DNA from: Candidatus Omnitrophota bacterium
GTDB taxonomy: Bacteria; Omnitrophota; Gorgyraeia; Gygaellales; Profunditerraquicolaceae
Length of the DNA stretch: 64,000 bases
NCBI GenBank assembly: GCA_003598025.1
Contig: QZKH01000003.1
Coordinates: 106,048-170,047 of the forward strand
Direction of reading: 5' to 3'
Both the position numbers and the translations under genes were made by a program. Under the pieces are notes generated by a model, which did not search any database, was not told the origin of the DNA, and saw only the letters and a program-made list of their open reading frames with translations. This document shows, one piece after another, positions 1 through 64,000 of this stretch; the first letter of the stretch is position 1; each line of letters starts with the position of its first letter.

Positions 1-382
1 ATCGGAGGCCGATTACATAAAAGTCGTTACAGTCAGCGAATATCTTAAAATGTTTGAACCAAGTAACAATATAAAACGCCTATGCGCAGGTTCCTGGATA
101 TTTGGCAACTTTGATAAGTGGATGAATAACCGCCACAAGGTAAAAGCATGGGAGTACCTTGCTCTGGCAAGGGCAAAGCTGGAGGAAGCAAGGGGAAGTT
201 TAGATAAGGAAAAATTAGAGTTGGCTGCCAAACAAATTCACATAGCAGAAGGCTCTGACTGGTTCTGGTGGTATGGAGAGGATCCTACCGGAGACTTTGA
301 TAAAATGTTCCGCATGCATCTCTCAAATTTCTACCGCATCATAGGAAAAGACATCCCGGGGTATTTGGAGAGGGAAATATAA
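1..382 (+). CDS. C-terminal fragment of a glycoside hydrolase family 57-like alpha-glucan enzyme (5' end outside window)
   Basis: Open frame from position 2 with no stop, so the gene starts upstream. The 'SDWFWWYGEDP' segment resembles GH57 C-terminal regions. A CBM48-containing gene lies downstream. Confidence 0.35.
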   Translation, partial: SEADYIKVVTVSEYLKMFEPSNNIKRLCAGSWIFGNFDKWMNNRHKVKAWEYLALARAKLEEARGSLDKEKLELAAKQIHIAEGSDWFWWYGEDPTGDFDKMFRMHLSNFYRIIGKDIPGYLEREI

Positions 383-390
383 ATTAGTTC

Positions 391-470
391 ATTGTTCATA
401 GATCATAGTTCATAGATTTTGGCAGTTTCCATGAACCATGAACCTTCAACCATGAACTAATTGCATAACC
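391..470. repeat. imperfect long palindrome built from gttcatNg / cNatgaac octamer repeats (module A)
   Basis: tagttcattgttcatagatcatagttcatag ... catgaaccatgaaccttcaaccatgaacta; the two arms are near reverse complements. Confidence 0.7.
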
Positions 471-510
471 TCTTGACATTAAACGAGTTTTTTGCTATAA
501 AAGCATAAAC

Positions 511-1071
511 ATGGACAAGAAAGATATATACGAACATCTGGCTAAAATATATCTGGATGCCTCCTCGAAACGCAAGAAAAAGGACACCAGGTATATAAGG
601 TTTAAGGCGCTATTTTTTGTAAGTTTGTGCTTCGTTTTTATCCTGGGTACAACATTAATTGTGGGTGTCCTTAAGGAAAAACCGAATAAATCGGAACTGG
701 CGCTTCTGCTGTCCGTTGACGCCGCAAAAATAAATTTCAATTTCAATCCCGCCAAAAAAGAAACTTTTACAATTAATTTAAATAAGCTAAATTTGGGCAG
801 GTACAAGGCTGTCGCTTTTTCAGTTAAAAAAGCCACTTATGATAATAAGATATCCTTAAGAGTGGATCTCGGCAACAATTTTAATGAACGTTCGGAAGTA
901 TACCTGCGGGATATACCTCATAAATGGAAAGAGTATGTTCTAAATTTTTCTGAATTTAAAAGTATCAGTGATTGGTCGGAAATGAAGGACATCGCTTTTT
1001 CAGTTGAACAGTGGAACGCCGAAAAAGATTCAGGTGTTATATATATAGATAATATCAGGTTCTTACGCTAA
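511..1071 (+). CDS. hypothetical membrane-anchored protein with C-terminal beta-rich domain
   Basis: 186-aa ORF with an N-terminal hydrophobic helix (FFVSLCFVFILGTTLIVGVL). No clear family match. Confidence 0.45.
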   Translation: MDKKDIYEHLAKIYLDASSKRKKKDTRYIRFKALFFVSLCFVFILGTTLIVGVLKEKPNKSELALLLSVDAAKINFNFNPAKKETFTINLNKLNLGRYKAVAFSVKKATYDNKISLRVDLGNNFNERSEVYLRDIPHKWKEYVLNFSEFKSISDWSEMKDIAFSVEQWNAEKDSGVIYIDNIRFLR

Positions 1072-1092
1072 TAGCGCTTAAGAAAGGAGCAA

Positions 1093-2178
1093 TTGATGCG
1101 TATAATTTCCGTTACAAACCAGAAGGGCGGATGCGGCAAAACGACTTCATCAATTAATCTGGCAGCAAGCCTTGCGGCTAACAATAAGAAAGTATTGCTT
1201 ATAGATTTAGACCCTCAGGCTCATGCGACATTCGGCTTAAGCGTTAAGGCTGATCTTAATATTTATAACGTCCTTTCTAAGATGACGCATAGAAAAGCAA
1301 AGCTTGGCGATATAATCAATAAAATAGATGATAATTTTGACCTTGCGCCTTCAAGCATAGTTTTAAGCACGCTTGAGCAGGAGTTAGCCAGCGAAATCGG
1401 CAGGGAGTCGCGTCTTTTAGACACCTTAAATAATTTCCGCGCTGATTATGATTACGTGTTAATCGATTGCCCTCCCAACCTCGGGATTTTGACGATAAAT
1501 GCCATGCGTGCGGCAAATGAGGTGATCATACCGGTAGAGGCTTCAAGGTTTGCCTTAGAAGGCGTAAGCCAGCTTGTTGAAATAATAAACCTTATCAGAG
1601 ACAGGCTTGGGCACTCCATAGACTATCATGTATTGGTCACTAATTTTGACTCAAGGCTCAGGCATTCTTTTATGCTTCTTGATAAAATAAGGATAACTTT
1701 TAAAGACAAATTATTCAGCACCATGATACATGTTAATGTAAAGTTAAAGGAAGCCCAGAACAGCGGCGCGCATATTCTAAAATATGATAAATATTGCCGT
1801 GGAGCCAAAGATTATTACAGTCTTTCCCGCGAAGTTATCCTGCAGGAAAGGACTCCCGGGACGTTTACCCCCGTGCTTGAGAAGCGCATGAAAGAGATAC
1901 TTAAGAAAGAATTACCTAAGCTTACGGAGGTTGTATTTGCTTTTAGCGCACCTGAGGCTAAAAACGTCTATATCGCCGGAGACTTTAATGGCTGGGCAAC
2001 CGATGAGAAGGCGCGTATGCAGCTTAACGATGGCAAATGGACCAAGAGGGTAAGCCTTAAGCCAGGCTCTTACCATTACCGTTTTGTAGTTGACGGAAAA
2101 TGGGTAGAAGATTTTAATAATCCATTAAGAGAAGAGAATCCTTATGGTGAAATGGATTCTATAGTAAAGATCGCGTAA
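1093..2178 (+). CDS. ParA/Soj-like deviant Walker-A ATPase fused to C-terminal CBM48 (AMPK-beta type) glycogen-binding domain
   Basis: KGGCGKTT deviant Walker A, DLDPQAHAT, CPPNLGILTINAM. C-terminus 'VVFAFSAPEAKNVYIAGDFNGWA...YHYRFVVDGKWVEDFNNP' is typical CBM48/AMPK1_CBM. RBS aaggag lies upstream. Confidence 0.85.
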   Translation: MMRIISVTNQKGGCGKTTSSINLAASLAANNKKVLLIDLDPQAHATFGLSVKADLNIYNVLSKMTHRKAKLGDIINKIDDNFDLAPSSIVLSTLEQELASEIGRESRLLDTLNNFRADYDYVLIDCPPNLGILTINAMRAANEVIIPVEASRFALEGVSQLVEIINLIRDRLGHSIDYHVLVTNFDSRLRHSFMLLDKIRITFKDKLFSTMIHVNVKLKEAQNSGAHILKYDKYCRGAKDYYSLSREVILQERTPGTFTPVLEKRMKEILKKELPKLTEVVFAFSAPEAKNVYIAGDFNGWATDEKARMQLNDGKWTKRVSLKPGSYHYRFVVDGKWVEDFNNPLREENPYGEMDSIVKIA

Positions 2179-2179
2179 T

Positions 2180-2497
2180 ATGACAGAAGATAGAGAGATC
2201 AGAGAAGGCAAGATATACGCAATGGTTGGCTATTGGTTATTTCTTTGCATTTTGCCTCTTTTGCTTAAAAAAGATAATAAATTTGCCGTGCACCACGGTA
2301 AGCAGGGGCTGGTTTTATTTATTTTTATTGTTGCTGCATTTATTTTTTACGTAATACCAATTTTAGGCCCGCTACTTTATCGTTTGGCTTCAGTTGTATA
2401 TTTTATCTGTTTTCTCTGGGGCAGCATAGAGGCATTAAGAGGCAGATATTGCCGCATCCCTATAATAGCTGATATTGCTGATAAGATAATACTTTAA
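2180..2497 (+). CDS. small integral membrane protein (DUF4870-like)
   Basis: 105 aa with 2-3 TM helices and an HHGKQG motif. Confidence 0.5.
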   Translation: MTEDREIREGKIYAMVGYWLFLCILPLLLKKDNKFAVHHGKQGLVLFIFIVAAFIFYVIPILGPLLYRLASVVYFICFLWGSIEALRGRYCRIPIIADIADKIIL

Positions 2498-2504
2498 AGT
2501 AGCT

Positions 2505-2999
2505 ATGCAGACCTTAGAGGCATTAAAGACCAGGCGCAGTGTCAGGGTATTTAAGCCAAAACCGATTGATGCCGGCTCTATTGAAGCAATACTGGAGGCA
2601 GGAGGCAATGCCCCCACAGCCAGGAATGTGCAACCCTGGGAATTCATAGTTGTGACAAAGAAGGAAGTCCTGCATGATATAGCTTCTTTGGCTGAAAATG
2701 GCCGTTTTATCAAAGATTCTGCCTGTTGTATAGCGGTGTTCTGTGATAATACTAAATATTACCTGGAAGATGGTTGTTCTGCTACGGTCAACATTTTAAA
2801 TGCCGCCCATGAGTTAGGTATAGGCAGCTGCTGGGTCGCAGGGGATAAGAAACCGTATTGTGAGAGCATAAGGCAGATGCTTGGGTGCCCGGCGCACCTG
2901 AAACTGGTAAGCTTAATCGCTTTGGGCTATCCGCAAGAGGTTCCCGTTCCGCCTGGCAAGAGGCCCTTGAATGAAATTATTCATAAGGATAAATTCTAA
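2505..2999 (+). CDS. nitroreductase family protein
   Basis: N-terminal 'LKTRRSVRVFKPKPID...NAPTARNVQPWEFIVV' is a classic nitroreductase signature. Confidence 0.8.
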   Translation: MQTLEALKTRRSVRVFKPKPIDAGSIEAILEAGGNAPTARNVQPWEFIVVTKKEVLHDIASLAENGRFIKDSACCIAVFCDNTKYYLEDGCSATVNILNAAHELGIGSCWVAGDKKPYCESIRQMLGCPAHLKLVSLIALGYPQEVPVPPGKRPLNEIIHKDKF

Positions 3000-3017
3000 G
3001 ACAGGAGGTGGCTGGAT

Positions 3018-3425
3018 ATGGTATTAAAAAAGAAGAAAAAAAATACCCCAAGAAAGCTATCTAAGAAGAAGGTCGTTAAAAAGAAGCCGGTCAGGAAAAA
3101 GATAACAAAAAAGAAAGCATCAGCTAAAAAGCCGGTTAAGAGAACTGCCAAGGTAAAGAAACCTGTTACAAAGGTTGCTAAAGAAGAAATACTCGGAGTA
3201 GTAACGCACTATTTTCCTAAAGTAAGAGCGGCTGTAATCAAGCTTAAGGGCCTGCTTTCCGTAGGCGACAAAATTAGGATTAAAGGCCATACAACAGATT
3301 TTACTCAAGTAGTCAATTCTATTCAGATTGACCACGTTGTAGTTAACCAGGCTAAAAAAGGCGCAGAAATAGGCCTTTTGGTGAATTCTCGGGTCAGGCA
3401 GCATGACGCTGTAACTAAAGCTTAA
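3018..3425 (+). CDS. lysine-rich (histone H1-like) basic N-terminal tail fused to a small conserved beta-barrel-like domain
   Basis: The first 55 aa are about 50% Lys with KKP/KKPV repeats. The C-terminal 80 aa are non-repetitive. RBS aggaggtgg lies upstream. Confidence 0.55.
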   Translation: MVLKKKKKNTPRKLSKKKVVKKKPVRKKITKKKASAKKPVKRTAKVKKPVTKVAKEEILGVVTHYFPKVRAAVIKLKGLLSVGDKIRIKGHTTDFTQVVNSIQIDHVVVNQAKKGAEIGLLVNSRVRQHDAVTKA

Positions 3426-3442
3426 AACAGGAGGATTTTAAA

Positions 3443-3634
3443 ATGAGGCTTTCAGAAATTGAGAAAAAAGCACGAGATCTGGGCATGAAGGAGACATGGA
3501 GGTTTTCAAAGAAAGAGTTAATTAAGAATATTCAGAAAAGAGAAGGTAATTTTGATTGCTTCGGCACTGCTAAGGGGTTTTGTGACCAGTTAGGGTGTGT
3601 ATGGAGAAGCGACTGCGTAAAGCAAGCCATATAA
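3443..3634 (+). CDS. small hypothetical protein with Cys-rich C-terminus
   Basis: 63-aa ORF with RBS aggagg 7 nt upstream. CFG..C..LGC...C pattern. Confidence 0.4.
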   Translation: MRLSEIEKKARDLGMKETWRFSKKELIKNIQKREGNFDCFGTAKGFCDQLGCVWRSDCVKQAI

Positions 3635-3650
3635 GAAAGGTTAAATTTGA

Positions 3651-3836
3651 ATGAAATACAATTGCCAGATCTGCAACAGGGAAATAGATGATTTTGTAAG
3701 CGTCACGCACATAAAAGCAGAGGAATATCTCTTAGAACTTATACGTAAAGACCACCCTGAATGGAAAGAGAAAGATAAGACTTGCCATAAGTGCGTTGAG
3801 TATTACCGCAGGCTCGTAAAGGATGCGGAAATCTAA
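3651..3836 (+). CDS. small zinc-ribbon protein
   Basis: CQIC...CHKC pair of CxxC motifs. 61 aa. Confidence 0.4.
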   Translation: MKYNCQICNREIDDFVSVTHIKAEEYLLELIRKDHPEWKEKDKTCHKCVEYYRRLVKDAEI

Positions 3837-3854
3837 TCAAAACTGGGGGTTTAT

Positions 3855-4139
3855 ATGCTTAGCCAATTAGTAAGTTTACCTTTATTCCTCATGGCCTTGG
3901 GCGTAGGTTATATAGTCCTATATTTTGCCAAGAGGGAAGAAGGCAGGTCTAGAATCTTAGGATACTTTGTATCTGTTTTTATCATAGTATTAAGTGCTAT
4001 GATAATAATCATTAATACGTTTCTGGGCATAAAAGCCAATTGTGCAATGAGCTCATATATGGCCAGGCATAAGTTAATGATGAAGACAGGGCCTATGCAT
4101 CAGCAGCAAATGCCCATTGTAGCGCCAGCCAAGAAATAA
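3855..4139 (+). CDS. small membrane protein
   Basis: Two predicted TM helices; RBS gggggt upstream. Confidence 0.4.
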   Translation: MLSQLVSLPLFLMALGVGYIVLYFAKREEGRSRILGYFVSVFIIVLSAMIIIINTFLGIKANCAMSSYMARHKLMMKTGPMHQQQMPIVAPAKK

Positions 4140-4184
4140 AACACGTAAGCTCATCCAAATAGCCTCAAAAAGCTGATATTTTTA

Positions 4185-4230
4185 GCAACACTGTTTATTT
4201 AAGTAAACAGTGTTGCAAACCTTTTATTAT
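4185..4230 (+). terminator. intrinsic terminator-like hairpin
   Basis: Perfect 13-bp stem gcaacactgttta/taaacagtgttgc, followed by a T-rich tract (cttttattat) after the operon ending at 4139. Confidence 0.5.
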
Positions 4231-4411
4231 CAATATAATACAGCTAGGGTTTATAATTTATCAATATTACTAAGCTATTATGTATATTAATAGATCAAAT
4301 CGTATGCATAAGTAAAGCAGGCTAGTTATGAACCTCATGTTTAACCCCTTATAACTCTTTTAACTTCAATAAGTTAAAAATTAATAAAAAATAACACAAT
4401 TATGACAAATT

Positions 4412-4427
4412 TGGCATGATTAATGCT
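4412..4427 (+). promoter_or_regulatory. candidate sigma-54 (-24/-12) promoter upstream of the polysaccharide export operon
   Basis: TGGCATGATTAATGCT against consensus TGGCACGnnnnTTGCW. The GG and GC are correctly spaced. It lies about 110 nt upstream of the first gene of the operon. Confidence 0.35.
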
Positions 4428-4540
4428 GTTATATTATTATCATGACAAAATTGAATATACATAGACATACTAGGACATACATAGACAATATAGGTAAGAT
4501 TTCCACAGGTTTAATTTAATTAAAGACAGGGAGGTTTAAG

Positions 4541-4753
4541 TTGGGAAACGGCAGAATGACAATAACGGATGTAGCTGACAGGATAGGAGTAACCCCTAAA
4601 ACCATCATGCGCTGGGAAAGAGCAGGCAAAGTAAGCCGCTCAAAGCGGGACTGGCGAGGCTGGAGAGTCTATGATAAAGACGGGCTTAGGGAACTTAAAA
4701 AATTCAAGGACACGCTTTATATCGAGGAGGATGGAAATGGTAAAACTGAATAA
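4541..4753 (+). CDS. small MerR/excisionase-type HTH DNA-binding protein
   Basis: 'MTITDVADRIGVTPKTIMRWERAGKV' is a MerR-like HTH. TTG start follows RBS gggagg. Confidence 0.6.
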   Translation: MGNGRMTITDVADRIGVTPKTIMRWERAGKVSRSKRDWRGWRVYDKDGLRELKKFKDTLYIEEDGNGKTE

Positions 4754-5531
4754 GTTTATTCTATTGGTTTTGTTAGTGACTTTTGTTTCAAATGTGCAGG
4801 TCATGGCGGAAGATGAGGTCAAGGTTATTGAAAGCCAGCCTGCTGTAAGCTCAGCCGTAACTAGCCAGGTTGCAAACGTTTCTAAACAGCCTGCCTTAGT
4901 AATGGCTGAACCTGTTAGGCCCGGAGTCAGCTTTGACCCGGTTAAATACACTCTTGGCCCGGATGATGTTATTGAGATTACGGTAATGCGCCATCCGGAG
5001 TTCAGCGGTATCTATCCGGTCAATCTTGAAGGAAAAATCCAGTATAAATTTGTCGGGGATTTGGATGTCAAAGGCATGACTAAAGACGAGCTCGCCGCAA
5101 AGATTAAAGACGCAATTACTGCATATGTTATAAGCCCGGAAGTAAGCGTAACAATCCTGGAATTTAAGAGCAAGGTAATATATGTAGTAGGCGAAGTGGG
5201 ACGGCCCGGAAAATATTTTATGAGGTCTGAGTCTATACCGGTAAGAGAAGCAGTAGTTGAAGCTGGCCTTCCTACATTAGCAGCTGCTATGCGCAGATGC
5301 AGGCTCATTACTCCTGATGCAAAAGGGAGGGTTAAAACAAAGTCTGTGGATTTATATTCCATACTTTACGGCGGCAACCTTAAATACAATTATGACATGC
5401 GCCCGGGTGATGTGTTATACGTTCCGGCAACTGTTATGGCTAAAATAGTCAGGGTAATAAACCCTGTAACAGCGCCTATATCTTCACTTAACTCCGGAGA
5501 TAGTGCTGCAACTTCTTTGGCCACAAGATGA
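4737..5531 (+). CDS. wza: polysaccharide export outer-membrane protein (Wza / Poly_export + SLBB), PEP-CTERM locus type
   Basis: Signal peptide, then 'PDDVIEITVMRHPEFSGIYPVNLEGKIQY...GMTKDELAAKIKDA' Poly_export domain and an SLBB repeat. The ATG at 4737 follows RBS gaggagg; the track ORF begins at 4671. Confidence 0.85.
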   Translation: MVKLNKFILLVLLVTFVSNVQVMAEDEVKVIESQPAVSSAVTSQVANVSKQPALVMAEPVRPGVSFDPVKYTLGPDDVIEITVMRHPEFSGIYPVNLEGKIQYKFVGDLDVKGMTKDELAAKIKDAITAYVISPEVSVTILEFKSKVIYVVGEVGRPGKYFMRSESIPVREAVVEAGLPTLAAAMRRCRLITPDAKGRVKTKSVDLYSILYGGNLKYNYDMRPGDVLYVPATVMAKIVRVINPVTAPISSLNSGDSAATSLATR

Positions 5532-5549
5532 AGATAAGGAGAAATATAC

Positions 5550-6863
5550 ATGGATAATCAGGAAATAGCTAATTACCGTAACCCGGTTGAATACCTTAAG
5601 GTATTCTTTAGAAGAAGATGGTTGTTTGTAACCCCGGTATTTATCGGCCTTGTGCTGGGCATAGTCGCTTCTTTTATGATCCGGCCGACATATGAGTCTT
5701 CTACTGTAATACTTGTGGAAGAGGAGAAAATAATCAATCCTCTTATTCAGGGGCTGGCTGTATCAACCTCGGTTGCCCAGAGGATGCGCACCATAAAAGA
5801 GCAGATATTAAGCTGGAGCAGCCTGGTCTCTCTTACGAACAAGCTAAATTTAGCTAAGAACGTTGATTCCCAGGCAGGGTTTGAGGGCCTTATTATGAAT
5901 TTAAGAAAAAACATTGTCGTCACGATGCGCGGGCCTAACCTCATAAAAATATCTTATTATAATTCTAACCCTCAGAAAACCTTGGCAATCGCCAAAACCC
6001 TCACGGATGTTTTTATTGAAGAAAACATGCGTTCACAGAGCAAGGAAACGGATGTCGCTATTGATTTTATAAAAGACCAGCTTGAGGTTTATAAAAGGAA
6101 GATAAAAGAATCTGAAATAGGAAAATTAGAAGATGATTTGCGAAGCCTGCTGGTTGATTCTACTGAAGCGCATCCTATGGTAAAAGAATTAAGGCAAAGG
6201 ATCGCAATAGCAAAAAAAGAGCTTGAGGCAGGAGATTATAAAGTCTCTGATAAGGACCTGCCTATAGCAACCCCGGCTTACGAAGCGCTTAAACAGGAAC
6301 TTGATAAGATGACCGGTTCTGATATAGCTACCGCAGTTGCGCCTTTAGCATATTCTCCCGTGCAACAGACAAACCAGGTTTCTCCGGATTCGGTTTACAA
6401 GCTGTTAGTTATGGATAAGCTTGATTCAGCTTTGGGCAGGGACATGCGTGTTAATGAAAATATATATAATATGTTATTGCAGAAATTAGAGACAGCAAAG
6501 ATTACTAAACGCCTTGAAGCCTCCAAAGAAGGCACTCGTTATACAATAGTTGACCCTCCCAGGCTTCCGCTTAAACCTTCAAAGCCTAACAAATTGCTTG
6601 TTATATTCATAGGTATATTTTTGGGTGGTTTTCTAGGCACCGGCCTTGTATTTGGGAAAGAATTCTTAGACCAGTCTTTCCTTGATATTGATGATGCAAA
6701 AAATAATTTGGAATTGCCGGTCTTGGGGGCGATATCCAGGCTTACTACACAGGAAGAAATTGAGAAGGAGAAGCTAAAGCAGAAGAAATTTGTCACCATT
6801 GGCCTATCGGCAAGCGGAATATTGATTTTGATAGTTATGCTTATATCATTCTTCAGGAAATAA
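5550..6863 (+). CDS. polysaccharide chain-length determinant (Wzz/GumC family, PEP-CTERM locus subfamily)
   Basis: N-terminal 'RRRWLFVTPVFIGLVLGIV' TM region followed by a Wzz domain, a coiled-coil periplasmic region and a C-terminal TM. Confidence 0.8.
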   Translation: MDNQEIANYRNPVEYLKVFFRRRWLFVTPVFIGLVLGIVASFMIRPTYESSTVILVEEEKIINPLIQGLAVSTSVAQRMRTIKEQILSWSSLVSLTNKLNLAKNVDSQAGFEGLIMNLRKNIVVTMRGPNLIKISYYNSNPQKTLAIAKTLTDVFIEENMRSQSKETDVAIDFIKDQLEVYKRKIKESEIGKLEDDLRSLLVDSTEAHPMVKELRQRIAIAKKELEAGDYKVSDKDLPIATPAYEALKQELDKMTGSDIATAVAPLAYSPVQQTNQVSPDSVYKLLVMDKLDSALGRDMRVNENIYNMLLQKLETAKITKRLEASKEGTRYTIVDPPRLPLKPSKPNKLLVIFIGIFLGGFLGTGLVFGKEFLDQSFLDIDDAKNNLELPVLGAISRLTTQEEIEKEKLKQKKFVTIGLSASGILILIVMLISFFRK

Positions 6864-6887
6864 GCATAGGAAAGGAAGTATATTAAG

Positions 6888-7697
6888 ATGTACGAGAAGT
6901 TTTATGGATTTAACGAAAAGCCGTTTAACACTACACCTGATTCAAGGTATTTCTTCCCCAGCCCGAAACACACTGAGGCGCTTAACAGCCTTATCTACGC
7001 TATAAATGAGCGCAGGGGTTTTGTGGTCGTAACCGGAGAGATAGGCGTAGGAAAGACTACTGTCTGGCGCACTGTCTTAAGCAAGCTTGATGCTAATACT
7101 AAAGTAGCTACTATTACCAATACCCATCTTACCTGTAAAGAGCTTATTGCCCAGATACTTGATGAGCTTGAGGTTGATTATACTCCGGGCACGAAACAAA
7201 AGCTGCTTGCGCAGTTAAATCATTATCTTATACAGCAGCTGGAAAACGATATTAATGTTGTTTTGCTGATAGATGAAGCGCAGAATTTAAGCTTTACGGC
7301 TCTTGAGGAAGTAAGGATGCTTTCAAACTTAGAGACTGAAAGGGAAAAACTAATCCAGATAATACTTATAGGACAGCCTCAGTTAAAAGAAAAATTGAAT
7401 AATCCAAAATTAGAGCAATTTAAGCAGAGGATCGCCGTTTATTACCATATGTCAGGATTAAGCAAGCAGGAAACTGAAGATTATATCCTGCACAGGCTTA
7501 AAATAGCAAGCTCAAACGGCGCAGGTTTCTTTAGCCCTGAGGCATTAAATTCGATATATACCCATTCAAGAGGCATCCCGCGAATTATTAACCTTATGTG
7601 TGACAGCGCGCTGCTTTCAGGGTATGTTTATGACACAAAGCAGATTACGGATAAGATTGTTAGTGAAGTGGTTAAGGAGAGGGAACTAGTTATTTAA
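6888..7697 (+). CDS. ExeA/GspA-like AAA ATPase (PEP-CTERM locus putative secretion ATPase)
   Basis: 'FYGFNEKPFNTTPDSRYFFPSPKHTEAL...VVVTGEIGVGKTT' is an ExeA-type N-terminus with Walker A. Confidence 0.8.
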   Translation: MYEKFYGFNEKPFNTTPDSRYFFPSPKHTEALNSLIYAINERRGFVVVTGEIGVGKTTVWRTVLSKLDANTKVATITNTHLTCKELIAQILDELEVDYTPGTKQKLLAQLNHYLIQQLENDINVVLLIDEAQNLSFTALEEVRMLSNLETEREKLIQIILIGQPQLKEKLNNPKLEQFKQRIAVYYHMSGLSKQETEDYILHRLKIASSNGAGFFSPEALNSIYTHSRGIPRIINLMCDSALLSGYVYDTKQITDKIVSEVVKERELVI

Positions 7698-7855
7698 TCG
7701 TGAGCTATCAGCTGTCAGCTCTCAGCTCTCAGCAAGCTGTGGTCTGTTGTCCGTCGACTGTGGACTAGCGAGCTATTAGCAGTTACGCAATACTCTATAC
7801 GCTAAACGCTATACGCAATACGCCGTACGCATAACGCAATACGAAAACAAGGAGA
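7698..7855. repeat. mosaic low-complexity repeat element (modules B-G-C), ending in a 23-nt leader shared with 9147-9169
   Basis: cagctgtcagctctcagc; gtggtctgttgtccgtcgactgtggac; tacgcaatac/ctatacgctaaacgctatacgc runs. Confidence 0.8.
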
Positions 7856-7863
7856 CCAAAGAA

Positions 7864-8652
7864 ATGGGCAAAATCACCGAAGCATTAAAAAAAGCAGCGC
7901 AGGAACGCCTTGCCAGGATTGAAAAATTAGATAACCGGGAAGAGGTAAAATTTGAATTTATCGCAAAGAAACAGGTAGATTCCAAGATTGACCCCCGTAT
8001 TGTTACTTTCCATGACCCAAAATCATCGGTTTCAGAGCAATATAAAATGCTAAGGACAAACTTAGCTGCTTTAGGGACTAAAAAGCCGGTAAAGGTCATG
8101 ACTATTACGAGTTCCACTCATAGTGAAGGTAAGACCATAACAGCTATTAACCTTGCCATATCAATGGCGCACGATTTAAACAATAAGAATATCCTTCTTG
8201 TCGATGCAGATATGCGCAGGGCGCGTATTACGAGATATTTGGGTGTCGCTTCTGAGAGCGGGTTATCCGATATACTAAATGATGGCGCTAATATTGACCA
8301 GGCCTTGCTTAATATAGGTATAAATAACCTTACAATTTTACCTTCCGGTAAAATCCCCCATAACCCTGCTGAGCTTTTAGGCTCAGGGAAATTCAAGAAT
8401 CTTGTTGCAGCGCTTAAGAATAAATATGACTATGTGATTTTCGATACCCCGCCAATAATCTCTGTTACAGACGCAGGCATACTTGGAGCCCAGACTGATG
8501 GCGTTATTATGGTTATTCAGGCAAACAGGACTCAAAAGGGCGTAGTCAAGCATGCCGAAACCCTCCTGAGGCAGGCAGAGGCAAAGCTCCTTGGTTACAT
8601 TCTTACTAATATCCAGTACCACATCCCGGCGTACATATATAGATACCTATGA
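7864..8652 (+). CDS. BY-kinase (CpsD/CapB-type cytoplasmic tyrosine autokinase, PEP-CTERM locus)
   Basis: Walker A 'SSTHSEGKTITAINLA', Walker B 'ILLVDADMRR', and a Tyr-rich C-terminal tail 'YHIPAYIYRYL'. Confidence 0.8.
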   Translation: MGKITEALKKAAQERLARIEKLDNREEVKFEFIAKKQVDSKIDPRIVTFHDPKSSVSEQYKMLRTNLAALGTKKPVKVMTITSSTHSEGKTITAINLAISMAHDLNNKNILLVDADMRRARITRYLGVASESGLSDILNDGANIDQALLNIGINNLTILPSGKIPHNPAELLGSGKFKNLVAALKNKYDYVIFDTPPIISVTDAGILGAQTDGVIMVIQANRTQKGVVKHAETLLRQAEAKLLGYILTNIQYHIPAYIYRYL

Positions 8653-8706
8653 TGATTCGGACAGCGTATAGGGTATAGCGTATAGCGGATAGGGTATAGG
8701 TTAATT
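8650..8706. repeat. mosaic repeat, module C in reverse orientation (gcgtatag runs)
   Basis: cagcgtatagggtatagcgtatagcggatagggtatagg. Confidence 0.7.
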
Positions 8707-9066
8707 ATGAATGATAAAATAAGGACATTTAGAGATTTAAAGGTTTGGCAAAAAGGTATAGATCTAGTAAAGGAGATATATAGTATTTCTAATAGTTTTC
8801 CTAAGGAGGAGCAATTTGGATTAACTAACCAGATGAGAAGGGCTGCTGTTTCTATACCGGCAAATATTGCTGAAGGATTCAGGAGGGCGCACGCAAAAGA
8901 GCATAAGCAATTCTTGAACATAGCGCTAGGTTCATGCGCTGAATTAGAGACACATGTAATTATTGCTAGAGAATTAGGTTATATTGAAGAAGAGATACAT
9001 AATTATTTGCTTGAGATTTTGGATCATATTTGTGCAATGACAGTTAATCTTAGCAAGCGCATTTAA
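8707..9066 (+). CDS. four-helix-bundle protein (23S rRNA intervening-sequence protein family, TIGR02436-like)
   Basis: 'FRDLKVWQKGIDLVKEIY...FGLTNQMRRAAVSIPANIAEG' is characteristic of the family. Confidence 0.8.
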   Translation: MNDKIRTFRDLKVWQKGIDLVKEIYSISNSFPKEEQFGLTNQMRRAAVSIPANIAEGFRRAHAKEHKQFLNIALGSCAELETHVIIARELGYIEEEIHNYLLEILDHICAMTVNLSKRI

Positions 9067-9169
9067 CGCGTCTCAATACGCCGTACTCAATACGCAATAC
9101 TCTATACGCTAAACGCTATACGCCGTACGCTATACGCCGTACGCACAACGCAATACGAAAACAAGGAGA
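9060..9169. repeat. mosaic repeat (module C) ending in the shared 23-nt leader aacgcaatacgaaaacaaggaga
   Basis: caatacgc/ctatacgc/ccgtacgc heptamer-like runs. The last 23 nt are identical to 7833-7855. Confidence 0.8.
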
Positions 9170-9176
9170 TTAGACC

Positions 9177-10166
9177 ATGAATTTTTTAGTTACTGGGGGA
9201 GCGGGTTTCATTGGATCGCATATAGTAGCAAAATTGCTTAAAGATGGGCATTTTGTGAGAGTATTAGATAACTTTTTCTCAGGAAAGAGGGAAAATTTAT
9301 CTTTTGCCACAAATAATGAACAATCAACCATGAACTTTGAACTAATAGAAGGCGACATCAGGGACAAGGATACCTGCAAGAAAGCCTGTTCCGGAATGGA
9401 TTACGTACTTCATCAGGCAGCGCTTCGCTCTGTGCCTAAATCCATGAAAGACCCGCAAAGCTATAATGAAGTTAATATTAACGGCGTTCTTTTTATGCTC
9501 AAGGCAGCTGCAGAAGCAAAGGTAAAGCGTTTTGTATTTGCCTCTTCAAGCTCGGTATACGGAGATGTCGATAAATTCCCCCAAAAAGAGGATTTTCTTC
9601 CGCAACCGATCTCACCTTATGCTTTAAGCAAGCTTACCGGAGAGCATTACTGCCACATATTTTCAGAGCATTTTGGCCTTGAGACTGTTGCCTTAAGGTA
9701 TTTTAACGTATTTGGCCCGCGCCAGGCATTAGATGATGAATATGCTGTTGTTATACCGAAATTCATACACAGCATTTTAAATGATAAGAATCCGCCGATT
9801 TTTGGTACGGGGAAACAATCACGCGACTTCACTTTTATTGACAACGTTGTTCAGGCTAATATTCTTTCGGCTACCGCTCCTTTAAGTTGCGGGCTGTCAA
9901 CCGGAGATTGTGTTCCTATAGCCCACAGGGTTTTCAATGTAGCAAATGGTAAAGATCATTCTGTTTTGGAATTAGTTGAATCCTTAAACAAGATTATCGG
10001 CAAAAACATAAAGCCGGAATTTCTTCCTAAAAGAGCGGGGGATGTCTTTAGGACTTGCGCGGATATTTCAAGGATCAAGAATGATATAAAATTCCAGCCA
10101 AAGATAGGTTTTGAAGAAGGGTTGAAGATTACGGTGGAGTATTTTAAGGAGATTTATAAGAAATAA
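9177..10166 (+). CDS. NAD-dependent epimerase/dehydratase (UDP-sugar 4-epimerase, WbpP/GalE-like)
   Basis: GGAGFIGSH Rossmann motif, YALSK catalytic YxxxK, C-terminal epimerase fold. It carries an in-frame module-A insert at 9325-9348. Confidence 0.85.
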   Translation: MNFLVTGGAGFIGSHIVAKLLKDGHFVRVLDNFFSGKRENLSFATNNEQSTMNFELIEGDIRDKDTCKKACSGMDYVLHQAALRSVPKSMKDPQSYNEVNINGVLFMLKAAAEAKVKRFVFASSSSVYGDVDKFPQKEDFLPQPISPYALSKLTGEHYCHIFSEHFGLETVALRYFNVFGPRQALDDEYAVVIPKFIHSILNDKNPPIFGTGKQSRDFTFIDNVVQANILSATAPLSCGLSTGDCVPIAHRVFNVANGKDHSVLELVESLNKIIGKNIKPEFLPKRAGDVFRTCADISRIKNDIKFQPKIGFEEGLKITVEYFKEIYKK

Positions 10167-10335
10167 TGAGCTTTCAGTCGTCAGCTGTCAGCTTTCAGCT
10201 GTGGACCGAAAGCTGTAGCTTGCCGTGGTCCGTGGTCTGTCGACTATGGACTAGTTTAGCTTTCAGCTGATTTGTGAACCATGAACCATGAACCATGAAC
10301 TGATAGATACGCTATACGCAATACATTAATGGAGG
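10167..10335. repeat. mosaic repeat element (modules B-G-A-C)
   Basis: gctttcagtcgtcagctgtcagctttcagct; ccgtggtccgtggtctgtcgac; gtgaaccatgaaccatgaaccatgaac; acgctatacgcaatac. Confidence 0.8.
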
Positions 10336-10342
10336 TACAAGA

Positions 10343-10855
10343 ATGAGTAAAACAATAGATTTACTAAATCAAATATCAAAATCAAGATATACCCAAGGAT
10401 TATCTAAGGTTACCAATGAGCTAAAAATTGGTTCAGCCAGGAATAATATAGTTTCAAACAGGAAATCTCGTATTCCGCTTACTTGGATGTTAGGTATGGG
10501 AGTTGCTACAATCATCCTGCTTAATTTTATTTTCACCATGAAACTATTTTTTATCGTAAAGAATTATAGTTCAAATAGCGCTGAAGTCATTGTTAAACTT
10601 AATGAAATTGATAAAATCTCACAAAAGAATACTCAAAAACTTGAAAAATATTCTTCCGATGTTTCAAAAATCAGCTCAGTAATCGGAGTTGTAGATACCA
10701 AGATAAAAGATAGTAATTTGCGCATTGCCGAGCTTCAAAAACAGCTTGAATCCCAGAAATTCGCCATAGAGAACCTTACTAAAGCCAAGGATACATTGTT
10801 TAATAAGGTAAGTGAGCTTGAGGCAGGAACAACTAAGGCAAAAAACAGGAGATAA
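10343..10855 (+). CDS. membrane-anchored coiled-coil protein
   Basis: TM helix (WMLGMGVATIILLNFIFTM) followed by a predicted coiled coil. Confidence 0.45.
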   Translation: MSKTIDLLNQISKSRYTQGLSKVTNELKIGSARNNIVSNRKSRIPLTWMLGMGVATIILLNFIFTMKLFFIVKNYSSNSAEVIVKLNEIDKISQKNTQKLEKYSSDVSKISSVIGVVDTKIKDSNLRIAELQKQLESQKFAIENLTKAKDTLFNKVSELEAGTTKAKNRR

Positions 10856-10859
10856 TTTG

Positions 10860-11636
10860 ATGTTTGGTGATCTGATAAAATACCGTGATCTTTTATTTAT
10901 GCTAACCCTAAGAGACATTAAGATCAGGTATAAGCAGGCTGTTATGGGCTTCTTTTGGGCGATCTTTATGCCTATTATGGCTGTTTTAGCCGGCGTTTTG
11001 GTAAAAAAAGCCATAGCTGTGGTTTCAGGAAAGCCTATGGATTTTGCAGGGGTCATATCTATATCTGTTAAGGTCCTGCCATGGACATTCTTTATTAGCT
11101 CAATAAGATTTGCGGTCCAGAGCCTTGTCGGTAACGCCAACCTGGTTACAAAGGTCTATTTTCCCAAAGAAGTCTTACCCTTATCATCTACGATAGCCTG
11201 CCTGTTTGATTTCTTAATTGCCGGGCTTGCATTAAGCGTCATGCTTGTTTTTGTTAAAGTCGGGGTAAGCATTCATCTTTTCTGGCTTCCAGTGATTATA
11301 TTATTTCTCGTTTTATTTACTGCCGGGCTCAGTTTACTGCTGTCTTCGGCAAATCTTTTCTTTAGGGATGTTAAATACGTAGTAGAGGTTATACTCATGT
11401 TTGGTATATTCTTTACCCCGGTTTTTTACGAAGCAAGCATATTCGGCAAATGGAAGGCGCTATTACTATTAAATCCTGTGGGCAGCCTGCTTGAATCGAT
11501 TAATAAAGTAGTAGTCCTTCATCAAACGCCGGACGCACCATGGCTAATTTATGCTGGCGCTACCTCTTTGTTGACTTTCTTTATTGGTATGATGATATTC
11601 CAGAAAAACGAACCCTATTTTGCGGAAAACATATAA
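10860..11636 (+). CDS. wzm: ABC-2 type polysaccharide exporter permease (Wzm/TagG/KpsM-like)
   Basis: 'MFGDLIKYRDLLFMLTLRDIKIRYKQAVMGFFWAI' is a canonical ABC-2 N-terminus, followed by six TM helices. The ATG at 10860 follows RBS aggaga. Confidence 0.8.
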   Translation: MFGDLIKYRDLLFMLTLRDIKIRYKQAVMGFFWAIFMPIMAVLAGVLVKKAIAVVSGKPMDFAGVISISVKVLPWTFFISSIRFAVQSLVGNANLVTKVYFPKEVLPLSSTIACLFDFLIAGLALSVMLVFVKVGVSIHLFWLPVIILFLVLFTAGLSLLLSSANLFFRDVKYVVEVILMFGIFFTPVFYEASIFGKWKALLLLNPVGSLLESINKVVVLHQTPDAPWLIYAGATSLLTFFIGMMIFQKNEPYFAENI

Positions 11637-12853
11637 TGAAAAATGCAATAGAATTTAACAATATTTGGAAAAAATTTAAACGCGGTGAAAAATTTAACTC
11701 TTTGAGAGATGCTATTCCTAATTTCTTCAGGAAAAAGATAGAGCTTGAAGCAGGAGAGTTTTGGGCGCTTAAAGATGTAAGTTTTGAGATTGAGAAAGGA
11801 GAAGTGTTGGGGATAATCGGTCCTAATGGAGCGGGAAAAAGCACTATTTTGAAGCTGCTTTCAGGCATAATAATACCTAATAAAGGCACTATGTCCATAA
11901 ACGGGAGGTTAGCTGCTTTAATTGAGGTAGGTGCAGGTTTCCACAATGACTTAACCGGAAGAGAAAATATTTATTTAAATGGCACTATACTTGGCATGAC
12001 AAGAAAAGAGATTGATTCAAAATTTGACCGTATAGTTGAATTTTCAGGGTTAAGCGAGTTTATTGACACTCCGGTTAAAAGATATTCTTCAGGAATGTAT
12101 TCCAGGCTGGGGTTTTCTGTTGCAGCACATATGGACCCGGATATCCTGCTTGTTGATGAGGTGCTTTCAGTAGGAGATATGGCTTTTCAGGCAAGATGTG
12201 CTGAGAAGATGAGAGAGCTGTTGGGTTCAGGGGCAACCATTATTCTAATATCTCACAATTTGCCTTTAGTGCAGAATATGTGCAAAAAGGTAATTTTGCT
12301 GCATAAAGGCCAGATATTAAACGAAGGCCATACCAATGATGTAATCCCGCTTTATGAAAAGATAGTTTATAGCCAGAGAGAAGAAGAAGTAAAGAAAGAG
12401 GCATCTAAGCTTGATTATAAAGTAAAAGTCCGCGAGGATTCTCTTGTATCAATAGATGAAGTCGCTATCTATGACGGTGCGTCTAATAAGAAGGACATCT
12501 TTTCAATAAATGAACATATTAATTTACAGGTATTACTTGGAACCAAAAAGAAAATAGAAAGACCTGTAGTTTCTGTAGAGATTGTCCGCGCTGATGGAGT
12601 TATTTGCTGCGCAACTAACACCAAGCAGGACAAATTTGATTTAGGTAATATTGACGGTAAGAAAACAATAGAAATCGGCTTGGGAGATATAAATCTATTA
12701 CCCGGGGTATATGTTTTACGGTTAGCTGTATGGGATAAGGATATGCTGCATCCATTTTGTGTAAGAAAGCAGGATATCCTTAAGATAGAGGGCGCATCTC
12801 TGTCAGCTACTAAAGGGATATTTAACCTAAAGGTAAAATGGAAGTTGTATTAG
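11636..12853 (+). CDS. wzt: ABC transporter ATP-binding protein with C-terminal glycan-binding domain (Wzt/TagH-like)
   Basis: GPNGAGKST Walker A, LSGGM signature-like 'YSSGMYSRL', DEVLSVGD Walker B, and an extra 150-aa C-terminal domain. The ATG overlaps the wzm stop (taATG). Confidence 0.85.
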   Translation: MKNAIEFNNIWKKFKRGEKFNSLRDAIPNFFRKKIELEAGEFWALKDVSFEIEKGEVLGIIGPNGAGKSTILKLLSGIIIPNKGTMSINGRLAALIEVGAGFHNDLTGRENIYLNGTILGMTRKEIDSKFDRIVEFSGLSEFIDTPVKRYSSGMYSRLGFSVAAHMDPDILLVDEVLSVGDMAFQARCAEKMRELLGSGATIILISHNLPLVQNMCKKVILLHKGQILNEGHTNDVIPLYEKIVYSQREEEVKKEASKLDYKVKVREDSLVSIDEVAIYDGASNKKDIFSINEHINLQVLLGTKKKIERPVVSVEIVRADGVICCATNTKQDKFDLGNIDGKKTIEIGLGDINLLPGVYVLRLAVWDKDMLHPFCVRKQDILKIEGASLSATKGIFNLKVKWKLY

Positions 12854-12908
12854 TAAATGGTTATGGTTACGCTAATACTTCTTTAACATTGACTTTTAAC
12901 GGTGTTTT

Positions 12909-14753
12909 ATGAGTAGAATTTGTGGCGTAATATCATCAAATCTTATGGAGGAAACCAGTAGGTCTATTGTAAGCAGTATGAATAAGCTTATGCAACATGA
13001 AAGTTGGCATAGAATTGATGAATGGGTTAATCATTCAGTCGGATTGGGGCATATTAGTATAGAAGCAGTTAATGAGGAAATACAACCAATCTTTAATGAG
13101 GATCGGACTAAGGCAATAATATTTGCAGGGAAGATATTTGCCTACGAGGAAGATAAGAAATATTTGATTGATAGGGGACATAAATTTATTTATTTTGATA
13201 ATGACGCTGAATTTATTTTACACCTATATGAAGAATATGGAGTATCGAAATTTAGGATGTTAAATGGGATTTTTAGTTTTTTTATTTGGGATAATTTACG
13301 AAAAAAAGCAATTTTAGTTAATGATAGATACGGAATGAGGCCTATTTATTATATGAATGACAGAAATAAAAAGATTCTACTGTTTAGTTCTGAGCTAAAG
13401 GCTATATCAAAACAGCGTACCTTTGAGAAGAAGATCGATTGGGAAGCGTGGAATATATTTTTTAGGCTAGGTTTCTTAACAGGCGAAGACACATTTTATA
13501 AAAATATTAAAGTCCTTCCTAGTGGGTCGGTGCTTTATTTTTATGAGGATAATCTTAGCATCGAAAATTATTGGTCTTATAATGATATTTCTGTAGCTGC
13601 TAATCAGAATTTATCAACCTACATAGATGACGTAACCTTTTTGTTCAAACAATCAATGAAACGCAGATTACTACCGGAAAAGAAAATTGCTTTATTTCTT
13701 AGTGGAGGGCTTGATTCGCGTGGTATAGCCATAGAGTTAAAAAATAATAAAATACCATTTGAGACTTTTACTACAAGCAAATTTACTAGTCTCGATAGAG
13801 ATAAAAATCTCGCTAGTCTTATTGCTCAAAAGATGAATGTAAAGAATCATTTCCAGGAGTTACCGGATAGCTTTTTGGATGATATAGAATGGCGTAAAAA
13901 CTATTTACTTGATTACGAAAGTGATGAGCATGGTTGGATTTTGCCATTATTGAATCAGGTTCCTTTAGATTTCAAGATTAATTACGATGGGATAGCTCAA
14001 GATACTATTTGTGATTCTCTCTTATTTCGTGATGAAAATTATATATATCTGGACATGCTAGAGTCCAAAAAATACGAAGATTTTATATATTTCTGGGTAT
14101 ATCAAAAACAATTTAAATTTGTAAAATGGTCTAAAAATGACAATAATAATTTTAATTTTTTTTGCCCTAATATTAGAAAATTTTTCTCAGATGAAATATT
14201 CTTCGACAATCTTGAAAAGCATTTAATTAAGTATGAAGGTAGTCCAAATCAATTTATTTTTTTTCAATTGGATAATAGAACAAGAAGGGAAATTTCGTTA
14301 GCCCCATTCCAGTTAATAGTTAATAAATTAGAGAGTTTTTGCCCATATTTAGATAATGACTATTTTGAATATATTATTTCATTGCCACGTTTTACCAAGC
14401 GAAATCAAACATTAAGAAGCAAACTTATAAATGAATTAAATCCTAATTTTTGCGGGTATAATGAAAGCAATTATATTAGTAAATATAGCGATGTTTATAA
14501 AAAGAAATTAAAGTTTCTTGTTTCTATTGAAAAAACACTTCTCAAAAATAGTTTTTTTGATTTGAATAATTCTAATTTTCTTCTAAGAAAATTTTTATCG
14601 GATTACTTACTGATGAAGATGGGTTTGTTGATGGAAAGTATTGAAAAAGATTTGTATTTAAAAAGTAGCTTTAATTTAATTTTTCCACTTTATTTCTTTA
14701 ACAAATGGTTAGCTAATGAAGGGTTTGGTAAGGATGATATATTGATAAGCTAA
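12909..14753 (+). CDS. asparagine synthase (glutamine-hydrolysing)-like amidotransferase
   Basis: AsnB-like layout with an N-terminal Cys region 'SRICGVIS', a central 'LSGGLDSR' PP-loop and 614 aa. It lies in a very AT-rich cassette. Confidence 0.7.
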   Translation: MSRICGVISSNLMEETSRSIVSSMNKLMQHESWHRIDEWVNHSVGLGHISIEAVNEEIQPIFNEDRTKAIIFAGKIFAYEEDKKYLIDRGHKFIYFDNDAEFILHLYEEYGVSKFRMLNGIFSFFIWDNLRKKAILVNDRYGMRPIYYMNDRNKKILLFSSELKAISKQRTFEKKIDWEAWNIFFRLGFLTGEDTFYKNIKVLPSGSVLYFYEDNLSIENYWSYNDISVAANQNLSTYIDDVTFLFKQSMKRRLLPEKKIALFLSGGLDSRGIAIELKNNKIPFETFTTSKFTSLDRDKNLASLIAQKMNVKNHFQELPDSFLDDIEWRKNYLLDYESDEHGWILPLLNQVPLDFKINYDGIAQDTICDSLLFRDENYIYLDMLESKKYEDFIYFWVYQKQFKFVKWSKNDNNNFNFFCPNIRKFFSDEIFFDNLEKHLIKYEGSPNQFIFFQLDNRTRREISLAPFQLIVNKLESFCPYLDNDYFEYIISLPRFTKRNQTLRSKLINELNPNFCGYNESNYISKYSDVYKKKLKFLVSIEKTLLKNSFFDLNNSNFLLRKFLSDYLLMKMGLLMESIEKDLYLKSSFNLIFPLYFFNKWLANEGFGKDDILIS

Positions 14754-14798
14754 ACGCTAAATTAAAGTTGCTTATATTTATTACTTTACCTCTACTTT

Positions 14799-15698
14799 AT
14801 GAATTATTCATTTATTTCAATAGTTATTGCTGCTTTTAATGAAGAAGATAATATCCCTAGTCTGATTGATTCACTATTGGCTTTAGATTATCCTAAGAAG
14901 AATTTTGAGATAATTATTGTTGATAATAATTCAAAAGATAATACTTATAATATTTTATCTAAGTATCCTACTATAAAAACATTAAAACAAATAAAAAAGG
15001 GAAAACCAGCAGCTATTAATTTAGGGATATTATCATCAAATGGAGAAATTATAGCTAATACAGATGCAGACTGTATAGTTGATAAACACTGGTTGCTAAA
15101 TATTAACAAATCATTTGAGGATAAAGCTATAGGGATTGTCGCTGGTCCTATAAAGAAAGCATGTCCGAGAAACATGTTGGAGAAATCATATTCCTTACGT
15201 GACGAAGACTTTAAGGTGACTATGAATCTAATTAAATTTCAAGGAGGGGCTAATTTGAGTTTCCGAAGAGATGTTTTGAATATGGTGGGTTTCTTTGATG
15301 AAACATTACTAAGAGGGCAAGACCTAGAGATATGTGAGAGAGTGCAGCTAAAGACGTCTTATAAATTTAAATATTTTGATGATGTTATTGTTTACACTAG
15401 ATATCCACATACCATTAAAAGATTGCTTCAGACATCGATAGGAGATGCCTTTGGGAAAGAGTTACTAGATAAAATGAATAATAAAAGTCATAATATTGCA
15501 TTACACGTTATTAAATTATTCGAAGAGATTATATATTCAATTATTCAAATATTCGCTAAGTTTTTTAGTAAAAATAAAGAAAACAAAATCGAGAGCTATT
15601 ATAAAGATCTATATGAAATTATTCGATCCTTTGGGAGATTTTTTGGCCATTTGAGAGGTCACTATTATTTTTTAAAAAATATTTTTTTTAAAAATTAA
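14799..15698 (+). CDS. family 2 glycosyltransferase
   Basis: 'ISIVIAAFNEEDNIPSLIDSLLALDYP...EIIIVDNNSKDNT' GT2 signature and a DxD-type 'TDADC'. Confidence 0.75.
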   Translation: MNYSFISIVIAAFNEEDNIPSLIDSLLALDYPKKNFEIIIVDNNSKDNTYNILSKYPTIKTLKQIKKGKPAAINLGILSSNGEIIANTDADCIVDKHWLLNINKSFEDKAIGIVAGPIKKACPRNMLEKSYSLRDEDFKVTMNLIKFQGGANLSFRRDVLNMVGFFDETLLRGQDLEICERVQLKTSYKFKYFDDVIVYTRYPHTIKRLLQTSIGDAFGKELLDKMNNKSHNIALHVIKLFEEIIYSIIQIFAKFFSKNKENKIESYYKDLYEIIRSFGRFFGHLRGHYYFLKNIFFKN

Positions 15699-15706
15699 CG
15701 AATTCT

Positions 15707-16894
15707 ATGAATATATGTTTAGTTTCACGAGAATATCCTCCAGAGCAGGGTGGTGGTATATCTACATACATATATAATCTTGCGCATGGATTACAAGCTT
15801 TAGGTTACAAGGTATTTGTAGTATCCTCAACAGAAAATGAGAGTATTTCTTTTGAAGATAGGGGCGTTATTATATATAGAATTAAAAGGCCATATTTAAA
15901 ATTCCTAAGTTTCCTTGAAGATATTTTCCCTTTAAGAGCCTTTCTTTATAGCATTGATGTTGCGAAGAAAATAAGATATCTTGAGTTATCAGAGAATATT
16001 GACTTGATTGAATTTCAGAATTGGTATGCCGAAGGTTTTTGGTATTTGTTATTTAAACATACTCGCCCTGTTGTTATCCGATTGCATACACCATATTTTG
16101 AAATTTTACGAATAAAGAACCTTATTCCTAGGATAAAGGACAGGCTTATATGTTGGTTAGAAAAAACAGCTGTTAAAAAAAGTGATTTTATTACAACTTC
16201 TACTGTTTTCCATAAAACATTTATGTCTAATGAATATAATATAGAACCTGATAAGATAAAGGTGATACCTCTAGGTGTAGATGTTGAATCAAACGATGAA
16301 TCAAACGATGAATCAAACGATACGTATTTTAATCCTGGAGATGATAAATTTAATGTGTTATTTTTAGGAAGGCTTGAAAAGAGGAAAGGTATAGATGTGT
16401 TGTTAGAGGCGATACCTTATGTTATTGGGCAGAAGCAAGAGATTAATTTTTACCTTGTAGGTATAGATAAGAATGAATATTTTGAGAAAGAATTTAAGAA
16501 GAGATATTCTAATCGATATGAAAATAGTGTGCATTTTATTGGATATGTAGGTAAACCTCAAAAAGAAAACTTTCTTAGAAAGTGCGATTTATTCGTTGCT
16601 CCTTCTTTGTACGAATCGTTTGGTTTTGTTTATATCGAGGCAATGAGATATGGCAGACCTGTTATTGGTTGTAACGGTATTTCGGCCCAAGAGATTATCG
16701 AGCATAACAAGAGCGGTTTTTTGATTCCCCCTAACAATGTGGAAGCTCTTGCTAAAATAATACTTGAGTTATTCGATGATAAGGTTAAGAGGGAAAAGGT
16801 TGGAATGGAGGCACGTGCCAAAGTTAAGTTACAATATTCAAGAGAAAAAATGGCTGAAGCAACAGCCACTTTTTATACTTCTATATTCAAATGA
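15707..16894 (+). CDS. family 4 glycosyltransferase (GT4, Glycos_transf_1)
   Basis: C-terminal EX7E-type motif 'ESFGFVYIEAMRYGRPVIG'. It contains an (ESND)x3 tandem repeat. Confidence 0.8.
   Translation: MNICLVSREYPPEQGGGISTYIYNLAHGLQALGYKVFVVSSTENESISFEDRGVIIYRIKRPYLKFLSFLEDIFPLRAFLYSIDVAKKIRYLELSENIDLIEFQNWYAEGFWYLLFKHTRPVVIRLHTPYFEILRIKNLIPRIKDRLICWLEKTAVKKSDFITTSTVFHKTFMSNEYNIEPDKIKVIPLGVDVESNDESNDESNDTYFNPGDDKFNVLFLGRLEKRKGIDVLLEAIPYVIGQKQEINFYLVGIDKNEYFEKEFKKRYSNRYENSVHFIGYVGKPQKENFLRKCDLFVAPSLYESFGFVYIEAMRYGRPVIGCNGISAQEIIEHNKSGFLIPPNNVEALAKIILELFDDKVKREKVGMEARAKVKLQYSREKMAEATATFYTSIFK
16286..16321 (+). repeat. 12-nt tandem repeat x3 (gaatcaaacgat) encoding ESNDESNDESND inside the GT4 gene
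   Basis: perfect direct triplication visible in the sequence. Confidence 0.8.
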
Positions 16895-18987
16895 GAACAA
16901 GAACCCCCAAAATAAGTGTAATCATACCAACATATAATCGTGCTAATTATATTAGCGTTGCGATTCACAGCGTTTTGAACCAAACATATCATAACTGGGA
17001 GATAATCGTAATTGATGATGGGTCTAATGATTCAACAAAAGAAGTAATTCGTCCGTATTTAGATAATATTTCTTATTTTTATCAGAACAATCAAGGAGAA
17101 GCTTCTGCTAGAAATATCGGGATAAATAGATCTAAGGGAGAATTTATCGCTTTTTTAGATAGCGATGATTTGTGGCTCCCGGATAAACTAAAAATACAGA
17201 TCTCCAGATTAGAAAGTAATGATCAATTATCATTAACATATTGTCGCGCTAAGATGATTGACTCACATGGAATATTTATGGGTTATAAGCCTACTACCCC
17301 TGCATTATCCACACGAGATTTTCTTTATGGGGCGAGATTGCCTATGACTGTTTTGGTAAAAAGAAAAGTATTTGATGAAGTAGGTTTGTTTGATACTAAT
17401 ATTAAAGTCGGAGTTGATACAGATTTATGGTTACGATTAAGCATGGATCATAAAATTGATTATTTAGATGAACCGCTAGCAGTTATAAGAGCTCATAATG
17501 ACAATATTTCAATTGATAAAAAAAGTATGTATCTAGGATCAATAAACACATTGAATAAGTTAATTAGCAACAAAATTGTTAATAATTTTGATAAACGAGA
17601 GCTCAATAATCTACTTGCCAAACAATATTATCTCTTAGCACGCGAGTGTAATTATACATATAGGGAGAGAAAATCTGCATTTAGCTATTGTTTTTCTGCA
17701 TTAAACTTAAATCCAAGTGTAGGAAAAATGCTTATTAACAAAAAAGATGATAATTTGCTGAAATATAAGAAGTTGCTTAACCCGTATTTTTTCTTATTTT
17801 ATACATTCTTCACAAGATTGCTGAGTACTAATAAATTAATTAAACAATCAATAAATATTCTGTTTTATGATCCTTCTTCAGGATACGGTGGTTCTGGAAA
17901 GTCATTATCATTACTTATAAATAATCTTAATGAAATGAATTTCTCGTCATTTGTGTTAATAAAAAACTTTGGACCACAATTTACGAATATAAAAAATGCG
18001 AAGATTGTAAAAATAAAAAACACGCCTAATCCAAGACGACAGAATATAATCGCATTTTTTGGATACATTATTCCAGAAGCAATTAGGATTTTCTTTATTT
18101 TAAAGCTAAATAATATAAGAATTGTTCATGTTAACACAAATATACTTTCAGGGCTTGCCCCTATTATTGCTGCTCGAATAGCAGGCGTTCCCTGTATTTG
18201 TCATATTAGGCTATCGAGAAATTTAATTAAGAGAGAAATTTTATTTTCTTATTGGATTGATCATGTAATTGTACTTAATATTAATACTTTTAAGATGTAT
18301 CGAAAGTATTTCTTAGAAGAGAGAATTAGCCTTATTTATGATGGTCTAAGTATGGATAATGAGAATTTGAATAATACTAATGCTATAGCTAGATGCGAAT
18401 TCTGTTATAATTCCGAATTTTGTGTAGGAATTATTGGAAGAATTGTTGAAGGTAAAGGCCACAAGGAATTTATATTAATGGCTCAGAAAATATTAGAAAA
18501 AAACAAAGCTGTAAAATTCTTAATAGTAGGGGAACCAAAAGGAGATTATGAAGACTACTTTATTCAGGTGGTTAAACTGGTAAAAGAAAGAAATCTGTCC
18601 GATAAAGTTATATTTACTGGCTGGAGAAATGACATTAATAATATAATATCTGGCTTGGATGTTCTTGTTCAGGCTAGTACAACTTTTCCTGAAGGTTTTG
18701 GGTTAACTATAATTGAAGCTATGGCGATGGGTAAAGTAGTTGTAGCCACTAATATTCCTGGTCCGTCAGATATTATTGTTAATGGAGAAACAGGCTTTTT
18801 AGTCCCACCTGGTGATATTAACTTGATGGCGGATAAAATATTGTATCTTCTTTGTAATCCAGATGTCGCTAGAAAAATGGGTGAAGCTGGTAGAAATCGT
18901 GTAGAAAAATTTTTTGCTATAAAAAATACTGTTAAGAGTATTGAAGAAATTTATATGGGGGTATTATTAAGGAAGAGACAACGATGA
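16891..18987 (+). CDS. bifunctional glycosyltransferase (N-terminal GT2 + C-terminal GT4 domains)
   Basis: N-terminal 'ISVIIPTYNRANYISVAIHSVLNQTY...IIVIDDGSNDST' and 'DSDD'. The C-terminal GT4 motif is 'EGFGLTIIEAMAMGKVVVATNIPG'. Confidence 0.75.
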   Translation: MRTRTPKISVIIPTYNRANYISVAIHSVLNQTYHNWEIIVIDDGSNDSTKEVIRPYLDNISYFYQNNQGEASARNIGINRSKGEFIAFLDSDDLWLPDKLKIQISRLESNDQLSLTYCRAKMIDSHGIFMGYKPTTPALSTRDFLYGARLPMTVLVKRKVFDEVGLFDTNIKVGVDTDLWLRLSMDHKIDYLDEPLAVIRAHNDNISIDKKSMYLGSINTLNKLISNKIVNNFDKRELNNLLAKQYYLLARECNYTYRERKSAFSYCFSALNLNPSVGKMLINKKDDNLLKYKKLLNPYFFLFYTFFTRLLSTNKLIKQSINILFYDPSSGYGGSGKSLSLLINNLNEMNFSSFVLIKNFGPQFTNIKNAKIVKIKNTPNPRRQNIIAFFGYIIPEAIRIFFILKLNNIRIVHVNTNILSGLAPIIAARIAGVPCICHIRLSRNLIKREILFSYWIDHVIVLNINTFKMYRKYFLEERISLIYDGLSMDNENLNNTNAIARCEFCYNSEFCVGIIGRIVEGKGHKEFILMAQKILEKNKAVKFLIVGEPKGDYEDYFIQVVKLVKERNLSDKVIFTGWRNDINNIISGLDVLVQASTTFPEGFGLTIIEAMAMGKVVVATNIPGPSDIIVNGETGFLVPPGDINLMADKILYLLCNPDVARKMGEAGRNRVEKFFAIKNTVKSIEEIYMGVLLRKRQR

Positions 18988-20435
18988 ATAGATATAATGA
19001 TTCTAATAGACTTGGATTTTCTTGGGGCGATTTAAGAATGTTTTTGGCTTTTGTTTCAGTTGTTATTTTCTTTGGGATTATTGTACAAGCAGATTTTGAA
19101 ATACCCAGGGCTATACTTTATCCATTTTTTATTTTAGCTTTCTTTCTATTGCTTTCTAAAGGATTTAAAAAGCCAGAGATATGTATTTATGCATTAGTAA
19201 CATATGTGCCTTTCAGCAAAATTCTTGTTGGTGATTTTGGTGGGATGATGACCGCGTTAAACTTTACGAATATTTTGACTATTATAATGATTGTAACTTG
19301 GATTTTTGGTAATGTGTCGCAGAATAAGAAAGTTTATACACGTACATCGTTGGATATTCCGCTTTTAATTTTTATATTTTTTGGATGTTTCTCTTTAATT
19401 AAAGGCACGTTTTATTTTGGCGCCGATTACGCATTTAGTTTTATAACTCCTTTAAAAAGATGGCTCACTCCACTGTTTTTCTTTTTTATTGTTTTTAATA
19501 TAGTAAAAGACAAAAAAACAATAAAAAATATTATTTTGTTAATGATGGTAGTGTTGACAGTGGTTGCATTGATGGCTATAAAAGATTATATCGATGTTGG
19601 GAGTACAGCTAGCTTAGAGAAGTCGAGAATCGGTAGTATAGCACAACAACCAAATATCCTAGCTGCTTTCTTTGTGTATTATATGTTTCTTTTTGCTGGT
19701 TTTATGCTAATTTACTGGAACAATGTTAAGTTTTGGTTGCTTAGTTTTCCTTTTTTGCTTTGTTTTAGAGGTATGCAGGTCACTTTTTCTAGAGGAGGTT
19801 ATCTTGCTTTTGCTGCCGCAGCTTTAACAATAACTTTTTTCAAAAATAAGATTTTGTTTTTTATTATTGCTTTTCTTTTGATATTAACTGTCTTAAATCC
19901 AGCCTTTTTGCCAAGCGGAATAAAGTACAGAATCTCATCAACTTTCACTAAAGACCAGATATATTCTCCAACTCTTGAAGAGACTATAGATAAAAGTTCA
20001 GCTACTAGGATTGCCATATGGAAAGGTGGACTAGAAATGATAAAGGAGCATAAATGGTCTGGAGTTGGGTATGGAGTATTTCCTCATTTAATACCTTATT
20101 ATGCCCCTGAAGTTGGTAAAGTGGATGCTCACAATACATACATTTTGATTGCAGCAGAAATGGGAATTTTTGCTCTTTTAGTGTTTTTATTTATATTGGG
20201 AATAATATTCAAGAATACTTATAAATTATATCGACTCACAAGGGATAAGTTTTTTAAGGCCATATCGTTAGGCTTTCTAGGAAGCTTGGGTGGTGTTTTG
20301 GTTGCGAATATTTTCGGTGGAAGGCTTGACTCACAAGAAGTTAGTAGTTACTTTTGGATTTTAGCTGCTTTAATTTTTAGAGCACTATACATAGAAAAAC
20401 ATGATTATAATTCAAAGTTAAATCATGCGAAATAA
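18984..20435 (+). CDS. O-antigen ligase / Wzy-like polymerase family membrane protein
   Basis: About 11 predicted TM helices with a periplasmic loop region (Wzy_C-like) in the C-terminal third. Confidence 0.6.
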   Translation: MNRYNDSNRLGFSWGDLRMFLAFVSVVIFFGIIVQADFEIPRAILYPFFILAFFLLLSKGFKKPEICIYALVTYVPFSKILVGDFGGMMTALNFTNILTIIMIVTWIFGNVSQNKKVYTRTSLDIPLLIFIFFGCFSLIKGTFYFGADYAFSFITPLKRWLTPLFFFFIVFNIVKDKKTIKNIILLMMVVLTVVALMAIKDYIDVGSTASLEKSRIGSIAQQPNILAAFFVYYMFLFAGFMLIYWNNVKFWLLSFPFLLCFRGMQVTFSRGGYLAFAAAALTITFFKNKILFFIIAFLLILTVLNPAFLPSGIKYRISSTFTKDQIYSPTLEETIDKSSATRIAIWKGGLEMIKEHKWSGVGYGVFPHLIPYYAPEVGKVDAHNTYILIAAEMGIFALLVFLFILGIIFKNTYKLYRLTRDKFFKAISLGFLGSLGGVLVANIFGGRLDSQEVSSYFWILAALIFRALYIEKHDYNSKLNHAK

Positions 20436-22848
20436 CATTTTGATTATAGTAGATAATCTCGCAGCTGGTGGAGCCCAAAGGCAGATTATCGAATATTTAA
20501 AACTTGCTGATAAAAACATTTTTTATTTTAAAGTGGTAAACTTGGATTCAGATGTAACGATTCTGGAAAACGATATAAAACAAATAGGCCTCGAAGTCAT
20601 TAATATCCGTCATAAGGGCTTTTTTAACCTCTCAACTTTATTTAAATTATATAAGATTATAAAGTATGAAAAACCGGCAATCGTGCACACCTTTTTATTT
20701 ACCTCTGACCTATATGGCCGTATTGCAGCTAAATTAGCAGGAATACCTGTAATAATAAGCTCGGTTCGTAACATTGATAAGTGGCAGAAATGGCACCATA
20801 GGCTTGCAGACCGGATTTTGGCGAATGTTACGGATAAAATAACTATTAATGCAGAGTGTATCAGGCCTTATCTTGTGAATACAAAGAAACTCCCTAAAGA
20901 AAAAATTGTTACTATTTATAATGGTATAGATTTGAACAGGTTTGATAATTTAAGAGAGCCTAAGAGCATAAAAGCAGAACTGTGTATTTCGGATAAAGCT
21001 TTAATGGTCGGTATGGTTTCGCGTTTCTCAGAACAAAAGGATTATGATACTCTTCTAAAGGTAGCTCAGGAGATATCAAAAGAGCGGGAAGATGTATATT
21101 TTGTGTGTGTTGGGGATGGTAAATTAAAGCCGATACTCGATTCTCGATTCTCGATACGACCAAAGGGAGTCCTGAGCGAAGCCGAAGGACGCGATACTCG
21201 AAATATAAAGTTCACCGGCCTACGTTCCGACATCCCAGATTTGATTAACGCTATGGATATATGCGTATTATCCAGCCATTATGAGGGTTGTCCTAATGTT
21301 ATTTTGGAATACATGGCTTGCTCAAAACCGGTAATTGCTTCAAATGTTGGCGGATGCGCAGAATTAGTAGCAAATGGTAAGTCCGGTTTTATTGTGCCCC
21401 CAGGAGACATAAATTCCTTAAAAGACAAAATTGTTCTTCTGCTTGATGATAAAGAATTAAGGCTCAGAATGGGCAAAGAAGGCAGGGGGTTAGTTGAGGC
21501 TAAATTCATTTCGCAGAGAATGGTAAAAGAAACAGAAGGCTTATACAAACAATTATTGAACCCTAAAATCGCCTACATCCTTTCCCAATTCCCCGAAACT
21601 CACGAAACTTTCATATTAAGGGAGATAAAGGCACTTAAAGAGAAGGGCGTTGATGTTAAGATTATATCGCTAAAGAAGTGTAGGGACAGAGTTATACATG
21701 ATGAAGCTAAGGAATTTATAAAAGATACGATATATGCTGATGTTAGCGTATTGCGTATTGCGTGTAGCGTATTGAGCAAACCATTAAGATCCTTGGGTGC
21801 GTTGGGGTATGTTTTGAGGAGCTATTTCGGCAAGCCGTGGGAATTTGTTAAAGCGATGTATGTTTTGGCTGAATGCTTGAGTATTGCCCCGATGCTAAAA
21901 AAGATGCGCATAAAGCATATGCATAGCCACTGGGCAACCATGCCGACTACTGCTGCAGTTATCCTCAATAAATTAACGGGCATACCTTTCAGTTTTACTG
22001 CTCATGCCTGGGACCTGTTTATTGATTGCGACGGCTTGGAAGAGAAAATCAATAAGGCAAGGTTTGCTGTTACTTGTACCGGGTATAACAAGAATTTCAT
22101 GGGGTATTTTTGTAATAATGGCCAGGCGGATAAGGTGTATCTTAATTATCATGGATTGGATCTTAGTAAATATGTGGGGGGTCAGGGATTCAAGGAATCG
22201 AGGAATCAAGAGAGTAAATATGTGCGGGATCCACAGTCCGCAATACGCGATACTCAATACGCAATACGCACGACGCAATACGATAAGATATCTATTCTGG
22301 CAATTGGTAGGCTTGTAGAAACTAAAGGATTTGAGTATCTAATTGAGGCGTGTGGGATGTTGAAAGAAAGAGGGATTGATTTTGAGTGCTTTATTGTTGG
22401 ACAAGGACCATTAGAGAAGCGTTTAGCGTATAGCGTAGAGCGTATAGAGTTAAAAGATAAGATTAAATTCTTGGGATTGCAGACGCAGGAGCAGATAAAG
22501 AAGTTGTTTAGCGATGCAAGCGTATTAGTCCAGCCTTCGGTTATGGCCGGTAACGGCGATAGGGATGGCATTCCTAATGTGATTATAGAAGCTATGGCTT
22601 TGGGTGTTCCGGTTATTTCAACTAATTTTTCAGGTATACCAGAAGTAGTCATTGATAAAAAGACAGGTATTTTAGTCCAGGAGAAAGATAGTAATGAACT
22701 TGCCAACGCCATTGAGAACCTGCATAAGGATTGCTATTTGACGGATAAGATAATCAAAAATGCCAGGGAACATGTTGAGAAGAAGTTTAATATAGATACT
22801 AATGTTAGGGAGTTGATAGAGATATTTAGAAGTAATGGAGTATTATGA
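20425..22848 (+). CDS. tandem double GT4 glycosyltransferase carrying four in-frame repeat-module insertions
   Basis: Two Glycos_transf_1-type units, with GT4 motifs at 'EGCPNVILEYMACSKPVIAS' and 'GIPNVIIEAMALGVPVIST'. The inserts are at 21131-21200, 21745-21776, 22231-22287 and 22419-22449. Confidence 0.75.
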   Translation: MRNNILIIVDNLAAGGAQRQIIEYLKLADKNIFYFKVVNLDSDVTILENDIKQIGLEVINIRHKGFFNLSTLFKLYKIIKYEKPAIVHTFLFTSDLYGRIAAKLAGIPVIISSVRNIDKWQKWHHRLADRILANVTDKITINAECIRPYLVNTKKLPKEKIVTIYNGIDLNRFDNLREPKSIKAELCISDKALMVGMVSRFSEQKDYDTLLKVAQEISKEREDVYFVCVGDGKLKPILDSRFSIRPKGVLSEAEGRDTRNIKFTGLRSDIPDLINAMDICVLSSHYEGCPNVILEYMACSKPVIASNVGGCAELVANGKSGFIVPPGDINSLKDKIVLLLDDKELRLRMGKEGRGLVEAKFISQRMVKETEGLYKQLLNPKIAYILSQFPETHETFILREIKALKEKGVDVKIISLKKCRDRVIHDEAKEFIKDTIYADVSVLRIACSVLSKPLRSLGALGYVLRSYFGKPWEFVKAMYVLAECLSIAPMLKKMRIKHMHSHWATMPTTAAVILNKLTGIPFSFTAHAWDLFIDCDGLEEKINKARFAVTCTGYNKNFMGYFCNNGQADKVYLNYHGLDLSKYVGGQGFKESRNQESKYVRDPQSAIRDTQYAIRTTQYDKISILAIGRLVETKGFEYLIEACGMLKERGIDFECFIVGQGPLEKRLAYSVERIELKDKIKFLGLQTQEQIKKLFSDASVLVQPSVMAGNGDRDGIPNVIIEAMALGVPVISTNFSGIPEVVIDKKTGILVQEKDSNELANAIENLHKDCYLTDKIIKNAREHVEKKFNIDTNVRELIEIFRSNGVL
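21131..21200 (+). repeat. in-CDS insertion of repeat module F (ctcgattctcgattctcgatac...)
   Basis: Encodes DSRFSIRPKGVLSEAEGRDTR, which interrupts the conserved GDGxL...FTGxRxD GT4 segment. Compare the uninterrupted paralog at 24100-24190. Confidence 0.7.
21745..21776 (+). repeat. in-CDS insertion of repeat module C (gcgtattgcgtattgcgtgtagcgtattg)
   Basis: encodes SVLRIACSVLS. Confidence 0.6.
22231..22287 (+). repeat. in-CDS insertion of repeat modules D+C (ccacagtcc gcaatacgcgatactcaatacgcaatacgcacgacgcaatacg)
   Basis: encodes PQSAIRDTQYAIRTTQYD. Confidence 0.7.
22419..22449 (+). repeat. in-CDS copy of repeat module C (reverse complement of ctatacgctaaacgctatacgc)
   Basis: gcgtttagcgtatagcgtagagcgtatagag, encoding RLAYSVERIE. 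Confidence 0.6.
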
Positions 22849-22935
22849 GCTTTCAGCTATCAGTCGTCAGCTATCAGCAATGGATGATAAATCTGAGCTG
22901 TCAGCTTTCAGTTGTCAGATTTCATCTAAAGGAAG
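22849..22935. repeat. mosaic repeat (module B: agctNtcag runs)
   Basis: gagctttcagctatcagtcgtcagctatcagc ... gagctgtcagctttcagttgtcag. Confidence 0.75.
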
Positions 22936-22939
22936 ATAA

Positions 22940-23311
22940 ATGAAAGAGCAGAAGTTTAGAAAATTAGACGTTTGGAATAGGGCTATGGATTTTATTGGAG
23001 AGATTTATAAAGTTACTTCCAATTTCCCTTCAACAGAGATTTATGGTCTAAGCGCACAATTAAGAAGAGCCGCGATATCAATTTCATTGAATATAGCTGA
23101 AGGTAGTGGTTCTGGCTCTGATCCCGAATTTAACAGATTTCTAAATATTTCGTTAAGGTCAGCATACGAAGTTATGTGTGGCATTGAGGTAGCTTGTAAG
23201 TTGGATTATTGTGATAAAACCATCGCTGAGAAGTTATTAAATGAATGCGATGAACTTTCGGCAATGATAACTGGACTGAAAAGAAAGTTAATCGGTTCTT
23301 CACACAGCTGA
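22940..23311 (+). CDS. four-helix-bundle protein (23S rRNA IVS protein family), second copy
   Basis: 'FRKLDVWNRAMDFIGEIY...GLSAQLRRAAISISLNIAEG'. Confidence 0.8.
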   Translation: MKEQKFRKLDVWNRAMDFIGEIYKVTSNFPSTEIYGLSAQLRRAAISISLNIAEGSGSGSDPEFNRFLNISLRSAYEVMCGIEVACKLDYCDKTIAEKLLNECDELSAMITGLKRKLIGSSHS

Positions 23312-23340
23312 AAGCTGAAGACTGATGACTGATAGCTAAT
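23312..23340. repeat. short module-B repeat remnant
   Basis: gaaagctgaagactgatgactgatagct. Confidence 0.5.
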
Positions 23341-23341
23341 A

Positions 23342-24526
23342 ATGAAACTAAATGTGCTATATATAATTTGGAGTTTAGGCCTTGGTGGCGCAGAGCGGGT
23401 GGTTATTAACCTGGCTAAAGGGCTTGATAGGGATAAATTTAAGTCGATAGTCTGCTGCCTTAATTCTAAGGGCAAATTTGCAGATGAGCTTGAGAAAGAA
23501 GGTATCAGGGTAATAGAATTAAAAAAGAGATGGAAATTTGACTTTAGTGTCATAAAAAAGCTCATTGAAATAATAAAAGAGAATAAAATAAATATTGTGC
23601 ACACACATCTATGGGGTGCGAATTTCTGGGGAAGATTAGCAGCACAAAAGGCAAGTGTGCCTGTGATAATATCCACAGAGCATAATTCTGATACCTGGAA
23701 GACCCCGCTGCATTTTGTCATAGACAGGTATTTAGCAGCTAAGACAGACAGGATAATCGCGGTATCAAAGAGTGTCAAAGAGTTTTATGTTAAGAATGTG
23801 GGGATCCCTTCTGGGAAAATAGAGGTGATTTATAATGGCATAAGTATATCAGAGCACAGATCACAGATCACAGAGCACAGTAAATCACATTCCGTCCACA
23901 GTCCACAGTCCACAGTCCACAGTCAGGATAACTATATTCGTAAACAATTGGCTATCAGTCCTGATGAGACAGTAATAGCTATGATTGGTAGATTGGTGCC
24001 GCAGAAGGGGCATAAGGATTTCTTGTTAGCCTTAAAGGTCCTTACCGGATGCGGATTTAAGGTCAAAGGTTTAATTGTCGGCAGCGGCCCTCAAGAAATG
24101 TATTTGAAACAGGTGTGTGATAACCTTGCCCTTAATGGAAATGTTATTTTTACCGGTGTAAGGAGCGATATCCCGGAACTGTTTAAGGCAATAGATATGA
24201 TTGCTCTTCCTTCAACAAGGGAAGGTTTTCCTATGATTATATTAGAGGCTATGTCTGCAGGAGTACCTGTGGTTGCTTCAAGCGTTGGAGGGGTCCCTGA
24301 AGTTATAACTAACGGTTTTAACGGGCTTTTAGTTGAGCCTGAGAACCATACTGAGTTAAAAGCTGCTTTCGCTAAGTTAATCCATGATGAGCGGTTATCT
24401 AATAGCCTAATAGATAACGCTCGCGCTACAGTAGCAAAAGAATTTAATTTGAGGAATATGATCGATAGCACACAGGGGCTATATGAAAAGATTTATGAAA
24501 GCAAATTGCCTAAGGCGGATAAATGA
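23342..24526 (+). CDS. family 4 glycosyltransferase with in-frame repeat insertion
   Basis: 'GGAERVVINLAKGL' GT4 N-terminus; 'EGFPMIILEAMSAGVPVVAS' EX7E motif. Confidence 0.8.
   Translation: MKLNVLYIIWSLGLGGAERVVINLAKGLDRDKFKSIVCCLNSKGKFADELEKEGIRVIELKKRWKFDFSVIKKLIEIIKENKINIVHTHLWGANFWGRLAAQKASVPVIISTEHNSDTWKTPLHFVIDRYLAAKTDRIIAVSKSVKEFYVKNVGIPSGKIEVIYNGISISEHRSQITEHSKSHSVHSPQSTVHSQDNYIRKQLAISPDETVIAMIGRLVPQKGHKDFLLALKVLTGCGFKVKGLIVGSGPQEMYLKQVCDNLALNGNVIFTGVRSDIPELFKAIDMIALPSTREGFPMIILEAMSAGVPVVASSVGGVPEVITNGFNGLLVEPENHTELKAAFAKLIHDERLSNSLIDNARATVAKEFNLRNMIDSTQGLYEKIYESKLPKADK
23860..23927 (+). repeat. in-CDS insertion: cacagatcacagatcacagagcacagtaaat...gtccacagtccacagtccacagtccacagtc
   Basis: Encodes SEHRSQITEHSKSHSVHSPQSTVHSQ. 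The unit gtccaca is repeated 4x, and the same composite recurs at 27771-27894. Confidence 0.8.
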
Positions 24527-27500
24527 AGAATAAACGCTTAAATATAGCTTTTGTCTTAATCTTTGTCGCAGGTATACTCTTTGCCGGTTTATCTTACGCT
24601 GTGCTTACAAAAACAAAGCCCCTAATAAATAAGATAAAATCAAAAGTCAAAGAGCGTGTTATTGCCAATATCCCAAAGGCAAAAGATCCTCTTGTTATAT
24701 GCGATTTTGAAAACAGCGCGGATTTAGACAAATGGAATGCATCCAAAGCGAGCGTTGAGATATCAGAAGAGCATCCTACTTCCGGAAAGTACTCGGCAAA
24801 GCTTACTTATGAGCCTTCGGGCGATTCCTCATCTGTCAGGATAGAGAAATATTTTGAAAAAGACAGGCGTATTGTAAATTGGTCAGGGTATGAGGCGCTT
24901 GTTTTTGATATTTATAATCCTAATAAGAACGCTGAGAGAATGATCCTTCAGGTGCGGGATAATAGCGGCGGCAAGGTTAAAATTGACCTGCATTTAAGGC
25001 CAAATGCAAATAATAGAATCGAGGTTGATATTAGAAGCCTTTGGGATAAATTAAACCCGTCTAAGATTGACCAGTTAAACCTGTTTTTATGGGGCAATAA
25101 GTCGGTAAAGGCATTTTATTTGGATAGTGTCATGCTTCTTCCCGCGGCAGCATTGGAGAAAGTCGCAAAAAGCATATCAGACGACGAATTTATTCCAAAA
25201 GAAGGCGAGCAAGTTTACGCTTTGGGCGATTACCTGGAGTTTAATAAAGCCAGATGGGGCAGCTGTGAAGACGGGGTATCTGTGCCTATATATATCAACA
25301 ATTTTACTACGGCTAAGCTTAACTCAACGGTTGTCCGCGGAGGCGTGCCTTTTGGAAGAGGGCAGTTAAACAGCCTTGATAAGCTTATGCTAAATGACGG
25401 GGCGGGAAATAATATTGAATTCCAGGCTCAAATTGTGTCAAAGTGGCCTGATGGCAGTATTAAGTGGGCATTGATCTCTTTTAAACCTGAAGTTGATGCC
25501 GCAACTATTAAAAAATACAACTTAGTTTATTCAAATGCAATAAGCAGGAAGAAACAGGAATCAGCTTTAAAAGTAGATGAAGGCTTAAAAAATATTGCGA
25601 TAAATACCGGAAAAATCAAGCTGGTAATACCCAAAAGCGGATTCTATCTTTATGATAAACTTTGGCTGGATAAGAATAATGATAAGAAATTTGATGATAG
25701 CGAGATCGTTTCATCAAAAGCGAGCCTTGTGCTTGAGCGCGACGGCAAGAAATACTACAGCCATTTGGATAAAAATTATAGGCTTACCGTTGAAAAATCC
25801 GGGCCTCTTGAGGCTTGCATAAAGGCAGAGGGATGGTTTGTTGCTGATAACGGAAAGAAGTATTGCAAATTCATTGTCAGGATACATGCCTATGAATTAA
25901 GCGGAGAAATAAAACTCCAGCATACCTTTGTCTATACCGGATACCCGGAAAATAAATATCATTACCTATACAAAGGCAAACGCCTTCCAAGGAATGAAAC
26001 CATAGATGCGGTTTATATTGAGCTTCCCGTAAAGATAGATGGGGATAAAGCTGTAACTTTTGCCGCTGACGATAAAATTATGCAGTCAGCTTTTGGCGGA
26101 GCCATCAGTTTCTTACAGCTTAAACCGGACAGTTATACAGTAACAGGTTCTGGTAAGCCGATTGGCAGCGGAAACAGGCTTGAAGGATGGCTTGATTTGA
26201 GCAGTGATGGCTATGGGGTATCAATTGGAGTAAAAGATTTTTGGCAGCAATTCCCTAAGGGGTTTTCTGTAGATAAAGAAGCGGGTAAGTTAAAAATCGA
26301 TCTCTGGCCTAAAGAAGCAGGCAAACTTGACTTAAAAACTACTCAAAAAGCCTATGGCCCGGACGCAGTCGCACGGGGCAGCGCCTTTGGCCTGGCTAAG
26401 ACGCATGACCTGGCATTTAATTTTCATAACGGAAATTATGAAGTTGGCGAGGTTAAGAATAAAATACGGAGCTTATTAAGCGATGTTGTTATAACTTCAG
26501 ATCCTATATGGGTATCAGATACCAGGGTTTTAGGGAGAATATGGCCGTATGACACGCGTTTTAAATCAGCAGAGAGTTTCTTGAGCAAGCTTTTTGACTG
26601 GGGCAGCAGGCAGGTCGATAAATTTAGCTGGTATGGGATGATAGATTTCGGCGATACTCTATCCTGGTATAGGAAGGAAGCGTACGATAAATCTTATGAT
26701 GACTGGGGCTGGCATCCCGAAGGAAGGCATGGCTGGTTTAATTGTGAGGGAGTTGGCACGCATGCCGGAGCATTAATACAGTTTTTACGGACAGGCAATT
26801 ACAAATATTATATTTTTGGCAAAAACCTCTCGCGCCACATTATGGACATTGATACCTGCCACTATAATACGGTGGCAAATGATAGCAGGCTTAGAGGCAG
26901 GATACCCGAAGATTACAGTCGCCCAGGCTCCATGCACAGGCATAACGCTGACCACTGGGGAGGAAGGAACGAAGAAACTTCGCATACAAATGTTTACGGC
27001 CTGGTTTTGTATTATTATCTTACGGGGAATGAGAGAGCAAGAGATGTTATTGACGAGGTTGGAAGTTTCTTTCTCAAAGAACATATGACATATTTCGGCC
27101 ATCCCGATATTTCACCTCAGCGCTCCATTGCAAATGTTATTTGGGGTGATGTTGTATTATATGAGCTTACAGGAGAAAAAAAATATAAGGAACAGGCAGA
27201 TAAGCTGGTGAATTTATTCTTTAGAGGCCAGAAATACAACGGAGCCTGGCCTGAAAATTATAACCCTGTACGCAAACGCTGGGAAGGCAAACCACATCTT
27301 AGTTTTATGAGCCAATATACCATACCGGCATTAATAAATTATCATATGATTACCGGTAATAAAGCTATTGCCGGTTGTATTATTAATGCTACTGATTTTC
27401 TTATTGAGAGCGACGAGTACGGCGCTATATTAGATGCGCTTAGCTATAGCTATTGGCTGACCGGAGATAAAAAATACAAAGATACATTGAATAAAAAGCT

Positions 27501-27654
27501 TGATTACACGGTAAGGCACCAGAAGGCAAGCACTGACCCGTTATTTGACGGCATGATTTACCAAAAAGCATATTATGCAAGGGTAATGGAATATTTGTAC
27601 AACTTACCGTTTGCTTTTGAGGGATTGGCACAAGATGAAAAAACCGGAAAATAA
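24523..27654 (+). CDS. large exported/membrane-anchored protein of the polysaccharide locus (candidate glycan-modifying enzyme; family not recognised)
   Basis: 1043 aa. N-terminal signal anchor 'IAFVLIFVAGILFAGL', then a beta-rich region and a Trp/His-rich C-terminal region. Confidence 0.45.
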   Translation: MKNKRLNIAFVLIFVAGILFAGLSYAVLTKTKPLINKIKSKVKERVIANIPKAKDPLVICDFENSADLDKWNASKASVEISEEHPTSGKYSAKLTYEPSGDSSSVRIEKYFEKDRRIVNWSGYEALVFDIYNPNKNAERMILQVRDNSGGKVKIDLHLRPNANNRIEVDIRSLWDKLNPSKIDQLNLFLWGNKSVKAFYLDSVMLLPAAALEKVAKSISDDEFIPKEGEQVYALGDYLEFNKARWGSCEDGVSVPIYINNFTTAKLNSTVVRGGVPFGRGQLNSLDKLMLNDGAGNNIEFQAQIVSKWPDGSIKWALISFKPEVDAATIKKYNLVYSNAISRKKQESALKVDEGLKNIAINTGKIKLVIPKSGFYLYDKLWLDKNNDKKFDDSEIVSSKASLVLERDGKKYYSHLDKNYRLTVEKSGPLEACIKAEGWFVADNGKKYCKFIVRIHAYELSGEIKLQHTFVYTGYPENKYHYLYKGKRLPRNETIDAVYIELPVKIDGDKAVTFAADDKIMQSAFGGAISFLQLKPDSYTVTGSGKPIGSGNRLEGWLDLSSDGYGVSIGVKDFWQQFPKGFSVDKEAGKLKIDLWPKEAGKLDLKTTQKAYGPDAVARGSAFGLAKTHDLAFNFHNGNYEVGEVKNKIRSLLSDVVITSDPIWVSDTRVLGRIWPYDTRFKSAESFLSKLFDWGSRQVDKFSWYGMIDFGDTLSWYRKEAYDKSYDDWGWHPEGRHGWFNCEGVGTHAGALIQFLRTGNYKYYIFGKNLSRHIMDIDTCHYNTVANDSRLRGRIPEDYSRPGSMHRHNADHWGGRNEETSHTNVYGLVLYYYLTGNERARDVIDEVGSFFLKEHMTYFGHPDISPQRSIANVIWGDVVLYELTGEKKYKEQADKLVNLFFRGQKYNGAWPENYNPVRKRWEGKPHLSFMSQYTIPALINYHMITGNKAIAGCIINATDFLIESDEYGAILDALSYSYWLTGDKKYKDTLNKKLDYTVRHQKASTDPLFDGMIYQKAYYARVMEYLYNLPFAFEGLAQDEKTGK

Positions 27655-28459
27655 GAAAAAGTCTATACTAATGTACCACTCTGTGGGTTTTCCTGTTTTG
27701 GGGGATCCGGGTAACGGACTGTATTGTGTAAGTAAGGAGAATTTCAGGGAACAGATGCAATACATTACACAGGTCACAAAGACACAAAGTCACAAGGTCA
27801 CAGAACACAGTAAATTTGATGAAGTCCACAGTCCACAGTCTACAGTCCACGGTAAATTGGATGCTGTGGTCCGTCGACCGTCGACCGTCGACTGCTTAAT
27901 AACCTTTGACGACGGGGATGTGACGAATTTTACACAGGCTTATCCGGTATTAAAAGAACTGGGATTAACTGCGTATTTCTTTATATTAGCCGGCAAGATC
28001 GGCTCATCGGGCTATATGAGCTGGGGACAGATAAAAGAAATGCATGATAATGGCATGATTATCGGTTCGCATGGCATGACACATAGGATAATGCCCGCAC
28101 TATCCGATAAAGACATCAGGTATGAAATAAACACTTCAAAGGAATTCATTGAAGGCAAGCTTAAAACAAAGATTTATTATTTTTCGATACCGCGCGGATT
28201 CTATAATAAGAAAATATTGGGGATGCTGAAAAAAGCAGGATATAAAGGGGTTTTTACATCAGACTCCGGCAGGATAAATGATTATGAATTCGGCAGGATA
28301 GCGATCAGGAGCAATTGGGGGATAGGCCAGTTTAAAAAAGTATTGGAACGCGGGCCAAGCGTAAAAGATAAGCTTGAAGGAAGGCTTCGTAAGTCAGCGA
28401 TCAATTTGATAGGCATAAACAATTACGATAAATTAAGGATGGGATTGCTAAAGAAATGA
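27635..28459 (+). CDS. polysaccharide deacetylase (NodB homology domain) with N-terminal in-frame repeat insertion
   Basis: 'ITFDDGDVTNFTQAYPVLKELGLTAYFF...GSHGMTH' NodB motifs. ATG at 27635 after RBS gaggga; alternative TTG at 27611. Confidence 0.8.
   Translation: MKKPENKKKSILMYHSVGFPVLGDPGNGLYCVSKENFREQMQYITQVTKTQSHKVTEHSKFDEVHSPQSTVHGKLDAVVRRPSTVDCLITFDDGDVTNFTQAYPVLKELGLTAYFFILAGKIGSSGYMSWGQIKEMHDNGMIIGSHGMTHRIMPALSDKDIRYEINTSKEFIEGKLKTKIYYFSIPRGFYNKKILGMLKKAGYKGVFTSDSGRINDYEFGRIAIRSNWGIGQFKKVLERGPSVKDKLEGRLRKSAINLIGINNYDKLRMGLLKK
27771..27894 (+). repeat. in-CDS composite repeat insertion (modules H-D-G)
   Basis: gtcacaaagacacaaagtcacaagg, cacagtaaat, gtccacagtccacagtc, gtggtccgtcgaccgtcgaccgtcgac. 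Encodes QVTKTQSHKVTEHSKFDEVHSPQSTVHGKLDAVVRRPSTVD. Confidence 0.8.
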
Positions 28460-29229
28460 AGATATTATTCTGGGTTTCACTGTTGGTAATAATTTATGTT
28501 TATCTCGGGTATCCGTTATTGGCGTACCTGTTTTCGCTGCTTTATAAAAAACCATTAGCCGCAAAATATGTTTATCCGACGGTATCTATCTTGATTTCGG
28601 TCCATAATGAGGAGATAAATATCCGGAATAAGATTAATTCTTTGATGGAACTTGATTATCCGCAGGATAGATTAGAGATTATTTTCGGGTCGGATGGGAG
28701 TACGGATGGCACCGAAGAAATAATAAAACGAGATATTGAGGCCACAAGGCCACAAGGTCACAAGGTCACATTAGTAAGGCAGGAGAAGAGGCTGGGGAAG
28801 CCGAGCATGCTGAATAAGCTGGTAAAAGAAGCCAAAGGAGAAATCCTTGTCTTTACCGATGCCAGGCAGAGGTTGGACAATAATGCCTTAAAAGAGCTGG
28901 TCAAGCATTTTGCCGACGGAAAAGTTGGCTCGGTCAGTTCAGAGTTGATTTATGAGGATGAATCGCCGGAAAATAAGTCTTCAGGCGGAATTAACCTTTA
29001 TTGGGAATATGAAAAGTTTATCCGTAAAAGTGAATCACGCATGGGCTCTATGCTTGGGGCGACAGGCGCTCTCTATGCGATAAGAAGCAAGCTCTTCCCG
29101 GGGCTGCCTGAGGATATGATATTGGATGATGTTTATATCCCCATGAAAATTGTTGAAAAGGGCTATCGTGCGGTATTTGACTCTAAGGCCAAGATTTATG
29201 ATAAGGTATTCAGCGCGACCCGAAGATAG
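28456..29229 (+). CDS. family 2 glycosyltransferase, catalytic portion (apparently truncated by a frameshift near 29200-29245)
   Basis: 'YPTVSILISVHNEEINIRNKINSL' GT2 N-terminus, 'DAR' region, then a stop after ...FSATRR. Confidence 0.6.
   Translation: MKILFWVSLLVIIYVYLGYPLLAYLFSLLYKKPLAAKYVYPTVSILISVHNEEINIRNKINSLMELDYPQDRLEIIFGSDGSTDGTEEIIKRDIEATRPQGHKVTLVRQEKRLGKPSMLNKLVKEAKGEILVFTDARQRLDNNALKELVKHFADGKVGSVSSELIYEDESPENKSSGGINLYWEYEKFIRKSESRMGSMLGATGALYAIRSKLFPGLPEDMILDDVYIPMKIVEKGYRAVFDSKAKIYDKVFSATRR
28741..28770 (+). repeat. in-CDS insertion of module E (gccacaaggccacaaggtcacaaggtcaca)
   Basis: encodes ATRPQGHKVT. Confidence 0.7.
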
Positions 29230-29243
29230 AATTTTCCAGAAGG

Positions 29244-29624
29244 GTGCGCACACTGGCAGGGAATTTCCAGTTATTTTATTACCTCAAAGAGTTATTTAAT
29301 CCATTCAGGGGCAAAATATCCTGGCAGTTTTTTTCACATAAATTTTTAAGGCTGATTATTCCGCTATTCCTGGCACTGCTATTATTATCCAGCGCCTTTT
29401 TATTTAACGAGCCGTTTTATAGATTATTTTTATTTTCTCAGGAGGCGTTTTATATCTTTGCTATACTCGGTAAATATTCAAAGCGCCGCAATAAAATTTT
29501 CGATGTTCCGTATATGTTCTGTATTATGAATTATGCTGCGGTAATCGGTTTTTACCGTTTCTTAAACAATAAACAGGGGGTCCTATGGGAAAAGGCAGCA
29601 ACTTTGGATTTACGCAAAGCTTAA
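29244..29624 (+). CDS. C-terminal membrane segment of the GT2 (probable continuation of 28456-29229 in another frame)
   Basis: GTG-initiated 126-aa ORF. The upstream in-frame translation reads ...EFSRRVRTLAGNFQ, resembling the GT2 QxxRW/...GNxQ region, followed by TM helices. Confidence 0.4.
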   Translation: MRTLAGNFQLFYYLKELFNPFRGKISWQFFSHKFLRLIIPLFLALLLLSSAFLFNEPFYRLFLFSQEAFYIFAILGKYSKRRNKIFDVPYMFCIMNYAAVIGFYRFLNNKQGVLWEKAATLDLRKA

Positions 29625-30433
29625 ATAAAGAATCTGTTATCAGGCTGGCTGTAATTGCCGGGTTGATTATTATTTCGTATATTCCGACTTTAATCTGGAT
29701 GGTCGAAAGATGGACGGCAAAGGATACGTATTATAGCCATGGTTTTCTTGTGCCTTTTATCAGTTTATACTTGGTTTGGCAGAAAAGGCCTGTTTTGTCA
29801 AAGATAAAGCCTCAGCCGCTGGCAAAAGGCTGGATTGTTTTTGCCGCAGGTACGCTTATCCACATTATCAGCGCTTTATGGAGGGTTTATTTTACTTCGG
29901 GTTTCTCCATTTTGCTTGTCATATCCGGGCTGATACTTATTTTCTTAGGCAAAGAGTTCCTTAAAAAACTTATTTTCCCCGTATTATTCCTGATATTTAT
30001 GATACCTCTGCCGTTGGTTGCAATTGCTAATTTAAGTTTTAAATTGAAGATTTTAGCTGCGCAGCTCTCGACGGTAATCATCAATAAGTTAGGTGTGCCG
30101 GCGATAAGGGATGGAAGCGTAATAAAAACAATGAATTCCTATATAATTGTCGAGGACCCTTGCTCAGGGATAAGGTCGTTGATCGCGCTTATCGCATTGG
30201 GCGCGCTTATGGCTTATAACAGCAGCCTGCCGGTCATCAAAAAATATATCTTATTTGTTTCCGCGGTCCCCGTTGCTATCGCCGGAAATGTTATCAGGAT
30301 AGTCGCGCTTTCGCTTGCCAGCGAGATGTACGGCTCAAAATTAGCCGCAGGTTTGTTTCATACAGTTATGGGCGTAGTGGTTTTTGTATTCGCGTTTTTT
30401 GCATTACTCTTAATAGGGAAGGTGCTGGAATGA
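29585..30433 (+). CDS. xrt: exosortase (XrtA-like, PEP-CTERM-specific transpeptidase)
   Basis: Eight TM helices. 'YYSHGFLVPFISLYLVW' N-terminal motif, active-site 'DPCSGIRSL' Cys, conserved Arg/Asn region 'AGNVIRIVAL'. Confidence 0.8.
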   Translation: MGKGSNFGFTQSLNKESVIRLAVIAGLIIISYIPTLIWMVERWTAKDTYYSHGFLVPFISLYLVWQKRPVLSKIKPQPLAKGWIVFAAGTLIHIISALWRVYFTSGFSILLVISGLILIFLGKEFLKKLIFPVLFLIFMIPLPLVAIANLSFKLKILAAQLSTVIINKLGVPAIRDGSVIKTMNSYIIVEDPCSGIRSLIALIALGALMAYNSSLPVIKKYILFVSAVPVAIAGNVIRIVALSLASEMYGSKLAAGLFHTVMGVVVFVFAFFALLLIGKVLE

Positions 30434-31050
30434 AAAATAAAACATTTTATATTGCTGCGGCCGTTTTGTTATTTACGTCGGTAGTCTGCATCGTGTCATA
30501 TTTCCCATCGAGTTTTGACAAATCTGAGGATGCGAAAGTCGCAACTTTTCCGAAAGAAATCAACGGATGGGTTGCGCGTGACCTTGAAATATCCGAGCGC
30601 GATTATAAGATACTTGAAACGAGGAATCTTTTTGTCAGGGAATATACAAATGCTGCGCAGGAGAAGGTGTATTTTTATTTTATTTATTCTCTTGATAACC
30701 GAAAGGTCAGCCATCCTCCGGAGATTTGTTATATGGGCAGCGGAGTAACTGTTGTTGATAAATCAACAGTTCAACTGACAGATAAAATAAAAGCCGTAAA
30801 GTTAATAATTGAAAAAGCAGACCATCGTCAGTTGGTTGCTTATTGGTTTCAGGCAGGCGCCTTTAATACACATAAATATTTACTACAGCAATTAAGGGTT
30901 GTTTTGAATAGGGCTGTGGGGAAACAGACACCGAATGCGCTCATAAGGCTTTCGGCTGATTTTACTCCCGGGCAGGAGGGGAAAGCTTTAAATACATTAA
31001 AAGCCTTTACTCGTGATATTGAGCCTTCAGTTAGTAACTTTTTTAAATAA
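30430..31050 (+). CDS. epsI: EpsI family protein (exosortase-associated)
   Basis: Signal anchor; 'SHPPEICYMGSG' hallmark HxPExCY motif. The ATG overlaps the exosortase stop (ATGA). Confidence 0.8.
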   Translation: MKNKTFYIAAAVLLFTSVVCIVSYFPSSFDKSEDAKVATFPKEINGWVARDLEISERDYKILETRNLFVREYTNAAQEKVYFYFIYSLDNRKVSHPPEICYMGSGVTVVDKSTVQLTDKIKAVKLIIEKADHRQLVAYWFQAGAFNTHKYLLQQLRVVLNRAVGKQTPNALIRLSADFTPGQEGKALNTLKAFTRDIEPSVSNFFK

Positions 31051-31276
31051 ATTGTTGAAAATAATATACTCTTCGGGCTTATCTATCCCTTTGATAATCA
31101 AGTAGTTAAATACATGCGCTAAGCACGGCATTATTATGTTGCAGGATGTAAACATAGCCTTATATTTGCACATTTATTAGGCAATGGTTAGCAGAAGGCA
31201 AGGTTGGGATATCATCATAACTCCTTATAATGCATATATATAAAAATTTTAAAAAAGTTTTTAATTTTTCTGTTTA

Positions 31277-31292
31277 TGGCATGAATCTTGCT
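31277..31292 (+). promoter_or_regulatory. candidate sigma-54 (-24/-12) promoter for the sugar-transferase/PEP-CTERM operon
   Basis: TGGCATGAATCTTGCT matches consensus TGGCACGnnnnTTGCW at 15/16 positions. It lies about 80 nt upstream of the ATG at 31374. Confidence 0.45.
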
Positions 31293-31373
31293 ATAAATAT
31301 ATATACTAGGTAAGATTTTGTAGGGTAATACCCTCCAACACCCATCTCGGTTGTCCCTAGTACTTAAAATCTG

Positions 31374-32249
31374 ATGAAAGCGAAAAATAAAAACAAAATT
31401 TCAAAATTCAGCCTGTTGGCGGCGATCCTGTTTATTTCCGGCATGTTGTTGGCATTTGAGCCGGTTTTCAGCATAAAAAATATTTTTGCAGTGACTTATG
31501 TTGAGCATCCATCTATCGTTGAAGATTCAAGCCTGAATAGCGGTTACTCTGCACAAGAACCTAACCAGCGAACCCCCAATAAAGCCCGCGCGCCTGAACC
31601 AAGCAGTATGTTTTTGCTTTTAAGCGGCCTGACCGGCATGCTTGTCAGGTTTGCAAGAAAGAGTTATGAACGTTTTAAGAGGCTTGCTGATATCATCTTA
31701 GCTTTTGTGGCTGCTGTGTTTGCTTTGCCTGTTATGGCTTTTGCAGCCCTGTTGATAAAATTGACTTCATCCGGGCCGTTTATCTACAGGCAGGATAGGG
31801 TAGGCAAGGGCGGGCAAATATTCCGTATTTATAAATTAAGGACAATGTATGTTAACGCTGAAAAAGGCACAGGCGCCGTGTGGGCAAGAAAAAATGACCC
31901 CAGGATTACGCCTGTCGGAAAGCTTCTCAGGAAAACTCATATTGATGAAGTCCCGCAGTTAATCAATGTCCTAAAAGGAGAGATGAGTATTGTAGGGCCG
32001 CGCCCTGAAAGGCCAGAGTTGGTAAGGGAATTAAAAACCTTAATCGTTGATTACGAAAAAAGGCTCTCCGTTAAGCCTGGTATCACGGGTTTGGCGCAGG
32101 TTTGGCATAAATATGACGAGACTTTAGAAGACGTTAAAAAGAAAATTAAAATTGATTTGTTATACATCAAGAGAATGTGCCTTGCCGCTGATTTAAGAAT
32201 AATGGCAGGGACAGTGCTTGTGATGTTAACAGGAAAAGGAGCAAGGTAA
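31374..32249 (+). CDS. undecaprenyl-phosphate sugar phosphotransferase (Bac_transf family) with N-terminal extension containing a PEP-CTERM-like motif
   Basis: Catalytic 'PFIYRQDRVGKGGQIFRIYKLRTM...IDEVPQLINVLKGEMSIVGPRPERPE'. The N-terminal 100 aa contain a signal-like helix plus 'APEPSSMFLLLSGLTGMLVRFARK'. Confidence 0.85.
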   Translation: MKAKNKNKISKFSLLAAILFISGMLLAFEPVFSIKNIFAVTYVEHPSIVEDSSLNSGYSAQEPNQRTPNKARAPEPSSMFLLLSGLTGMLVRFARKSYERFKRLADIILAFVAAVFALPVMAFAALLIKLTSSGPFIYRQDRVGKGGQIFRIYKLRTMYVNAEKGTGAVWARKNDPRITPVGKLLRKTHIDEVPQLINVLKGEMSIVGPRPERPELVRELKTLIVDYEKRLSVKPGITGLAQVWHKYDETLEDVKKKIKIDLLYIKRMCLAADLRIMAGTVLVMLTGKGAR

Positions 32250-32250
32250 A

Positions 32251-32886
32251 ATGAAAAAATTAATATTTGTATTTGTCTTATTGATTTCACTCTTTATTTT
32301 TAATCAGGCTGATGCTTCTCTTTGGCTTGATGCTACACCTTCAATTTATATTAACAGCAATCCTGACCCGTGGTTTACGGATAGCTGGATAACCGGCCCG
32401 GGTGATTTTACTCTCAGGATTACAAACACTTTTACTCAAGATGATATTGAGGATGTTTATCTCGTTATCGCTTTGAAAGAAAGCACAAAAGATGGGTTAT
32501 CTATTGATATAGACGGAGACGGGCTTGATGATAGTGATTTTGATACTTCCGGAGATCATCCGTATATCACGGATTCGCACGGAGTTTTCGGCGACGATAC
32601 ATATTTCTATGATTATTATATCGGGAACCTTGCCGCAGAAGAGTATATTGAATTTGATATATCAATAGAAACAGAGGGTTCTCCTATCGTGCATTTTGAC
32701 GCATACGGTTATAAAGTGAAGAATAACGGCGATCTTTTATTGGTGGATAATCCCAATTCCCATGATGTAACCTGGGATCCTCCGTTGTATATTGAATTGA
32801 CCAATACCGTACCTGAACCGGCAACATTATCATTGCTTGGCTTAGGCATGATGGGTTTGCTTTTCTCAAGAAGGCGTAAATGCTAA
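32251..32886 (+). CDS. PEP-CTERM sorting-domain protein 1
   Basis: Signal peptide; C-terminal 'VPEPATLSLLGLGMMGLLFSRRRKC'. Confidence 0.85.
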   Translation: MKKLIFVFVLLISLFIFNQADASLWLDATPSIYINSNPDPWFTDSWITGPGDFTLRITNTFTQDDIEDVYLVIALKESTKDGLSIDIDGDGLDDSDFDTSGDHPYITDSHGVFGDDTYFYDYYIGNLAAEEYIEFDISIETEGSPIVHFDAYGYKVKNNGDLLLVDNPNSHDVTWDPPLYIELTNTVPEPATLSLLGLGMMGLLFSRRRKC

Positions 32887-33584
32887 AGTTAATAAGTATA
32901 GTTTTAGCTATTCTGGTATTGACGATCGCGATAAGCGCGGATATTTACGCTTATACGGTTACTTATCTTGACCCTTATTCCAGCGCAACCACGCTTTACA
33001 GCGCAGCAGGGGACAGGATAGGCAATATAGCGTTTGAATTATATAAAGTTGACGTAACAAAAGCAGGAAACAATCTTACCTTTGATATCTATTCAAATTA
33101 CTCTTCTTCAGGATATTCTGTAGGTTCATGGCATACAATGCCTGCTGACCTGGCGCTGGATGTAAATAATGACGGGACATATGACTATGGTGTGGCATTC
33201 CGTAATCACGACGGCTTAATACAAGGTAAGCTTTATTCAGTTTCGGATTGGTACATTTCAGGCTATGACCGGCCGGGTAATGGTTTCATCTGGCATCACG
33301 GAGAATTAGTCAGTATAAAGGATATTGATGCCGAACTTGGCGATGCTGCAGTTACCTGGAATGATTTAGGCGGCAGCAACCCGCATTACAAAATAAGCAC
33401 AGTTATTGATATGAATGATTTCTTACCTAACGGTTACAGCGGAGATTTAGGTTTTTTCTATGGCGGTGCAACATGCGCCAATGATTACATAGGCGGGATA
33501 TTTTCAATAACAACCCCTGAGCCTGCATCGTTATCTTTGTTCGGCTTAGGATTACTCGGTTTAATAATACGCAGGAAGAAATAG
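32880..33584 (+). CDS. PEP-CTERM sorting-domain protein 2
   Basis: Signal peptide; C-terminal 'TPEPASLSLFGLGLLGLIIRRKK'. Confidence 0.85.
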   Translation: MLKLISIVLAILVLTIAISADIYAYTVTYLDPYSSATTLYSAAGDRIGNIAFELYKVDVTKAGNNLTFDIYSNYSSSGYSVGSWHTMPADLALDVNNDGTYDYGVAFRNHDGLIQGKLYSVSDWYISGYDRPGNGFIWHHGELVSIKDIDAELGDAAVTWNDLGGSNPHYKISTVIDMNDFLPNGYSGDLGFFYGGATCANDYIGGIFSITTPEPASLSLFGLGLLGLIIRRKK

Positions 33585-33597
33585 GAAAGGAGAGGAT

Positions 33598-34206
33598 ATG
33601 TTTCGGGTCAAGTTATTGGTTGCGGTTATGTGTATTTCTTTATTGTCTTTTATCAGCGCGCACGCAGCGTTAATAAACGGAGGTTTTGAAACAGGCGACC
33701 TTTCTGGATGGTCAAATAATTCCGGCATTTTGGCAGCTACAGTTAATTCGTATTCAGGAGACATTGCATATTCTCCCGTGGAAGGTGATTATTTTTTAAA
33801 GCTTACAAGCGGATTGGGCACAGGTGCCTATTCAATAGTGAACCAGTCTTTGAGTTTGCAGCAGGGTGCTAAACTTTCCGGCTGGGCTGCTTTTGATGCA
33901 GGTGACTACCTGCCTTACAATGATGATGCATACGTAAAAATCGGTAACTCTACTGTATGGAGCAGGGATATTTCCCAGGTTGGTAATTATGGATATACAA
34001 ATTGGCAGCAATGGAATTGGGAAGCGCCAACAGCCGGGAGCTATACGCTGGAATTTGGTGTACGCAATGTCGGAGATAATGGGCTTAGCAGTTTAGCTTT
34101 ATTTGATGCCAATTTTTTGGCGACCTCTGCTGTGCCTGAGCCGGCAACAATGTCTTTGTTCGGCTTAGGATTGTTAGGCTTAGGTCTTATTAAAAGGAAG
34201 AAATAG
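33598..34206 (+). CDS. PEP-CTERM sorting-domain protein 3
   Basis: Signal peptide; C-terminal 'VPEPATMSLFGLGLLGLGLIKRKK'; RBS ggaaaggagagg upstream. Confidence 0.85.
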   Translation: MFRVKLLVAVMCISLLSFISAHAALINGGFETGDLSGWSNNSGILAATVNSYSGDIAYSPVEGDYFLKLTSGLGTGAYSIVNQSLSLQQGAKLSGWAAFDAGDYLPYNDDAYVKIGNSTVWSRDISQVGNYGYTNWQQWNWEAPTAGSYTLEFGVRNVGDNGLSSLALFDANFLATSAVPEPATMSLFGLGLLGLGLIKRKK

Positions 34207-34228
34207 ATTTAAATATATTAAGAAGGAG

Positions 34229-34894
34229 GTGAAACAAATGAAGAAGTTGCTATTTTTAACTGCAGCGTTAATATTGGGAGTAAGCGTAGTTTCTTACGCA
34301 GCATTGATAGACCTTGGTATGGCAACAGGTTCTGGAGAACTAAAGATGTTTGAAATCTACAATGCTATGTATAGTACTGGTTTTACCAATAATGATCAGC
34401 TTGAAGCTCTTGAAGTTGATCTGGCTATAGGCGGCGGAAAATACAAGTCAAATTCCGGGACTGTCGGGCTGGTGGCAAGGTATGCAAGCGCACCGGTTAC
34501 TTTAAGATATTACGACAGCGGCGGTGACCATGATTTGGATCCAGCCTTAGTTAATCTTGCAGGTGGAAGTGCGCTATATGCTCCTCCCGTAATTACGTTT
34601 TACACAGTTACAGGGACTGAAGAATTCGGAATGTGGGGGTTGACTTCAGCCGGAAAGTTTTACTCCGAGAAGTCATTAAATGCTGACGGAAAATATCATT
34701 TTCTGGTTTTAAGCACTCCGGATCCGAAGAAATTCTTGATAGGGTTTGAAGACAGGTCAGCCGGTGCAGACTGGGATTATAATGACTTTGTTTTTGAGAC
34801 TTATAACATATTCGCAACTCCCGAGCCTACAAGTATGTTGTTATTAGGGATGGGCGCTTTAGGATTGTTAGGTTTAAAGAGAAAAAAGGCCTAA
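34229..34894 (+). CDS. PEP-CTERM sorting-domain protein 4
   Basis: Signal peptide; C-terminal 'TPEPTSMLLLGMGALGLLGLKRKKA'; RBS aaggaggtg upstream. Confidence 0.85.
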   Translation: MKQMKKLLFLTAALILGVSVVSYAALIDLGMATGSGELKMFEIYNAMYSTGFTNNDQLEALEVDLAIGGGKYKSNSGTVGLVARYASAPVTLRYYDSGGDHDLDPALVNLAGGSALYAPPVITFYTVTGTEEFGMWGLTSAGKFYSEKSLNADGKYHFLVLSTPDPKKFLIGFEDRSAGADWDYNDFVFETYNIFATPEPTSMLLLGMGALGLLGLKRKKA

Positions 34895-34962
34895 GTTTTT
34901 TCTTTACCGATAATTCTATAAATGCCCCCTTATAGGTGTGCATTTTCGAAAATGTAAAAATA

Positions 34963-34996
34963 AGGGGGTAAATCGTAAGGTTTACCCCTTTTATTT
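34963..34996 (+). terminator. intrinsic terminator
   Basis: ggggtaaa-tcgtaagg-tttacccc hairpin followed by TTTTATTT. Confidence 0.55.
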
Positions 34997-35012
34997 AACT
35001 CTAAAGGAAAAT

Positions 35013-35285
35013 ATGAGATTAAGCAAGAAATTAACAACCTTATCTCTAATGTCTTTTGTCGCTGGTTGTGGAGGGAGCGATGGAGGGGGAGGTTTATTGA
35101 GCTCTATTTTTGGCGGCAGCTCTGCCGGAGCATCAGCTGGTGTTTTAGATTCCGGAGTTGTTGATGGAGCCTCTTTAGCCCTGACCCATAATCCCGAACC
35201 CAGCAGCCTACTCTTACTCTCAAGCGGTCTCCTTGGAATGGCTGTTTATGCCAGGGCAAAGGCTTGGAAAAAAGGTAAGAAATAA
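35013..35285 (+). CDS. mini PEP-CTERM lipoprotein (Gly/Ser-rich)
   Basis: Lipobox 'LMSFVAGCGG', Gly/Ser-rich middle, C-terminal 'NPEPSSLLLLSSGLLGMAVYARAKAWKKGKK'. ATG at 35013 after RBS aaggaaa. Confidence 0.7.
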   Translation: MRLSKKLTTLSLMSFVAGCGGSDGGGGLLSSIFGGSSAGASAGVLDSGVVDGASLALTHNPEPSSLLLLSSGLLGMAVYARAKAWKKGKK

Positions 35286-35330
35286 TCCCGCGTTTTTACC
35301 TAACTCTTAGAAAAATAAGATTTTTTGTCC

Positions 35331-35359
35331 TTGACAAAAAGCCGTCAGAAGGTTATACT
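35331..35359 (+). promoter_or_regulatory. sigma-70-type promoter (TTGACA-17-TATACT)
   Basis: TTGACA at 35331-35336, a 17-nt spacer, then TATACT at 35354-35359. Confidence 0.5.
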
Positions 35360-35402
35360 ATACTACCTCTCTTTGAGGTTCTTGATTAACCCCCAAAAAA
35401 TA

Positions 35403-36281
35403 ATGAACTCAAAGGAAAACGGTATAAAACCAGTAATAAAAGTATATAAAACGCTTTTTTCCACCCTAAAAGAGCATCGTCAGCTCATTCTGCCCTTTAT
35501 TTATTTCGCTTATTTTGAACTAGCAGCCTTAATTTTCATCTTTATTATACCCAGAGACCCCTTTGTCAGGGTTTTCGGGCCATGGGTGAGGACCTTTTGG
35601 GGCGAAGCTTTTCTGCATTATCCGGCTAATTTCTTCCTGATGCCCAAACTTGTTTCGCTATCAAGGATGTTTTTATCAATATTTATCGGTTCATTGGTAA
35701 GCGGGACTGTTGTGCTTTCGGTTTTAGAGGCAATAGGTAATAAGAGATCATATCTTAAGCAATCTTTTAAATCCGCATCAAAGAATTACATCTCGCTTTT
35801 TTTTATTGTTTTTGTGATAACGCTTTCTTTTTATTTTCTTACCAAGCTTCTAACCATAGGCCTGATTAAATATTTTGCAGGCGGCCATACTAAACTTTTA
35901 TTTATAGGCACAAGAGCTTGGCTTGGGCCGATATTATCAATAATAAGTTTTCTCATCGCCTTGTTTATACAGTCAGGTTTTGCCTATGCTATACCTTTCC
36001 TTCTTATAGAGAAAAAGAAGATCATTCCTTCCGTAATATCTTCATTCAAATTATTTAAAAAGAAGTTTTTCGCGACCTTGCTCCTTGTCGGTTTGCCGAT
36101 GGTTATTTACGGCCCGGTTATCGTGCTTAATTACAATACAAAATTCCTGGTCTTTAATGTTTTCCCTGAATTCATACTGCTTGTTTCTCTCTTAGGTATA
36201 GCCATAGCGACTCTCTTAATCGACCCATTGGTAACAATCGGGACTACTATTTTGTTTTTATCTGATAAGGACAAAAAATGA
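35403..36281 (+). CDS. polytopic membrane protein of unknown function
   Basis: About 8 TM helices. The start at 35403 was chosen because it is downstream of the promoter at 35331. Confidence 0.5.
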   Translation: MNSKENGIKPVIKVYKTLFSTLKEHRQLILPFIYFAYFELAALIFIFIIPRDPFVRVFGPWVRTFWGEAFLHYPANFFLMPKLVSLSRMFLSIFIGSLVSGTVVLSVLEAIGNKRSYLKQSFKSASKNYISLFFIVFVITLSFYFLTKLLTIGLIKYFAGGHTKLLFIGTRAWLGPILSIISFLIALFIQSGFAYAIPFLLIEKKKIIPSVISSFKLFKKKFFATLLLVGLPMVIYGPVIVLNYNTKFLVFNVFPEFILLVSLLGIAIATLLIDPLVTIGTTILFLSDKDKK

Positions 36282-37132
36282 AAAATAGAATATTATTGAT
36301 ATTGGCTTTAGCTTTTGTGGTTCTGGGTTGTTCGGATAGGTACGCTATAGAGAAACGTTACTGGGGTTTGCAGAAGCAGGCAGGGGATATATTTGGCAAT
36401 CCGCATTCAACTCCCCCAAGGCAGATTGAGCAGGTAGTCAAGAAGTTTAATGGATTCGCAAATAAATATCCCGGTACTAACCTTGCTATTGATGCCGACT
36501 TTACTATTGCCAGGCTTTATGCGGCAAAAGAGGATTTTGACAAGGCAAGAGAACAACTAAGCGCTATAATGAAAAAATACAGCAACAGCCCGGTAATCGT
36601 TTCCGAGGCGATGGCTTTATACGGGAATTCATATGAAATGGAGAATAAGTGGGGCCTGGCTGTCAATGAATATAAGAAGGTTTACGAAAAATACCCTTAT
36701 TCACGCGCCGGATTTGAGCTTCCTATTTATATTGCCAGGCATTATAAGGCAAAATTCCAGCCTGAGAGCATGAATGAAGCGTATATGGAGGCAGTAGCGC
36801 ATTATAAAACGCTTATACAGGATAATACCGACCCCAGAATCGCTATTAATGCGTATTTCCTTATGACCAACTGTTATATGGAATTAAAGGATTGGAATGC
36901 GGTAGTTTCTGCTTATGACTCTATAATAAAGAATTATAAAGATAATCCAAAGGCGCAATCTGCAGTAGAGACAGCAACTTTAAACAAGGCTTTGATATAC
37001 GCGACTCAACTGAAGAATCTCCCCAAAGCAAAAGAAATCCTGGCCGAGTTTACCAAGCGTTACCCCAGGAGCAGGCTTATCAAGGTTGCAAATAATTTAC
37101 TGAAAGAAATCGAGAAGAATGCCGCAAAGTAA
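36278..37132 (+). CDS. TPR-repeat lipoprotein
   Basis: Lipobox 'FVVLGCSD', followed by several Ala/Tyr-rich TPR-like helical repeats. Confidence 0.6.
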   Translation: MKNRILLILALAFVVLGCSDRYAIEKRYWGLQKQAGDIFGNPHSTPPRQIEQVVKKFNGFANKYPGTNLAIDADFTIARLYAAKEDFDKAREQLSAIMKKYSNSPVIVSEAMALYGNSYEMENKWGLAVNEYKKVYEKYPYSRAGFELPIYIARHYKAKFQPESMNEAYMEAVAHYKTLIQDNTDPRIAINAYFLMTNCYMELKDWNAVVSAYDSIIKNYKDNPKAQSAVETATLNKALIYATQLKNLPKAKEILAEFTKRYPRSRLIKVANNLLKEIEKNAAK

Positions 37133-38327
37133 TCAAATCTTAAATTCATCCCTGGATTTAAAGTTCAAGAGTTTCCTTGAAGAGGTGCTCAAGGATGTTA
37201 TGTATGCTCTTTCTGCTGAATGCGGCTCCCTTTTTATTTTTGATGCCGGGCATAAGGAGCTTATCCTTGATTCTTTCCTGAATTCATGCAACCTTCGTAT
37301 TAAAGGTCTTAAGAAAAGGGTAGGTGAGGGTGTTTCAGGAAAGGTCGCAGATATCAATAAGCCGGTGCTGGTCAAGAACATCAAAGCAGACGCGCGCTTT
37401 AGAAGCAATGGGTACAAGCATTATAAGACAGCGTCATTTATGTCAATACCGATAATAACTTCCAAAGGTTTGATCGGCCTGATAAATATTGCCGATAAAT
37501 CGAATAAAGAGCCATTCAGCGAGAGTGATCTTAAATTTGCCGTAGCAATAGTAAAATATGCAGTCATGCTTCTTGAGGCAAGCGATAGCTGCAGTGAATT
37601 AAAGTCCGAGAAAGAATGTTTAGGCAAAGAAAAAGAACTGCTTACTAAATACGCCTCTGTAGGCAAGCTTGCTGCGGGAGTTGTGCATGAAATCAATAAT
37701 CCCCTTGACGGGATAATCAGGTTCACAAATATCCTTATTGAGCAGATAGAGAACAATTCAGTAAGCAAGGAATACCTTTTAGAAGTAAAGAATGGTTTAA
37801 GCCGTATAGCTAAAATTACAAAATCATTATACGAATTTTCACATATCGTCAACGTAGATTCATTAAAGACAAGAGAATATGTTTATTTAAATGATATGCT
37901 GGATGAGCCTCTAAAAGTTTACGCTGAGAAAATCATGAACGGCAATATCCAGATAAAGAAGAAATTCAATGCCGGTTCCATTAAAGTGGTTGATTTCGGT
38001 TTGCAGCACGTTTTTTCTAATCTAATAAAGAATGCCCTGGATTCAATTCAGGCAGTCGGAATAATAGAGATTTCTACTGAGCTGCATAATGATACCGTCA
38101 AGATCGGTTTTAAAGATTCAGGTACCGGTATCCCTTCCGAAATATTGGGGCATATTTTTGAGCCTTTTTTTACCACTAAACCTGTCGGTAAAGGTACGGG
38201 CCTGGGGCTGTCGATCTGCAGGGAGATTATAAATAAATATGAAGGAAAGATCGATGTATCCAGCGCTGTCGGAGACGGCTCAAATTTTACCGTTACAATA
38301 AACAGAAAATACACCAAGAATGCATAA
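37119..38327 (+). CDS. GAF-domain sensor histidine kinase (HisKA + HATPase_c)
   Basis: N-terminal GAF, H-box 'AAGVVHEINNPL', N/G-boxes 'GFKDSGTGIP...KGTGLGLSI'. Confidence 0.8.
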   Translation: MPQSNQILNSSLDLKFKSFLEEVLKDVMYALSAECGSLFIFDAGHKELILDSFLNSCNLRIKGLKKRVGEGVSGKVADINKPVLVKNIKADARFRSNGYKHYKTASFMSIPIITSKGLIGLINIADKSNKEPFSESDLKFAVAIVKYAVMLLEASDSCSELKSEKECLGKEKELLTKYASVGKLAAGVVHEINNPLDGIIRFTNILIEQIENNSVSKEYLLEVKNGLSRIAKITKSLYEFSHIVNVDSLKTREYVYLNDMLDEPLKVYAEKIMNGNIQIKKKFNAGSIKVVDFGLQHVFSNLIKNALDSIQAVGIIEISTELHNDTVKIGFKDSGTGIPSEILGHIFEPFFTTKPVGKGTGLGLSICREIINKYEGKIDVSSAVGDGSNFTVTINRKYTKNA

Positions 38328-39726
38328 TAATCACGGGCATATACTTATTATTGATGATGAGCCTTTGGTTAGACGTTCTCTTTCTGAGATGCTTACGGTC
38401 TCAGGCTATGCAGTGAGTACTGCCTGCAACGGCAGTGAGGCGCTGAACCTTTTAAAAGATTATACGGTTGATATCATAATATCTGATATGAAGATGCCGG
38501 AGATGGATGGGATGCAGTTATTAAAGAGCTTAAAGAGCTTAAGATACGATGCCGCAGTTATCCTGATGACCGGATATGGGACTATTGACGGGGCAGTGGA
38601 GGCGATGAGGCACGGCGCATATGATTACGTAACCAAACCGATAGTTGACAGCGAGATAAAAATAATTATCAAGCGCTATCTTGACCAGTGCAGGATCAAA
38701 GAAGAAAACTTAAGGCTTAAAGAGCAATTATCAGTTAAAGAGCGCGAGGTCTTTCTTGATATAGTAGGTAAAGACGAAAAGATGCAAAAAATCTATAATC
38801 TTATAGAAGCAGTATCTAATACCAGGGCCACTGTTTTGATACACGGAGAAAGCGGCACCGGTAAAAGGCTGATTGCGCATGCCATACATAATTGTACCAC
38901 CCAGGAGAAAAAGAAGCCTTTCGTTGAGGTAAGCTGTGGGGCGCTTACCGATACTCTACTTGAGAGTGAATTATTCGGGCATGTAAAAGGGGCGTTCACC
39001 GGGGCCATAAAAGATAAAATGGGTCGTTTTGAGCTGGCAGACGGCGGCACTATTTTTCTGGATGAGATAGACGCTTTTTCCCCTGTGCTTCAGGTCAAGT
39101 TATTGCGCGTGTTGCAAGAAGGAGACTTAGAAAGGGTAGGGGATAATAAGACAATAAAAGTGGATGTAAGGATAATAGCTGCTACGAATCAGAGCCTGGA
39201 ACAATTAATCGAACAGGGCAAATTCAGGAAGGACCTGTATTACCGCTTAAACATAATTTCTATAGAAGTGCCTCCGCTAAGGCTGCGTAAGTTAGATATA
39301 CCGCTTTTGGTCAAGACTTTCATAAGCAAGCATTCAAAGAGTATAAATAAAAAAATAGACGACATATCTGATAAAGCATTGTCTTTATTGATTGAATATA
39401 GCTGGCCGGGGAATATCAGGGAGCTTGAAAATGTCATTGAGAGGACGATCATACTGTGTAAGGGTCCGGTTATAAGTCACCACGACCTGCCGGATTTCCT
39501 GCAAAAACAAAAATTCTCAAGCGAATCAGCGGCTGTAGATAAGAGCGGCTGCCTGAAGCTTAAAGATGCGTTAATAGCCCCTGAAAAAGAATTAATAATT
39601 AATACCTTAAATACGGTAAACTGGAACAGGACCGAGGCAGCAAAAGCGTTGGGTATTAATCGGACTACTCTTTATAAAAAGATGGGCAAACTTGGTTTAC
39701 TCAAGAATAATGGCAGAGAACAATAA
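38320..39726 (+). CDS. sigma-54-dependent response regulator (NtrC family; PrsR-like PEP-CTERM-box regulator candidate)
   Basis: REC domain with 'IIISDMKMP', AAA+ 'GESGTGKRL', GAFTGA, and a C-terminal Fis-type HTH 'NWNRTEAAKALGINRTTLYKKM'. Confidence 0.9.
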   Translation: MHNNHGHILIIDDEPLVRRSLSEMLTVSGYAVSTACNGSEALNLLKDYTVDIIISDMKMPEMDGMQLLKSLKSLRYDAAVILMTGYGTIDGAVEAMRHGAYDYVTKPIVDSEIKIIIKRYLDQCRIKEENLRLKEQLSVKEREVFLDIVGKDEKMQKIYNLIEAVSNTRATVLIHGESGTGKRLIAHAIHNCTTQEKKKPFVEVSCGALTDTLLESELFGHVKGAFTGAIKDKMGRFELADGGTIFLDEIDAFSPVLQVKLLRVLQEGDLERVGDNKTIKVDVRIIAATNQSLEQLIEQGKFRKDLYYRLNIISIEVPPLRLRKLDIPLLVKTFISKHSKSINKKIDDISDKALSLLIEYSWPGNIRELENVIERTIILCKGPVISHHDLPDFLQKQKFSSESAAVDKSGCLKLKDALIAPEKELIINTLNTVNWNRTEAAKALGINRTTLYKKMGKLGLLKNNGREQ

Positions 39727-40705
39727 CCCCAGATGGCATAGGCTGTCGTTTGAAGACCTCATAAATCTAAAGGAGTGGCAGGTAATACAGGATAATTTTT
39801 CGGCTATTACAAATGTAACGATTCGCACTCTTGATGTTAATGGTAAACCGTTAACTACCCCCAGTTCAGAGCCCCGCCTTTGCAGGGAATTAATAAAAGA
39901 CATAAAAATAAAAGATGAAATATGCGGATTGTGCCTACCGAGTTTCCTTGGCGGAAAGGCACATGTTGATAAAAACCTTACTTTCTTATGCAGGGCAGAT
40001 TTGCGAAATTTTATTGCCCCGTTGCGTATTGATGGCAAAGTAGTCGGATATGTGCTTGTAGGCCCGCTTGTTTTGGTTATGCGCAAGCCCAAAGATGAAT
40101 ACCGCAAAGTTGCCGAAGAGCTTAATATTGAATTTGAGAAATTCTGGAATGCATTTATTGAAATCAAAGTTACATCATTCTTTGCGGCGCAGTCCATGAT
40201 TGAAGTAATAAAGAACGTGGCAGAATACAGCTTGAATCTGTCATACGAGAAATTCAAGAATGAAGCGCTTTCTGTAAATCCCTTAAGGTCGCCTAATCTG
40301 CTTGATGCTTTACTTGAAGTCGCTTCTCAGGTAAGTCAGGCAGATATTGGTTCTGTGATGATGCTTAATGCTGATACTAACGAATTCACTATAGAGGCTG
40401 CTAAAGGCCTTTCTGAAGATGTTGTAAGAAAAACAAGGGTCAGCCTTGGGCATGGTATATCCGGTATTGTCGCTGAAAGCGGCAAGCCGCTTGTAATTGA
40501 TGATAAGATTCAAAATGACAGGTTAAGAGGTTTGTTACAGCGCCCGCAGCTTGGTTCTTCTATGATTATACCCATTAAGAGCAGGGAGAAGGTGCAGGGC
40601 GTTATGAATTTAGCTGCTTTTAGGGATTCAGGGGTCAGGTTTGACATGGATAAGGCAAATTTAGTCAAAAACCTGATAGATCTTGCCACGATAGCTATAA
40701 ATTAG
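39710..40705 (+). CDS. GAF domain-containing protein (N-terminal Cys-containing sensory region + C-terminal GAF)
   Basis: The C-terminal 150 aa have a GAF-like pattern 'VMMLNADTNEFTIEAAKGLSED...GHGISGIVAESGKPLVIDD'. Confidence 0.55.
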   Translation: MAENNNPRWHRLSFEDLINLKEWQVIQDNFSAITNVTIRTLDVNGKPLTTPSSEPRLCRELIKDIKIKDEICGLCLPSFLGGKAHVDKNLTFLCRADLRNFIAPLRIDGKVVGYVLVGPLVLVMRKPKDEYRKVAEELNIEFEKFWNAFIEIKVTSFFAAQSMIEVIKNVAEYSLNLSYEKFKNEALSVNPLRSPNLLDALLEVASQVSQADIGSVMMLNADTNEFTIEAAKGLSEDVVRKTRVSLGHGISGIVAESGKPLVIDDKIQNDRLRGLLQRPQLGSSMIIPIKSREKVQGVMNLAAFRDSGVRFDMDKANLVKNLIDLATIAIN

Positions 40706-40815
40706 TTCACAGTTCATAGAGATAGATAAAGTATCTAGAATCGAGCATCTAGAATCTAGGATCGAGTCAACGCTGACGGCTGACAGCTGATGACTGAAAG
40801 CTTAATCGTAGAATG
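40706..40815. repeat. mosaic repeat element, reverse orientation (modules A-I-F-B)
   Basis: agttcacagttcatag; gagatagataaagtatctaga; atcgagcatctagaatctaggatcgag; gctgacggctgacagctgatgactgaaagct. Confidence 0.8.
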
Positions 40816-40828
40816 ATAGGGAAGGGGG

Positions 40829-42166
40829 CTAGCGTTTCCTTCTAAATACCGTAGAAAGTATCTTTAAGTCCTGCCTGTATTTTGTTACAGTCCTCCTGGA
40901 TACCTTTATATTGGAATTTTTATGGATAAGCTCAGCAATCTGCTTGTCGCTTAATGGGTGGGATTTATCCTCAATATCAATACAATCTTTAATTAATTTT
41001 TTTGCCTGGTTGCATGAGACTGACTGGCCATTGGTATCAAAGACTTTGCTTGGGAAAAAATCTTTGATTGCAACCATTGACCAGGGTGTTTTTACATATT
41101 TGTTCATTATGGCCCGGCAGACAGTAGTTTCGTGCATATTGATTCTTTGCGCCACTTCTTTAAATGTAAGCGGTTTTAGCAGAGAAAATTCTTCATTTTT
41201 TATAGCCTCGCATTGAATATCTGCTATTACTTCCAAAATCAGCTTTAATGTCGATTTTCTCTTTGAGATAGCCCTGAGTATATCATTAGCGGCTTTAATC
41301 TTTTCGGTTATGAATTTTCTTAAATTAGGGTCAAGGCTTTTATCCTTAAGCATTGCTTTGTATTCTTTGTTTATATCAATTTTAGGCAGGCTTTCATCAT
41401 TTATTATTACCTCTATATCATCACTATGAATTTCGATTCTTGCATCCGGCCTGATCCTTTGATCTTCTTCTGTGGAATAGTTTCTTCCGGGTTTAGGGTC
41501 AAGCCTAAGGATTTTATGCGCAAGTTCTTCAATTAAACCAGGGTCCTGATTCAGGTCTTTTGCGATTACTTTAAAATTCTTTTTTGCTACGTTATCCAGG
41601 TGTTTTTCAACAATTTCTCTTAGTATAGGATTTGTATCGCTATTTTGGTCAAGCTGTATAAGAAGGCACTCTTTCACAGAGCGCGCTCCCACGCCAGCAG
41701 GCTCAAATTCGTGTATTATCTTTAAGATGCGCTCAACAGTCCCGGCAGGGACAGCGCAGGAGGAGGCTATCTCATCAAAGCTGGCTTTTAGGTAGCCGTT
41801 TTCATCAATATTGCCTATGATTTCTTCACCAATCCTGAAGTCACCATCATCAGAAACAAATATCCCTAATTGCCTAAGCAGGCAATCCTGCAAGGAGGTT
41901 TTCTTAGTGACAGATTCAAGCTGGAATTTGACGTCTTCATCAGTAAATTTTTTAAGCGATAGGGGAGAGGCTGGCCGGAAACCCTTGGCTAAAGATCCGC
42001 CAGAGGCGCTATAAGAAGGCTTTTCTTCAAGGGCAGGATTTGATTCCAGCTCCTTTTCAATAAGGCCTTCAATTTCGCTCAGGGGCAGCGCTAAAACGTT
42101 TAAAGAATTGGAAAGCGCTGGTACCAATAATCTGCGTAATTCTGTGCGTTGTTTTGTTTGCATCAT
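40829..42166 (-). CDS. rpoN: RNA polymerase sigma-54 factor
   Basis: C-terminal RpoN box 'RRTVTKYR', HTH, and a Gln/Leu-rich N-terminus. The start was set at the MMQTKQ... ATG pair; the track ORF extends to 42229. Confidence 0.9.
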   Translation of the reverse strand: MMQTKQRTELRRLLVPALSNSLNVLALPLSEIEGLIEKELESNPALEEKPSYSASGGSLAKGFRPASPLSLKKFTDEDVKFQLESVTKKTSLQDCLLRQLGIFVSDDGDFRIGEEIIGNIDENGYLKASFDEIASSCAVPAGTVERILKIIHEFEPAGVGARSVKECLLIQLDQNSDTNPILREIVEKHLDNVAKKNFKVIAKDLNQDPGLIEELAHKILRLDPKPGRNYSTEEDQRIRPDARIEIHSDDIEVIINDESLPKIDINKEYKAMLKDKSLDPNLRKFITEKIKAANDILRAISKRKSTLKLILEVIADIQCEAIKNEEFSLLKPLTFKEVAQRINMHETTVCRAIMNKYVKTPWSMVAIKDFFPSKVFDTNGQSVSCNQAKKLIKDCIDIEDKSHPLSDKQIAELIHKNSNIKVSRRTVTKYRQDLKILSTVFRRKR

Positions 42167-42215
42167 AGCATGATAAGTATAACATATTAATACAAAATAC
42201 TTCAATTTAAATTGC

Positions 42216-42244
42216 CTTGACAAGCACAAAATCGGGCAATATAA
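42216..42244 (+). promoter_or_regulatory. consensus sigma-70 promoter TTGACA-17-TATAAT
   Basis: TTGACA at 42216-42221, a 17-nt spacer, then TATAAT at 42239-42244, about 90 nt upstream of the DUF134 gene. Confidence 0.55.
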
Positions 42245-42332
42245 TTAAGACTAATGAGTATATACTCATAATAACATGGGCGTTAAAAGTAAGTAAGTTT
42301 GAGTAAAATACTGGTAAAAGCAAGTAAATCTA

Positions 42333-42692
42333 ATGAAACCTAAAGGCAGGCCAAAGAAATACCGGATTATACGACAGGATCCAAGGATATCCCAATTTAG
42401 CCCCAGAGGCAAGCCTGGGAGGCCTGATGAAGTATGCCTTACTATGGATGAATTTGAGGCTATAAGGCTTTCTGACAGGCTTAATAAGCCGCAAAAAGAG
42501 GCTGCCCAGTCAATGAAGGTTTCCCAGCAGACATTCAGCCGTATCTTGAGAAAGGCCCGGATAAAGATAGCAGATAGTATTACTAACGGCAAAATCATAA
42601 AAATACAAGGCGGGTTCTACGCGCTTGTTTCTAATAAGAAAAATACCTCCAGCCAGCTTCAGGAATCCCAGGAAATTAATAAATTAACTTGA
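42333..42692 (+). CDS. DUF134/UPF0251 family putative DNA-binding protein
   Basis: 'KPKGRPKKYRIIRQDPRISQFSPRG...LTMDEFEAIRLSDRLNKPQKEAAQSMKVSQQTFSRIL' matches the DUF134 pattern. Confidence 0.7.
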   Translation: MKPKGRPKKYRIIRQDPRISQFSPRGKPGRPDEVCLTMDEFEAIRLSDRLNKPQKEAAQSMKVSQQTFSRILRKARIKIADSITNGKIIKIQGGFYALVSNKKNTSSQLQESQEINKLT

Positions 42693-42973
42693 AAAGTGGG
42701 CCGCAAGGAATGGTCTTAATAACCAAAAAAGCCTTAAATTGCCTTATATATTAACTTCCTATAATATATCTTATGTTAACTTTAGCATATTGCGTAAATG
42801 CTGTAACTATGTTTAGGCGCAAATAGTTATAATAATATTGTTTTTCATGTGGATAACCGATTTTCCTTTTACTCATGTTTACTTTATCTTTTTTACTCTG
42901 ACATCCAGATACGTATCTTTTGCAGGATCTTAATTATCCTTATTTCCTCTTACTTAGTCTTATTTAGATTACA

Positions 42974-44122
42974 TTAGGCCATTTTCCTTGTCTTTATTAC
43001 TATTGCCGGGTATATTGAACCTTCGCCATAGCGGTTGTTTATATTATCTAATGTCTCTAAGAGGTCTCCCCTCTTTTTCTGCTCAATAAGTAAAGGGGGG
43101 TATAATTTAATTTTTAGGTTGCTGCAGCTTACCCCAATAGCCCTTATTTTTGGCCTTTTTAGGCCTGTTTTAGCCAGTATTTTCAGGGTATTTGAGTAGA
43201 TCTCGTAACCATCATCAGTCTCCTGGGTAATGGTATTTTGGGCGCAAAAATTGCCCATTTGCGGGCCGTTAAGCCAAAGCTTTATGGTGTTAGAAACCAA
43301 GTTTTGGCTCCTTAGCCTTTCTGATACCATCTCTGAAAGCAGCCTTAACCAGGCCTTGATAAACCCCATGGTTTCTGATGTCCTGGGAAATGTGTAAGAA
43401 TGGCTTATTGATTTGGGTTTTTCTTCTTCGTTTGTTGACTCAAGGTGTTCGGTTGCATGTAAAGATGCATATAAATTCAGGCCGTATTTACCCAGCGTTT
43501 CTTTAAGGAATCTGGCTGTTTTTTGGTGCAGGTCAAGGCATGTCTTTATGCCCAAGGTTGTAAAAAGAAGCTCTGTTTTTGGGCCTACTCCTGCGATTTT
43601 AGCAACCGGAGTCTTACCTAATACTTCTCTTAAGTTTGTTTCTGTAAGCAGGCATATTCCGTTTGGTTTGTTTATTTTAGAAGCTAGTTTTGCTAGTAAG
43701 GAATTCTTCGCTATGCCTATTGAAGCGGTTATGTTAAAGTTTGCATATATTCTTGCCTGAATATCTTTTGCCAGTTCAAGGGGCGCATTTTCCTGGCCTA
43801 TATCTAAACGGAATTCATCAATTGAAGCGTAAGCAGCCTCAAGGCTGTAGTCTTTAAGCATCCCGTAGATCTGTTGCGAGGTCCAGATATATTTACCCTG
43901 ATCAGCTGCCACAAATTCTGCTTTTGGGCATATCTGAAATGCATCTTTGGTAGGCATTCCGGAGTGTATGCCAAGGGCTTTGGCTTCATAGCTTGCAGCG
44001 CAGACTACGGTATATAATTTATTGCCTCTTGAGCCTACTATTAGCGGTTTGCCTTTTAGCCTTGGGTTGATTGCTTGCTCAATAGATGCAAAAAACGCAT
44101 CCATATCGATGTGGAGAATCAT
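42974..44122 (-). CDS. dinB: DNA polymerase IV (Y-family)
   Basis: 'MILHIDMDAFFASIEQ...KPLIVGS' canonical DinB N-terminus; 'SIDEFRLD' catalytic region. Confidence 0.9.
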   Translation of the reverse strand: MILHIDMDAFFASIEQAINPRLKGKPLIVGSRGNKLYTVVCAASYEAKALGIHSGMPTKDAFQICPKAEFVAADQGKYIWTSQQIYGMLKDYSLEAAYASIDEFRLDIGQENAPLELAKDIQARIYANFNITASIGIAKNSLLAKLASKINKPNGICLLTETNLREVLGKTPVAKIAGVGPKTELLFTTLGIKTCLDLHQKTARFLKETLGKYGLNLYASLHATEHLESTNEEEKPKSISHSYTFPRTSETMGFIKAWLRLLSEMVSERLRSQNLVSNTIKLWLNGPQMGNFCAQNTITQETDDGYEIYSNTLKILAKTGLKRPKIRAIGVSCSNLKIKLYPPLLIEQKKRGDLLETLDNINNRYGEGSIYPAIVIKTRKMA

Positions 44123-44215
44123 GGATTAGTTCATTGTTGATAGTTCATTGTTCATAGTGCATTGTTAATGGGTATGGAGTTTTCTATGAACCAAGAACCA
44201 TGAACTATGAACAGG
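44123..44215. repeat. module-A imperfect palindrome (gttcat... / ...atgaac arms)
   Basis: tagttcattgttgatagttcattgttcatag ... ctatgaaccaagaaccatgaactatgaac. Confidence 0.7.
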
Positions 44216-44219
44216 CCTA

Positions 44220-44540
44220 TTATTCTATTACTTTTTCTAACCTCCATCCCAACGTTGTATTATTGAAAGAGATTTGATATAGGTTAGCTTGTGTGCTTAT
44301 GGAGAATTTTATTATTATCTCTTTGCCTTGGCGTTCCTGCCAGTTATAGGTTATTTTCTTAATTTTATAACTTTTATTTTTCCAAATAAAAATCCGTGGT
44401 ATCAGCTTTGCGCCTTTAAACCAGGCAAGGACCTGTATTTTTTCGTTTAGAATATCCGGTTCTTCCTGGTGTTCTGCTGATGTTTCGGGAATATGCCTGT
44501 CCCACCGGGCTTTTGGATTAAAGCTTTGTTGTAGAGCCAT
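44220..44540 (-). CDS. hypothetical protein between lexA and dinB
   Basis: 106-aa ORF co-oriented with and tightly spaced between the SOS genes. No family recognised. Confidence 0.45.
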   Translation of the reverse strand: MALQQSFNPKARWDRHIPETSAEHQEEPDILNEKIQVLAWFKGAKLIPRIFIWKNKSYKIKKITYNWQERQGKEIIIKFSISTQANLYQISFNNTTLGWRLEKVIE

Positions 44541-44555
44541 ATTAGTATTGTGTAT

Positions 44556-44700
44556 CTAGTATATATTAGTTCATGGTTCATAGTTCATGGAGATAGATAA
44601 AGTATCTAGCCACAAGGTCACAAGGTCACAAATATTGCGTTATGCGTATTGCGTACGGCGTATCGAGAATCTAGTATTAAGAATCTAGGATCAAGGATTG
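44556..44700. repeat. mosaic repeat element, reverse orientation (modules A-I-E-C-F)
   Basis: ttagttcatggttcatagttcatgg; agatagataaagtatctag; ccacaaggtcacaaggtcacaa; attgcgttatgcgtattgcgtacggcgta; tcgagaatctagtattaagaatctagg. Confidence 0.85.
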
Positions 44701-44711
44701 AATATCTTTGT

Positions 44712-45323
44712 TCACCGATATTTCCTTAGTAAGCTGATTAGCTTGCCAATTACGCTGAAATTCTTGCGGATTGGCTGATAGTTTACATTAGCCGGCTCAA
44801 GATAAATATGGCTGCCTGTATTCTTGAATATCTTTAGTGTTACCTCATTATTATCAAGTAATGCTGCGATTATATCATTGTTATGCGCAAGCGGTTGTTT
44901 TTTGATGATAGCAATGTCATCTTCAAGTATGCCGGCATCAACCATGCTGTCGCCTTTGACTTTTAAGGCAAACACATCATTATAACTAAGCCTTCCTAAG
45001 TATAAGTCATAAGGGTCAACGTATCCCTGGATATCTTCATAAGCTAAGCTGGGGCTTCCTGCGGCAATCGTGCCTATAATCGGTATCTTATTAATGTTGC
45101 TTTTTGCCAGGTCTATATGGCGGGATTTGTAACTGGCGCGTTTTAAATAGCCTTTATTTTGCAATGCGTTCAAATAGTCACGTACTGTACCGGTTGAGCT
45201 AAACCCGAATTCAGCCGCGATCTCCCTTATTGTCGGAGGAATATTTTGTTCCTCTATCCTGTTTTTTATAAACTCCAGCACTTTCTGTTGTTTTGTAGTT
45301 AAGTCATTCGTTAGCATTGTCAA
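44712..45323 (-). CDS. lexA: LexA repressor (S24 peptidase)
   Basis: N-terminal winged HTH 'LTTKQQKVLEFI...PTIREIAAEFGFSSTGTV', cleavage-site-like AG, Ser/Lys dyad region 'VKGDSMVDAGI...K'. Confidence 0.9.
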   Translation of the reverse strand: MTMLTNDLTTKQQKVLEFIKNRIEEQNIPPTIREIAAEFGFSSTGTVRDYLNALQNKGYLKRASYKSRHIDLAKSNINKIPIIGTIAAGSPSLAYEDIQGYVDPYDLYLGRLSYNDVFALKVKGDSMVDAGILEDDIAIIKKQPLAHNNDIIAALLDNNEVTLKIFKNTGSHIYLEPANVNYQPIRKNFSVIGKLISLLRKYR

Positions 45324-45329
45324 CCTCCT

Positions 45330-45420
45330 TAATCAGCTATTAGCTTTCAGTCGTCAGCTGTCAGCTATGATCTATCAACCCTGTCTACCGGCAGGCAGCC
45401 ATGAACTACAAACCAATCTA
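45330..45420. repeat. mosaic repeat (modules B, J, A)
   Basis: cagctattagctttcagtcgtcagctgtcagct; ctgtctaccggcaggcag; ccatgaactacaaacc. Confidence 0.7.
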
Positions 45421-45445
45421 TACCACACATTTGTGTGGATGTCAA
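45417..45445 (-). promoter_or_regulatory. lexA promoter (TTGACA-17-TATAGA, read on the minus strand) with a 16-bp palindromic candidate LexA operator in the spacer
   Basis: The minus strand reads TTGACA tccacacaaatgtgtgg TATAGA. The palindrome CCACACAtt/aaTGTGTGG lies at 45423-45438, about 95 nt upstream of the lexA ATG. Confidence 0.5.
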
Positions 45446-45454
45446 GCCTTTTAG

Positions 45455-45527
45455 GTCCGTTTCTCCCGCTGACCATAGAGTTGCCCCCGCTGGGGGCACT
45501 TCTGTGATGAGTGGGAGAAACGGACCT
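45455..45527. other. 73-nt structured element: 14-bp outer inverted repeat enclosing a GC hairpin
   Basis: ggtccgtttctccc ... gcccccgctgggggc ... gggagaaacggacc. Lies between the methyltransferase stop and the lexA promoter. Confidence 0.35.
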
Positions 45528-45537
45528 CCCCTGCTGA

Positions 45538-46218
45538 TTAATAACAGTGGGTGCAGATGAAGATAAATTGAAAGGCGGTTAGCTTGGTTAGGATATTTAG
45601 CCTGTGGCCAAGGCCTGTGGGGATAATTTTAATTATTTTACATCCGGATTGCTCTATCATCCGTATTGCGGTTTTCATGGTAAAGAACCTAAGGTGCTGG
45701 CTGTGCATTATACCATTATCGTAGTCAAAATTTCCGAATAAATGCCTTAATCTGTATTCTATTCTGGCTATGTTCGGTATAGAAATTATTATTTTGCCTT
45801 TATTTTTAAGGTTCTCTTTGATAAATTTATTCAGCACCCTGGAGGGCTCGGGTAAGTGCTCTAGTATATCCACAAATAGTATCTGATCGTATTTGAAGCC
45901 AGGTAATGAAAAAGTATTGCTCGATAGGTCTATTCTATAGGTATTTCTGTAGCCGTTCTCTTTAGCTTTGCTAAGCAGACATTCTTCTATATCTATTCCG
46001 TCTACGACACAGTTTTTGTTTTTGATAAGCCATTTACCTATATAACCGGAATTACACCCTACATCAAGTACGGCTGTATCTGTGGGCATAAGCCCAAGAA
46101 TGATGCTATGCGGGCTGTGAGGATCGGTGTTAAAAGTATGAGTCTCAATGTTTTTTATCAAAATATCCTTATTGTAAGCCCATGAACCATGAACCATGAA
46201 CCATGAACCATGAACCAT
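45538..46218 (-). CDS. class I SAM-dependent methyltransferase; N-terminus encoded by module-A repeats
   Basis: 'VLDVGCNSGYIGKWL' motif I and 'ILFVDILEH' motif II-like. The N-terminus 'MVHGSWFMVHGSW' is translated from (catgaacc)n. The true start is uncertain. Confidence 0.7.
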   Translation of the reverse strand: MVHGSWFMVHGSWAYNKDILIKNIETHTFNTDPHSPHSIILGLMPTDTAVLDVGCNSGYIGKWLIKNKNCVVDGIDIEECLLSKAKENGYRNTYRIDLSSNTFSLPGFKYDQILFVDILEHLPEPSRVLNKFIKENLKNKGKIIISIPNIARIEYRLRHLFGNFDYDNGIMHSQHLRFFTMKTAIRMIEQSGCKIIKIIPTGLGHRLNILTKLTAFQFIFICTHCY

Positions 46219-46225
46219 GAACCAT
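46176..46225. repeat. tandem octamer repeat (catgaacc)x6
   Basis: ccatgaaccatgaaccatgaaccatgaaccatgaaccatgaac. Confidence 0.9.
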
Positions 46226-46243
46226 GAACAAACCTACTCTTAC

Positions 46244-46486
46244 TTACTTTTTGTATATATACCCTTTATTATTCTCTTCTATCTTCTTTTGGATTTGTTC
46301 TTTTGTGTATTTTGCTTTATTAGGGTTCTTGATGACTTTGGCTTTCGGGCAAGTCACTTCAATCCTGGCTCCTTTGCATTTCTTTGAAGACTTTTGTTTG
46401 TTTTTTGCCAATACGATATCGTTTGTATTTAGGATGAATAGAAAAGAAAAAAACATAATCAAAACAAAATTAATTTTCCGCATCAA
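46244..46486 (-). CDS. small secreted lysine-rich protein (hypothetical)
   Basis: Signal peptide 'KINFVLIMFFSFLFILNTNDIVLA', co-oriented with neighbouring genes. The overlapping + strand ORF 46224-46499 is the less likely alternative. Confidence 0.35.
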   Translation of the reverse strand: MMRKINFVLIMFFSFLFILNTNDIVLAKNKQKSSKKCKGARIEVTCPKAKVIKNPNKAKYTKEQIQKKIEENNKGYIYKK

Positions 46487-47288
46487 TTCTCCTTTTTAAT
46501 TTATTATTCATTATTTGGCTAACAGTCAGGTTATTCTTGCCCTGAGGGTCATTTTCACTGATAAATTTAAACCATTCTTCAATAACCCCGGGATTCTCAT
46601 CAAAATTAAAAACATGAGTTACTACTCCAAAGACTTGATCACCTTTAAAGGCGTTATAGATCTTTTTTAATTTTACCAGGTTAATTTTGCCTCCTAAGAA
46701 TCCGTATCCTAAGGTATAGACCGTTGTTCCCTTTATAATGCTTTTTACTGGCGCGCTTACCGCATTATTTGCTACAAAGCCTTCTGTCCTATAAGGCACC
46801 CCCTGTACCCAGTCATTAATATCCGGGTTACCAAGCGTATTGATTTTTAAAGGGTAAGCAAGCCGGTTTAATATATCAGCATAATCTTGCATGGTGCCTT
46901 TGAATCTTGGATCGTTAAATTTGTTTTTATCATCACTATAGCCATCCCAAGTATACTTATGCGTTGCCGGATGGTGGTGTCCTGCAATTTCGTGGCCATT
47001 GTTTTGCCAGGAACGCAAACGTGATAATTTTTGTTTATCTGATAATATCATGTTTGCCCATTGAGGAGTAAATTCAATGGTTAATTTTATCTTATAAGTA
47101 TCAGCAAGTTGTACAAACGAACACAAAGTCTCAAACATCCTGTTAAATGCTGTTGTCGGCTCGCAGTGCACTGCGAAGAAATGCAAGGGGATACTTTTGG
47201 TTTCTTTTGCCGCAAGGACTTTAACAGGGTAAATTAAGATTAACGCAAATACCAGTGTGTAAATAATTGGTTTAAGGTATGTTTTCAT
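46470..47288 (-). CDS. secreted protein, possible carbohydrate esterase/deacetylase-like fold
   Basis: Signal peptide; His-rich 'HFFAVHCEP...GHEIAGHHHP' putative metal-binding residues. Confidence 0.45.
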   Translation of the reverse strand: MKTYLKPIIYTLVFALILIYPVKVLAAKETKSIPLHFFAVHCEPTTAFNRMFETLCSFVQLADTYKIKLTIEFTPQWANMILSDKQKLSRLRSWQNNGHEIAGHHHPATHKYTWDGYSDDKNKFNDPRFKGTMQDYADILNRLAYPLKINTLGNPDINDWVQGVPYRTEGFVANNAVSAPVKSIIKGTTVYTLGYGFLGGKINLVKLKKIYNAFKGDQVFGVVTHVFNFDENPGVIEEWFKFISENDPQGKNNLTVSQIMNNKLKRRIDAEN

Positions 47289-47499
47289 TATTATCAGCTT
47301 TCAGTCATCAGCGTTCAGCAAGCTGTGGTCTGTGGACCGTGGTCTGTAAACTAATAGATGCTCGATTCTAGATACTAGATTCTCGATACGCCGTACGCAA
47401 TACGCATAACGCAATATTTGTGTCTTTGTGACTTTGTGTCTTTGTGACCAGATACTTTATCTATTTCTATGAACTATGAACCATCAGCTATGAACTAAC
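47289..47499. repeat. most complete mosaic repeat element (module order B-G-F-C-H-I-A)
   Basis: cagctttcagtcatcagcgttcagc | gtggtctgtggaccgtggtctgt | gctcgattctagatactagattctcgatac | gccgtacgcaatacgcataacgcaata | ttgtgtctttgtgactttgtgtctttgtgac | cagatactttatctatttc | tatgaactatgaaccatcagctatgaac. Confidence 0.9.
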
Positions 47500-47916
47500 C
47501 TACTCCCCTATTATCTTTATTAATACCCTTTTCTTTCTTTTTCCGTCAAACTCCCCATAAAATGCCTGTTCCCAGGGGCCAAAATCGAGTTTCCCTTTGG
47601 TTACCGCAATGACTATCTCTCTACCCATAATTGTTCTTTTTAAATGGGCATCGGCATTATCTTCACCTGTCAGGTTATGATTATATCTGGATGGATCATG
47701 AGGAGCAAGCTTCTCAAGCCATGAGGAAAAATCTTTGTGCAGGCCCTCTTCATCGTCATTAATAAATACGCTTGAAGTGATATGCATTGCGTTGACAAGG
47801 CAAAAGCCTTCCTGAATTTTACTTTTTTTAAGGGCAGATTCTATTTGGGGAGTGATATTTATGAATGCGATGCGTTCAGGAGTATTAAACAAAAGATGCT
47901 CACTGTAGCTTTTCAT
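47500..47916 (-). CDS. YjbQ/UPF0047 family protein (secondary thiamine-phosphate synthase-like)
   Basis: '[15 protein letters not shown]...[15 protein letters not shown]...[19 protein letters not shown]' matches the YjbQ family. Confidence 0.8.
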
Positions 47917-48538
47917 CTTCAGGGGGCGTTTCTTTTTTATGATGTTTAGGGTTTATTATTCCTCCGGAAATAATAAGCTGCATAGCATCTTTTATAGATA
48001 TGTCCGTGTTCACGACTTCGGCTCTAGGGATTAATGCATAGAACCCGGATGTAGGGTTAGGAGAAAACGGTATATAGATACCTATTAAATCAGGGCCGAT
48101 TTTATTATCCGCTTCATCCATGCCATCGTTTGTAATAAATCCAATCATCCATGTGCCTTTTTTCGGGTATTCGACCAAAACGGTCTTCTTAAACTTCTCC
48201 TTCTTGGAGGAGAACATGAATTCAGTGATCATTTTTATTGCAGGATAAATCTGGTTGATTAGCGGGAACCTTTTTATTATTCTTCCGAAAGCGCGGATAA
48301 AAAGCTTGCCTATAAATATTTTGCTTAAGAAGCCAGCGAACGTTACGATTGCAATAAATATAAGTATGCCCAATCCGGGTATATATATTCCGAAGGTATT
48401 ATTTAAATAGTTGCTTATATATTTACCGGTAGTATTATCAATGAAATGGAATAAAGCCAGAATTATATAAATGGTTAAAAATAGCGGAAGAGTTATTAAA
48501 AGGCCTGCGAAGAAGTAGTTCTTTATCCTTTTTAGCAT
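47900..48538 (-). CDS. DUF502 family membrane protein
   Basis: '[34 protein letters not shown]' is a typical DUF502 N-terminus. Confidence 0.65.
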
Positions 48539-48548
48539 AGTTTAAACT

Positions 48549-49523
48549 TTAGCCAAGTATATGCCTGGCCATACTGATCACGTCTTTAATATACTTTATG
48601 TTATTAGGTATGTAGCAGCCTGCTATATCGAAATGCCCCCCTCCCCCATATTTCTCGGCAATTGAGGCTATATTCAGCCTGCCTTTTGAGCGCAGGCTAA
48701 CGCGCAGGTGCTTTTTGTTTTTCTCACGGAACAAAATCGCGATTTCGACTTCCTGTATTGAGCGGATCTCATCGGCGACAGTATCTACGTCTTCATCGCT
48801 GCCGTCAACCATCTCAAAATCTTTCTTCCTGATTATTGACCATGCAAGGCTGCCGTTTTTAAGGAACTTGCATCTTTTCATGCATATGCCGCTTAATATT
48901 ACTGATTGGCGGGTCCGTGACCAATAAACTGTTTCGGCTAATTTATGGAAATCTACGTTTTTCTTTATGAGGTCAGTACAAATCTCAAAAGTAAGGGGTT
49001 TTACCGTAGGCAGCCTGAAGGAATTGGTTTCTACGATTATGGAAGTAAGCAAGTTGTGGGCGATATCTTTGGTGATTCCTACTCTTAATTTTTTGAGCAG
49101 CTGGTATATTAATTCTCCTACGGCGGCGGATTTTTTATCAATAAGCGCAATTGTCCCAAATGGGCGCCTGAATTCATGATGGTCAATCTCAAGGACTTCT
49201 TTTGCCGACCTAAAACTTCGCCCATATGTTTTTCCTAATATTTCTTTATTGCTGCAGTCTACCGCAATCGCCAAATCAGGCTGTTCGTTTATTTTATTTT
49301 TAATACGCGATGCCCCGGGCAATGAACGGTAACGCTTGGGGACGCCATCAGAGCTAATGAGATGGACTTTTTTACCAAGCTTCTCTATCCCTAAACCCAG
49401 GGCCAGAAGAGAGCCTATTGAGTCTCCATCCGGGTTAATATGGCTGGCTATAGCAATATTACTCGACCTTAAGATCGCGTCTTTTACTCTTCTGTAATCT
49501 GTTATTACGTTAAAGCTAGTCAT
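48549..49523 (-). CDS. nrnA: DHH/DHHA1 phosphoesterase (NrnA-type bifunctional oligoribonuclease / pAp phosphatase)
   Basis: 'IASHINPDGDSIGS', 'DHH' motif, C-terminal 'GGGGH' DHHA1. Confidence 0.85.
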   Translation of the reverse strand: MTSFNVITDYRRVKDAILRSSNIAIASHINPDGDSIGSLLALGLGIEKLGKKVHLISSDGVPKRYRSLPGASRIKNKINEQPDLAIAVDCSNKEILGKTYGRSFRSAKEVLEIDHHEFRRPFGTIALIDKKSAAVGELIYQLLKKLRVGITKDIAHNLLTSIIVETNSFRLPTVKPLTFEICTDLIKKNVDFHKLAETVYWSRTRQSVILSGICMKRCKFLKNGSLAWSIIRKKDFEMVDGSDEDVDTVADEIRSIQEVEIAILFREKNKKHLRVSLRSKGRLNIASIAEKYGGGGHFDIAGCYIPNNIKYIKDVISMARHILG

Positions 49524-49626
49524 GATCTTATTTTAGTCTAATAAACTATTTTTTTCAATTAAAATATAGGGGTATAAAATTGCAGGGTTTAGGGCTTGTC
49601 TATCAGGAAACAACGAGAACAAAAAA

Positions 49627-49662
49627 AGAGCTGCCTGTTTTATAATCAGGCAGCTCTTTTTT
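49627..49662 (-). terminator. bidirectional intrinsic terminator
   Basis: gagctgcctg / caggcagctc 10-bp stem flanked by an A-run and a T-run, downstream of the TRL gene. Confidence 0.6.
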
Positions 49663-49673
49663 CCTAATACAGA

Positions 49674-49997
49674 TTAATCCCCGTATACGGTTGTCGTATA
49701 CTCTCCGTAAACACCTAGGATATTCTTTGCGTCGTAATCAACATATTTTATCTTGGTGATCCTGCCATTTGCCATAGCCGCCTTGATACTGGCATCACCT
49801 GTGGCTACCAATCCTAATATTGATGTAGCTTTGGAAGTACCGACCTTGCTGTACGAACCAACGTCAACACCTGTAGCAACAGGAGCTTTTACCTCGGTAT
49901 AAAGTATACCAGTGGGTAAAACGCTGGCGCAGCCAGCCAACAATGAGGCTGAAAATATTACTACTACCATAATTATCAACCCTTTTTTCATATGCAC
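49674..49997 (-). CDS. TRL-like family lipoprotein
   Basis: Lipobox 'LLAGCAS'; 'SILGLVATGDASIKAAMANGRITKIKYVDYDAKNILGVYGEYTTTVYGD' matches the TRL domain. Confidence 0.65.
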   Translation of the reverse strand: MHMKKGLIIMVVVIFSASLLAGCASVLPTGILYTEVKAPVATGVDVGSYSKVGTSKATSILGLVATGDASIKAAMANGRITKIKYVDYDAKNILGVYGEYTTTVYGD

Positions 49998-50044
49998 CTC
50001 CTTCCTATTAATTCTAATACAAAAAACTTAAAATAAAAGCATTT

Positions 50045-50563
50045 TTATATATTTTTTCCCGCTTTTTTTTGTGTTAAATAACGGTTTAATTTTAGTATTA
50101 TGAGAGTAATAAAATAGGTTATAATGCCAAGGGCCAATGCCATTATAAGATAGCCTATTACTACAGGTATGGCTATTTTTATAATGGACATCTTAAACAA
50201 ATCTGCTAAATGGAAAGTCTTTAGAAAATAGACCCAGTCATAATAAATATTTTCCCATTGTAATCCGAGAAGTGCCGCCCCGACTTTTATGGAGAGAATA
50301 AAAGTTAAAAGGCTTAACCATGTATTGGTAAGCAGTACTCCTAACAGTGCGCTTGCGCGGTTTGCCCTTAAGATAACTGCAATAAAAATAGCAGTTAACG
50401 GGCCTATGGTCGGTGTTAACCCGGCAAACACCCCTATTCCCAGCCCAAGGGCGATTTTTTCCGGCGAATCATTTATTTTAAATATTTTACTATATAATGC
50501 CTGCCATAGATCCAGTAAGCTTCTTTTTTCTTTGCTCTTGTTATTTTGATTGTCCATTATCAA
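50045..50563 (-). CDS. DUF2062 family membrane protein
   Basis: 'IALGLGIGVFAGLTPTIGPLTAIFIAVILRANRASALLGVLLTN'. Confidence 0.6.
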   Translation of the reverse strand: MIMDNQNNKSKEKRSLLDLWQALYSKIFKINDSPEKIALGLGIGVFAGLTPTIGPLTAIFIAVILRANRASALLGVLLTNTWLSLLTFILSIKVGAALLGLQWENIYYDWVYFLKTFHLADLFKMSIIKIAIPVVIGYLIMALALGIITYFITLIILKLNRYLTQKKAGKNI

Positions 50564-51509
50564 TTGACTCTATGTTTGTTCCCAGGAATTCTTGGCTACT
50601 TGAGTTTTCCTGGATCCAGCCATTATGTAATCCGTATTTATGCATGATCTCTTCTGCGTATACATATTCTTCTGGGCTGAGGCCTTTTGACAATTCTACA
50701 TATTCATTTGCTTTATAGCAAGGAGTATATTGGCTCATGAGGCTTACAAATAATTCAGAGGACACATCTTTACTTATAAAACGCATGACTTCTTCGGTGC
50801 CGGATATGTTGTCCGGAAGAACAAGGTGCCTTACGATTACCCCTTTTTTTATTATTCCTGCTGAATCTAATTCTACGTTTCCTACTTGCCTGAACATCTC
50901 CTTAAGCGATTCCCTGTTATAATGAGTATAATTTCTTGCGTTGGAATATTTCGATGCTTGGGAATCATCTCCGTAACGCATATCGGTTAAGTAAATATCA
51001 ATAATTCCGTCGAGCAATTCTATCATCTCAGGTAACTCATATCCGCTGGTATTATAGATTATAGGGATATTCAGGCCGTTATCTACCGCTATATTTAAGG
51101 CCATAAGGATTTGGGGCATTACATGAGTCGGGGTCACAAGATTTATGTTGTGGCAGCCAAGTGTCTGTAATTTTAACATAAACTCGGCAAGATCCCCGGG
51201 CGTAACAGGTTTACCGCTTTCATTTTGGCTGAATTTATAATTTTGGCAATATACACATTGTAAGTTACATCGGGAAAAAAATACTGTCCCTGAGCCTCTA
51301 TCGCCTGATATGGGAGGCTCTTCGCCGTAATGAGGCAGATAGCTATGGACTAATGCCGATAATCCGGTTTTACAGAAGCCCTTCTGATCCTTGCATCTGT
51401 TAACTTTGCATATACGCGGACAAATTGAGCATGATCCTAACAACCGGTAAGCATGCCGGCAAGCTTTGTCTATTAAAGATTTCTTATCTAAGTTTTTATG
51501 CTTAAACAT
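50541..51509 (-). CDS. radical SAM enzyme (AmmeMemoRadiSam-system-like)
   Basis: CNLQCVYCQN CxxxCxxC cluster, plus an N-terminal Cys-rich 'CSICPRICKVNRCKDQKGFCK' typical of this subfamily. Confidence 0.75.
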   Translation of the reverse strand: MFKHKNLDKKSLIDKACRHAYRLLGSCSICPRICKVNRCKDQKGFCKTGLSALVHSYLPHYGEEPPISGDRGSGTVFFSRCNLQCVYCQNYKFSQNESGKPVTPGDLAEFMLKLQTLGCHNINLVTPTHVMPQILMALNIAVDNGLNIPIIYNTSGYELPEMIELLDGIIDIYLTDMRYGDDSQASKYSNARNYTHYNRESLKEMFRQVGNVELDSAGIIKKGVIVRHLVLPDNISGTEEVMRFISKDVSSELFVSLMSQYTPCYKANEYVELSKGLSPEEYVYAEEIMHKYGLHNGWIQENSSSQEFLGTNIESIDNGQSK

Positions 51510-52026
51510 AAGATTGGCCGGATAAAATACTTCTCATGTCTTTAAATATTTGAGCATATTCAGTTGTCCTGTAATCAGGGTAAGTCCATGGCAATGGCAT
51601 GAATGTCTTATTGATATATTGCAGGGTTAATTCTGCGAAAATGCCTTTATCCAGATATATCCGGTGGCTGAAGTCTTTAGTTGAGGCCAGGATCACTTTT
51701 GCCAGGGTAAGATATCCAGGGTCTACATTAACTCTTCTTTTACCCAGGGTAGAGAATTTATGTTCAATTTTATTTGTCAGTATTTTTATTTTTGCCAGCT
51801 CGTTCGGTTTTATCAACCTTTTAAAACTAAAGAATACTCTTAAAAGCCCATCACCCATCTCTTCCTCGTAGTAATCCGTATAATCAAATTTAAGGGCAGA
51901 GCTTGCATAATCGATTTTACCGAATTTGGAAATTAATATTTTGCGAAGGCAGTCAAAGTCGTTGACATTTTTGTAAAGAATACCAGTAAACATTTTTACC
52001 GGATTCGCTGGCGCAGTCTTGCCCAT
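51502..52026 (-). CDS. hypothetical protein (possibly DUF4416)
   Basis: 174-aa ORF overlapping the radical SAM gene start; the family assignment is weak. Confidence 0.35.
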   Translation of the reverse strand: MGKTAPANPVKMFTGILYKNVNDFDCLRKILISKFGKIDYASSALKFDYTDYYEEEMGDGLLRVFFSFKRLIKPNELAKIKILTNKIEHKFSTLGKRRVNVDPGYLTLAKVILASTKDFSHRIYLDKGIFAELTLQYINKTFMPLPWTYPDYRTTEYAQIFKDMRSILSGQSYV

Positions 52027-52046
52027 TTGACAATTAGAAGGTTTGG

Positions 52047-52409
52047 TTATGAAGGGTTTGAATAGAAATGGCTTAGGTACTCTGAAATCTTTTTCTTCTG
52101 CTCATCTTTTATGTCATTGAAGAAAATAGCGATTTTAAAACCGCCATTAGTGTCGTCTTCTGTCCTGACTATAACCCCGGTGCATTTAAGAGGAGCATTC
52201 TTCTTAAGCCGTTTATTTCCTGGGGGCAGGGATATATCTACGGCCACTTTAGTAAATGGAGGGATATATTTATCAACGTGGCAATATGCGCCTATACAGC
52301 TTACGTTTTCAGTACTGGTAGCAAAATCATAACCGTTTGCAATGACTCTAAACGGTAATGTTGCCGTAACGCGCGGGTATTGCCTTCTTTCTTTGCCTGT
52401 TTTATTCAT
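52047..52409 (-). CDS. PilZ domain protein
   Basis: 'RRQYPRV' RxxxR motif and a 'D/NxSxxG'-like 'ENVSCIGAY'. Confidence 0.6.
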   Translation of the reverse strand: MNKTGKERRQYPRVTATLPFRVIANGYDFATSTENVSCIGAYCHVDKYIPPFTKVAVDISLPPGNKRLKKNAPLKCTGVIVRTEDDTNGGFKIAIFFNDIKDEQKKKISEYLSHFYSNPS

Positions 52410-52591
52410 TATTCAGCTTTATTGCCTTTTTCTTTTGATTTCGCTAAATACTTTTTCCAGCATTTCTTTGTGCAGTAATATTTTCCGTCGCGGTAATAAC
52501 GCCTTATTTTTTTAATCGGTTTTCCGCAGCCTAAACAGTTAGTTTGTTTTTCAACTGCGGGCGCTTCCTGGGTATTTGCTTCTGCTGCCAT
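52409..52591 (-). CDS. small zinc-ribbon protein
   Basis: CLGCGK...C..KC pattern; 60 aa, Lys-rich. Confidence 0.4.
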   Translation of the reverse strand: MAAEANTQEAPAVEKQTNCLGCGKPIKKIRRYYRDGKYYCTKKCWKKYLAKSKEKGNKAE

Positions 52592-52607
52592 TTCTTTTAC
52601 CTTTCTT

Positions 52608-52952
52608 TTAAGCTATAACTGTTTCTAGTTGTATGAAATCCTTGATAAAATTCCTTTGTTTTAATTCTATTTCCTGAAATTCCACCCCTACGTTGTAATT
52701 ATTTGAATGTGGTATAGGGTTAGACCAGGCAACTCTTCCTACCGGATTGATCGCGCTTGATAATATCCTGGTCTCCAGCATTAGGTTCGAAGAAGGCGCA
52801 ATAAACCTGTCGCTTAAAAAGCGTATGCCCCCCGCGCTTATATCTTTTAAAGTTGCAGTATAAATGCGGGGAGAACCTCTTATTGCGAATTTCAAGGGAG
52901 CATTAAGATCAATGCGAGGAAATTGCCTCTTATTAATTTTAACAGTCTCCAT
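52608..52952 (-). CDS. PilZ domain protein
   Basis: 'KRQFPRIDL' RxxxR and 'DISAGGIRF' DxSxGG motifs. The start was set at METVKIN. Confidence 0.6.
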   Translation of the reverse strand: METVKINKRQFPRIDLNAPLKFAIRGSPRIYTATLKDISAGGIRFLSDRFIAPSSNLMLETRILSSAINPVGRVAWSNPIPHSNNYNVGVEFQEIELKQRNFIKDFIQLETVIA

Positions 52953-53006
52953 TTTTATGTTTGGAGGAACCGTGGCTTTTCCTCTTATTAAGCAAAAATA
53001 TATCAT

Positions 53007-53144
53007 ATAAGTGATGGTATGTCAATAGTTTAGTTCATTGTTCATGGTTCAGAGTTCATAGACATACAGCTGTGCTATGAACCTTGAACTATCAACCTTG
53101 AACTAAACCTGATTTACTTTTTTTTAATTTCTGCTATAATTACA
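53007..53144. repeat. module-A imperfect palindrome
   Basis: tagttcattgttcatggttcagagttcatag ... ctatgaaccttgaactatcaaccttgaact. Confidence 0.75.
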
Positions 53145-53156
53145 TTGAGGTGTAAA

Positions 53157-53978
53157 ATGTATTGTGAATTTTATAATCTGAAAGAGCTCCCTTTCAATGT
53201 AACATCGGACCCTTCTTTTTTCTTCCTGAGCTCAAAGCATAAAGAGGCCCTCTCTCACCTTCTGTACGGAGTTTCTCAGCGTAAAGGTATAATGGTTGTG
53301 ACTGGCGAAATTGGCACAGGCAAGACTACTCTTTGCAGGTATTTTCTTAACCAGCTGATGAATAATGTAAAGACAGCTTTAATATTAAATCCTTATTTCT
53401 CTCAAATGCAGCTTCTGGAAGCCATACTTAAAGATTTTGGTGTTAACCCGCGCGGCAGGACAAAGTTTTCTATGATCTGGGAATTAAATGATTTTTTAAT
53501 CAAAGAATCTGAATCCGGCAATAACGTTGTCTTAATAATCGATGAGGCGCAGAATTTAAAACCTCAGGCCCTTGAGCAGATCCGCCTTCTATCTAATCTT
53601 GAGACAGAAAAAGACAAATTGCTTCAGATTATATTAGTCGGACAGCCCGAATTAAATGATAAGCTTGAGCTTTATAATTTAAGGCAGCTGCAGCAAAGGA
53701 TCGTTGTCAGGTATCATATCAAGCCTTTAGATAAAGATGAAGTCGGAAGTTATATTGAGCATAGGCTGAAACTTTGCGGCGATCAACATAAGGTTAGCTT
53801 TAATGAAGACGCAATCAAGCATATCACTGATTTTTCTGCAGGTACCCCCCGTCTTATAAATATACTATGTGACCGTGCTCTGCTTGCCGGATTTGCTTCT
53901 GAATCATACATGATTGATGAAGGTATTATAAAAAGATGCGTAGATGAACTGGACAAATACTTCAAAGCTTACAGATAA
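53157..53978 (+). CDS. ExeA/GspA-like AAA ATPase, second paralog
   Basis: 'FYNLKELPFNVTSDPSFFFLSSKHKEAL...VVTGEIGTGKTT' is about 50% identical in pattern to 6888-7697. Confidence 0.8.
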   Translation: MYCEFYNLKELPFNVTSDPSFFFLSSKHKEALSHLLYGVSQRKGIMVVTGEIGTGKTTLCRYFLNQLMNNVKTALILNPYFSQMQLLEAILKDFGVNPRGRTKFSMIWELNDFLIKESESGNNVVLIIDEAQNLKPQALEQIRLLSNLETEKDKLLQIILVGQPELNDKLELYNLRQLQQRIVVRYHIKPLDKDEVGSYIEHRLKLCGDQHKVSFNEDAIKHITDFSAGTPRLINILCDRALLAGFASESYMIDEGIIKRCVDELDKYFKAYR

Positions 53979-54535
53979 TGAGCATAATCTATGACGCTTT
54001 AAAAAAACTTGAAGGTAGAAGGGTCAGGCCTAAAAAAGACCCTCTTGCTGATATCTCTGCCGATAAGCTTACTGCAAATCAAACCGAAAATAAAGAGCAA
54101 AAGAAAAAGAACTTTAAGCTTAAAAGTGCGGCGATATATATCTTTGTGGTTATTTTCGGGTTCATTTCAGCAAAGCTGATATTCAATTATTTTCCTTCGT
54201 TCTGGAATAATTATGGCAGGAGCAAGCCAAAGGAACGCATTGAATTGATTAATGTTACCGCAACGGATGCAGCCAAGCCTGCACAGCAAATCTTGCCTAA
54301 AGATACCGCACCATCCACTATTGCCGGCCAGCAGAAACGATACGAAAAAGCCCCCGAGTTAGAATTAAACGGCATATTTTATTCAGAAGACGAAAGTTAC
54401 GCGCTGGTAAATAACCAGATCGTTAAGGCCGGAGATAATATCGACGGTGTTGATATTGTGGAGATAAACGAGAATAATGTTAAGGTGAGGTTCGGCGACA
54501 GGGATTTGATTCTCGATAATACCAAGACAAAGTAA
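53978..54535 (+). CDS. GspB-like membrane protein (partner of ExeA-type ATPase)
   Basis: 'MSIIYDALKKLE' GspB-type N-terminus and a single TM 'IYIFVVIFGFISAKLIF'. Start codon overlaps the upstream ATPase stop (ATGA). Confidence 0.5.
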   Translation: MSIIYDALKKLEGRRVRPKKDPLADISADKLTANQTENKEQKKKNFKLKSAAIYIFVVIFGFISAKLIFNYFPSFWNNYGRSKPKERIELINVTATDAAKPAQQILPKDTAPSTIAGQQKRYEKAPELELNGIFYSEDESYALVNNQIVKAGDNIDGVDIVEINENNVKVRFGDRDLILDNTKTK

Positions 54536-54550
54536 GGCTCTTCGGCTAAA

Positions 54551-55636
54551 TCAGTTTATTTGTTTTATCGCTTCTTTTATCAAAGCTAACCCGATATTTT
54601 TTACTACCACAGCTTTACCGATCCCCTTTATTAAAACAAACCGGTTTGTTTTACCCGAGAATTTCTTGTCGCTGTAGTGGGCTTTTATAATGCGGCTGGA
54701 AGGTACATTCTTAAGTTTCAGAGGAAGACCCGCTTTTCTTATTACAGATCTGATGGATTCAAATAACCCCTTACTTATAAAGCCTTTTTTATAGCTTATA
54801 TAACTTGAAGCTATCATACCCATTGCTACGGCTTCTCCATGGTTGTATTTTTTGAATTTGGATGCCGTTTCAATTGCATGCCCAATAGTATGGCCAAAAT
54901 TAAGGATAGTGCGTATGCCTTTTTCTTCTCTCTCGTCCTGTCCGACAATCTCTGCTTTTATTTTACTGCAACGAGATACCATGAATTCCAACGCTCCGGT
55001 ATCAAGGCGTTTTATATTAGAGGCATTGCTGTTTATATAGTTAAAAAGCGCCTTATCTTTTATGATAGAATATTTTATGATTTCAGATAAGCCGCTTTTG
55101 ACCTGTCTGCTTGTAAGTGATTTAAGGAATTTTATGTCGCTTAATACAAGCCGGGGCTGGTAAAATGCACCTACGAGATTCTTCCCCGATGTTAAATCTA
55201 CAGCTGTCTTACCGCCGATACTTGAATCTACTTGCGCAAGCAGGGTTGTAGGGACCTGAATATAGGGAATACCCCGTTTATAAATAGATGCGGCAAAACC
55301 GCTGACGTCTCCTATTACCCCGCCTCCCAAGGCTATTAAAAATGGTTTTCGTTTGATCCCGAATTTAGCAAGCCCAGCTATTATATTAGAAGCTATTTTT
55401 ATGGATTTGCTTTCTTCTGAATCCGGAATAAGCTTAAAGTCAAAATTAATCCCGCCCCTTTTTAAATTAGCCGCAATAGTTTTTCCGTAGAGCTTTTTTA
55501 CGCGCCTGTTAGTTATTATGTAGGCGTCTGTTCCTATGCCAAGTGTTTTTATCAGCCGTGACAGATAATTAATGGCACCTTTCCCGATTACAACTTTATA
55601 AGAGTGCTTATTGAGTTTTACGCCTACAATTTTCAT
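54551..55636 (-). CDS. aroB: 3-dehydroquinate synthase
   Basis: 'LIALGGGVIGDVSGFAASIYKRGIPYIQVPTTLLAQVDSSIGGKTAVD' and 'HTIGHAIE' motifs. The start was set at MKIVGV. Confidence 0.9.
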   Translation of the reverse strand: MKIVGVKLNKHSYKVVIGKGAINYLSRLIKTLGIGTDAYIITNRRVKKLYGKTIAANLKRGGINFDFKLIPDSEESKSIKIASNIIAGLAKFGIKRKPFLIALGGGVIGDVSGFAASIYKRGIPYIQVPTTLLAQVDSSIGGKTAVDLTSGKNLVGAFYQPRLVLSDIKFLKSLTSRQVKSGLSEIIKYSIIKDKALFNYINSNASNIKRLDTGALEFMVSRCSKIKAEIVGQDEREEKGIRTILNFGHTIGHAIETASKFKKYNHGEAVAMGMIASSYISYKKGFISKGLFESIRSVIRKAGLPLKLKNVPSSRIIKAHYSDKKFSGKTNRFVLIKGIGKAVVVKNIGLALIKEAIKQIN

Positions 55637-56250
55637 CAGATCCCTATTCCGAGAAGCCCGAGAACAAGATAAACAACAGGCCAGACCAGTATATTTAGTA
55701 TACCCATCCAAATAAGGGCAATTATAATTATAAAACCGAAAGGCTCGATTTGCGCATATTTTTCCGATAGCTGGTTGGGCAGTAATCCCATTATTATCCT
55801 TGAACCGTCCAAAGGAGGTATGGGTATAAGATTGAATATTCCCAGGACGACATTAATCAGGACGAACTGGCTGATTATAATGCTTAAAATATCGGGCATT
55901 GGCAGCAGCTTAAGTATAAAACTAAACAAAAAAGCCAATAGCAGGTTTGATAACGGCCCGCTTGCACCTACCCAAATAATATCTCTTTTAGGGTTACGCA
56001 GGGCCATAAAATTTATAGGTACAGGTTTGGCTGCGCCAAATACAAACCTCCCCTGAGTAGATATGAAAAGCATTAATGGCAGAAGGATCGTGCCGATAGG
56101 ATCTATGTGGGCAAGAGGGTTAAGCGTAAGCCTGCCGGAATATTTTGCAGTAGGGTCTCCCAGCTTATAAGCAACCCATCCATGAGAAAATTCATGGATA
56201 GTCATCGCAGGTATTAATATTGCAAAAGAAATCAGGAAAGTTAACAGCAT
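55636..56250 (-). CDS. M50 family site-2 protease-like membrane metalloprotease
   Basis: 'HEFSHG' HExxH in a TM helix and 'LNLIPIPPLDG' LDG motif. Confidence 0.75.
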   Translation of the reverse strand: MLLTFLISFAILIPAMTIHEFSHGWVAYKLGDPTAKYSGRLTLNPLAHIDPIGTILLPLMLFISTQGRFVFGAAKPVPINFMALRNPKRDIIWVGASGPLSNLLLAFLFSFILKLLPMPDILSIIISQFVLINVVLGIFNLIPIPPLDGSRIIMGLLPNQLSEKYAQIEPFGFIIIIALIWMGILNILVWPVVYLVLGLLGIGI

Positions 56251-57098
56251 TATTCCAGTATTTTTAAGTTTTTAATTTCTATTACTTTGTATTTAGGGTA
56301 AGCTATCAGATTACCTGTGACTTCTACCTTGCGGCCTATGACCGCATCCAGTGTTTTTTTATCGCCATGTAAATAATACGTGCCTTCTTTATTGATGAGC
56401 CTGTGTGTCCCTTTGCGATTAAAAAATCTGCCGCATGGTTTGATAATACCTTCAATGGTAGAAATAGTTGAGGCGGAGTTATTTTGTTGGATACCAGCAG
56501 CCAATTCAGTAATTGTATCTTTTTTGGCTATCTGACTGGTTGTTGGTTTTACGGGGGCTGTCGCGGCCTGGCCAATAAATTTTTTTACAAATTTTTTATG
56601 TATCCAGCCGTAGCATTCCGCAGTCGGCTTTATGGAGTACCATTGGCCTTTGTCCTGTGTTATTTTTACGACTTCGTTCTGGTTGATCCTCCCTATAACA
56701 GCGGAATCCACCGTAGGTTTAAGCCTGATATTTACGTTATTCCCTAAAACCCTGCCCGTCTTTACTTTTGCATCGCCAAAAGATATGTTTGATGACGGGC
56801 TGATTTTATCTTCGGGAAGAGGCTCAATAAGTTCCTTGCTGACATACAGCAGTATCTCGGAATCTTCGGGTAGTTTGATTTTATACCAGTCGTAGGCTTC
56901 CCTTATAACTTCTACTAATTGACCATTGTTTAGTTTTCCGATTATTTCAGAACTTGCTGTGGAATCTGCGCGTACATTTACATCATTGCCTTTTATCTGT
57001 CCGGTAAACGAAGGTAATTTCTCCGCAAAACCGAATGAACAGGCCAGTTCCATCGCCAGTATCAAAGTAAGGAGCTTACTTAAACGGCTTATGCGCAT
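56250..57098 (-). CDS. secreted protein with two bacterial SH3 domains
   Basis: Signal peptide; 'NVNVRADSTASSEIIGKLNNGQLVEV' and 'NVNIRLKPTVDSAVIGRINQNEVVKI'. Confidence 0.6.
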   Translation of the reverse strand: MRISRLSKLLTLILAMELACSFGFAEKLPSFTGQIKGNDVNVRADSTASSEIIGKLNNGQLVEVIREAYDWYKIKLPEDSEILLYVSKELIEPLPEDKISPSSNISFGDAKVKTGRVLGNNVNIRLKPTVDSAVIGRINQNEVVKITQDKGQWYSIKPTAECYGWIHKKFVKKFIGQAATAPVKPTTSQIAKKDTITELAAGIQQNNSASTISTIEGIIKPCGRFFNRKGTHRLINKEGTYYLHGDKKTLDAVIGRKVEVTGNLIAYPKYKVIEIKNLKILE

Positions 57099-57101
57099 TT
57101 A

Positions 57102-57416
57102 TTATTTCTGGGTTTTTGAAGCTGCAGCTTTAGGTGCAGTTTTGGATGCAGCGCCTTGTGCTTTTTCAGCCGGGGCTGCGGCTGCTGCGCCGGCTGGAGC
57201 AGCTCCGCCTGCAGCGGCTTCCGCGCCTTCAGCTTTCTCCGCCTTCTCTTTCTTGATCTTGATCTTTAGGGTCTTGATTTTAGGCAGGCCGAATATCTCC
57301 TGGCCCTCTTTCCACTGATCTTTTTCAAGCATGATTTTAAGGCGTTCTGAGCGCTTTAATACGGATCTTTGTTTTTTGATTCCTCCGGTTGAACCGAGTG
57401 ATGGATGAATTGACAT
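57102..57416 (-). CDS. small basic protein with Ala/Lys-rich C-terminal tail
   Basis: 104 aa; 'AEKAEGAEAAAGGAAPAGAAAAAPAEKA' low-complexity tail. Confidence 0.4.
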   Translation of the reverse strand: MSIHPSLGSTGGIKKQRSVLKRSERLKIMLEKDQWKEGQEIFGLPKIKTLKIKIKKEKAEKAEGAEAAAGGAAPAGAAAAAPAEKAQGAASKTAPKAAASKTQK

Positions 57417-57421
57417 ATTTC

Positions 57422-58000
57422 TTATAACCTCCTTATAAAACAGTCTGTATATTGTTTTTGTAGTTTTGAAAGTTCAGTTTTTGCGTTTTCTTTGGTTGTA
57501 AAACTGCCGATAAACACAACCGTATATTTACCTTTTGATTGAATGACCGGTGTATGGCCGTTTTTTCTCAGCCTTTCCGCTTCCTTTTTTGCCGCGGAGC
57601 TGTTTGTAAAACTAGCCACTTGTATAGTATAAATGCCTTCCTGGATAACTGGCTGTTGCTTTGTTTCGGCATTTTGCAATTTAACTGGCGTGTCTGTTTT
57701 TACAGAAGAAGCTATTTCTCGAGCCGGACTCTTAACCTGCTTTTCCGGGGCTAAAATTGATTCTGCTTTCTGTATATCGGCCCTCTGTTCTGTATCTATG
57801 CCTGAAGCCGCAATATTCCTGCCGTGCATGACTCCTAAGCCATATGCTGTTATTGCAACGGTCATAAAAACAATTATTAATATAATGTTTTTCTCATATC
57901 CTCGGATATAACTCATAAACGGCCTTCTTGTGTTTTTATGGTTAATAGTTTCTTCGGATTGGGAGAAAAAATCTAATTGTGAATTGTCGTTTGTATCCAT
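57422..58000 (-). CDS. SPOR domain protein (membrane-anchored)
   Basis: N-terminal TM helix; C-terminal 'YTIQVASFTNSSAAKKEAERLRKNGHTPVI...YTVVFIGSFTTKENAKTE' SPOR fold pattern. Confidence 0.65.
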   Translation of the reverse strand: MDTNDNSQLDFFSQSEETINHKNTRRPFMSYIRGYEKNIILIIVFMTVAITAYGLGVMHGRNIAASGIDTEQRADIQKAESILAPEKQVKSPAREIASSVKTDTPVKLQNAETKQQPVIQEGIYTIQVASFTNSSAAKKEAERLRKNGHTPVIQSKGKYTVVFIGSFTTKENAKTELSKLQKQYTDCFIRRL

Positions 58001-58004
58001 TAAA

Positions 58005-58204
58005 GAATATTAATAAAGACTAAAATTAATTCATAGTTCAGGGTTCATTGTTCATGGGTTTTGCATACCTATCAACCACGAACCATGAAACTAGTTTTTT
58101 TGTGATTTTGCCTGCCTACCGGTAGGCAGGTGTCGTGTGTCTTTGTGACTAGATACTTTATCTATCTCTATGAACCATTAACTATGAACCATGAACTAAT
58201 ATTA
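58005..58204. repeat. mosaic repeat element (A-palindrome, J, H, I, A)
   Basis: ttcatagttcagggttcattgttcatgg...cgaaccatgaaac; cctgcctaccggtaggcagg (perfect 20-bp palindrome); gtgtctttgtgac; tagatactttatctatctc; tatgaaccattaactatgaaccatgaac. Confidence 0.85.
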
Positions 58205-59278
58205 CTATATCGTGTTTTTACTGTCGTGCAAGTATTTTCTTGCGTTCAATCTTTTAGCTACTTTCAGGAAAGATTCTACTACTTTGGGATCGAATTGAGT
58301 ACCGCTTTTTTTCTTTATTTCCTTTATTGCTTCGTTTATATTCATTCTTTCCCTGTATGGCCTGCCATATACCATTGCTTCAAAAGCATCGGCAACAGCC
58401 ATTATCCTTGCCCCGATCGGGATTTGCCCTTTCTTTAATCTTGAAGGGTACCCAGTGCCGTTATATTTTTCATGGTGGTGCATTATTATAGCAATTACCG
58501 GTTTTAGTATCAGCATCGGCCGCAATATCTGCGCTCCCTTGATGGGGTGTTTCTGTATTATCCCGTATTCTTTAGCAGTAAGTTTTGATGTTTTAGCCAG
58601 TATTTCCGGAGGCGTATCTATTTTGCCTGCATCGTGAAGAAGGCTTGCGTATTTCAGGCTCTCGATTTGTTTCTGGTCAAGATGCATTTGGTGGCCGATG
58701 GAAGTTACCAGCCTGCTGAAATAAGGAGAATGAGTATACTCCTGCGGTATTCTGGTGTCAAGCAGTGTAACGAGAGATTTGATGCTTCCAAGCACGACTT
58801 TCTGGTGCTCTTCATATAGCTGAAGGTTCCTTATTCCGATCACCGATTGTTCTGCTAAAGTAATAAGTATTTCAAAATCAGAATGGATGAATGGCGGTTT
58901 GTTGTTGTTCCTTTTTGTTTCAATAAAACCGATTATATCGTCAGATATCATCGGCACAATGAGCTGCCTCTCTTTTTGTATTGCAGACAGGTTCTTTATG
59001 ATCTTTTTTTCAAAAGATGAGATTATCCTCGTTTTTTTATTAAAAATTGATTTTGTTTTGCCTTTTATTATGCATCGGAAATTAGCATTAGTCCCGGAGG
59101 CGTCTAATAATATGATCTGGCAAAAATCCGCACTATATAGCTGGCATATTAGCTTAGTGAGACGGACTATTAAGTCATTAAGCATATATGTAGAGTTTAC
59201 CAGCCGGTATACGCTATGTATGGAAGATATGAGCAGCTTATACTTTTTCGTAGGGGTCAAATAACTTCTTATATTCAT
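58205..59278 (-). CDS. HD-GYP domain c-di-GMP phosphodiesterase with N-terminal GAF-like domain
   Basis: 'LLHDAGK' HD and 'HHEKYNGTGYP' HD-GYP signature. Confidence 0.85.
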   Translation of the reverse strand: MNIRSYLTPTKKYKLLISSIHSVYRLVNSTYMLNDLIVRLTKLICQLYSADFCQIILLDASGTNANFRCIIKGKTKSIFNKKTRIISSFEKKIIKNLSAIQKERQLIVPMISDDIIGFIETKRNNNKPPFIHSDFEILITLAEQSVIGIRNLQLYEEHQKVVLGSIKSLVTLLDTRIPQEYTHSPYFSRLVTSIGHQMHLDQKQIESLKYASLLHDAGKIDTPPEILAKTSKLTAKEYGIIQKHPIKGAQILRPMLILKPVIAIIMHHHEKYNGTGYPSRLKKGQIPIGARIMAVADAFEAMVYGRPYRERMNINEAIKEIKKKSGTQFDPKVVESFLKVAKRLNARKYLHDSKNTI

Positions 59279-60389
59279 CTAATGCGTACCTGTCCGTCAT
59301 ACCGGCTATGTAATCGCATACCGCGCGTTCTATACCATCTTCTTCAGCATGCTTAATGGTAACCGGTGGTAATTGTTGAGGTTGATTTATGTAGATTCTG
59401 TAAAGCTCCTCGATAAAACGTTTAGCCTTACTAGACATCCTGTTTACGCGATAATTCTTATAAAGCCTCTCAACAAGGATTCCCCTCAGGGGTTTCCTGA
59501 AAGCAACCATATCCCTGCTGAAAGCAACAATCTTTTCTTTGGTATTTTTTGCCTCAAAAGGAGATCTGGGCCTTATATTATCAAGCCTTCGTTTTGTTTC
59601 TTTTATAAGATCAGTTACCTGGATGTCAATTAATGACCTTATAGCCAGGTATTTCTTCTTATCTTCGTCTATTTTACCATATTTTCTTAAGATTTCTATA
59701 CTTATCTTATGCCATAATTTGGAAGTTTTTAAGTCCCCTTCCCGGAGCAGCCCTGAAGTGAGCCCGTCATCAATGTCATGGTTGTCATAGGCTATTTCAT
59801 CGGCAATATCAACAACTTGGGTTTCAAGCGTCGGGTTGGTGTCAGAGGAGAATTCATCTAAAGCTGTGGAATGATCAAAAGCTGTGGAATGCCTGACTAT
59901 CCCTTCCCTGAGTTCCCAGGTGAGATTTAATCCCGGAAAATTTACATAACGCTCCTCAAGTTTGTCTACTACCCTTAAACCCTGCAGGTTATGATTAAAA
60001 CCTCCAAAGTTTACCATTAATTCATTTAAAGCGTCTTCTCCTGCATGGCCGAACGGTGTATGCCCTAAATCATGCGCCAGCGCTATAGCTTCTACTAAGT
60101 CGCTGTTTAAGCCAAGAGCCTGTGCGATAGTTCGAGCGATTTGGGCGACTTCTAATGTATGAGTAAGCCTTGTGCGGTAGTAATCCCCTTCATGGTTGAC
60201 GAACACCTGTGTTTTGTATTCCAGCCTTCTGAATGCGGCAGAATGAATTATCCTATCTCTATCCCTTTGATAGGCAGACCTGTATGCATGCTCTTTTTCA
60301 GGGTATGCCCTGCCTTTGCTTTTATAGCTTTTCATGGCGTAAGGTGCCAAGAGTTTATCTTCTATTGAGCGTATATTAACCGTTCTCAT
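59238..60389 (-). CDS. dgt: dGTP triphosphohydrolase-like HD-domain protein
   Basis: 'RDRDRIIHSAAFRRLEYKTQVF...RTRLTHTLEVAQIAR' is the canonical dGTPase N-terminus. Confidence 0.85.
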   Translation of the reverse strand: MRTVNIRSIEDKLLAPYAMKSYKSKGRAYPEKEHAYRSAYQRDRDRIIHSAAFRRLEYKTQVFVNHEGDYYRTRLTHTLEVAQIARTIAQALGLNSDLVEAIALAHDLGHTPFGHAGEDALNELMVNFGGFNHNLQGLRVVDKLEERYVNFPGLNLTWELREGIVRHSTAFDHSTALDEFSSDTNPTLETQVVDIADEIAYDNHDIDDGLTSGLLREGDLKTSKLWHKISIEILRKYGKIDEDKKKYLAIRSLIDIQVTDLIKETKRRLDNIRPRSPFEAKNTKEKIVAFSRDMVAFRKPLRGILVERLYKNYRVNRMSSKAKRFIEELYRIYINQPQQLPPVTIKHAEEDGIERAVCDYIAGMTDRYALDEYKKLFDPYEKV

Positions 60390-60855
60390 CTTTCAATAAT
60401 TTATGAAGCTCACTTAAAGACTGTGAAATCACTTTTGTGCCTGCGATAATAGGCATGAAGTTTGTGTCGCCTTTCCATCTTGGGACAATGTGCACGTGGA
60501 TATGGGCAGGTATTCCTGCTCCTGATGCACCAAGGATATTTATCCCGATATTGTATCCGTCCGGTTTTAGCACTTTGTCGAGTAACTTTATAGCCCTGTT
60601 AACTGCTTCAAAAAGCTGGCCGGATTCAGATTTTGAGAGTTTATCAAGTCTGTTGACGTGCCTTAACGGAAAGACCATAATATGGCCGTTATTGTATGGG
60701 TATATATTAAGCATGGCTGCGGCATGCTTCATCCTGAAGATGAGATAATCAGCTTTTGAGGACTTTACGGCTTTACAAAAAATGCACTTTTTGCCTTTCT
60801 TATGCCTGATATATTTCAATCTCCACGGTGCCCATAATAATTCTCTTTTTGTCAT
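60376..60855 (-). CDS. HIT family hydrolase
   Basis: 'PAHIHVHIVPR' histidine triad. Confidence 0.8.
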   Translation of the reverse strand: MTKRELLWAPWRLKYIRHKKGKKCIFCKAVKSSKADYLIFRMKHAAAMLNIYPYNNGHIMVFPLRHVNRLDKLSKSESGQLFEAVNRAIKLLDKVLKPDGYNIGINILGASGAGIPAHIHVHIVPRWKGDTNFMPIIAGTKVISQSLSELHKLLKDENG

Positions 60856-61340
60856 AATTTTATTATTTTAGCTTTTATGTGGTCGTTAATTTCAATTATA
60901 CCGTAAGAATTATAACGTGCAAAAACTTTATCTGTAGGCGAGCCTGGATTAAAAAATATAACCCCTCCCCTTTCTTCATTTACGGCATTATGAGAATGGC
61001 CAAATATTACCATATTAACATTGTCAAATTTAAATTCTTTCTGCAGGTTTTCAATAAGGCTGGCGGGGCTGCCATAGCCGTGCATCAGGCCGATTCTAAA
61101 ATTACCAACAGTGATAATTTCTTTTTTCGGGATATTGATACATTCACTGTCGCTGTCCATGTTGCCGCAGACAACCTTTACATTAGCACAATATTTCTTA
61201 AGCTCATCAATTACGCTGAAATTTACCAAATCGCCTGCGTGGATGACCATGTCCACGCCTTTAAAGGCATCAAGAACCTGCTGAGGCAGGCGGTCTGCCC
61301 TGTCGGGAATATGGGTATCTGAAATAACCCCGATTTTCAT
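60852..61340 (-). CDS. YfcE-like metallophosphoesterase
   Basis: 'MKIGVISDTHIP', 'GDLV', 'GHSH' phosphoesterase motifs. Confidence 0.8.
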   Translation of the reverse strand: MKIGVISDTHIPDRADRLPQQVLDAFKGVDMVIHAGDLVNFSVIDELKKYCANVKVVCGNMDSDSECINIPKKEIITVGNFRIGLMHGYGSPASLIENLQKEFKFDNVNMVIFGHSHNAVNEERGGVIFFNPGSPTDKVFARYNSYGIIEINDHIKAKIIKL

Positions 61341-61341
61341 T

Positions 61342-62934
61342 TTATGCAGTTACCCTCGGTTTGTAAAATAAATCAAAAATATAATTTAAATGATTAATAT
61401 CCCAAGTAAGAACCTTTTCTTCCAGGGCCCTGAGCCTTGCGTTAGAATCGACGTCTCTTAAAGTGACGATTATTTTTCTTTGCAGTTTATTACGGAATTT
61501 TTTGCACTCTTTTGAAAATTCAGCGATATCTTCTTCTGTCAGGGCGTCCTGTTTAAAAGCCACAACCCAGATTCCTTCGTAAGACCTGCCGATAAGCCCG
61601 TTTCTTATCCCCCTAATATTAAGTTCCAGGGGTTTTATTTCCTTAAAACGGTCAAGCCGTATTTTTTTTGTTTCTATCTGCACCATCTCATCTTCGAAAA
61701 GATGCAATAACTCAGACACTCGCTCGGGTATTGACTTCTTTGTGTTCTTGACAAAATCATCAATCATGCATTTAATATTATTAATGAATACTTCTCTTTG
61801 GTTTTTTGCATCAAAAGTAAGCGAAGATATTTTTCCCTGGTAAACATATTTCAGCCAAAAGTTGAATACCCTGTCGTTTATTGTCAGAAAATCCCCGCTG
61901 CGGGTAATAACATCAAATTCAACGAGATAATCAATCCTGGCTAAAATTTCCTTACGTTGCTTATGAAGAAGATGTGCGATATCTTTGATTTTATTATGCC
62001 CTGATGATATGGTGTGTAGTATCGAGATGTATTGCTGGCAGTTGTCAGTATCAATAAAGCGTTTAAGGTAGTTACTGAATTTCTGATTAAGGATACCTGA
62101 TGGCTGGAATAGGAAATCTTCAAGGATTTTAATGATATCCTCATGAGCGGAATTCTTTATGGCGCTGGATAAAACATCCAAATAAAATGGGTACCCTCCG
62201 GTGAAGTGCACAATGAAGTCACGTATTGATTTATTGATTTTATAATCATTAAGCTTTTTCTCAAGGTAAATATCGCTGGATAAAGCGTCAAATGGCTCGA
62301 CCGTGATTGTCTCAAAATTTCCAAAAAGGAGCGATAAGTTATTTGAGATGATCTTTTTAGCGCGGAATTTAGAGGAACTGATTATTATATGCATCGTATT
62401 CTTATTTGTAACAAGGAGCTTGGTCCATTCTTTATACAGGTTTCTTATGCCGACATTTTCCAGGTTATGGAATTCGTCAAATATAAAGATGGTCTTTTTG
62501 CCGGACTCTTCATAAATTGACTCTGCCAGCGATAAGAGGTCAAAAAATAGATTATTTTTTTTGCTGCGTTTTAATGAAGAGAGTATATAGTCGGCCTTGT
62601 TAACAGTTTTTGGTATAAATTGACGTGATTTATTCAGCAGAAAATCCAAATCTTCCTTGAGTTCCAACCCGCTATTTGACATAAAGTTATAGAGCAGCAC
62701 GCCTATAAATCTGCGGATGAGCGAGTTGAATGGTTCCGGCCTTATTTCAAGATATGCTGTTATAATTTTAGGGTCAGAGTAGATGTTAAGAAGTTTAAAT
62801 ATGATAAAGGTTTTACCTATCGCCTCATCGCCAATAATAGCTATATTCTGTCTGTAGCCGTCTTTAAATGCAGTGATTCTTTTTAAAAGCGCCTGAATTT
62901 GTGTATCTCTGTCAAAAATATCGCCTTTGTTCAT
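61342..62934 (-). CDS. AAA-type ATP-binding protein (Arch_ATPase/DUF234-like)
   Basis: Walker A 'GDEAIGKT', Walker B 'IFIFDEFH', long C-terminal helical region. Confidence 0.65.
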   Translation of the reverse strand: MNKGDIFDRDTQIQALLKRITAFKDGYRQNIAIIGDEAIGKTFIIFKLLNIYSDPKIITAYLEIRPEPFNSLIRRFIGVLLYNFMSNSGLELKEDLDFLLNKSRQFIPKTVNKADYILSSLKRSKKNNLFFDLLSLAESIYEESGKKTIFIFDEFHNLENVGIRNLYKEWTKLLVTNKNTMHIIISSSKFRAKKIISNNLSLLFGNFETITVEPFDALSSDIYLEKKLNDYKINKSIRDFIVHFTGGYPFYLDVLSSAIKNSAHEDIIKILEDFLFQPSGILNQKFSNYLKRFIDTDNCQQYISILHTISSGHNKIKDIAHLLHKQRKEILARIDYLVEFDVITRSGDFLTINDRVFNFWLKYVYQGKISSLTFDAKNQREVFINNIKCMIDDFVKNTKKSIPERVSELLHLFEDEMVQIETKKIRLDRFKEIKPLELNIRGIRNGLIGRSYEGIWVVAFKQDALTEEDIAEFSKECKKFRNKLQRKIIVTLRDVDSNARLRALEEKVLTWDINHLNYIFDLFYKPRVTA

Positions 62935-63599
62935 GGTAGAAAATAATAAGGGTTTTGAGGTATAGAGTTCTTTCTTATTTCAAAGTGTAGGTACTCCTTT
63001 TTTCCTCTTTTTGATTTACCGGCCTTTGCAATAAGCGTGCCTCTTGTGATGTTGTCACCCAGCTTTACGAAAACCTTTGAATTTCTTGAATATACTGTAA
63101 GCAAACCGTCACCGTGGTCAATAATCAGGGTTTTTCCGAATGATTCCAGTTTATCAGAATAAAAAACAACCCTTCCTCCTCTTGAGGCAATGACATCCCC
63201 GTTATAGTAGGGTTCGATATTAAGCCCTTTATTAATAACATTGTCGTAAGTTGCACCAAATGTGGATATGACTTTTCCTTTTATTGGCCAGATAAAATCT
63301 TCATCAGAAGAAACGCTTGAGACTGTTTTTCTTCCGGATGCCCGGGGAATAAATATAAGCTGGTTGACTTCAATTTTAGTTACATCTGAAATACGGTTAA
63401 ACTTTATAATTTCATCCAAATCTACACCGTAAGTTTTTGATATACGCCACAATGTCTGACCCTTTTCAACCTTATGGTAAGTACCAGGTACTCCGGCAGG
63501 AGGCTTTAGTGGAGTCATGACCGGCGCCGTAGCACACCCCGATAATATAAGAACAGTTACGATAATACTTAAGATTGAAGCCAGTTTAGTAGTATTCAT
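62931..63599 (-). CDS. LysM + M23 peptidoglycan endopeptidase lipoprotein
   Basis: Lipobox 'ILSGCAT', LysM 'YHKVEKGQTLWRISKTYGVDLDEI', M23 'HGDGLLTVYSRNS...YLHFEIR'. Confidence 0.85.
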   Translation of the reverse strand: MNTTKLASILSIIVTVLILSGCATAPVMTPLKPPAGVPGTYHKVEKGQTLWRISKTYGVDLDEIIKFNRISDVTKIEVNQLIFIPRASGRKTVSSVSSDEDFIWPIKGKVISTFGATYDNVINKGLNIEPYYNGDVIASRGGRVVFYSDKLESFGKTLIIDHGDGLLTVYSRNSKVFVKLGDNITRGTLIAKAGKSKRGKKEYLHFEIRKNSIPQNPYYFLP

Positions 63600-63618
63600 A
63601 AGTAAACTCTAATATTTA

Positions 63619-63689
63619 AGCGGGCGAAGGGAATTGAACCCTCCTATCCAGCTTGGGAAGCTGGTGTTCTACCGATGAACTACGCCCGC
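63619..63689 (-). tRNA. tRNA-Gly (anticodon CCC)
   Basis: The reverse complement folds as GCGGGCG acceptor, GTTCAATCC T-loop region and an anticodon loop TTCCCAA. Discriminator is U; CCA is not encoded. Confidence 0.85.
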
Positions 63690-63782
63690 AGATCCTTCAT
63701 CTATAAGCATAGGATTAAATTCGCAGACGGCCGAACGGCCTACCCTTTATGTCGTTACTCCATAAAGTGTCTGCTCATTTAA

Positions 63783-63803
63783 ACTACGCCCGCAGATCCT
63801 TCT
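63783..63803. repeat. 21-bp direct repeat of the tRNA-Gly 5' end plus flank (aactacgcccgcagatccttc), first copy at 63677-63697
   Basis: Exact duplication of 12 nt of the tRNA 5' end plus 9 nt of flank, 85 bp away. Confidence 0.7.
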
Positions 63804-63809
63804 TCCTTT

Positions 63810-64000
63810 TTACACATGCTCATCAATAAGCTTTATAGAGCAATATTCACCGCACATTGTGCAGACTTCTTTATCACTAGGTTTAGATGCCTGCCTGTAA
63901 GCTTTTGCTTTGTCAGGATCAATAGCAAGCTCTATCTGGCGTTTCCAATCGCGGTTTCTTCTTGCTAAAGACATTTCTTTATCCCAGTTAAGGGCAGATT
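63810..64000 (-). CDS. thiC: phosphomethylpyrimidine synthase ThiC, C-terminal fragment (5' end outside window)
   Basis: Reverse translation '...ALNWDKEMSLARRNRDWKRQIELAIDPDKAKAYRQ...EVCTMCGEYCSIKLIDEHV*' matches the ThiC C-terminal CxxC region. Confidence 0.75.
   Translation of the reverse strand, partial: SALNWDKEMSLARRNRDWKRQIELAIDPDKAKAYRQASKPSDKEVCTMCGEYCSIKLIDEHV

Follow-up and report, generated by a model that had tools for sequence, protein, structure and literature searches.

A ParA-type ATPase fused to an AMPK-beta-type CBM48 domain: a conserved bacterial family and a candidate tether between glycogen and the nucleoid

The window, meaning the whole 64-kb stretch of DNA analysed, carries near its left end a gene whose product joins an N-terminal ATPase of the ParA/Soj type to a C-terminal carbohydrate-binding module of the AMPK-beta type, CBM48 (Table 1). 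Translation likely starts at the ATG at 1096, 7 nt past the AAGGAG at 1084-1089; a preliminary description of this DNA had the right frame but began the gene at 1093, and the start codon is the sole correction. The 360-residue product is identical to P0001, an NCBI entry named “ParA family protein” from a Candidatus Omnitrophota MAG. When the protein is compared with the Pfam models for ParA/CbiA and AMPK1_CBM/CBM48, both domains score above their cut-offs and are separated by a linker of ~25 residues. AAA_31 matches residues 1-175 (E 1.4e-56, 192 bits), CbiA residues 4-225, AMPK1_CBM residues 279-358 (E 7.4e-14, 52.2 bits, cut-off 26.8) and CBM_48 residues 275-336 (27.0 bits, cut-off 22.4). 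These matches, together with the motifs KGGCGKTT and DLDPQ in the N-terminal part and YIAGDFNGW and YHYRFVVDGKW in the C-terminal part, bear out the preliminary assignment of a canonical ParA followed by an AMPK-beta-type CBM48. In the AF2 model, the ParA part has moderate confidence (mean pLDDT 72) and the CBM48 a pLDDT of ~88-91. The linker contains an amphipathic helix at residues ~259-272 (LEKRMKEILKKELP), with low pLDDT to either side, and an alignment of close homologues indicates that this helix is kept within the Omnitrophota clade. The protein also has an NCBIfam match to a T9SS plug (32 bits).

Table 1. Features at the ParA-CBM48 locus (window positions) and the candidate partner peptide of a related system
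Feature	Position	Strand	Basis or remark
GH57 glycoside hydrolase, C-terminal 126 aa, gene cut by window edge	2..382	+	
Long imperfect hairpin with GTTCAT / ATGAAC repeats, between GH57 and p186	382..462	+	RNA fold
Sigma-70-like promoter match: TTGACA 473-478, 17-nt spacer, TATAAA 496-501	473..501	+	Consensus match only
p186, bitopic membrane protein, candidate ATPase partner	511..1071	+	
Shine-Dalgarno AAGGAG of ParA-CBM48 gene	1084..1089	+	Read from sequence
ORF holding ParA-CBM48 gene	1093..2178	+	Reading-frame listing
ParA-CBM48 coding region	1096-2178	+	Likely ATG at 1096; 360 aa
ParA/Soj-type ATPase domain, residues 1-250	1096..1845	+	Pfam AAA_31, PDB matches, Soj alignment
Linker, residues 251-275	1846..1920	+	AF2 secondary structure
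AMPK-beta-type CBM48, residues 276-358, plus last two residues and stop	1921..2178	+	Pfam, PDB
DUF4870-like small membrane protein, variable insert between ATPase and p135	2180..2497	+	Pfam
Nitroreductase-family protein, variable insert	2505..2999	+	Pfam Nitroreductase E 5.6e-24
p135, second candidate partner or nucleoid binder	3018..3425	+	
Two small conserved ORFs, p63 and p61	3443..3836	+	
Candidate partner peptide, Myxococcota orthologue's system: MPRDLADVLHYFLPE			

The surrounding genes were compared across related loci, including 47 of the Omnitrophota type. The GH57 fragment at the window edge, which leaves the catalytic residues beyond the window, has no Pfam match on its own and a weak NCBIfam match to a GH57 branching enzyme. 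The full-length GH57 at the syntenic locus L003, which shares 58% identity with the fragment over its C-terminus, matches Pfam Glyco_hydro_57 (E 4.6e-62) and has amylopullulanase structures 8zyi/9iht as its best solved relatives (310-312 bits). The earlier proposal that positions 1-382 (here 2-382) belong to a GH57 enzyme is thereby upheld, and no signal peptide is predicted for the protein. As a glycogen context for the fusion, which was also proposed, the gene is less clear-cut: GH57 is linked in 32 of the 47 Omnitrophota-type loci, nearly all in the closer subclade (ParA identity at least 55%), but it is nearly absent in other phyla, where it lies nearby only in L060, and in the window a strong hairpin and a promoter-like site lie between it and the p186-ParA unit. 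The hairpin folds at −22.5 kcal/mol (z = −4.3), an energy equalled by 0 of 200 shuffles, and is not followed by a T-run. The TATAAA of the promoter-like site ends 9 nt before the ATG of p186; a consensus scanner omitted this site because it accepts only −10 hexamers that end in T.

The gene for p186 lies directly upstream of the fusion in 46 of the 47 Omnitrophota-type loci, mostly with gaps of ~0-40 nt, and in 8 deeper-branching loci a longer TM-plus-CBM-like version occupies its position. The protein consists of a K-rich conserved N-terminal helix (KKDIYEHLAKIYLDASS), a TM helix at residues 26-54 and a CBM11-like beta-sandwich at residues 64-185 whose predicted location is beyond the cytoplasmic membrane. 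None of its 778 homologues has a Pfam domain, and those with names are Omnitrophota entries called “hypothetical protein.” The AF2 model (pLDDT 85.5) has CBM11 structures 1v0a/6r31 as its top Foldseek matches (E 4e-6), followed by CBM8, CBM30 and CBM28, and the family profile finds CBM11 in the PDB with an E of 0.011. On the other side of the fusion, p135 is found downstream in 42 of the 47 loci. It combines a Lys-rich disordered N-terminal tail (~55 aa) with an EF-Tu-domain-2-like beta-barrel: GTP_EFTU_D2 matches 13 of 26 family members (best E 2.9e-8), the family profile matches domain 2 of eEFSec/EF-Tu in the PDB (E 1.4e-3), and one family member matches the histone H1-like HC2. The two genes between the fusion and p135 are more variable. 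A homologue of the first, whose DUF4870 match is just under the cut-off (Pfam E 2.7e-5), occurs within 4 kb in 25 Omnitrophota-type loci, sometimes past p135; the nitroreductase gene is present in only 8 loci and is probably unrelated to the ParA-CBM48 system. Beyond p135, the genes for p63, with a weak Rho_N/SAP-like match (Rho_N E 0.0048), and p61, with two CxxC pairs in its translation, are co-linear in 20 closer-subclade loci at 57-80% identity.

The fusion is a real, conserved family rather than an artefact, because full-length fusions recur both among homologues and in independent assemblies. The preliminary description had named two ways in which it might prove spurious, a C-terminal region that does not score as CBM48 and a frameshift joining two genes, and neither holds: all of the best 120 homologues are full-length fusions of 358-439 aa. 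ParA with one C-terminal CBM48 is also the architecture of 130 of the 150 best representatives of 50%-identity clusters. The same unbroken ORF appears in hundreds of independent assemblies (NCBI, JGI, ENA, Logan) from several phyla, and nothing speaks in favour of a frameshift or assembly artefact, the probability of which we regard as negligible. Going by record titles, the carriers are MAGs of Omnitrophota, Myxococcota, Desulfobacteraceae, Rokubacteria, Gemmatimonadales, Eisenbacteria, Planctomycetota and Auribacter. A plasmid-partition variant was considered and set aside: among 72,556 plasmid records, the C-terminal 118 aa have no ParA-linked match. There are three CBM matches in these records, none adjoining a ParA, one of them under an annotated alpha-amylase-family hydrolase and two without a listed feature; the full-length query finds ParA-only matches at ~69% coverage, and five other records reach at least 80% coverage. 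To our knowledge, no described ParA bears a C-terminal CBM48, no polysaccharide granule has been described as a ParA cargo, and no active positioning system is known for glycogen. In agreement with the earlier view that such a protein had not been described, searches of full-text literature, subscription-only papers aside, found nothing that connects a ParA with glycogen or with a carbohydrate-binding module, and neither did a targeted look at two ParA-family papers (PMC10241942, PMC9178275). The family is apparently unstudied.

What do the two domains suggest about function? First, the ATPase domain closely resembles chromosomal ParA. In the PDB it matches M. xanthus ParA best (8RAY, 180 bits) and Soj (1wcv, 6iub) next, and it is 43% identical to B. 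subtilis Soj, in which R189 aligns with R187 of the window protein. The deviant Walker A motif (K10-GGCGK15-T), D37/D39 and the Walker B D124 are invariant in 29 close homologues. Over the 131 fusion representatives used for all residue counts, these motifs are essentially invariant, including the signature Lys, the P-loop Lys, D39 and D124, while R187 is kept in 117 and the basic residues K/R216 and K/R218 (K216 and K218 in the window) in ~105. The DNA-binding basic residues are retained, and the domain may bind DNA. With chromosomal ParA/Soj (8RAY, 1WCV, B. subtilis Soj; 40-45% identity), the fusion shares the signature Lys, the Walker A′/B Asp residues, the R189-type Arg and the peptide pocket. 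Unlike them, it has no ParB neighbour, has signatures of its own (KGGCGKT and DPQAH) and carries the C-terminal CBM48; in a crude NJ tree, the ParA domains of fusions make up a clade of their own, distinct from canonical Soj/ParA. The pocket that receives the partner peptide in M. xanthus ParA includes L150, L152, L155, L187 and L192 (PMC12462528), which align with L129, I131, I134, L166 and L171 of the window protein. These five positions show little or no variation in the Omnitrophota alignment. By sequence alignment only, conserved window residues thus correspond to five of the six hydrophobic residues of the pocket; as for its other residues, V116 corresponds to Q95, E117 to E96 and Y81 probably to Y57. 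The ParA domain therefore appears to possess the dimer-interface pocket for a partner's N-terminal peptide.

Second, the C-terminal domain resembles known sugar binders. Its significant phmmer matches in the PDB (E 4e-8 to 3e-3) are to the CBM48 of GH13 pullulanase, the CBMs of AMPK beta1 and beta2, and LSF1/SEX4, every one of them an alpha-glucan binder. Aligned to 1z0n, the window protein has W300, R329, W336, Y350 and D354 at the positions of W100, K126, W133, L146 and N150, the ligand contacts in the AMPK beta1-cyclodextrin structure. Across the 131 representatives, the equivalent of W100 is always W, that of K126 is K/R in 126, that of W133 is W in 126, that of L146 is F/Y/L in 98 and that of N150 is N/D in 116. 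We infer from these residues that the domain binds glycogen. A different reading is that the CBM48-like beta-sandwich serves protein-protein contacts only, touches no glycan, and helps to position some unrelated cargo. E-set/CBM48-like folds do occur in proteins for which no glycan binding is known, as the T9SS plug match illustrates, and glycogen genes are inconsistently adjacent. This reading is nonetheless very improbable, given that the near invariance over divergent representatives extends beyond the fold core to the ligand-contact residues, and given the alpha-glucan specificity of all significant PDB sequence matches. The fusion shares domain family and ligand-contact residues with AMPK beta (1Z0N) and SEX4/LSF1, in which the module parks a nucleotide-controlled enzyme on glycogen or starch, as proposed here for the fusion; the difference is that AMPK is a kinase scaffold and SEX4/LSF1 a phosphatase, whereas the enzyme attached in the fusion is a bacterial ParA-type ATPase.

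How might the two activities work together? Our preferred reading, held tentatively and with somewhat less than even confidence, is that ParA-CBM48 is an ATP-switched glycogen-nucleoid tether or a positioning module for glycogen granules. An orphan Soj-like ParA with its own alpha-glucan anchor would drive or switch a small positioning module of the ParA type. Each monomer would dock on glycogen through its CBM48, and ATP-driven dimerisation would create a non-specific DNA-binding surface, so that glycogen is held on the nucleoid and distributed across it. The short N-terminal peptide of an adjacent partner, for which p186 (511-1071) and p135 (3018-3425) are the candidates in the window, would dock at the dimer interface and trigger ATP hydrolysis, releasing and resetting the tether. 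Glycogen granules would thereby be placed, anchored or inherited in a regulated way. The binding of glycogen and of DNA, the ATP cycle, the identity of the Omnitrophota activator and the cellular outcome are all deduced steps of this scheme. Family-wide, the linker ranges between 7 and 361 aa with a median of 43, and such freedom of length is easier to square with a tether than with an allosteric domain. In classical ParA systems the partner, not the ATPase, binds the cargo; by analogy with them, a ParA that permanently holds its cargo could not operate as a textbook Brownian ratchet. The same distinction applies to McdA/McdB, PomZ, ParC, PpfA and FlhG, which resemble the fusion as orphan ParA-type ATPases for non-DNA structures. 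These systems also share a neighbouring partner with a charged N-terminus; however, their partner binds the cargo, while the putative cargo module of the fusion lies inside the ATPase. Although McdA is among the fold matches, membership of that group was rejected: McdA lacks the signature lysine and the fusion has K10, the McdA score is only 54 bits, and the neighbourhoods contain no BMC genes. The proposed outcome, a storage granule riding the nucleoid, has a passive counterpart in PhaM/PhaF, which tether PHB/PHA granules to the nucleoid via Lys-rich histone-like tails and have no ATPase switch. Those tails resemble that of p135; there is no homology.

Does the proposed tether act alone? The preliminary description had envisaged a self-contained system, and this does not hold, because the fusion has conserved flanking partners (p186 and p135, at the frequencies given above) and, in other phyla, a ParB-like peptide on the downstream gene. 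ParB itself is absent from the 64-kb window and the 88 related loci (phmmer with Spo0J) and from the Pfam-annotated neighbourhoods. In the non-Omnitrophota loci, the downstream gene begins with KLG(R/K)GLEDISxLFLS or MPRDLxDVLHYFLPE, two forms that align column by column and conform to the ParB pattern L-x-R-x-L-x-x-L-I (PMC12462528). The strict patterns were found only beside the fusion in 2.05 million six-frame residues, apart from a second copy in L049 that lies another 2.7 kb downstream. Many of these loci have a third gene whose product shows a weak NucS-like nuclease fold; at three of them the NucS-like domain itself bears the LGRGL peptide, which is a ParB-like combination. For the Omnitrophota proteins, the picture is less direct. 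A motif HMM of 18 LG(R/K)GL-type instances does not significantly retrieve p186 or p135 (best E above 1), so both stay candidate activators, and homology of the p186 N-terminal helix to the peptide was rejected on this failure. Some sub-significant matches of the HMM fall on the GE(I/V)THYF strand of p135. A post-hoc half-motif pattern that links the p186 helix to the peptide, with 45 of 57 matches adjoining the fusion, is at most a lead.

The chromosomal affinities of the ATPase raise the idea that the protein reports glycogen status to the chromosome, as a Soj-like regulator of segregation or replication that is sequestered on glycogen in the way of the AMPK beta-CBM. Consistent with this, the ParA domain is closest to chromosomal ParA/Soj, the nearest relative of the second domain is the AMPK-beta-type CBM48, the p135 tail is Lys-rich and histone-H1-like, and NucS-like third genes, LGRGL-bearing in three cases, accompany many non-Omnitrophota fusions. 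We nevertheless consider such a sensor quite unlikely: the 88 loci offer no ParB context, the fusion ParAs stand apart from canonical Soj/ParA in both the crude NJ tree and their signatures, free variation in linker length speaks against allosteric coupling, and Myxococcota have a separate essential ParABS (PMC12462528).

Evidence from glycogen genes counts against the preferred granule model, since they are inconsistently adjacent to the fusion. Among ~50 window ORFs scanned, there is no glgA, glgB, glgC or glgP. In the model's favour, the capacity for glycogen synthesis has been reported for Omnitrophota MAGs (PMC8542988), and the adjoining GH57 enzyme resembles amylopullulanases and has no signal peptide. 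In other phyla, a search for glycogen genes by the fusion instead gave PhoH/PIN, PKD-repeat, Memo, bifunctional nuclease, flavin reductase and several Pfam-less neighbours, and the Myxococcota loci have only a PGM/PMM gene ~5 kb off on the other strand. Moreover, the predicted extracytoplasmic beta-sandwich of p186 points to an envelope link for which a simple granule model has no need. Could the ATPase instead be a BcsQ-like organiser of envelope polysaccharide, positioning or gating a complex for alpha-glucan synthesis, export or uptake, with CBM48 holding the cytoplasmic end of the polymer? BcsQ provides a ParA/MinD-family precedent, a ParA/MinD-fold ATPase tied to a polysaccharide process and membrane partners, and BcsRQ is among the fold matches. 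The modelled bitopic p186 with its CBM11-like ectodomain would fit, as would the Alginate_exp (AlgE-like) porin, whose gene is found upstream at a distance of 0.7-2.8 kb (4.4 kb in L001/L002) in 31 Omnitrophota-type loci, and the large EPS locus downstream in the window. However, the syntenic loci L003 and L005 are without the EPS locus, no conserved glycosyltransferase or synthase adjoins the fusion, non-Omnitrophota relatives have no membrane partner or porin near it, and CBM48 domains typically bind glycogen or starch inside the cell. BcsQ also has no CBM, and the fusion no synthase partner; membership of the BcsQ family itself was rejected, as the NCBIfam model (TIGR03371, cut-off 157.85) gives only 72.2 bits and no bcs genes, including bcsA, bcsB and bcsR, are found near the fusion. 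An envelope organiser is therefore decidedly unlikely in our judgement.

A last alternative is that glycogen is the matrix and not the cargo, following the logic of MinD. In MinD, a C-terminal appendage sets the bound surface, with two copies per ATP-dimer that would give avidity; the appendage is an amphipathic membrane helix in MinD and a folded glycan-binding domain in the fusion, where the CBM48 sits in the place of the membrane-targeting helix. ATP-dimers with two CBMs would coat granules by avidity, and lineage-specific partners (membrane p186, FlhG-like pseudo-ATPases, the NucS-like protein) would be recruited or patterned relative to glycogen. Several observations favour this arrangement: ParA and CBM48 are constant across phyla while partners differ, the appendage is C-terminal as in MinD, and linker length is free to vary. 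According to PMC10241942, known ParA/MinD ATPases bind the matrix and a variable partner defines the cargo, with the charged N-terminus of the partner acting on the ATPase and the remainder binding cargo. On the other hand, conservation of the Soj-type arginine and nearby basic residues argues that the nucleoid is still in use, no cargo can be named, and there is no precedent. The fusion is not itself a MinD: NCBIfam minD models give 59-66 bits against cut-offs of 202-213, the C-terminus is CBM48, the sequence is closer to Soj, and no MinC or MinE is found in the neighbourhoods examined. It is unlikely, though conceivable, that glycogen is a matrix at all. At the same low confidence, it may be a third ParA/MinD matrix after the nucleoid and the membrane, with dimers that coat granules and partners with ParB-like peptides that strip them.

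What are the implications for the biology of the family? ParA/MinD ATPases place chromosomes, plasmids, carboxysomes, chemoreceptor arrays, flagella and the division site, and glycogen is the commonest bacterial carbon store. First, the family is a testable candidate for a widespread ParA with cargo or surface specificity built into the ATPase as a well-understood glycan-binding module. Second, a ParB-type activating peptide moved onto unrelated bodies, namely an FlhG-like pseudo-ATPase, a NucS-like domain and possibly a membrane protein, is useful for seeing how partner specificity evolves. Third, if glycogen is a third matrix, the system would provide a carbon-storage-dependent spatial cue in several phyla, linking glycogen and nucleoid, plus the membrane in Omnitrophota. 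Fourth, if the function is energy-state sensing on the chromosome, the fusion would be a bacterial analogue of the glycogen tether of AMPK.

The ParA-CBM48 fusion is a family, not an accident. Its most likely start is the ATG at 1096, with the Shine-Dalgarno sequence 7 nt before it, giving a 360-aa protein identical to P0001, a database entry from a Candidatus Omnitrophota MAG labelled merely "ParA family protein". The preliminary description had read it as a ParA linked to a CBM48, and Pfam profiles confirm both domains: residues 1–225 match AAA_31/CbiA (E 1.4e-56), residues 279–358 match AMPK1_CBM (52.2 bits; cut-off 26.8), and CBM_48 likewise matches above threshold. The named ParA, RepA, MinD and BcsQ equivalogs of NCBIfam all score sub-threshold. 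The nearest kin of the ParA part are chromosomal ParA/Soj proteins; among PDB entries it comes closest to M. xanthus ParA (8RAY, 180 bits), followed by T. thermophilus Soj and H. pylori Soj, and its identity to B. subtilis Soj is 43%. The last 91 residues alone match the CBM48 of GH13 pullulanase, the AMPK beta1/beta2 CBMs and the plant glucan phosphatases LSF1/SEX4. In the AF2 model, the ATPase has moderate confidence, the beta-sandwich high confidence (pLDDT about 90), and the linker mostly low confidence, save for a helix at residues 259–272. This helix (LEKRMKEILKKELP, window 1870–1911) is amphipathic by eye. It is kept in the Omnitrophota clade, where M265 is invariant, rather than family-wide, and might bind a membrane or serve for docking.

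How widespread is the fusion? All of the 120 best homologues (67%–73% identity) are full-length fusions, ruling out a frameshift artefact that joins two genes, and every named one is from Omnitrophota. Beyond Omnitrophota, a scan covering a single genome for each species found full-length matches at 39%–46% identity, with the MAG titles Myxococcota, "delta proteobacterium", Desulfobacteraceae, Rokubacteria, Gemmatimonadales, Eisenbacteria, Planctomycetota and Auribacter; all are uncultured MAGs, and some taxon labels are unreliable. A second homology search, with a Myxococcota member as query, revealed an equally large Myxococcota clade. The preliminary description had suggested a survey, and an exhaustive search of 50%-identity cluster representatives gave ParA with one C-terminal CBM48 in 130 of its best 150. 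In a crude neighbor-joining tree without support values, all fusions form one clade that excludes B. subtilis Soj, M. xanthus ParA, T. thermophilus Soj and a canonical Soj-like representative. Fusion-specific signatures are KGGCGKT (115/124) and DPQAH (122/125). Separately, several very long proteins, including P0121 (1812 aa, 18 matched stretches), P0187 and P0236, are high-scoring matches to the query's CBM part; they carry many tandem CBM48-like repeats and no ParA domain.

Residue conservation was counted in 131 fusion sequences (the window protein and 130 representatives). Essentially no variation is seen at the signature Lys, the P-loop Lys, D39 and the Walker B Asp. The arginine aligned with R189 of Soj is present in 117, and two more basic positions are conserved in about 105. 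In AMPK beta1 numbering, mapped via a phmmer alignment to 1z0n, the equivalents of W100 (131/131), K126 (K or R in 126), W133 (126) and N150 (N or D in 116) are retained; these are the cyclodextrin-contacting residues of AMPK beta1. One rival reading is that the CBM48 fold has been put to non-glycan use. M. xanthus ParA binds the ParB N-terminal peptide in a hydrophobic pocket (PMC12462528), which aligns in sequence with conserved L129, I131, I134, L166 and L171 of the fusion. Because the catalytic, R189-type, pocket and sugar-site residues are conserved, the fusion is predicted to be an active ParA that retains DNA binding, switching by a partner peptide, and an intact alpha-glucan-binding site.

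Which partner would provide the peptide? A ParB search with Spo0J found none in the window or in the 88 related loci. In 10 loci, the next gene after the fusion starts with KLG(R/K)GLEDISxLFLS; in Myxococcota-type loci it starts with MPRDLxDVLHYFLPE, and the two align column by column. Both fit L-x-R-x-L-x-x-L-I, the motif, basic at its center, through which chromosomal ParB binds ParA (PMC12462528). Among 2.05 million six-frame residues, the strict patterns are confined to the fusion neighborhood; one locus, L049, has a second copy at 9866, 2.7 kb further downstream. The partner body is FlhG/FleN/MinD-like in fold, matching FleN at E 4.5e-26 in a profile search of the PDB, and its P-loop is degenerate. 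The peptide is also borne by short proteins without a Pfam family in three further loci and, in three loci under the MAG titles Rokubacteria/Rokuibacteriota and Gemmatimonadales, by a domain that weakly matches a NucS-like nuclease. Myxococcota carry that domain on a third gene of its own, in the order MerR, ParA-CBM48, FlhG-like partner, NucS-like protein, ECF sigma. The LGRGL peptide and the probably DNA-binding NucS-like domain would make a ParB-like combination without ParB homology. The peptide's place on the directly downstream gene in other phyla indicates that ParA-CBM48 works with a dedicated candidate partner, as classical ParA/MinD systems likewise do (PMC10241942), and refutes the earlier proposal of a self-contained system.

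The candidate partner genes in Omnitrophota differ from these. Upstream of the fusion is p186, with a longer version in 8 deeper-branching loci; downstream is p135, with DUF4870 and nitroreductase genes as variable inserts in between. p186 has 778 homologues, the named ones all Omnitrophota "hypothetical protein", and no Pfam family. In its AF2 model (pLDDT 85.5), an N-terminal helix precedes a long TM helix and a beta-sandwich whose top match is CBM11, followed by CBM8, CBM30 and CBM28. The positive-inside rule predicts that the sandwich lies outside the cytoplasmic membrane and that the cytoplasm contains the conserved N-terminal helix (KKDIYEHLAKIYLDASS). This helix may be the Omnitrophota counterpart of the ParB-like peptide, with which it has in common the distal half-pattern alone (E-x-[LI]-[AS]-x-[IL]-[YF]-[LF]-[SD]), a regex devised after both sequence sets were seen, and a motif HMM of the peptides did not retrieve it. 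p135 has a Lys-rich tail and an EF-Tu-domain-2-like barrel. An AlgE-like porin gene lies farther upstream in 31 Omnitrophota-type loci; with p186 and this porin, a rival role for the fusion is as an organizer of envelope glucan. Two small ORFs after p135, p63 and p61 (window 3443–3836), are conserved in 20 related loci and may belong to the module; in p63, the N-terminus is weakly Rho_N/SAP-like and cysteines lie at the C-terminus, and p61 has two CxxC pairs and a zinc-ribbon look. In one Omnitrophota genome (L001/L002, 3803–5746 and 10391–14988), several toxin-antitoxin and AbiEii/nucleotidyltransferase modules, absent from the window, flank the conserved cluster.

Features of the window and related loci
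Feature	Position	Strand	Remarks
GH57 C-terminal fragment	2-382	+	58% identical to syntenic full-length protein
Imperfect long hairpin, GTTCAT(A/T)G repeats and complement	382-462		Between GH57 stop and p186; fold -22.5 kcal/mol, z -4.3
Promoter-like TTGACA-17-TATAAA	473-501		Consensus match; ends 9 nt before p186 ATG
p186	511-1071	+	Directly upstream of fusion in 46/47 Omnitrophota-type loci
Shine-Dalgarno AAGGAG	1084-1089	+	7 nt before ATG at 1096
ParA-CBM48 ORF	1093-2178	+	Likely start ATG at 1096
p135	3018-3425	+	Downstream of fusion in 42/47 Omnitrophota-type loci
MerR-like gene			EPS locus
Wza	4671-5531		EPS locus
Wzz/GNVR	5550-6863		EPS locus
AAA_22 ATPase	6888-7697		EPS locus
BY-kinase-like P-loop protein	7864-8652		EPS locus
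Wzm/Wzt ABC transporter; many GT2/GT4 glycosyltransferases; one sugar transferase			EPS locus
Wzy	18984-20435		EPS locus
1043-aa protein, PcRGLX-like and GH127-like domains	24523-27654		Inside EPS locus
Exosortase EpsH	29585-30433		EPS locus
DUF3485/EpsI	30430-31050		EPS locus
Four PEP-CTERM proteins	32251-34894		EPS locus
Sigma-54 two-component pair	37119-39726		EPS locus
FlhG/FleN-like proteins with ParB-like N-terminal peptide	L049:7128-8045, L087:11304-12251, L088:11165-11953 and relatives		Always directly downstream of ParA-CBM48
LGRGL peptide fused to domain with weak NucS-like nuclease match	L080:7180-7857, L082:7143-7796, L086:7052-7711		

Further downstream, a large PEP-CTERM/exosortase exopolysaccharide (EPS) locus occupies window ~4540–40700; its 1043-aa protein may be a lyase or hydrolase acting on polysaccharide. 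An insertion of about 36 kb seems to have brought in the locus: in two related loci (L003 and L005), a few kb separate the ParA cluster from the Y-family polymerase and LexA genes after it, which in the window lie at 42974–45323.

The fragment at the window's start is from a GH57 enzyme, as had been suspected: its syntenic full-length relative is a Glyco_hydro_57 protein, with a GH57 amylopullulanase as nearest solved structure and no signal peptide. A cytoplasmic, alpha-glucan-cutting GH57 is consistent with the proposed glycogen context, which holds for part of the family: of 47 Omnitrophota-type loci, 32 have a linked GH57, and nearly all of these belong to the subclade with at least 55% ParA identity. 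In the window, a strong hairpin and a promoter-like sequence stand between GH57 and p186. The hairpin is followed by no T-run; it might act as a terminator or an operator array, or be a small repeat element. The promoter-like sequence, if genuine, would leave the p186-ParA transcript nearly leaderless.

What might the fusion do? Omnitrophota MAGs reportedly encode glycogen synthesis (PMC8542988). We tentatively favor, at slightly less than an even chance, a tether, switched by ATP, that links glycogen particles to the nucleoid. CBM48 would grip glycogen, ATP dimerization would create the DNA-binding surface, and the N-terminal peptide of the adjacent partner would trigger hydrolysis and reset the tether. 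A tether is preferred to an allosteric sensor because linker length varies freely across fusion representatives (7 to 361 aa, median 43). It also fits that glycogen is the matrix for ParA-CBM48, as the membrane is for MinD; in favor of this, ParA and CBM48 are constant and partners are lineage-specific. A further rival would make glycogen status an input to chromosome biology. Unusually, the ATPase itself, not the partner, bears the glycan-binding module. The architecture is already in databases under generic names ("AAA family ATPase", "chromosome partitioning protein"). As the preliminary description had supposed, full-text searches found no link of ParA-type ATPases to glycogen or a carbohydrate-binding module, and neither glycogen nor carbohydrate is mentioned in a ParA-family review or in a survey that covers multiple ParA/MinD systems. 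The fusion would be a ParA/MinD positioning ATPase that has its glycan anchor built in and works with unusual partners.

Follow-up and report, generated by a model that had tools for sequence, protein, structure and literature searches.

The 64,000-nt stretch of a Candidatus Omnitrophota contig analyzed here, referred to as the window, raises the question of how short repeats that populate its intergenic DNA come to be translated within enzymes of a surface-polysaccharide locus. A sequence-only reading had proposed that segments identical to intergenic modules are inserted in frame in an epimerase, three glycosyltransferases and a deacetylase, with Rickettsia palindromic elements (RPE) as the closest precedent. 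The arrays inside genes proved to be tandem, head-to-tail repeats of 7-nt units, with a few units of 8 nt, and TRF gave 3-12 period-7 copies per listed site. Such arrays were strongly over-represented in the 64-kb window: 34 with a score of at least 8 were observed versus 2.0 in dinucleotide shuffles, and 21 with a score of at least 10 versus 0.3, an excess of approximately 17- to 70-fold over shuffled sequence. Period-8 arrays numbered 9 versus 2.5 in the shuffles, and periods 4-6 and 9-12 in the window were at shuffle background.

We examined where these arrays reside and how the in-gene segments relate to the intergenic ones. Fully non-coding arrays account for 23 of the 43 listed, in approximately 9% of the window, and 2 further arrays straddle gene edges. 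The polysaccharide locus holds 11 arrays in 5.2 kb across four adjacent genes, and the same unit families were not found in the ~50 kb of remaining coding sequence of the window, a weak case in the epimerase excepted. The proposed concentration in polysaccharide genes thus holds within the window but is no general rule, as housekeeping genes carry the arrays elsewhere. When aligned locally to the intergenic DNA of the window, all eight in-ORF segments gave best scores of 19-30, while the maximum for control coding segments (n = 40) was 14-17. With 8/8 exceeding every control, the segments consist of the unit families and composites of the intergenic modules, as had been suggested. They are not identical to them, however, but match at 80-100% identity over 22-48 nt. 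The coordinates of the features are compiled in Table 1.

Table 1. Repeat features of the window, with coordinates, strand and basis or remarks.
Feature	Position	Strand	Basis or remarks
Intergenic hairpin without ORF	374..460	.	Arms are TAGTTCA and TGAACTA arrays; further examples 44116-44215, 53020-53110
PF05635/TIGR02436 four-helix-bundle gene 8707-9066	8659..9157	+	Bracketed by inverted GCGTATA / TATACGC arrays
Epimerase array, four xxTGAAC units	9315..9343	+	Encodes NEQSTMNFEL in variable loop
Double GT4 site 1, CGATTCT-type array plus GAAGGAC-like units	21131..21200	+	Sequence; L020 alignment
Double GT4 site 2, GCGTATT-type array	21745..21776	+	Encodes SVLRIACSVLS
Double GT4 site 3, second GT-B interdomain linker	22182..22287	+	L020 alignment; intergenic match
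Double GT4 site 4, AGCGTAT-type array	22418..22449	+	Encodes canonical 18-aa helix after GQGP, KRLAYSVERIEL
Second PF05635 gene 22940-23311	22845..23343	+	Bracketed by inverted AGCTGTC / GACAGCT arrays
GT4 interdomain-linker arrays	23850..23924	+	TRF, sequence, ortholog alignment, AF2
Deacetylase insertion versus L020	27780..27887	+	Clean 108 nt (36 aa); DNA and protein alignments
GT2 octamer array AGGCCACA/AGGTCACA x4	28739..28770	+	TRF; encodes ATRPQGHKVT
Reference intergenic composite ('super-element')	47292..47498	.	Fixed module order; inverted copy at 44567-44692

The linker of the GT4 gene (23342-24526) contains two arrays, CACAGAK x4.4 at 23850-23880 (CAGAGCA x4.4 by TRF, 91%) and a perfect GTCCACA x4.4 at 23894-23924 (TRF 100%), with a GTAAAT-containing spacer between them. 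They encode SEHRSQITEHSKSHSVHSPQSTVHS and give the protein approximately 17-18 more residues than typical orthologs. A 59-nt composite, non-repeat spacer included, is common to this insert and that of the deacetylase gene (27611-28459) at 83% identity. The deacetylase insert is made up of a GTCACAAR 8-mer x3, CACAGAA, a GTAAAT spacer, GTCCACA x3.6, GCTGTGG and CCGTCGA x3.1, with arrays at 27773-27802, 27823-27850 and 27871-27892 by TRF; written as the module string E3 H1 D3 d1 G3, its E>D order is the reverse of the intergenic d>e. The site is hypervariable, with 0 to ~60 extra residues across 39 orthologs. The deacetylase-GT4 fusion proteins had suggested that this insert replaced a native strand-helix. 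That reading was dropped because the fusions are a different subfamily (26-32% identity); the true orthologs show pure insertion.

As the sequence-only reading had advised, the inserts were placed on structural models. The AF2 models of GT4 and the deacetylase reached pLDDT values of 85-91, and in each the insert is the only low-confidence internal segment. In GT4, pLDDT falls below 50 only at residues 174-192, between a strand (160-162) and a helix (194-202); in the deacetylase, the low-confidence block spans residues ~61-93, between a helix (42-69) and a strand (95-101). Both inserts therefore occupy the only disordered internal loops of their hosts.

Net lengths were referred to L020, the closest syntenic relative, which is represented by a 21-kb low-coverage contig only. 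For the deacetylase, the four sites of the double GT4 (20425-22848), GT2 (28456-29229) and the epimerase (9177-10166), the net differences were +108, +30, 0, +81, 0, +18 and +6 nt, respectively. TRF extents in the double GT4 are 21131-21155, 21746-21774, 22239-22282 and 22418-22447. Site 1 replaces and extends the helix after GDG, with 28 residues versus the canonical 18 and 10 more than L020; at the same place L020 has a degenerate AGCTGTC-like array (read by eye) and another relative, L002, has GAAGGGC x4.4. Site 3 consists of GGAATCRA-like 8-mers, one CCACAGTC unit and then an AATACGC array x6, encodes GQGFKESRNQESKYVRDPQSAIRDTQYAIRTTQYD and is 27 residues longer than in L020. Site 2 has 20 of 32 nt identical to L020 (manual count) and matches the reverse complement of an intergenic array within 7693-7869 at 28 of 31 nt. 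Site 4 shares the peptide KRLADSVERIELKD and near-identical DNA with L020 and matches the reverse complement of an intergenic array within 9062-9182 at 29 of 33 nt. By these alignments, neither site 2 nor site 4 is an insertion. The DNA at 22413-22480 is ~91% identical to L020 versus ~70-75% for the rest of the gene (manual count). Since both peptide and DNA are kept in L020, whose locus is otherwise array-poor, 22418-22449 resembles ordinary sequence under constraint, or a nucleic-acid signal, more than a neutral passenger.

The GT2 array adds 6 residues relative to L020, in which the native AGGCGCAAGAATG is already unit-like, and it is identical to intergenic 44608-44630 at 22 of 22 nt. The GT2 frame is broken downstream of the array by a +2 nt shift near 29215-29225; the repeat was rejected as its cause, since no repeat lies there. 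The epimerase site has a degenerate array at the same place in L020, with the only difference upstream of the array, and on this comparison it is a weak case with no new insertion. A target-site duplication was not evident at the deacetylase and GT2 junctions, where the native flank resembles the repeat unit instead. Taken together, TRF located the arrays where the sequence-only reading had put them, and the host ORFs are intact with the expected domains, the GT2 shift aside; the frame is kept at the arrays, and the GT2 break is unrelated to repeats. Protein length is indeed added or varied at several sites, as seen in the L020 and ortholog alignments. The term insert applies to the deacetylase, sites 1 and 3 of the double GT4 and GT2, which are longer than L020, but not to three of the eight listed segments (21745-21776, 22419-22449 and the epimerase). 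The insert coordinates given in that reading (70, 32, 57, 31 and 68 nt) mark how far the arrays extend and are not the sizes of indels.

The intergenic modules are themselves organized. Those of the reference composite run in the order AGCTGTC > CTGTGGW > AGATTCT > ATACGCM > TTTGTGWC > AGATACTTTATCTAT > CTATGAAC, and inverted-copy alignments extend over 85 nt at 91% (I1) and 66 nt at 86% (I2). The three ORF-less intergenic hairpins have RNA folding z scores of -3.8, -3.9 and -7.3, with 0 of 200 shuffles folding as well. A search of the window against Rfam returned one tRNA only and no known RNA family at the arrays. Intergenic arrays also lie immediately upstream of ribosome-binding sites and directly after stop codons. 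One of them, a perfect CCATGAA x7.1 array at 46180-46229, was considered as a start-codon switch; it is followed by an AAGGA ribosome-binding site and a TTG start codon and is more likely a 5'UTR array. A transposase or RAYT near the inverted composites at 44567-44692 and 47357-47490 was likewise considered and rejected, as the enclosed genes encode LexA, a methyltransferase and a DUF2334-like protein. Of the two PF05635 cassettes, both of which are absent from L020, the second lies between the double GT4 and GT4. PF05635 genes are strongly associated with inverted heptamer arrays, and a literature search for a link between PF05635 and repeats returned nothing relevant.

We extended the comparison to relatives. 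Of the 64 period-7 arrays in related metagenome loci, 47 fall within ORFs; most of these ORFs are orthologs of GT4 or the deacetylase, with the arrays at three recurring sites. This fraction is biased because these loci were all collected around GT4 genes. Many Omnitrophota orthologs carry arrays at the three hot spots: the linker between the GT-B domains, the helix of 18 residues that follows GxGP, and the loop that precedes TFDDG. Unit families at the hot spots of these loci are genome-specific and match each genome's own intergenic arrays. Sixteen of the 17 segments found for the helix after GxGP are 18 residues long, although the units that encode them are genome-specific. Within four genomes (L004, L006, L017 and L021), the helix DNA of paralogs is 0.63-0.91 identical versus 0.28-0.46 for the flanks; between genomes, orthologs have 0.46 in the helix versus 0.51 in the flanks. 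These identities indicate that paralogous helices are homogenized within a genome at constant length. Perfect arrays also occur at constant length (AAGTCTC x4.5 in L021, GTCTCAG x4 in L004), which implies repeated unit turnover. In genes only the stop-free strand is used and orientation tracks structural context, with the NTQYAIR orientation in the linker and AYCVLRI-type in helices.

The arrays are not confined to this lineage or to this class of genes. At least 120 stretches from many phyla carry GTCCACA x3, among them stretches from Microcoleus, Trichormus, Omnitrophota, Verrucomicrobiota and Bacteroidota. In other genomes, GTCCACA arrays are in frame in PurD, GatA, LpxB, MiaA, Sua5 and a class I aminoacyl-tRNA synthetase-like ORF, the housekeeping genes being Pfam-verified. 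A metagenome scan for an alternative allele of the same species recovered none, only relatives at no more than 77% identity. A literature search for Omnitrophota heptanucleotide or tandem repeats likewise returned nothing relevant.

We considered whether the tracts may be contingency loci, that is, selected frameshift switches in which the gain or loss of one unit toggles surface-polysaccharide genes as SSRs do in pathogens. The hosts are surface-polysaccharide enzymes, the unit length is not a multiple of 3, and simulated changes of +1 or -1 unit produced a premature stop within ~3-60 codons in 11 of 11 arrays. The perfect constant-length arrays of L021 and L004 are also in line with switching, as is the L020 GT4 ortholog, which is frameshifted exactly at its linker repeat. 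However, the contig of this single frameshifted ortholog has 4x coverage and the shift is at a non-heptamer repeat, 21 of the 22 GT4 orthologs keep one frame throughout, and the GT2 frameshift is away from any repeat. The tracts of the 11 arrays are short and, for the most part, imperfect; the longest perfect run is 31 nt (4.4 units), and the others reach 1.9-3.1 units. In addition, the same arrays reside in housekeeping genes, for which an off state would be deleterious. We regard selection for switching as an unlikely explanation.

Quite unlikely, in our view, is that the arrays are DNA or mRNA binding or processing sites for the PF05635 protein, RNase III or a translational regulator, which would lie inside genes because the operon has almost no intergenic space. 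The genes from 11540 to 40705 do abut or overlap. The positions of intergenic arrays directly before ribosome-binding sites and after stops, the conservation at 22413-22480 and the PF05635-array association all favor such signals, and a post-transcriptional role has been proposed for TAACTGA repeats (MacGregor 2015, PMC4679880). On the other hand, the in-gene arrays are reversed relative to transcription when compared with intergenic ones (D vs d, b vs B), and stop codons and peptide tolerance fully explain the strand choice. Unit families at one site also differ between genomes, and in-gene segments are without RNA structure.

A discrete, non-autonomous element of the RPE or MITE kind, transposing into genes and kept if it lands in frame in a loop, is very unlikely. 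It would account for in-frame peptides in loops, for a multi-module composite in two genes and for intergenic copies as inverted pairs and hairpins; the PF05635 cassettes bounded by inverted arrays also resemble mobile units. The in-gene pieces, however, lack fixed length, fixed ends and terminal inverted repeats; their net differences are 0, 6, 18, 30, 81 or 108 nt and their module content varies. Four in-gene segments fold no better than shuffles (z = -0.13, -0.82, +0.20 and +1.37), there is no conserved element peptide, and neither a transposase nor a RAYT was found among ten window ORFs scanned around the repeats. Native helices are overwritten at constant length, which is impossible by transposition. 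For these reasons the proposed membership in the Rickettsia palindromic elements was abandoned.

Assembly chimeras or ordinary coding sequence that resembles repeats are extremely improbable: although the source is a MAG and 21745-21776, 22418-22449 and 9315-9343 are homologous and of equal length in L020 (the epimerase having its +6 nt upstream), the period-7 excess, the well-folded host models, the same in-gene phenomenon in independent assemblies from NCBI, JGI, ENA and Logan, and GT4 and deacetylase proteins identical, inserts included, under another NCBI/JGI record with a 567-kb contig all stand against it. Inteins, introns and excised intervening sequences were rejected as well, because Rfam recognized only the tRNA in the window and the inserts are low-complexity peptides without intein blocks.

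We propose, with a probability of roughly 0.75, that the segments are heptamer arrays of the STRR or long-SSR kind that derive from the intergenic families of the genome, with copying or conversion as the means of spread and selection as the filter. The in-frame arrays are a real, lineage-wide form of a known repeat class and not a Rickettsia-type mobile element. The intergenic arrays make up hairpin arms, lie before ribosome-binding sites and after stops, and flank PF05635 cassettes. According to this proposal, pieces of arrays or composites would be copied into, or overwrite, sequence-tolerant enzyme parts in the polysaccharide locus, namely the linker between the GT-B domains, the surface helix that follows GxGP, the loop ahead of NodB motif 1 and a loop of GT2. 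From the patterns described, spread may occur by microhomology-seeded template switching or by ectopic, out-of-register gene conversion between arrays, together with local slippage. The appearance of conversion could also arise from repeated, independent insertions where the protein is permissive. Selection would keep only versions whose net length change is 3n, that are read from the stop-free strand and that encode a peptide suited to the site. A heptamer array in frame would yield a 7-residue repeat, with hydrophilic orientations in linkers and amphipathic ones in helices. The outcome would be latent frameshift switches and, in surface-polysaccharide enzymes, loops of hypervariable length and sequence.

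Heptameric SSRs, treated so far as intergenic curiosities, are here translated parts of enzymes. The same structural sites are used across the phylum, with unit families particular to each genome and paralogs homogenized in concert. This suggests a concrete route, open to testing, from non-coding repeats to new and remodeled linkers and helices in proteins, in which a 7-nt period read in frame becomes a 7-residue period that may suit amphipathic helices. It also calls for caution in the annotation and homology modeling of Omnitrophota and PVC proteins. A more speculative and doubtful extension is that the heptanucleotide arrays are the stem arms of an IVS-like PF05635 cassette family across PVC bacteria, Bacteroidota, Cyanobacteria and others, and that its conversion-driven spread continuously rewrites permissive segments into 7-residue (heptad) peptides. 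If true, this would constitute a cross-phylum mechanism for making new linkers and amphipathic helices in enzymes with frameshift switching built in. The arrays offer a lead on the associations of the enigmatic PF05635 'four-helix-bundle' genes.

Comparison with known systems places the arrays among several repeat classes. Long heptameric SSRs are over-represented in bacteria according to Mrazek 2007, as cited in PMC4692102 and PMC4679880, and published heptameric repeats are described as being under-represented in coding regions, with 7-11% intragenic in Xanthomonas (PMC4692102). The arrays resemble the STRRs (short tandemly repeated repetitive sequences) of heterocystous cyanobacteria in their head-to-tail 7-nt units and in having several families per genome that are dispersed, mostly intergenic and often in inverted pairs. 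The exact GTCCACA x3 array is present in Microcoleus and Trichormus, and GTCCACA (= CCACAGT) is one base from CAACAGT, the STRR unit of Calothrix. They differ from STRRs in the Omnitrophota host, the fixed module order and the in-frame arrays in enzymes at recurrent sites. The TAACTGA repeats described in marine Beggiatoaceae and some cyanobacteria by MacGregor 2015 (PMC4679880) are likewise heptanucleotide direct repeats, concentrated just upstream of start codons, with a patchy phylogeny and a minority overlapping ORFs. TAACTGA in the forward direction has stops in all frames and mostly overlaps gene ends, whereas stop-free units are translated here within conserved domains.

RPEs are discrete palindromic elements of ~150 bp; there are ten families, and each encodes a conserved peptide (reviewed in PMC10969869). 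Common to RPEs and the present arrays are repeats shared with intergenic DNA that lie in frame in unrelated enzymes at fold-compatible positions; the arrays differ in being variable in length, non-palindromic and able to replace native sequence at constant length. Among contingency systems, pgl glycosyltransferase genes of Neisseria carry heptanucleotide repeats. Tetranucleotide and heptanucleotide SSRs of H. influenzae are phase-variable contingency loci (PMC2651432). The arrays share with such loci non-3n units inside surface-glycan genes, where a one-unit change truncates the protein, but here the tracts are short, degenerate and also in housekeeping genes, and no length polymorphism was observed. 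The 23S rRNA IVS of Leptospira carries a PF05635 ORF and, like the cassettes described here, encloses it by long inverted repeats. The BIME/REP of enterobacteria are similarly modular mosaics of short motifs in conserved order and intergenic. In contrast to both, the stems here are heptamer arrays, the cassettes reside in protein-coding operons rather than rRNA, and pieces of the repeats lie within ORFs.

The segments that the sequence-only reading had placed within epimerase, glycosyltransferase (GT) and deacetylase genes were present at those sites. TRF assigned period 7, or in a few cases period 8, to each of them and to dozens of intergenic sites. The window contained 34 period-7 arrays at a score of >=8 versus 2.0 in dinucleotide shuffles, and 21 versus 0.3 at >=10; period 8 was also in excess (9 arrays versus 2.5) and neighbouring periods were at background. 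The unit families were yATGAAC, AATACGC, AGCTGTC, GTCCACA, TCACAGA, AGAATCK, CCGTCGA and the octamer GTCACAAR. All eight in-ORF segments matched intergenic DNA of the window with alignment scores of 19-30, compared with maxima of 14-17 in a control set of 40 coding segments. A 59-nt composite, non-repeat spacer included, recurs at 83% identity in the inserts of the GT4 and the deacetylase, and the modules of the deacetylase insert follow the order of an intergenic "super-element" (47292-47498) read as its reverse complement. The same modules therefore do occur in and between genes, as strong similarity and not as the identity first claimed.

Elsewhere in the window, a multi-module composite occurs as two inverted copies (44567-44692 and 47357-47490; 85 nt at 91%, 66 nt at 86%). 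These enclose 2.6 kb encoding LexA, a methyltransferase and a DUF2334-like protein, in which no transposase was found. The longest perfect tract of the window, CCATGAA x7.1 at 46180-46229, adjoins the minus-strand gene for the methyltransferase at its start and probably belongs to the 5'UTR, immediately preceding an AAGGA ribosome-binding site and a TTG start codon.

The host genes belong to a long plus-strand polysaccharide locus (9177-40705), and the nearest named homologs of the window's glycosyltransferase are from Candidatus Omnitrophota. The decisive comparator was L020, a related locus on a Hainich groundwater contig (only 4x coverage) that matches the window in gene order, encodes proteins at 45-77% identity and is almost devoid of heptamer arrays.

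Genes of the polysaccharide locus, their array segments and the comparison with L020 (domain content checked with Pfam and NCBIfam)
Feature	Position	Strand	Array segment	Relative to L020
Epimerase	9177-10166	+	9315-9343	+6 nt; adjoins array present in degenerate form in L020
Double GT4	20425-22848	+		
Double GT4, site 1		+	21131-21200	replacement, +10 aa
Double GT4, site 2		+	21745-21776	equal length; homologous
Double GT4, site 3		+	22182-22287	+27 aa
Double GT4, site 4		+	22418-22449	equal length; same peptide KRLADSVERIELKD, DNA near-identical
GT4	23342-24526	+	23850-23924	
NodB-type deacetylase	27611-28459	+	27780-27887	clean 108-nt (36-aa) insertion between YITQVT and VDCLITFDDG
GT2	28456-29229	+	28739-28770	+6 aa
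PcRGLX-like protein	in 9177-40705 locus	+		

The proposed insertion was borne out for the deacetylase, sites 1 and 3 of the double GT4 and the GT2, but not for sites 2 and 4, where length is unchanged, nor for the epimerase, a weak case in which L020 also carries the array. In the alignment, the GT4 linker exceeds that of typical orthologs by ~17-18 aa. Every net difference is divisible by three, as is unavoidable in intact ORFs, and the insert coordinates originally proposed are array extents rather than indel sizes. The array-coded helix and next strand at 22413-22480 are ~91% identical in nucleotides to L020 10147-10214; the remainder of the double GT4 is at ~70-75%, counted from the alignment. 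At the same linker hot spots the in-frame repeat of L020 is a different one, GGGGACAGGCCCC...GGGGACTGTCCCC (peptide GQAPAGTVP; 8880-8925, 9990-10025 and 11095-11150), and its GT4 ortholog changes frame exactly at this repeat on the 4x-coverage contig. The different repeat and the frame change underline the permissiveness of the sites.

Three further features of the locus were recorded. The GT2 gene is frameshifted (+2 nt near 29215-29225, with no repeat at the site) relative to a 379-aa ortholog in L020, and its well-conserved C-terminal part resumes in an ORF at 29244-29624; the split may be explained by recent pseudogene formation, an error in sequencing or recoding. GC falls to 27-35% over 11540-20435, the wzx/wzy/GT part, and this interval has no module-family arrays, which is consistent with recently acquired DNA not colonised so far. 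A 48-nt segment in three direct copies (73-100%; 32812-34182, spaced by ~620-700 nt) ends consecutive ORFs of roughly 200-230 aa and probably encodes a common C-terminal sorting/anchor motif of paralogous proteins.

AlphaFold2 models placed the GT4 and deacetylase inserts in internal low-confidence segments between structural elements. In the GT4 model (pLDDT 90.6, pTM 0.86), the sole such stretch, residues 174-192, is the insert, positioned after the final N-domain strand and before the helix that leads into the C-domain. In the deacetylase model (pLDDT 84.7), confidence is low only at the N-terminus and at residues ~61-93, the insert, between the N-terminal helix and the TFDDG-bearing strand.

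An in-frame heptamer array runs through all three phases and thus specifies one 7-residue repeat per strand. One strand contains a stop in 5/9 tabulated heptamer units and both octamer variants, and in such cases the genes use the open strand only. AATACGC is open on both: its NTQYAIR reading is found in the disordered linker of site 3, and the hydrophobic AYCVLRI type occupies sites 2 and 4, where orthologs are hydrophobic or helical. Relative to transcription, in-gene arrays are oriented opposite to intergenic ones, which argues for selection on the peptide and not on an RNA signal. In-gene segments folded no better than shuffles (z from -0.8 to +1.4), whereas intergenic TAGTTCA/TGAACTA pairs form strong predicted hairpins (z = -3.8, -3.9 and -7.3).

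In-gene arrays are a lineage-wide phenomenon. Period-7 arrays, but not those of periods 5, 6 or 9, were plentiful in many related loci, and 47 of 64 fell within ORFs, chiefly those of GT4 and deacetylase orthologs, in a sample biased by the choice of loci, each of which surrounds GT4 genes. The arrays recurred at three hot spots: the GT-B interdomain linker, the helix after GxGP and the deacetylase loop after FREQMQY. This loop has 0 to ~60 extra residues among 39 orthologs. Many of these are visibly encoded by repeats, and they include QSHKVTS and QGHKVT, as the window does. Units vary by genome in agreement with each genome's own intergenic arrays (GTCCACA in L003 and L006, AAAACGC in L008, GGACGAA in L002). 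The GxGP helix has 18 residues in 16/17 segments found, yet is written in AAGTCTC x4.5 (SLKSQVSSLKL) in L021, GTCTCAG x4 in L004, AGCTATC in L017 and GTCCACA in L003. Paralogous helices within a genome are 63-91% identical in DNA versus 28-46% in their flanks; orthologous helices between genomes are no closer than flanks (46% versus 51%). These identities point to concerted evolution with no change in length, an outcome that transposition cannot yield.

Exact GTCCACA x3 occurred in at least 120 stretches in 596 Gb, where we estimate ~0.07 by chance; the matches listed include Verrucomicrobiota, Bacteroidota, Planctomycetota, Omnitrophota, Cyanobacteria, Acidimicrobiia and others. STVHSPQST was in frame inside Pfam-confirmed PurD, GatA, LpxB, MiaA, Sua5 and a class I aminoacyl-tRNA synthetase-like ORF. 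The proposed concentration in surface-polysaccharide genes thus holds within the window, but in-frame carriage is not peculiar to such genes.

Unit families are common to genes and intergenic DNA, multi-module composites have been copied, the locations are permissive, orthologous sites are written in genome-specific units, and paralogous copies are homogenised within genomes. We propose that the arrays spread via template switching or ectopic and out-of-register gene conversion seeded by microhomology, together with local slippage; at the junctions in the deacetylase and the GT2, the native flanking sequence resembles the units. Purifying selection would let through only net-3n, stop-free, tolerable versions. 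Selected phase variation through changes in unit number is a minority hypothesis: a simulated one-unit change truncates every host, making the arrays latent frameshift switches, but the tracts are short (<=4.4 perfect units) and 21/22 GT4 orthologs keep one frame throughout.

The window has two PF05635/TIGR02436 four-helix-bundle genes, each enclosed by inverted heptamer arrays (8659-9157 and 22845-23343, arrays included). Both are absent from syntenic L020 and therefore look like cassette insertions in the operon. Among 13 such genes across all loci examined, 12 could be scored; in 11 of these, flank complementarity surpassed the 95th percentile of 221 control ORFs, and in 7 it exceeded the control maximum. 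Array brackets recurred in L135, L068, L077, L111, L019, L018 and L021, and the source MAGs of array-flanked genes are labelled as several different phyla. This suggests that heptamer arrays may form the stems of a cassette family. The encoded family is that of the 23S rRNA IVS protein (Avd-like), and the arrangement recalls rRNA intervening-sequence architecture.

The sequence-only reading was thus confirmed in part as observation and supported in part as interpretation. The literature searched yielded no account of heptamer arrays in Omnitrophota or of in-frame, concerted array occupation of enzyme sites. The precedent suggested in that reading, the Rickettsia palindromic elements (PMC10969869), resembles the arrays in outcome only, being in frame and fold-compatible; the features that define a discrete palindromic element were lacking in the in-gene segments. 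The arrays come closest to the heptameric long SSR/cyanobacterial short tandemly repeated repetitive sequence (STRR) family, with TAACTGA of Beggiatoaceae (PMC4679880) and GGGAATC of Xanthomonas and Nostoc (PMC4692102) as related repeats. Those published repeats are described as mainly intergenic and under-represented in ORFs (PMC4679880, PMC4692102), and the window arrays are a variant of this known heptameric class.

Follow-up and report, generated by a model that had tools for sequence, protein, structure and literature searches.

The stretch of DNA analysed here (the window, 64 kb from an Omnitrophota bacterium) contains only one Bac_transf gene, the ORF at 31374..32249. This gene follows those of an exosortase and an EpsI family protein, and the first of four canonical PEP-CTERM genes begins 2 nt past its stop codon. 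The locus comprises the following features:

29585..30433, + strand: exosortase, XrtA-like, 282 aa (TIGR02602, 170.3 against a cutoff of 105.55)
30430..31050, + strand: EpsI family protein, 206 aa (TIGR02914, 84.4 against a cutoff of 42.8)
31277..31292, + strand: promoter-like -24/-12 element of the sigma-54 class (TGGCAT-N5-TTGCT), situated 97 nt before the transferase start
31374..32249, + strand: predicted priming phosphoglycosyl transferase with an N-terminal PEP-CTERM-like module, 291 aa
32251-32886, 32880-33584, 33598-34206 and 34229-34894, + strand: four canonical PEP-CTERM genes (TIGR02595, 23-29 bits, at the extreme C-termini)
34938..35285, + strand: mini PEP-CTERM lipoprotein ORF, with a likely start at M26 (35013)
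37119..39726, + strand: GAF histidine kinase and sigma-54-dependent response regulator, PrsK/PrsR-like (Pfam domains)
38320-39726: sigma-54 activator, within the preceding interval and in the same locus as the transferase
40829-42229, minus strand: rpoN, in the same locus as the transferase

The exosortase locus and its predicted regulation

Since 2006, the tie of exosortases to exopolysaccharide loci has consisted only of gene neighbourhood and co-occurrence (PMC1569441), and a preprint from 2023 still describes exosortase chemistry as unknown (10.1101/2023.06.07.544157). The exosortase of the window contains the motifs DPCSGIRS, GNVIR and FHTVMG and scores 66 against 23 with the TIGR04178 signature, while its score with the XrtA model (189.5 against 208) is below the cutoff. 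Models of the XrtA family are also the best match of the accessory proteins yet stay below their cutoffs (pepcterm_ChnLen, 255 against 279; pepcterm_ATPase, 297 against 324.5; pepcterm_TyrKin, 172 against 231; pepcterm_export, 93 against 180), except for the tyrosine kinase, which exceeds the cutoff of the general family TIGR01007, and the amidotransferase, whose best match is a generic asparagine synthase. Since the XrtA models remain below cutoff while TIGR02602 and TIGR02914 pass, the system is best described as XrtA-like and divergent. The gene order GT2, exosortase, EpsI, transferase and PEP-CTERM genes is found in 11 of 12 distinct loci, which belong to three clades, and in one locus (L002) an exosortase is absent within 8 kb of the transferase.

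The sigma-54-like element upstream of the transferase is unique in the 64 kb window, both strands considered, with 0.15 matches expected by chance and at least one match in 12 of 100 shuffles. Moreover, 12 of 13 loci have a relaxed form of the element at most 400 nt upstream of the orthologue, the background frequency being 0.016 per 400 nt. Other PEP-CTERM genes have a sigma-54-type promoter, and the transferase gene would resemble them in this respect. The PrsK/PrsR-like pair is below the cutoffs of the corresponding models (TIGR02915 PEP_resp_reg, 390.7 against 502.6; TIGR02916, 82 against 300), and the 323-nt leader contains no known RNA or riboswitch with an Rfam match at E up to 1.

A PglC-like catalytic core and its N-terminal extension

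As judged from its sequence and modelled fold, the ORF at 31374..32249 encodes a PglC-like monotopic sugar-phosphate transferase, the predicted priming enzyme of the polysaccharide locus. Its parts are as follows:

31374..31490, + strand, residues 1-39: signal-peptide-like region with a basic start, a helix at 12-28, an E-P break and a candidate signal peptidase site at F38-A39, invariant at A39 and 94% conserved at F38 (89 window-clade homologues)
31491..31589, + strand, residues 40-72: predicted periplasmic spacer (conservation profile, AF2, charge)
31590..31661, + strand, residues 73-96: PEP-CTERM-like segment, APEPSSMFLLLSGLTGMLVRFARK (TIGR02595, PF07589, conservation)
31677..31766, + strand, residues 102-131: predicted re-entrant membrane helix (invariant columns, PglC/WbaP alignment)
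31677..32228, + strand, residues 102-285: Bac_transf catalytic domain (PF02397, structure and sequence matches to PglC/WbaP)

PF02397 covers residues 102-285 with 219.6 bits (gathering score 27), and the AF2 model of the transferase (mean pLDDT 76) is matched by Foldseek to PglC (8e37_A, E 9.8e-9, probability 1.0, target-normalised TM-score 0.58; 8g1n, E about 1e-8) and to WbaP (8t53_A, E 3.3e-6), the same solved structures being matched by the catalytic domain at the sequence level. The pair D191-E192 (nt 31944-31949) is invariant in the transferase homologues, aligns with the D-E of the WbaP motif ..LDELPQL.. and is presumably the catalytic dyad, by established knowledge of PglC. In the putative re-entrant helix, K102, R103, D106 and P119 are invariant (89 sequences), the hydrophobic peak spans residues 103-126, and the alignment runs from residue 10 of PglC and residue 322 of WbaP onward. 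AF2 draws residues 76-131 (helix 2 plus the re-entrant helix) as one straight helix; the re-entrant geometry is a prediction.

About 96 residues stand before this core, whose beginning the sequence-only reading had placed somewhat too late, near residue 105: SYERFKR begins at residue 97, and PF02397 at 102. In PglC from Campylobacter, residues 10-187 align with residues 101-287 of the transferase, and the re-entrant helix, its preceding basic residues, the invariant proline break and the invariant Asp-Glu pair are shared by both enzymes, whereas PglC has about 9 residues before the re-entrant helix. The addition of a putative signal peptide, a spacer in the periplasm and a crossing helix of PEP-CTERM-like type would turn a nominally monotopic enzyme into a bitopic one. 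The large priming transferases of the TIGR03013 (EpsB_2) and TIGR03025 families have the same role in the same type of locus, with exosortase, EpsI, PEP-CTERM, PrsK-PrsR-like and RpoN genes, and are closely alike in their catalytic half (profile positions about 251-445). The N-terminal part of these large enzymes consists of several transmembrane helices and a cytoplasmic domain. In the Omnitrophota transferase this part, of roughly 250 residues, is replaced by the PEP-CTERM-like module, and the protein scores 245.3 bits with TIGR03013 (cutoff 393.35), covering profile positions 253-443 only, and 289.6 bits with TIGR03025, narrowly under the cutoff of 295.55. In Aquincola, epsB2 adjoins prsK/prsR (PMC9850573).

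The elements that had been described in the extension from the sequence alone, i.e., a signal-like helix, a PEP motif, a hydrophobic helix and a basic cluster, are all present in the ORF. The start, MKAKNKNKISK (residues 1-11), has a net charge of +5 and is followed by a hydrophobic helix of 17 residues, FSLLAAILFISGMLLAF (residues 12-28), which coincides with the Kyte-Doolittle peak of the extension (residues 13-27) and with a helix at residues 11-27 in the AF2 model (pLDDT about 90). In profile-to-protein matches, the N-terminus of a second clade of these transferases (clade 2, see below), which contains a classical ..TAWA-T.. site, falls opposite the region of residues 1-39 of the window clade. 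A39 may correspond, residue by residue, to the TAWA site of clade 2, with cleavage at this position. The stretch from the helix to A39 is unusually long in the window clade (11 residues), and helix 1 may for that reason stay in place as a signal anchor.

The predicted spacer consists of a conserved VTYFDxPKV-like start, a variable middle and a conserved K-S-[HR] end. Its middle is indeed rich in Ser and Pro, as the earlier reading had stated, and is also rich in Asn and Gln, so that a simple Ser/Pro stretch is too narrow a description. Spacer length varies from 33 to 45 aa, always with the reading frame kept, and the pLDDT falls below 50 at residues 35-43 and 50-61. With this low spacer pLDDT, the AF2 model is uninformative on the packing of helix 1 against helix 2. 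The net charge of residues 29-72 is -1, and the distribution of charge along the extension (+5, -1, +5) fits the topology proposed below.

The continuity of the reading frame bears on a trivial explanation, namely that a small PEP-CTERM gene and a separate transferase gene have been misread as one ORF, or that the true start is internal. The NCBI annotation does start the transferase elsewhere, at a TTG 14 codons downstream of the ATG at 31374 (P0001, 277 aa), and some database fragments are chimeric. Nevertheless, such an artefact of annotation or assembly has a negligible probability, as no stop codon separates the extension from the transferase, and the continuous frame, running through spacers of variable length, is common to over 200 independent sequences from metagenomes and genomes. 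Moreover, an exhaustive profile search of 1.84 billion representative proteins found essentially no full-length stand-alone extension; it returned truncated gene calls and one weakly similar PEP-CTERM protein of 105 aa (P0143, E 6e-5). The ATG at 31374 is preferred to the TTG, as the homologues conserve both M1 (98%) and the lysine-rich start.

The PEP-CTERM-like segment and its conservation

The segment at residues 73-96 is composed, in this order, of the motif P74-E75-P76, a hydrophobic stretch of about 15 residues (S77-V91) and a basic cluster (R92..R95-K96). The TIGR02595 search proposed by the sequence-only reading gave 16.7 bits with the whole transferase (curated cutoff 16, E 0.0094), the match being confined to this segment, and 22.8 bits with an isolated 28-mer; PF07589 gave 18.8 bits with the whole protein (gathering score 20.7) and 23.1 bits with the isolated segment. 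Taken by themselves, these matches of the window protein are marginal.

Conservation among homologues indicates that the segment is more than a product of chance. In 89 window-clade homologues (55-64% identity), there is no variation at A73, E75 and G85, P74 and R92 are kept at 99%, and P76 is kept at 83%, with A, F or L in its place otherwise; TIGR02595 matches 63 of these 89 proteins at E<0.1. Among the matches listed, APEP occurs in 104 of 120 homologues; in the others its place is taken by APEA, APEF or APEL, apart from a single AAEP. Thus, homologues retain the PEP motif and not merely a plain transmembrane region, the latter being the outcome for which the motif was to be dismissed as coincidental. 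A second, more distant Omnitrophota clade, with proteins of about 282 aa (120 listed), has a signal peptide of classical form and a segment nearer to the canonical one, in which RAPEP is conserved at 90% or above; a combination of PF07589 and PF02397 is precomputed for about 30 of the 120 listed members. All 120 match a profile built solely from neighbouring canonical substrate tails (median 23.6 bits). From residue 56 onward, with the PEP segment included, the window protein and one clade-2 member share 58% identity. The fusion architecture is conserved in at least three diverged clades.

The likeness to canonical substrates is partial in the window clade. Its segment is among the best non-substrate matches of a profile from 27 neighbouring substrate tails (509 ORFs), and scores a median of 6.9 bits with the neighbouring-substrate-tail profile, against 41-57 bits for real substrates; the idea that the segment simply repeats the signal of the local substrates was ruled out on these scores. 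It has an invariant K-S-[HR]-A prefix of its own, whereas the substrates show a hydrophobic V/I before PEP, and its third motif residue is A, F or L in 17% of the transferases, whereas PEP is kept in 27 of 27 neighbouring substrates. On the other hand, the distances of G85 and G88 from PEP equal those of the second G of G-x-G and the next G in neighbouring substrates. The basic cluster merges with the juxtamembrane basic region of the transferase, which aligns with WbaP; since large transferases share that stretch, this part of the PEP-CTERM likeness comes for free. The segment is also followed by 195 residues (97-291) and differs from the neighbouring substrates, for which reasons it is called PEP-CTERM-like here rather than a strict PEP-CTERM domain.

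In the reverse comparison, profiles of the extension recover all canonical PEP-CTERM ORFs in related loci, through both the signal-peptide and the PEP-CTERM segments, and all other ORFs of these loci score 6 bits or less. This reciprocity supports the proposal, already made from the sequence alone, that a complete miniature PEP-CTERM-type protein has been fused in frame ahead of the core of a priming transferase. It also weighs heavily against chance or convergence, i.e., a common transmembrane hairpin in which PEP stands by coincidence at the start of the second helix. The matches of the window protein, with TIGR02595 at 16.7 against 16 and PF07589 under its gathering score at full length, are weak enough to allow such a coincidence, which is nevertheless very improbable and close to refuted, given the near-invariant motif in 89 plus 120 listed homologues, the Pfam-recorded PF07589 matches and substrate-profile scores of clade 2, reciprocal matches that are PEP-CTERM proteins only, and the shared glycine offsets. 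Moreover, with an identity of 58% between clades, the conservation is unlikely to reflect one very shallow clade.

Among the PEP-CTERM genes of the window, the mini PEP-CTERM lipoprotein ORF (lipobox VAGC, Gly/Ser-rich, ..NPEPSSLLLLSSGLLGM..KKGKK) scores 30.8 bits with the local substrate-tail profile and is the top non-transferase match of the extension profile (22.1 bits). An origin of the extension from the mini lipoprotein gene that ends each array was considered and rejected as unsupported. In the window, the extension and the mini lipoprotein agree at 13 of the 21 positions after PEP, and the four remaining substrates agree with the extension at 8-10 of these 21, but the mini PEP-CTERM proteins of other loci are no closer to the extension than the large ones (5-10 of 21), and the PEP-CTERM part alone aligns between the extension and the mini lipoprotein.

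The organisms that bear the fusion are uncultivated Omnitrophota. A genome-collection scan with a narrow extension alignment confirmed 6 loci, a number attributable to the narrowness of the alignment patterns, in metagenome-assembled genomes of Omnitrophota type, of which one carries the label Planctomycetales, and the taxonomic range of the fusion consequently rests on few names. A word-indexed search with the extension profile returned four fragmentary or chimeric proteins only and says nothing on family size.

Predicted topology and possible role of the module

According to Haft et al. (2006), PEP-CTERM segments lie near the C-terminus virtually without exception, and PEP was modelled at the membrane-periplasm interface, bound by EpsH (PMC1569441). 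The Omnitrophota segment shares with the canonical domain (TIGR02595/PF07589) a PEP that abuts a hydrophobic stretch of about 15 residues, a basic cluster and an adjacent exosortase, and its putative signal peptide would be a further likeness. However, canonical PEP-CTERM is C-terminal, whereas this segment is internal, with 195 residues of enzyme after it, and shows the signature K-S-[HR]-A-P-E-[PAFL] as well as S-G in place of G-L-G. In the literature searched, there is no description of a PEP-CTERM segment inside a sugar transferase. The architecture may be compared with other fusions that have been found around the same small core. According to sequence-similarity-network surveys, monotopic transferases are reportedly fused to glycosyltransferases and to sugar-modifying or regulatory domains, and they resemble the present protein in joining a small core to an extra module related to the same pathway. 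Nevertheless, those modules are enzymatic or regulatory, whereas that of the Omnitrophota transferase would be a protein-sorting signal on the opposite side of the membrane.

In the predicted topology, the N-terminus would be cytoplasmic, helix 1 would cross the inner membrane outward, and the spacer would be periplasmic; PEP would lie at the outer face of the inner membrane, from which helix 2 would cross back, with the basic region, the re-entrant helix and the catalytic domain on the cytoplasmic side. PEP-CTERM proteins have been proposed to adopt this arrangement immediately before the action of exosortase. We slightly favour the interpretation that the module is an exosortase-recognition element which couples priming to sorting, in a divergent XrtA-like exopolysaccharide locus. 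Through the module, the priming enzyme would dock at the neighbouring exosortase, in its substrate site, and the initiation of the polysaccharide would thereby be coupled to protein sorting, in space or in time.

Topology, conservation and synteny suggest that the exosortase may anchor or process the transferase. It is a more tentative proposal, on the doubtful side of even, that the exosortase acts on the priming enzyme of its own pathway, which could occur in two ways. Firstly, it could cleave the transferase at PEP as a form of maturation or licensing, with a conserved peptide of about 35 aa transferred like cargo. Secondly, the transferase could be held as a stable pseudo-substrate subunit. 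Cleavage at PEP is a roughly even call; it would release this peptide, while the transferase would stay behind, anchored by a helix. The distinct, invariant K-S-[HR]-A-P-E signature is also consistent with a tether in the form of a stable pseudo-substrate.

The main rival to recognition by exosortase is exaptation, in which a module derived from PEP-CTERM merely inserts or anchors the transferase (as a two-helix hairpin or in a type I arrangement), or dimerises it, without any interaction with exosortase. This would account for the drift of the window-clade segment far from the local substrate consensus, for the variable third residue of the motif and for locus L002 without an adjacent exosortase; moreover, large WbaP-like transferases also bear extra N-terminal transmembrane helices, and the basic stretch aligns with WbaP. 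Exaptation as a plain anchor is nonetheless considered rather unlikely. Such an anchor needs no invariant A-P-E at the periplasmic interface, which is kept in three clades while hydrophobic residues vary, and PglC-type cores require no extra helix, as the PglC alignment starts at residue 10. Furthermore, it leaves unexplained why, in 11 of 12 loci, the transferase gene comes directly after those of exosortase and EpsI.

Recognition by exosortase is thus the reading retained here, and a priming transferase with an exosortase recognition-type signal constitutes a natural 'Rosetta stone' fusion, which predicts physical contact between the two systems. If exosortase does act on the transferase, this would be the first direct molecular link of exosortase sorting to polysaccharide priming, as well as the first instance in which a C-terminal signal of sortase-like type is used internally and the 'leaving group' is a functional enzyme. 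More generally, these proteins show that a signal of PEP-CTERM type can work at a great distance from the C-terminus, or can at any rate be kept there by strong selection, and the superfamily of monotopic transferases gains a predicted bitopic variant with a putative signal peptide. Internal signals of PEP-CTERM type also bear on genome searches for such signals.

Transferase core and N-terminal extension

The transferase is encoded by the sole Bac_transf gene in the 64 kb window and is composed of the following elements (residues numbered from the ATG at 31374).

31374-32249, plus strand: transferase ORF, 291 aa
Start of the extension: MKAKNKNKISK, net charge +5
Residues 12-28: hydrophobic stretch, FSLLAAILFISGMLLAF
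After residue 28: E-P, then a stretch closing with F38-A39
After F38-A39: spacer rich in Ser/Asn/Gln/Pro
PEP segment: K70-A-R-A73-P-E-P76, then SSMFLLLSGLTGMLV, then R92-FARK96
Residues 102-285: Bac_transf (PF02397; Pfam, 219.6 bits)

By sequence match, the catalytic part aligns to residues 322-527 of the solved WbaP structure 8t53 and to residues 10-187 of the solved PglC structures 8e37 and 8g1n, and an AlphaFold2 model (mean pLDDT 76, uninformative over residues 33-75) retrieves PglC in Foldseek with E ~1e-8. This core is a genuine monotopic transferase of the PglC type. PglC contains only ~9 residues before the equivalent of F101, where the window protein contains ~96 and, therefore, these first ~96 residues constitute an add-on. 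The full-length models of the transferases usual in such loci, TIGR03013 (245 versus a cutoff of 393) and TIGR03025 (289.6 versus 295.55), both fail on this protein, of which the catalytic half alone is matched. The net charges (+5 at the start, -1 over residues 29-72, and +5 over residues 92-105) are compatible with an in-out-in topology, which would put the PEP motif on the periplasmic side of the membrane.

The NCBI entry for this protein (P0001, 277 aa) begins at a TTG codon at window position 31416, 14 codons inside the ORF, a start that would drop the basic beginning of the signal sequence. The homologue alignment (M1 98%, K8 74%) favours the ATG at 31374 as the probable start.

Conservation and homology of the PEP-CTERM-like segment

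A sequence-only reading had claimed a PEP-CTERM-like sorting motif inside this extension. On the window protein alone the resemblance is marginal: TIGR02595 passes narrowly (16.7 bits versus a curated cutoff of 16, and 22.8 for the isolated segment), whereas PF07589 stays under its cutoff on the whole protein (18.8 versus 20.7, and 23.1 for the isolated segment). All the best 120 homologues (~290 aa, 57-73% identity over the aligned region) keep the extension and, where named, they carry only Omnitrophica or Omnitrophota names, a range based on few named metagenome-assembled genomes. The APEP motif is kept in 104 of these 120 proteins, the others having APEA, APEF or APEL and, in one case, AAEP. 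Among 89 aligned sequences of this group (the window clade), A73, E75, and G85 are invariant, P74 and R92 reach 99%, and P76 reaches 83%, so that residues of the PEP segment are conserved on par with the catalytic residues, in contrast to a highly variable spacer; moreover, 63 of the 89 match TIGR02595 at E<0.1. Because the motif is conserved in the homologues, the resemblance goes beyond chance, and the claimed PEP tripeptide stands as a conserved feature and not a coincidental one. Since this segment lacks one of the features that define the canonical PEP-CTERM domain, a C-terminal position, it is termed here PEP-CTERM-like and not a member of the family.

An exhaustive search of 1.84 billion representative proteins with a profile of the extension gave only 31 matches. 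The window clade falls into a single 50%-identity cluster, and P0141, P0148, and P0142 are full-length relatives at a greater distance. A second large clade (clade 2) is represented by P0141; here the names are again Omnitrophota and a textbook signal peptide (..TAWA|TLSF..) is followed by a variable spacer, the segment [KS]R[AS]RAPEP[AST]TMALFG[SG]GFLGM..SF[VI]RRTY..KR.FD, and Bac_transf. Precomputed PF07589 plus PF02397 annotation already exists for ~30 of the 120 listed clade-2 members. A profile built from the tails of 27 canonical PEP-CTERM proteins encoded beside these transferases matches all 120 listed clade-2 proteins (median 23.6 bits), with a median of only 6.9 bits in the window clade and 41-57 bits in real substrates, and the transferases are its best non-substrate matches among 509 ORFs. 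In the reverse direction, extension profiles detect all canonical PEP-CTERM ORFs of the loci by two separate segments, the signal peptide and the PEP-CTERM part, and nothing else among the ORFs of these loci exceeds 6 bits. Together with the 58% identity between the window protein and P0141 from residue 56 onward, PEP segment included, these two-way matches show that the clades share a homologous module. It resembles a miniature PEP-CTERM protein, an architecture already proposed from the sequence and now supported by the profile matches, and its more derived version is that of the window clade. No description of a PEP-CTERM segment within a sugar transferase was found in the searchable literature and no dedicated NCBIfam model covers the architecture; the sources call the protein merely 'sugar transferase'.

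Directly after the putative signal peptidase site, a short conserved motif, F-A-[VI]-T-Y-F-D-x-P-K-V (window 31485-31517, residues 38-48), includes A39, invariant in the window-clade alignment, and clade 2 has ..AWA-T-L-S-F-V-K at its apparent counterpart. This suggests a periplasmic tail with a possible function of its own, e.g., in forming paired strands with EpsI or the exosortase. In P0142 (328 aa), a ~45-residue arginine-rich insertion (..RRRNINRDRRSEASFKEGTDRRNEERRKISS..) separates two motifs of the catalytic domain, the conserved YKQ.RVG and KLRTM, and the HAPEP module is still present.

Gene order, sigma-54 element, and possible coupling to exosortase

The window holds a polysaccharide locus whose best matches are mostly families of the XrtA/PEP-CTERM system (exporter, chain-length determinant, ATPase, tyrosine kinase, amidotransferase, exosortase, EpsI, and a PrsK/PrsR-like pair with RpoN), all just below curated cutoffs; judged from these matches, the locus is XrtA-like.

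24523-27654, plus strand: 1043-aa protein with PcRGLX-like (rhamnogalacturonan lyase-like) and GH127-like domains, between glycosyltransferases and a deacetylase
28456-29624, plus strand: GT2 gene, directly upstream of the exosortase
29585-30433: exosortase
30430-31050: EpsI
Between EpsI and the transferase: gap of 323 nt
31277-31292, plus strand: sigma-54 type -24/-12 element TGGCATGAATCTTGCT (TGGCAT-N5-TTGCT), in this gap, 97 nt upstream of the transferase
Downstream of the transferase: array of four canonical PEP-CTERM genes that begins 2 nt past the transferase stop
34938-35285, plus strand: mini PEP-CTERM lipoprotein ORF, likely start 35013
After the mini lipoprotein, in this order: TPR protein, histidine kinase, sigma-54 activator, PocR/GAF protein
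Opposite strand, last in gene order: rpoN
42974-45323, minus strand, just past the rpoN end: Y-family DNA polymerase (IMS domains) and, ~0.6 kb further, LexA-like repressor

Across three clades, 11 of 12 distinct loci share the order exosortase, EpsI, transferase, and PEP-CTERM genes. The exception is L002 (ERZ27247977 k141_2227476), where the transferase P0094 has no exosortase or EpsI ahead and comes after type IV pilus/type II secretion genes (PilM/N/O, secretin, T2SSE). Past the transferase, this locus still has the kinase, the sigma-54 regulator, the PocR/GAF protein, and rpoN, and the sigma-54 element is retained as well.

The strict element TGGCAT-N5-TTGCT has a single match in the window (0.15 expected by chance), and 12 of 13 loci have a relaxed version no more than 400 nt ahead of the transferase gene, whereas the background rate is 0.016 per 400 nt. 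Proteobacterial PEP-CTERM genes are RpoN-dependent, and their priming enzyme (epsB2, TIGR03013) adjoins prsK/prsR (PMC9850573). Thus, the transferase would head a sigma-54 operon of exosortase substrates. The element and its recurrence imply that the transferase and the downstream PEP-CTERM genes form one RpoN/PrsR-type operon.

Each PEP-CTERM gene array ends with a conserved mini protein of ~90-115 aa (also at L001 10414-10698, L007 13486-13788, L008 13714-14055, L009 11696-11977, and L012 9919-10200), in which a lipoprotein-type signal (e.g., ..VAGC, ..ITAC) is followed by a Gly/Ser-rich stretch and NPEP-CTERM. Such a protein would carry a lipid anchor at one end and an exosortase tag at the other.

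The observed architecture, conservation, synteny, and promoter element can be placed in a most likely mechanism. The signal sequence would drive insertion, leaving the spacer outside, and helix 2 would go back into the cytoplasm, with the re-entrant helix and catalytic domain at the cytoplasmic face, a topology equal to that depicted by Haft et al. 2006 (PMC1569441) for PEP-CTERM proteins prior to processing. The exosortase, encoded two genes upstream, would recognise the A-P-E-P interface, and this recognition would couple the sorting enzyme to the initial step in polysaccharide assembly. The segment might be either cleaved or bound as a pseudo-substrate, and the strict A-P-E conservation would fit both. 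If cleaved, the protein would yield a transferase anchored by a helix and a free peptide of ~35 aa, the first residues of which are conserved. Unlike the substrates, the segment has an invariant K-S-[HR]-A prefix, S-G where substrates have G-L-G, and tolerance of A/F/L at the third motif position, differences suggestive of a specialised interaction that may not involve turnover.

In L003/L006 (MHGH01000016.1; 2221-7696 of L003), inserted genes (AAA_14/DUF4143, AbiEii, ORF6N, and 23S_rRNA_IVP) interrupt the exosortase-EpsI region and a 78-aa N-terminal exosortase fragment is duplicated before the full gene. Both the transferase with its PEP segment and the PEP-CTERM genes are intact there. The 1043-aa protein of the window may be a polysaccharide-trimming enzyme, and the Y-family polymerase/LexA-like pair appears unrelated to the transferase finding. 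The GT2 gene is split into an ORF of 257 aa in frame 1 and another of 126 aa in frame 3. In L001 and L012 the orthologue is one gene (383-388 aa), whose matches to the window change frame near 29208-29229; the split comes from either a sequencing error or a frameshift that made the gene a pseudogene.
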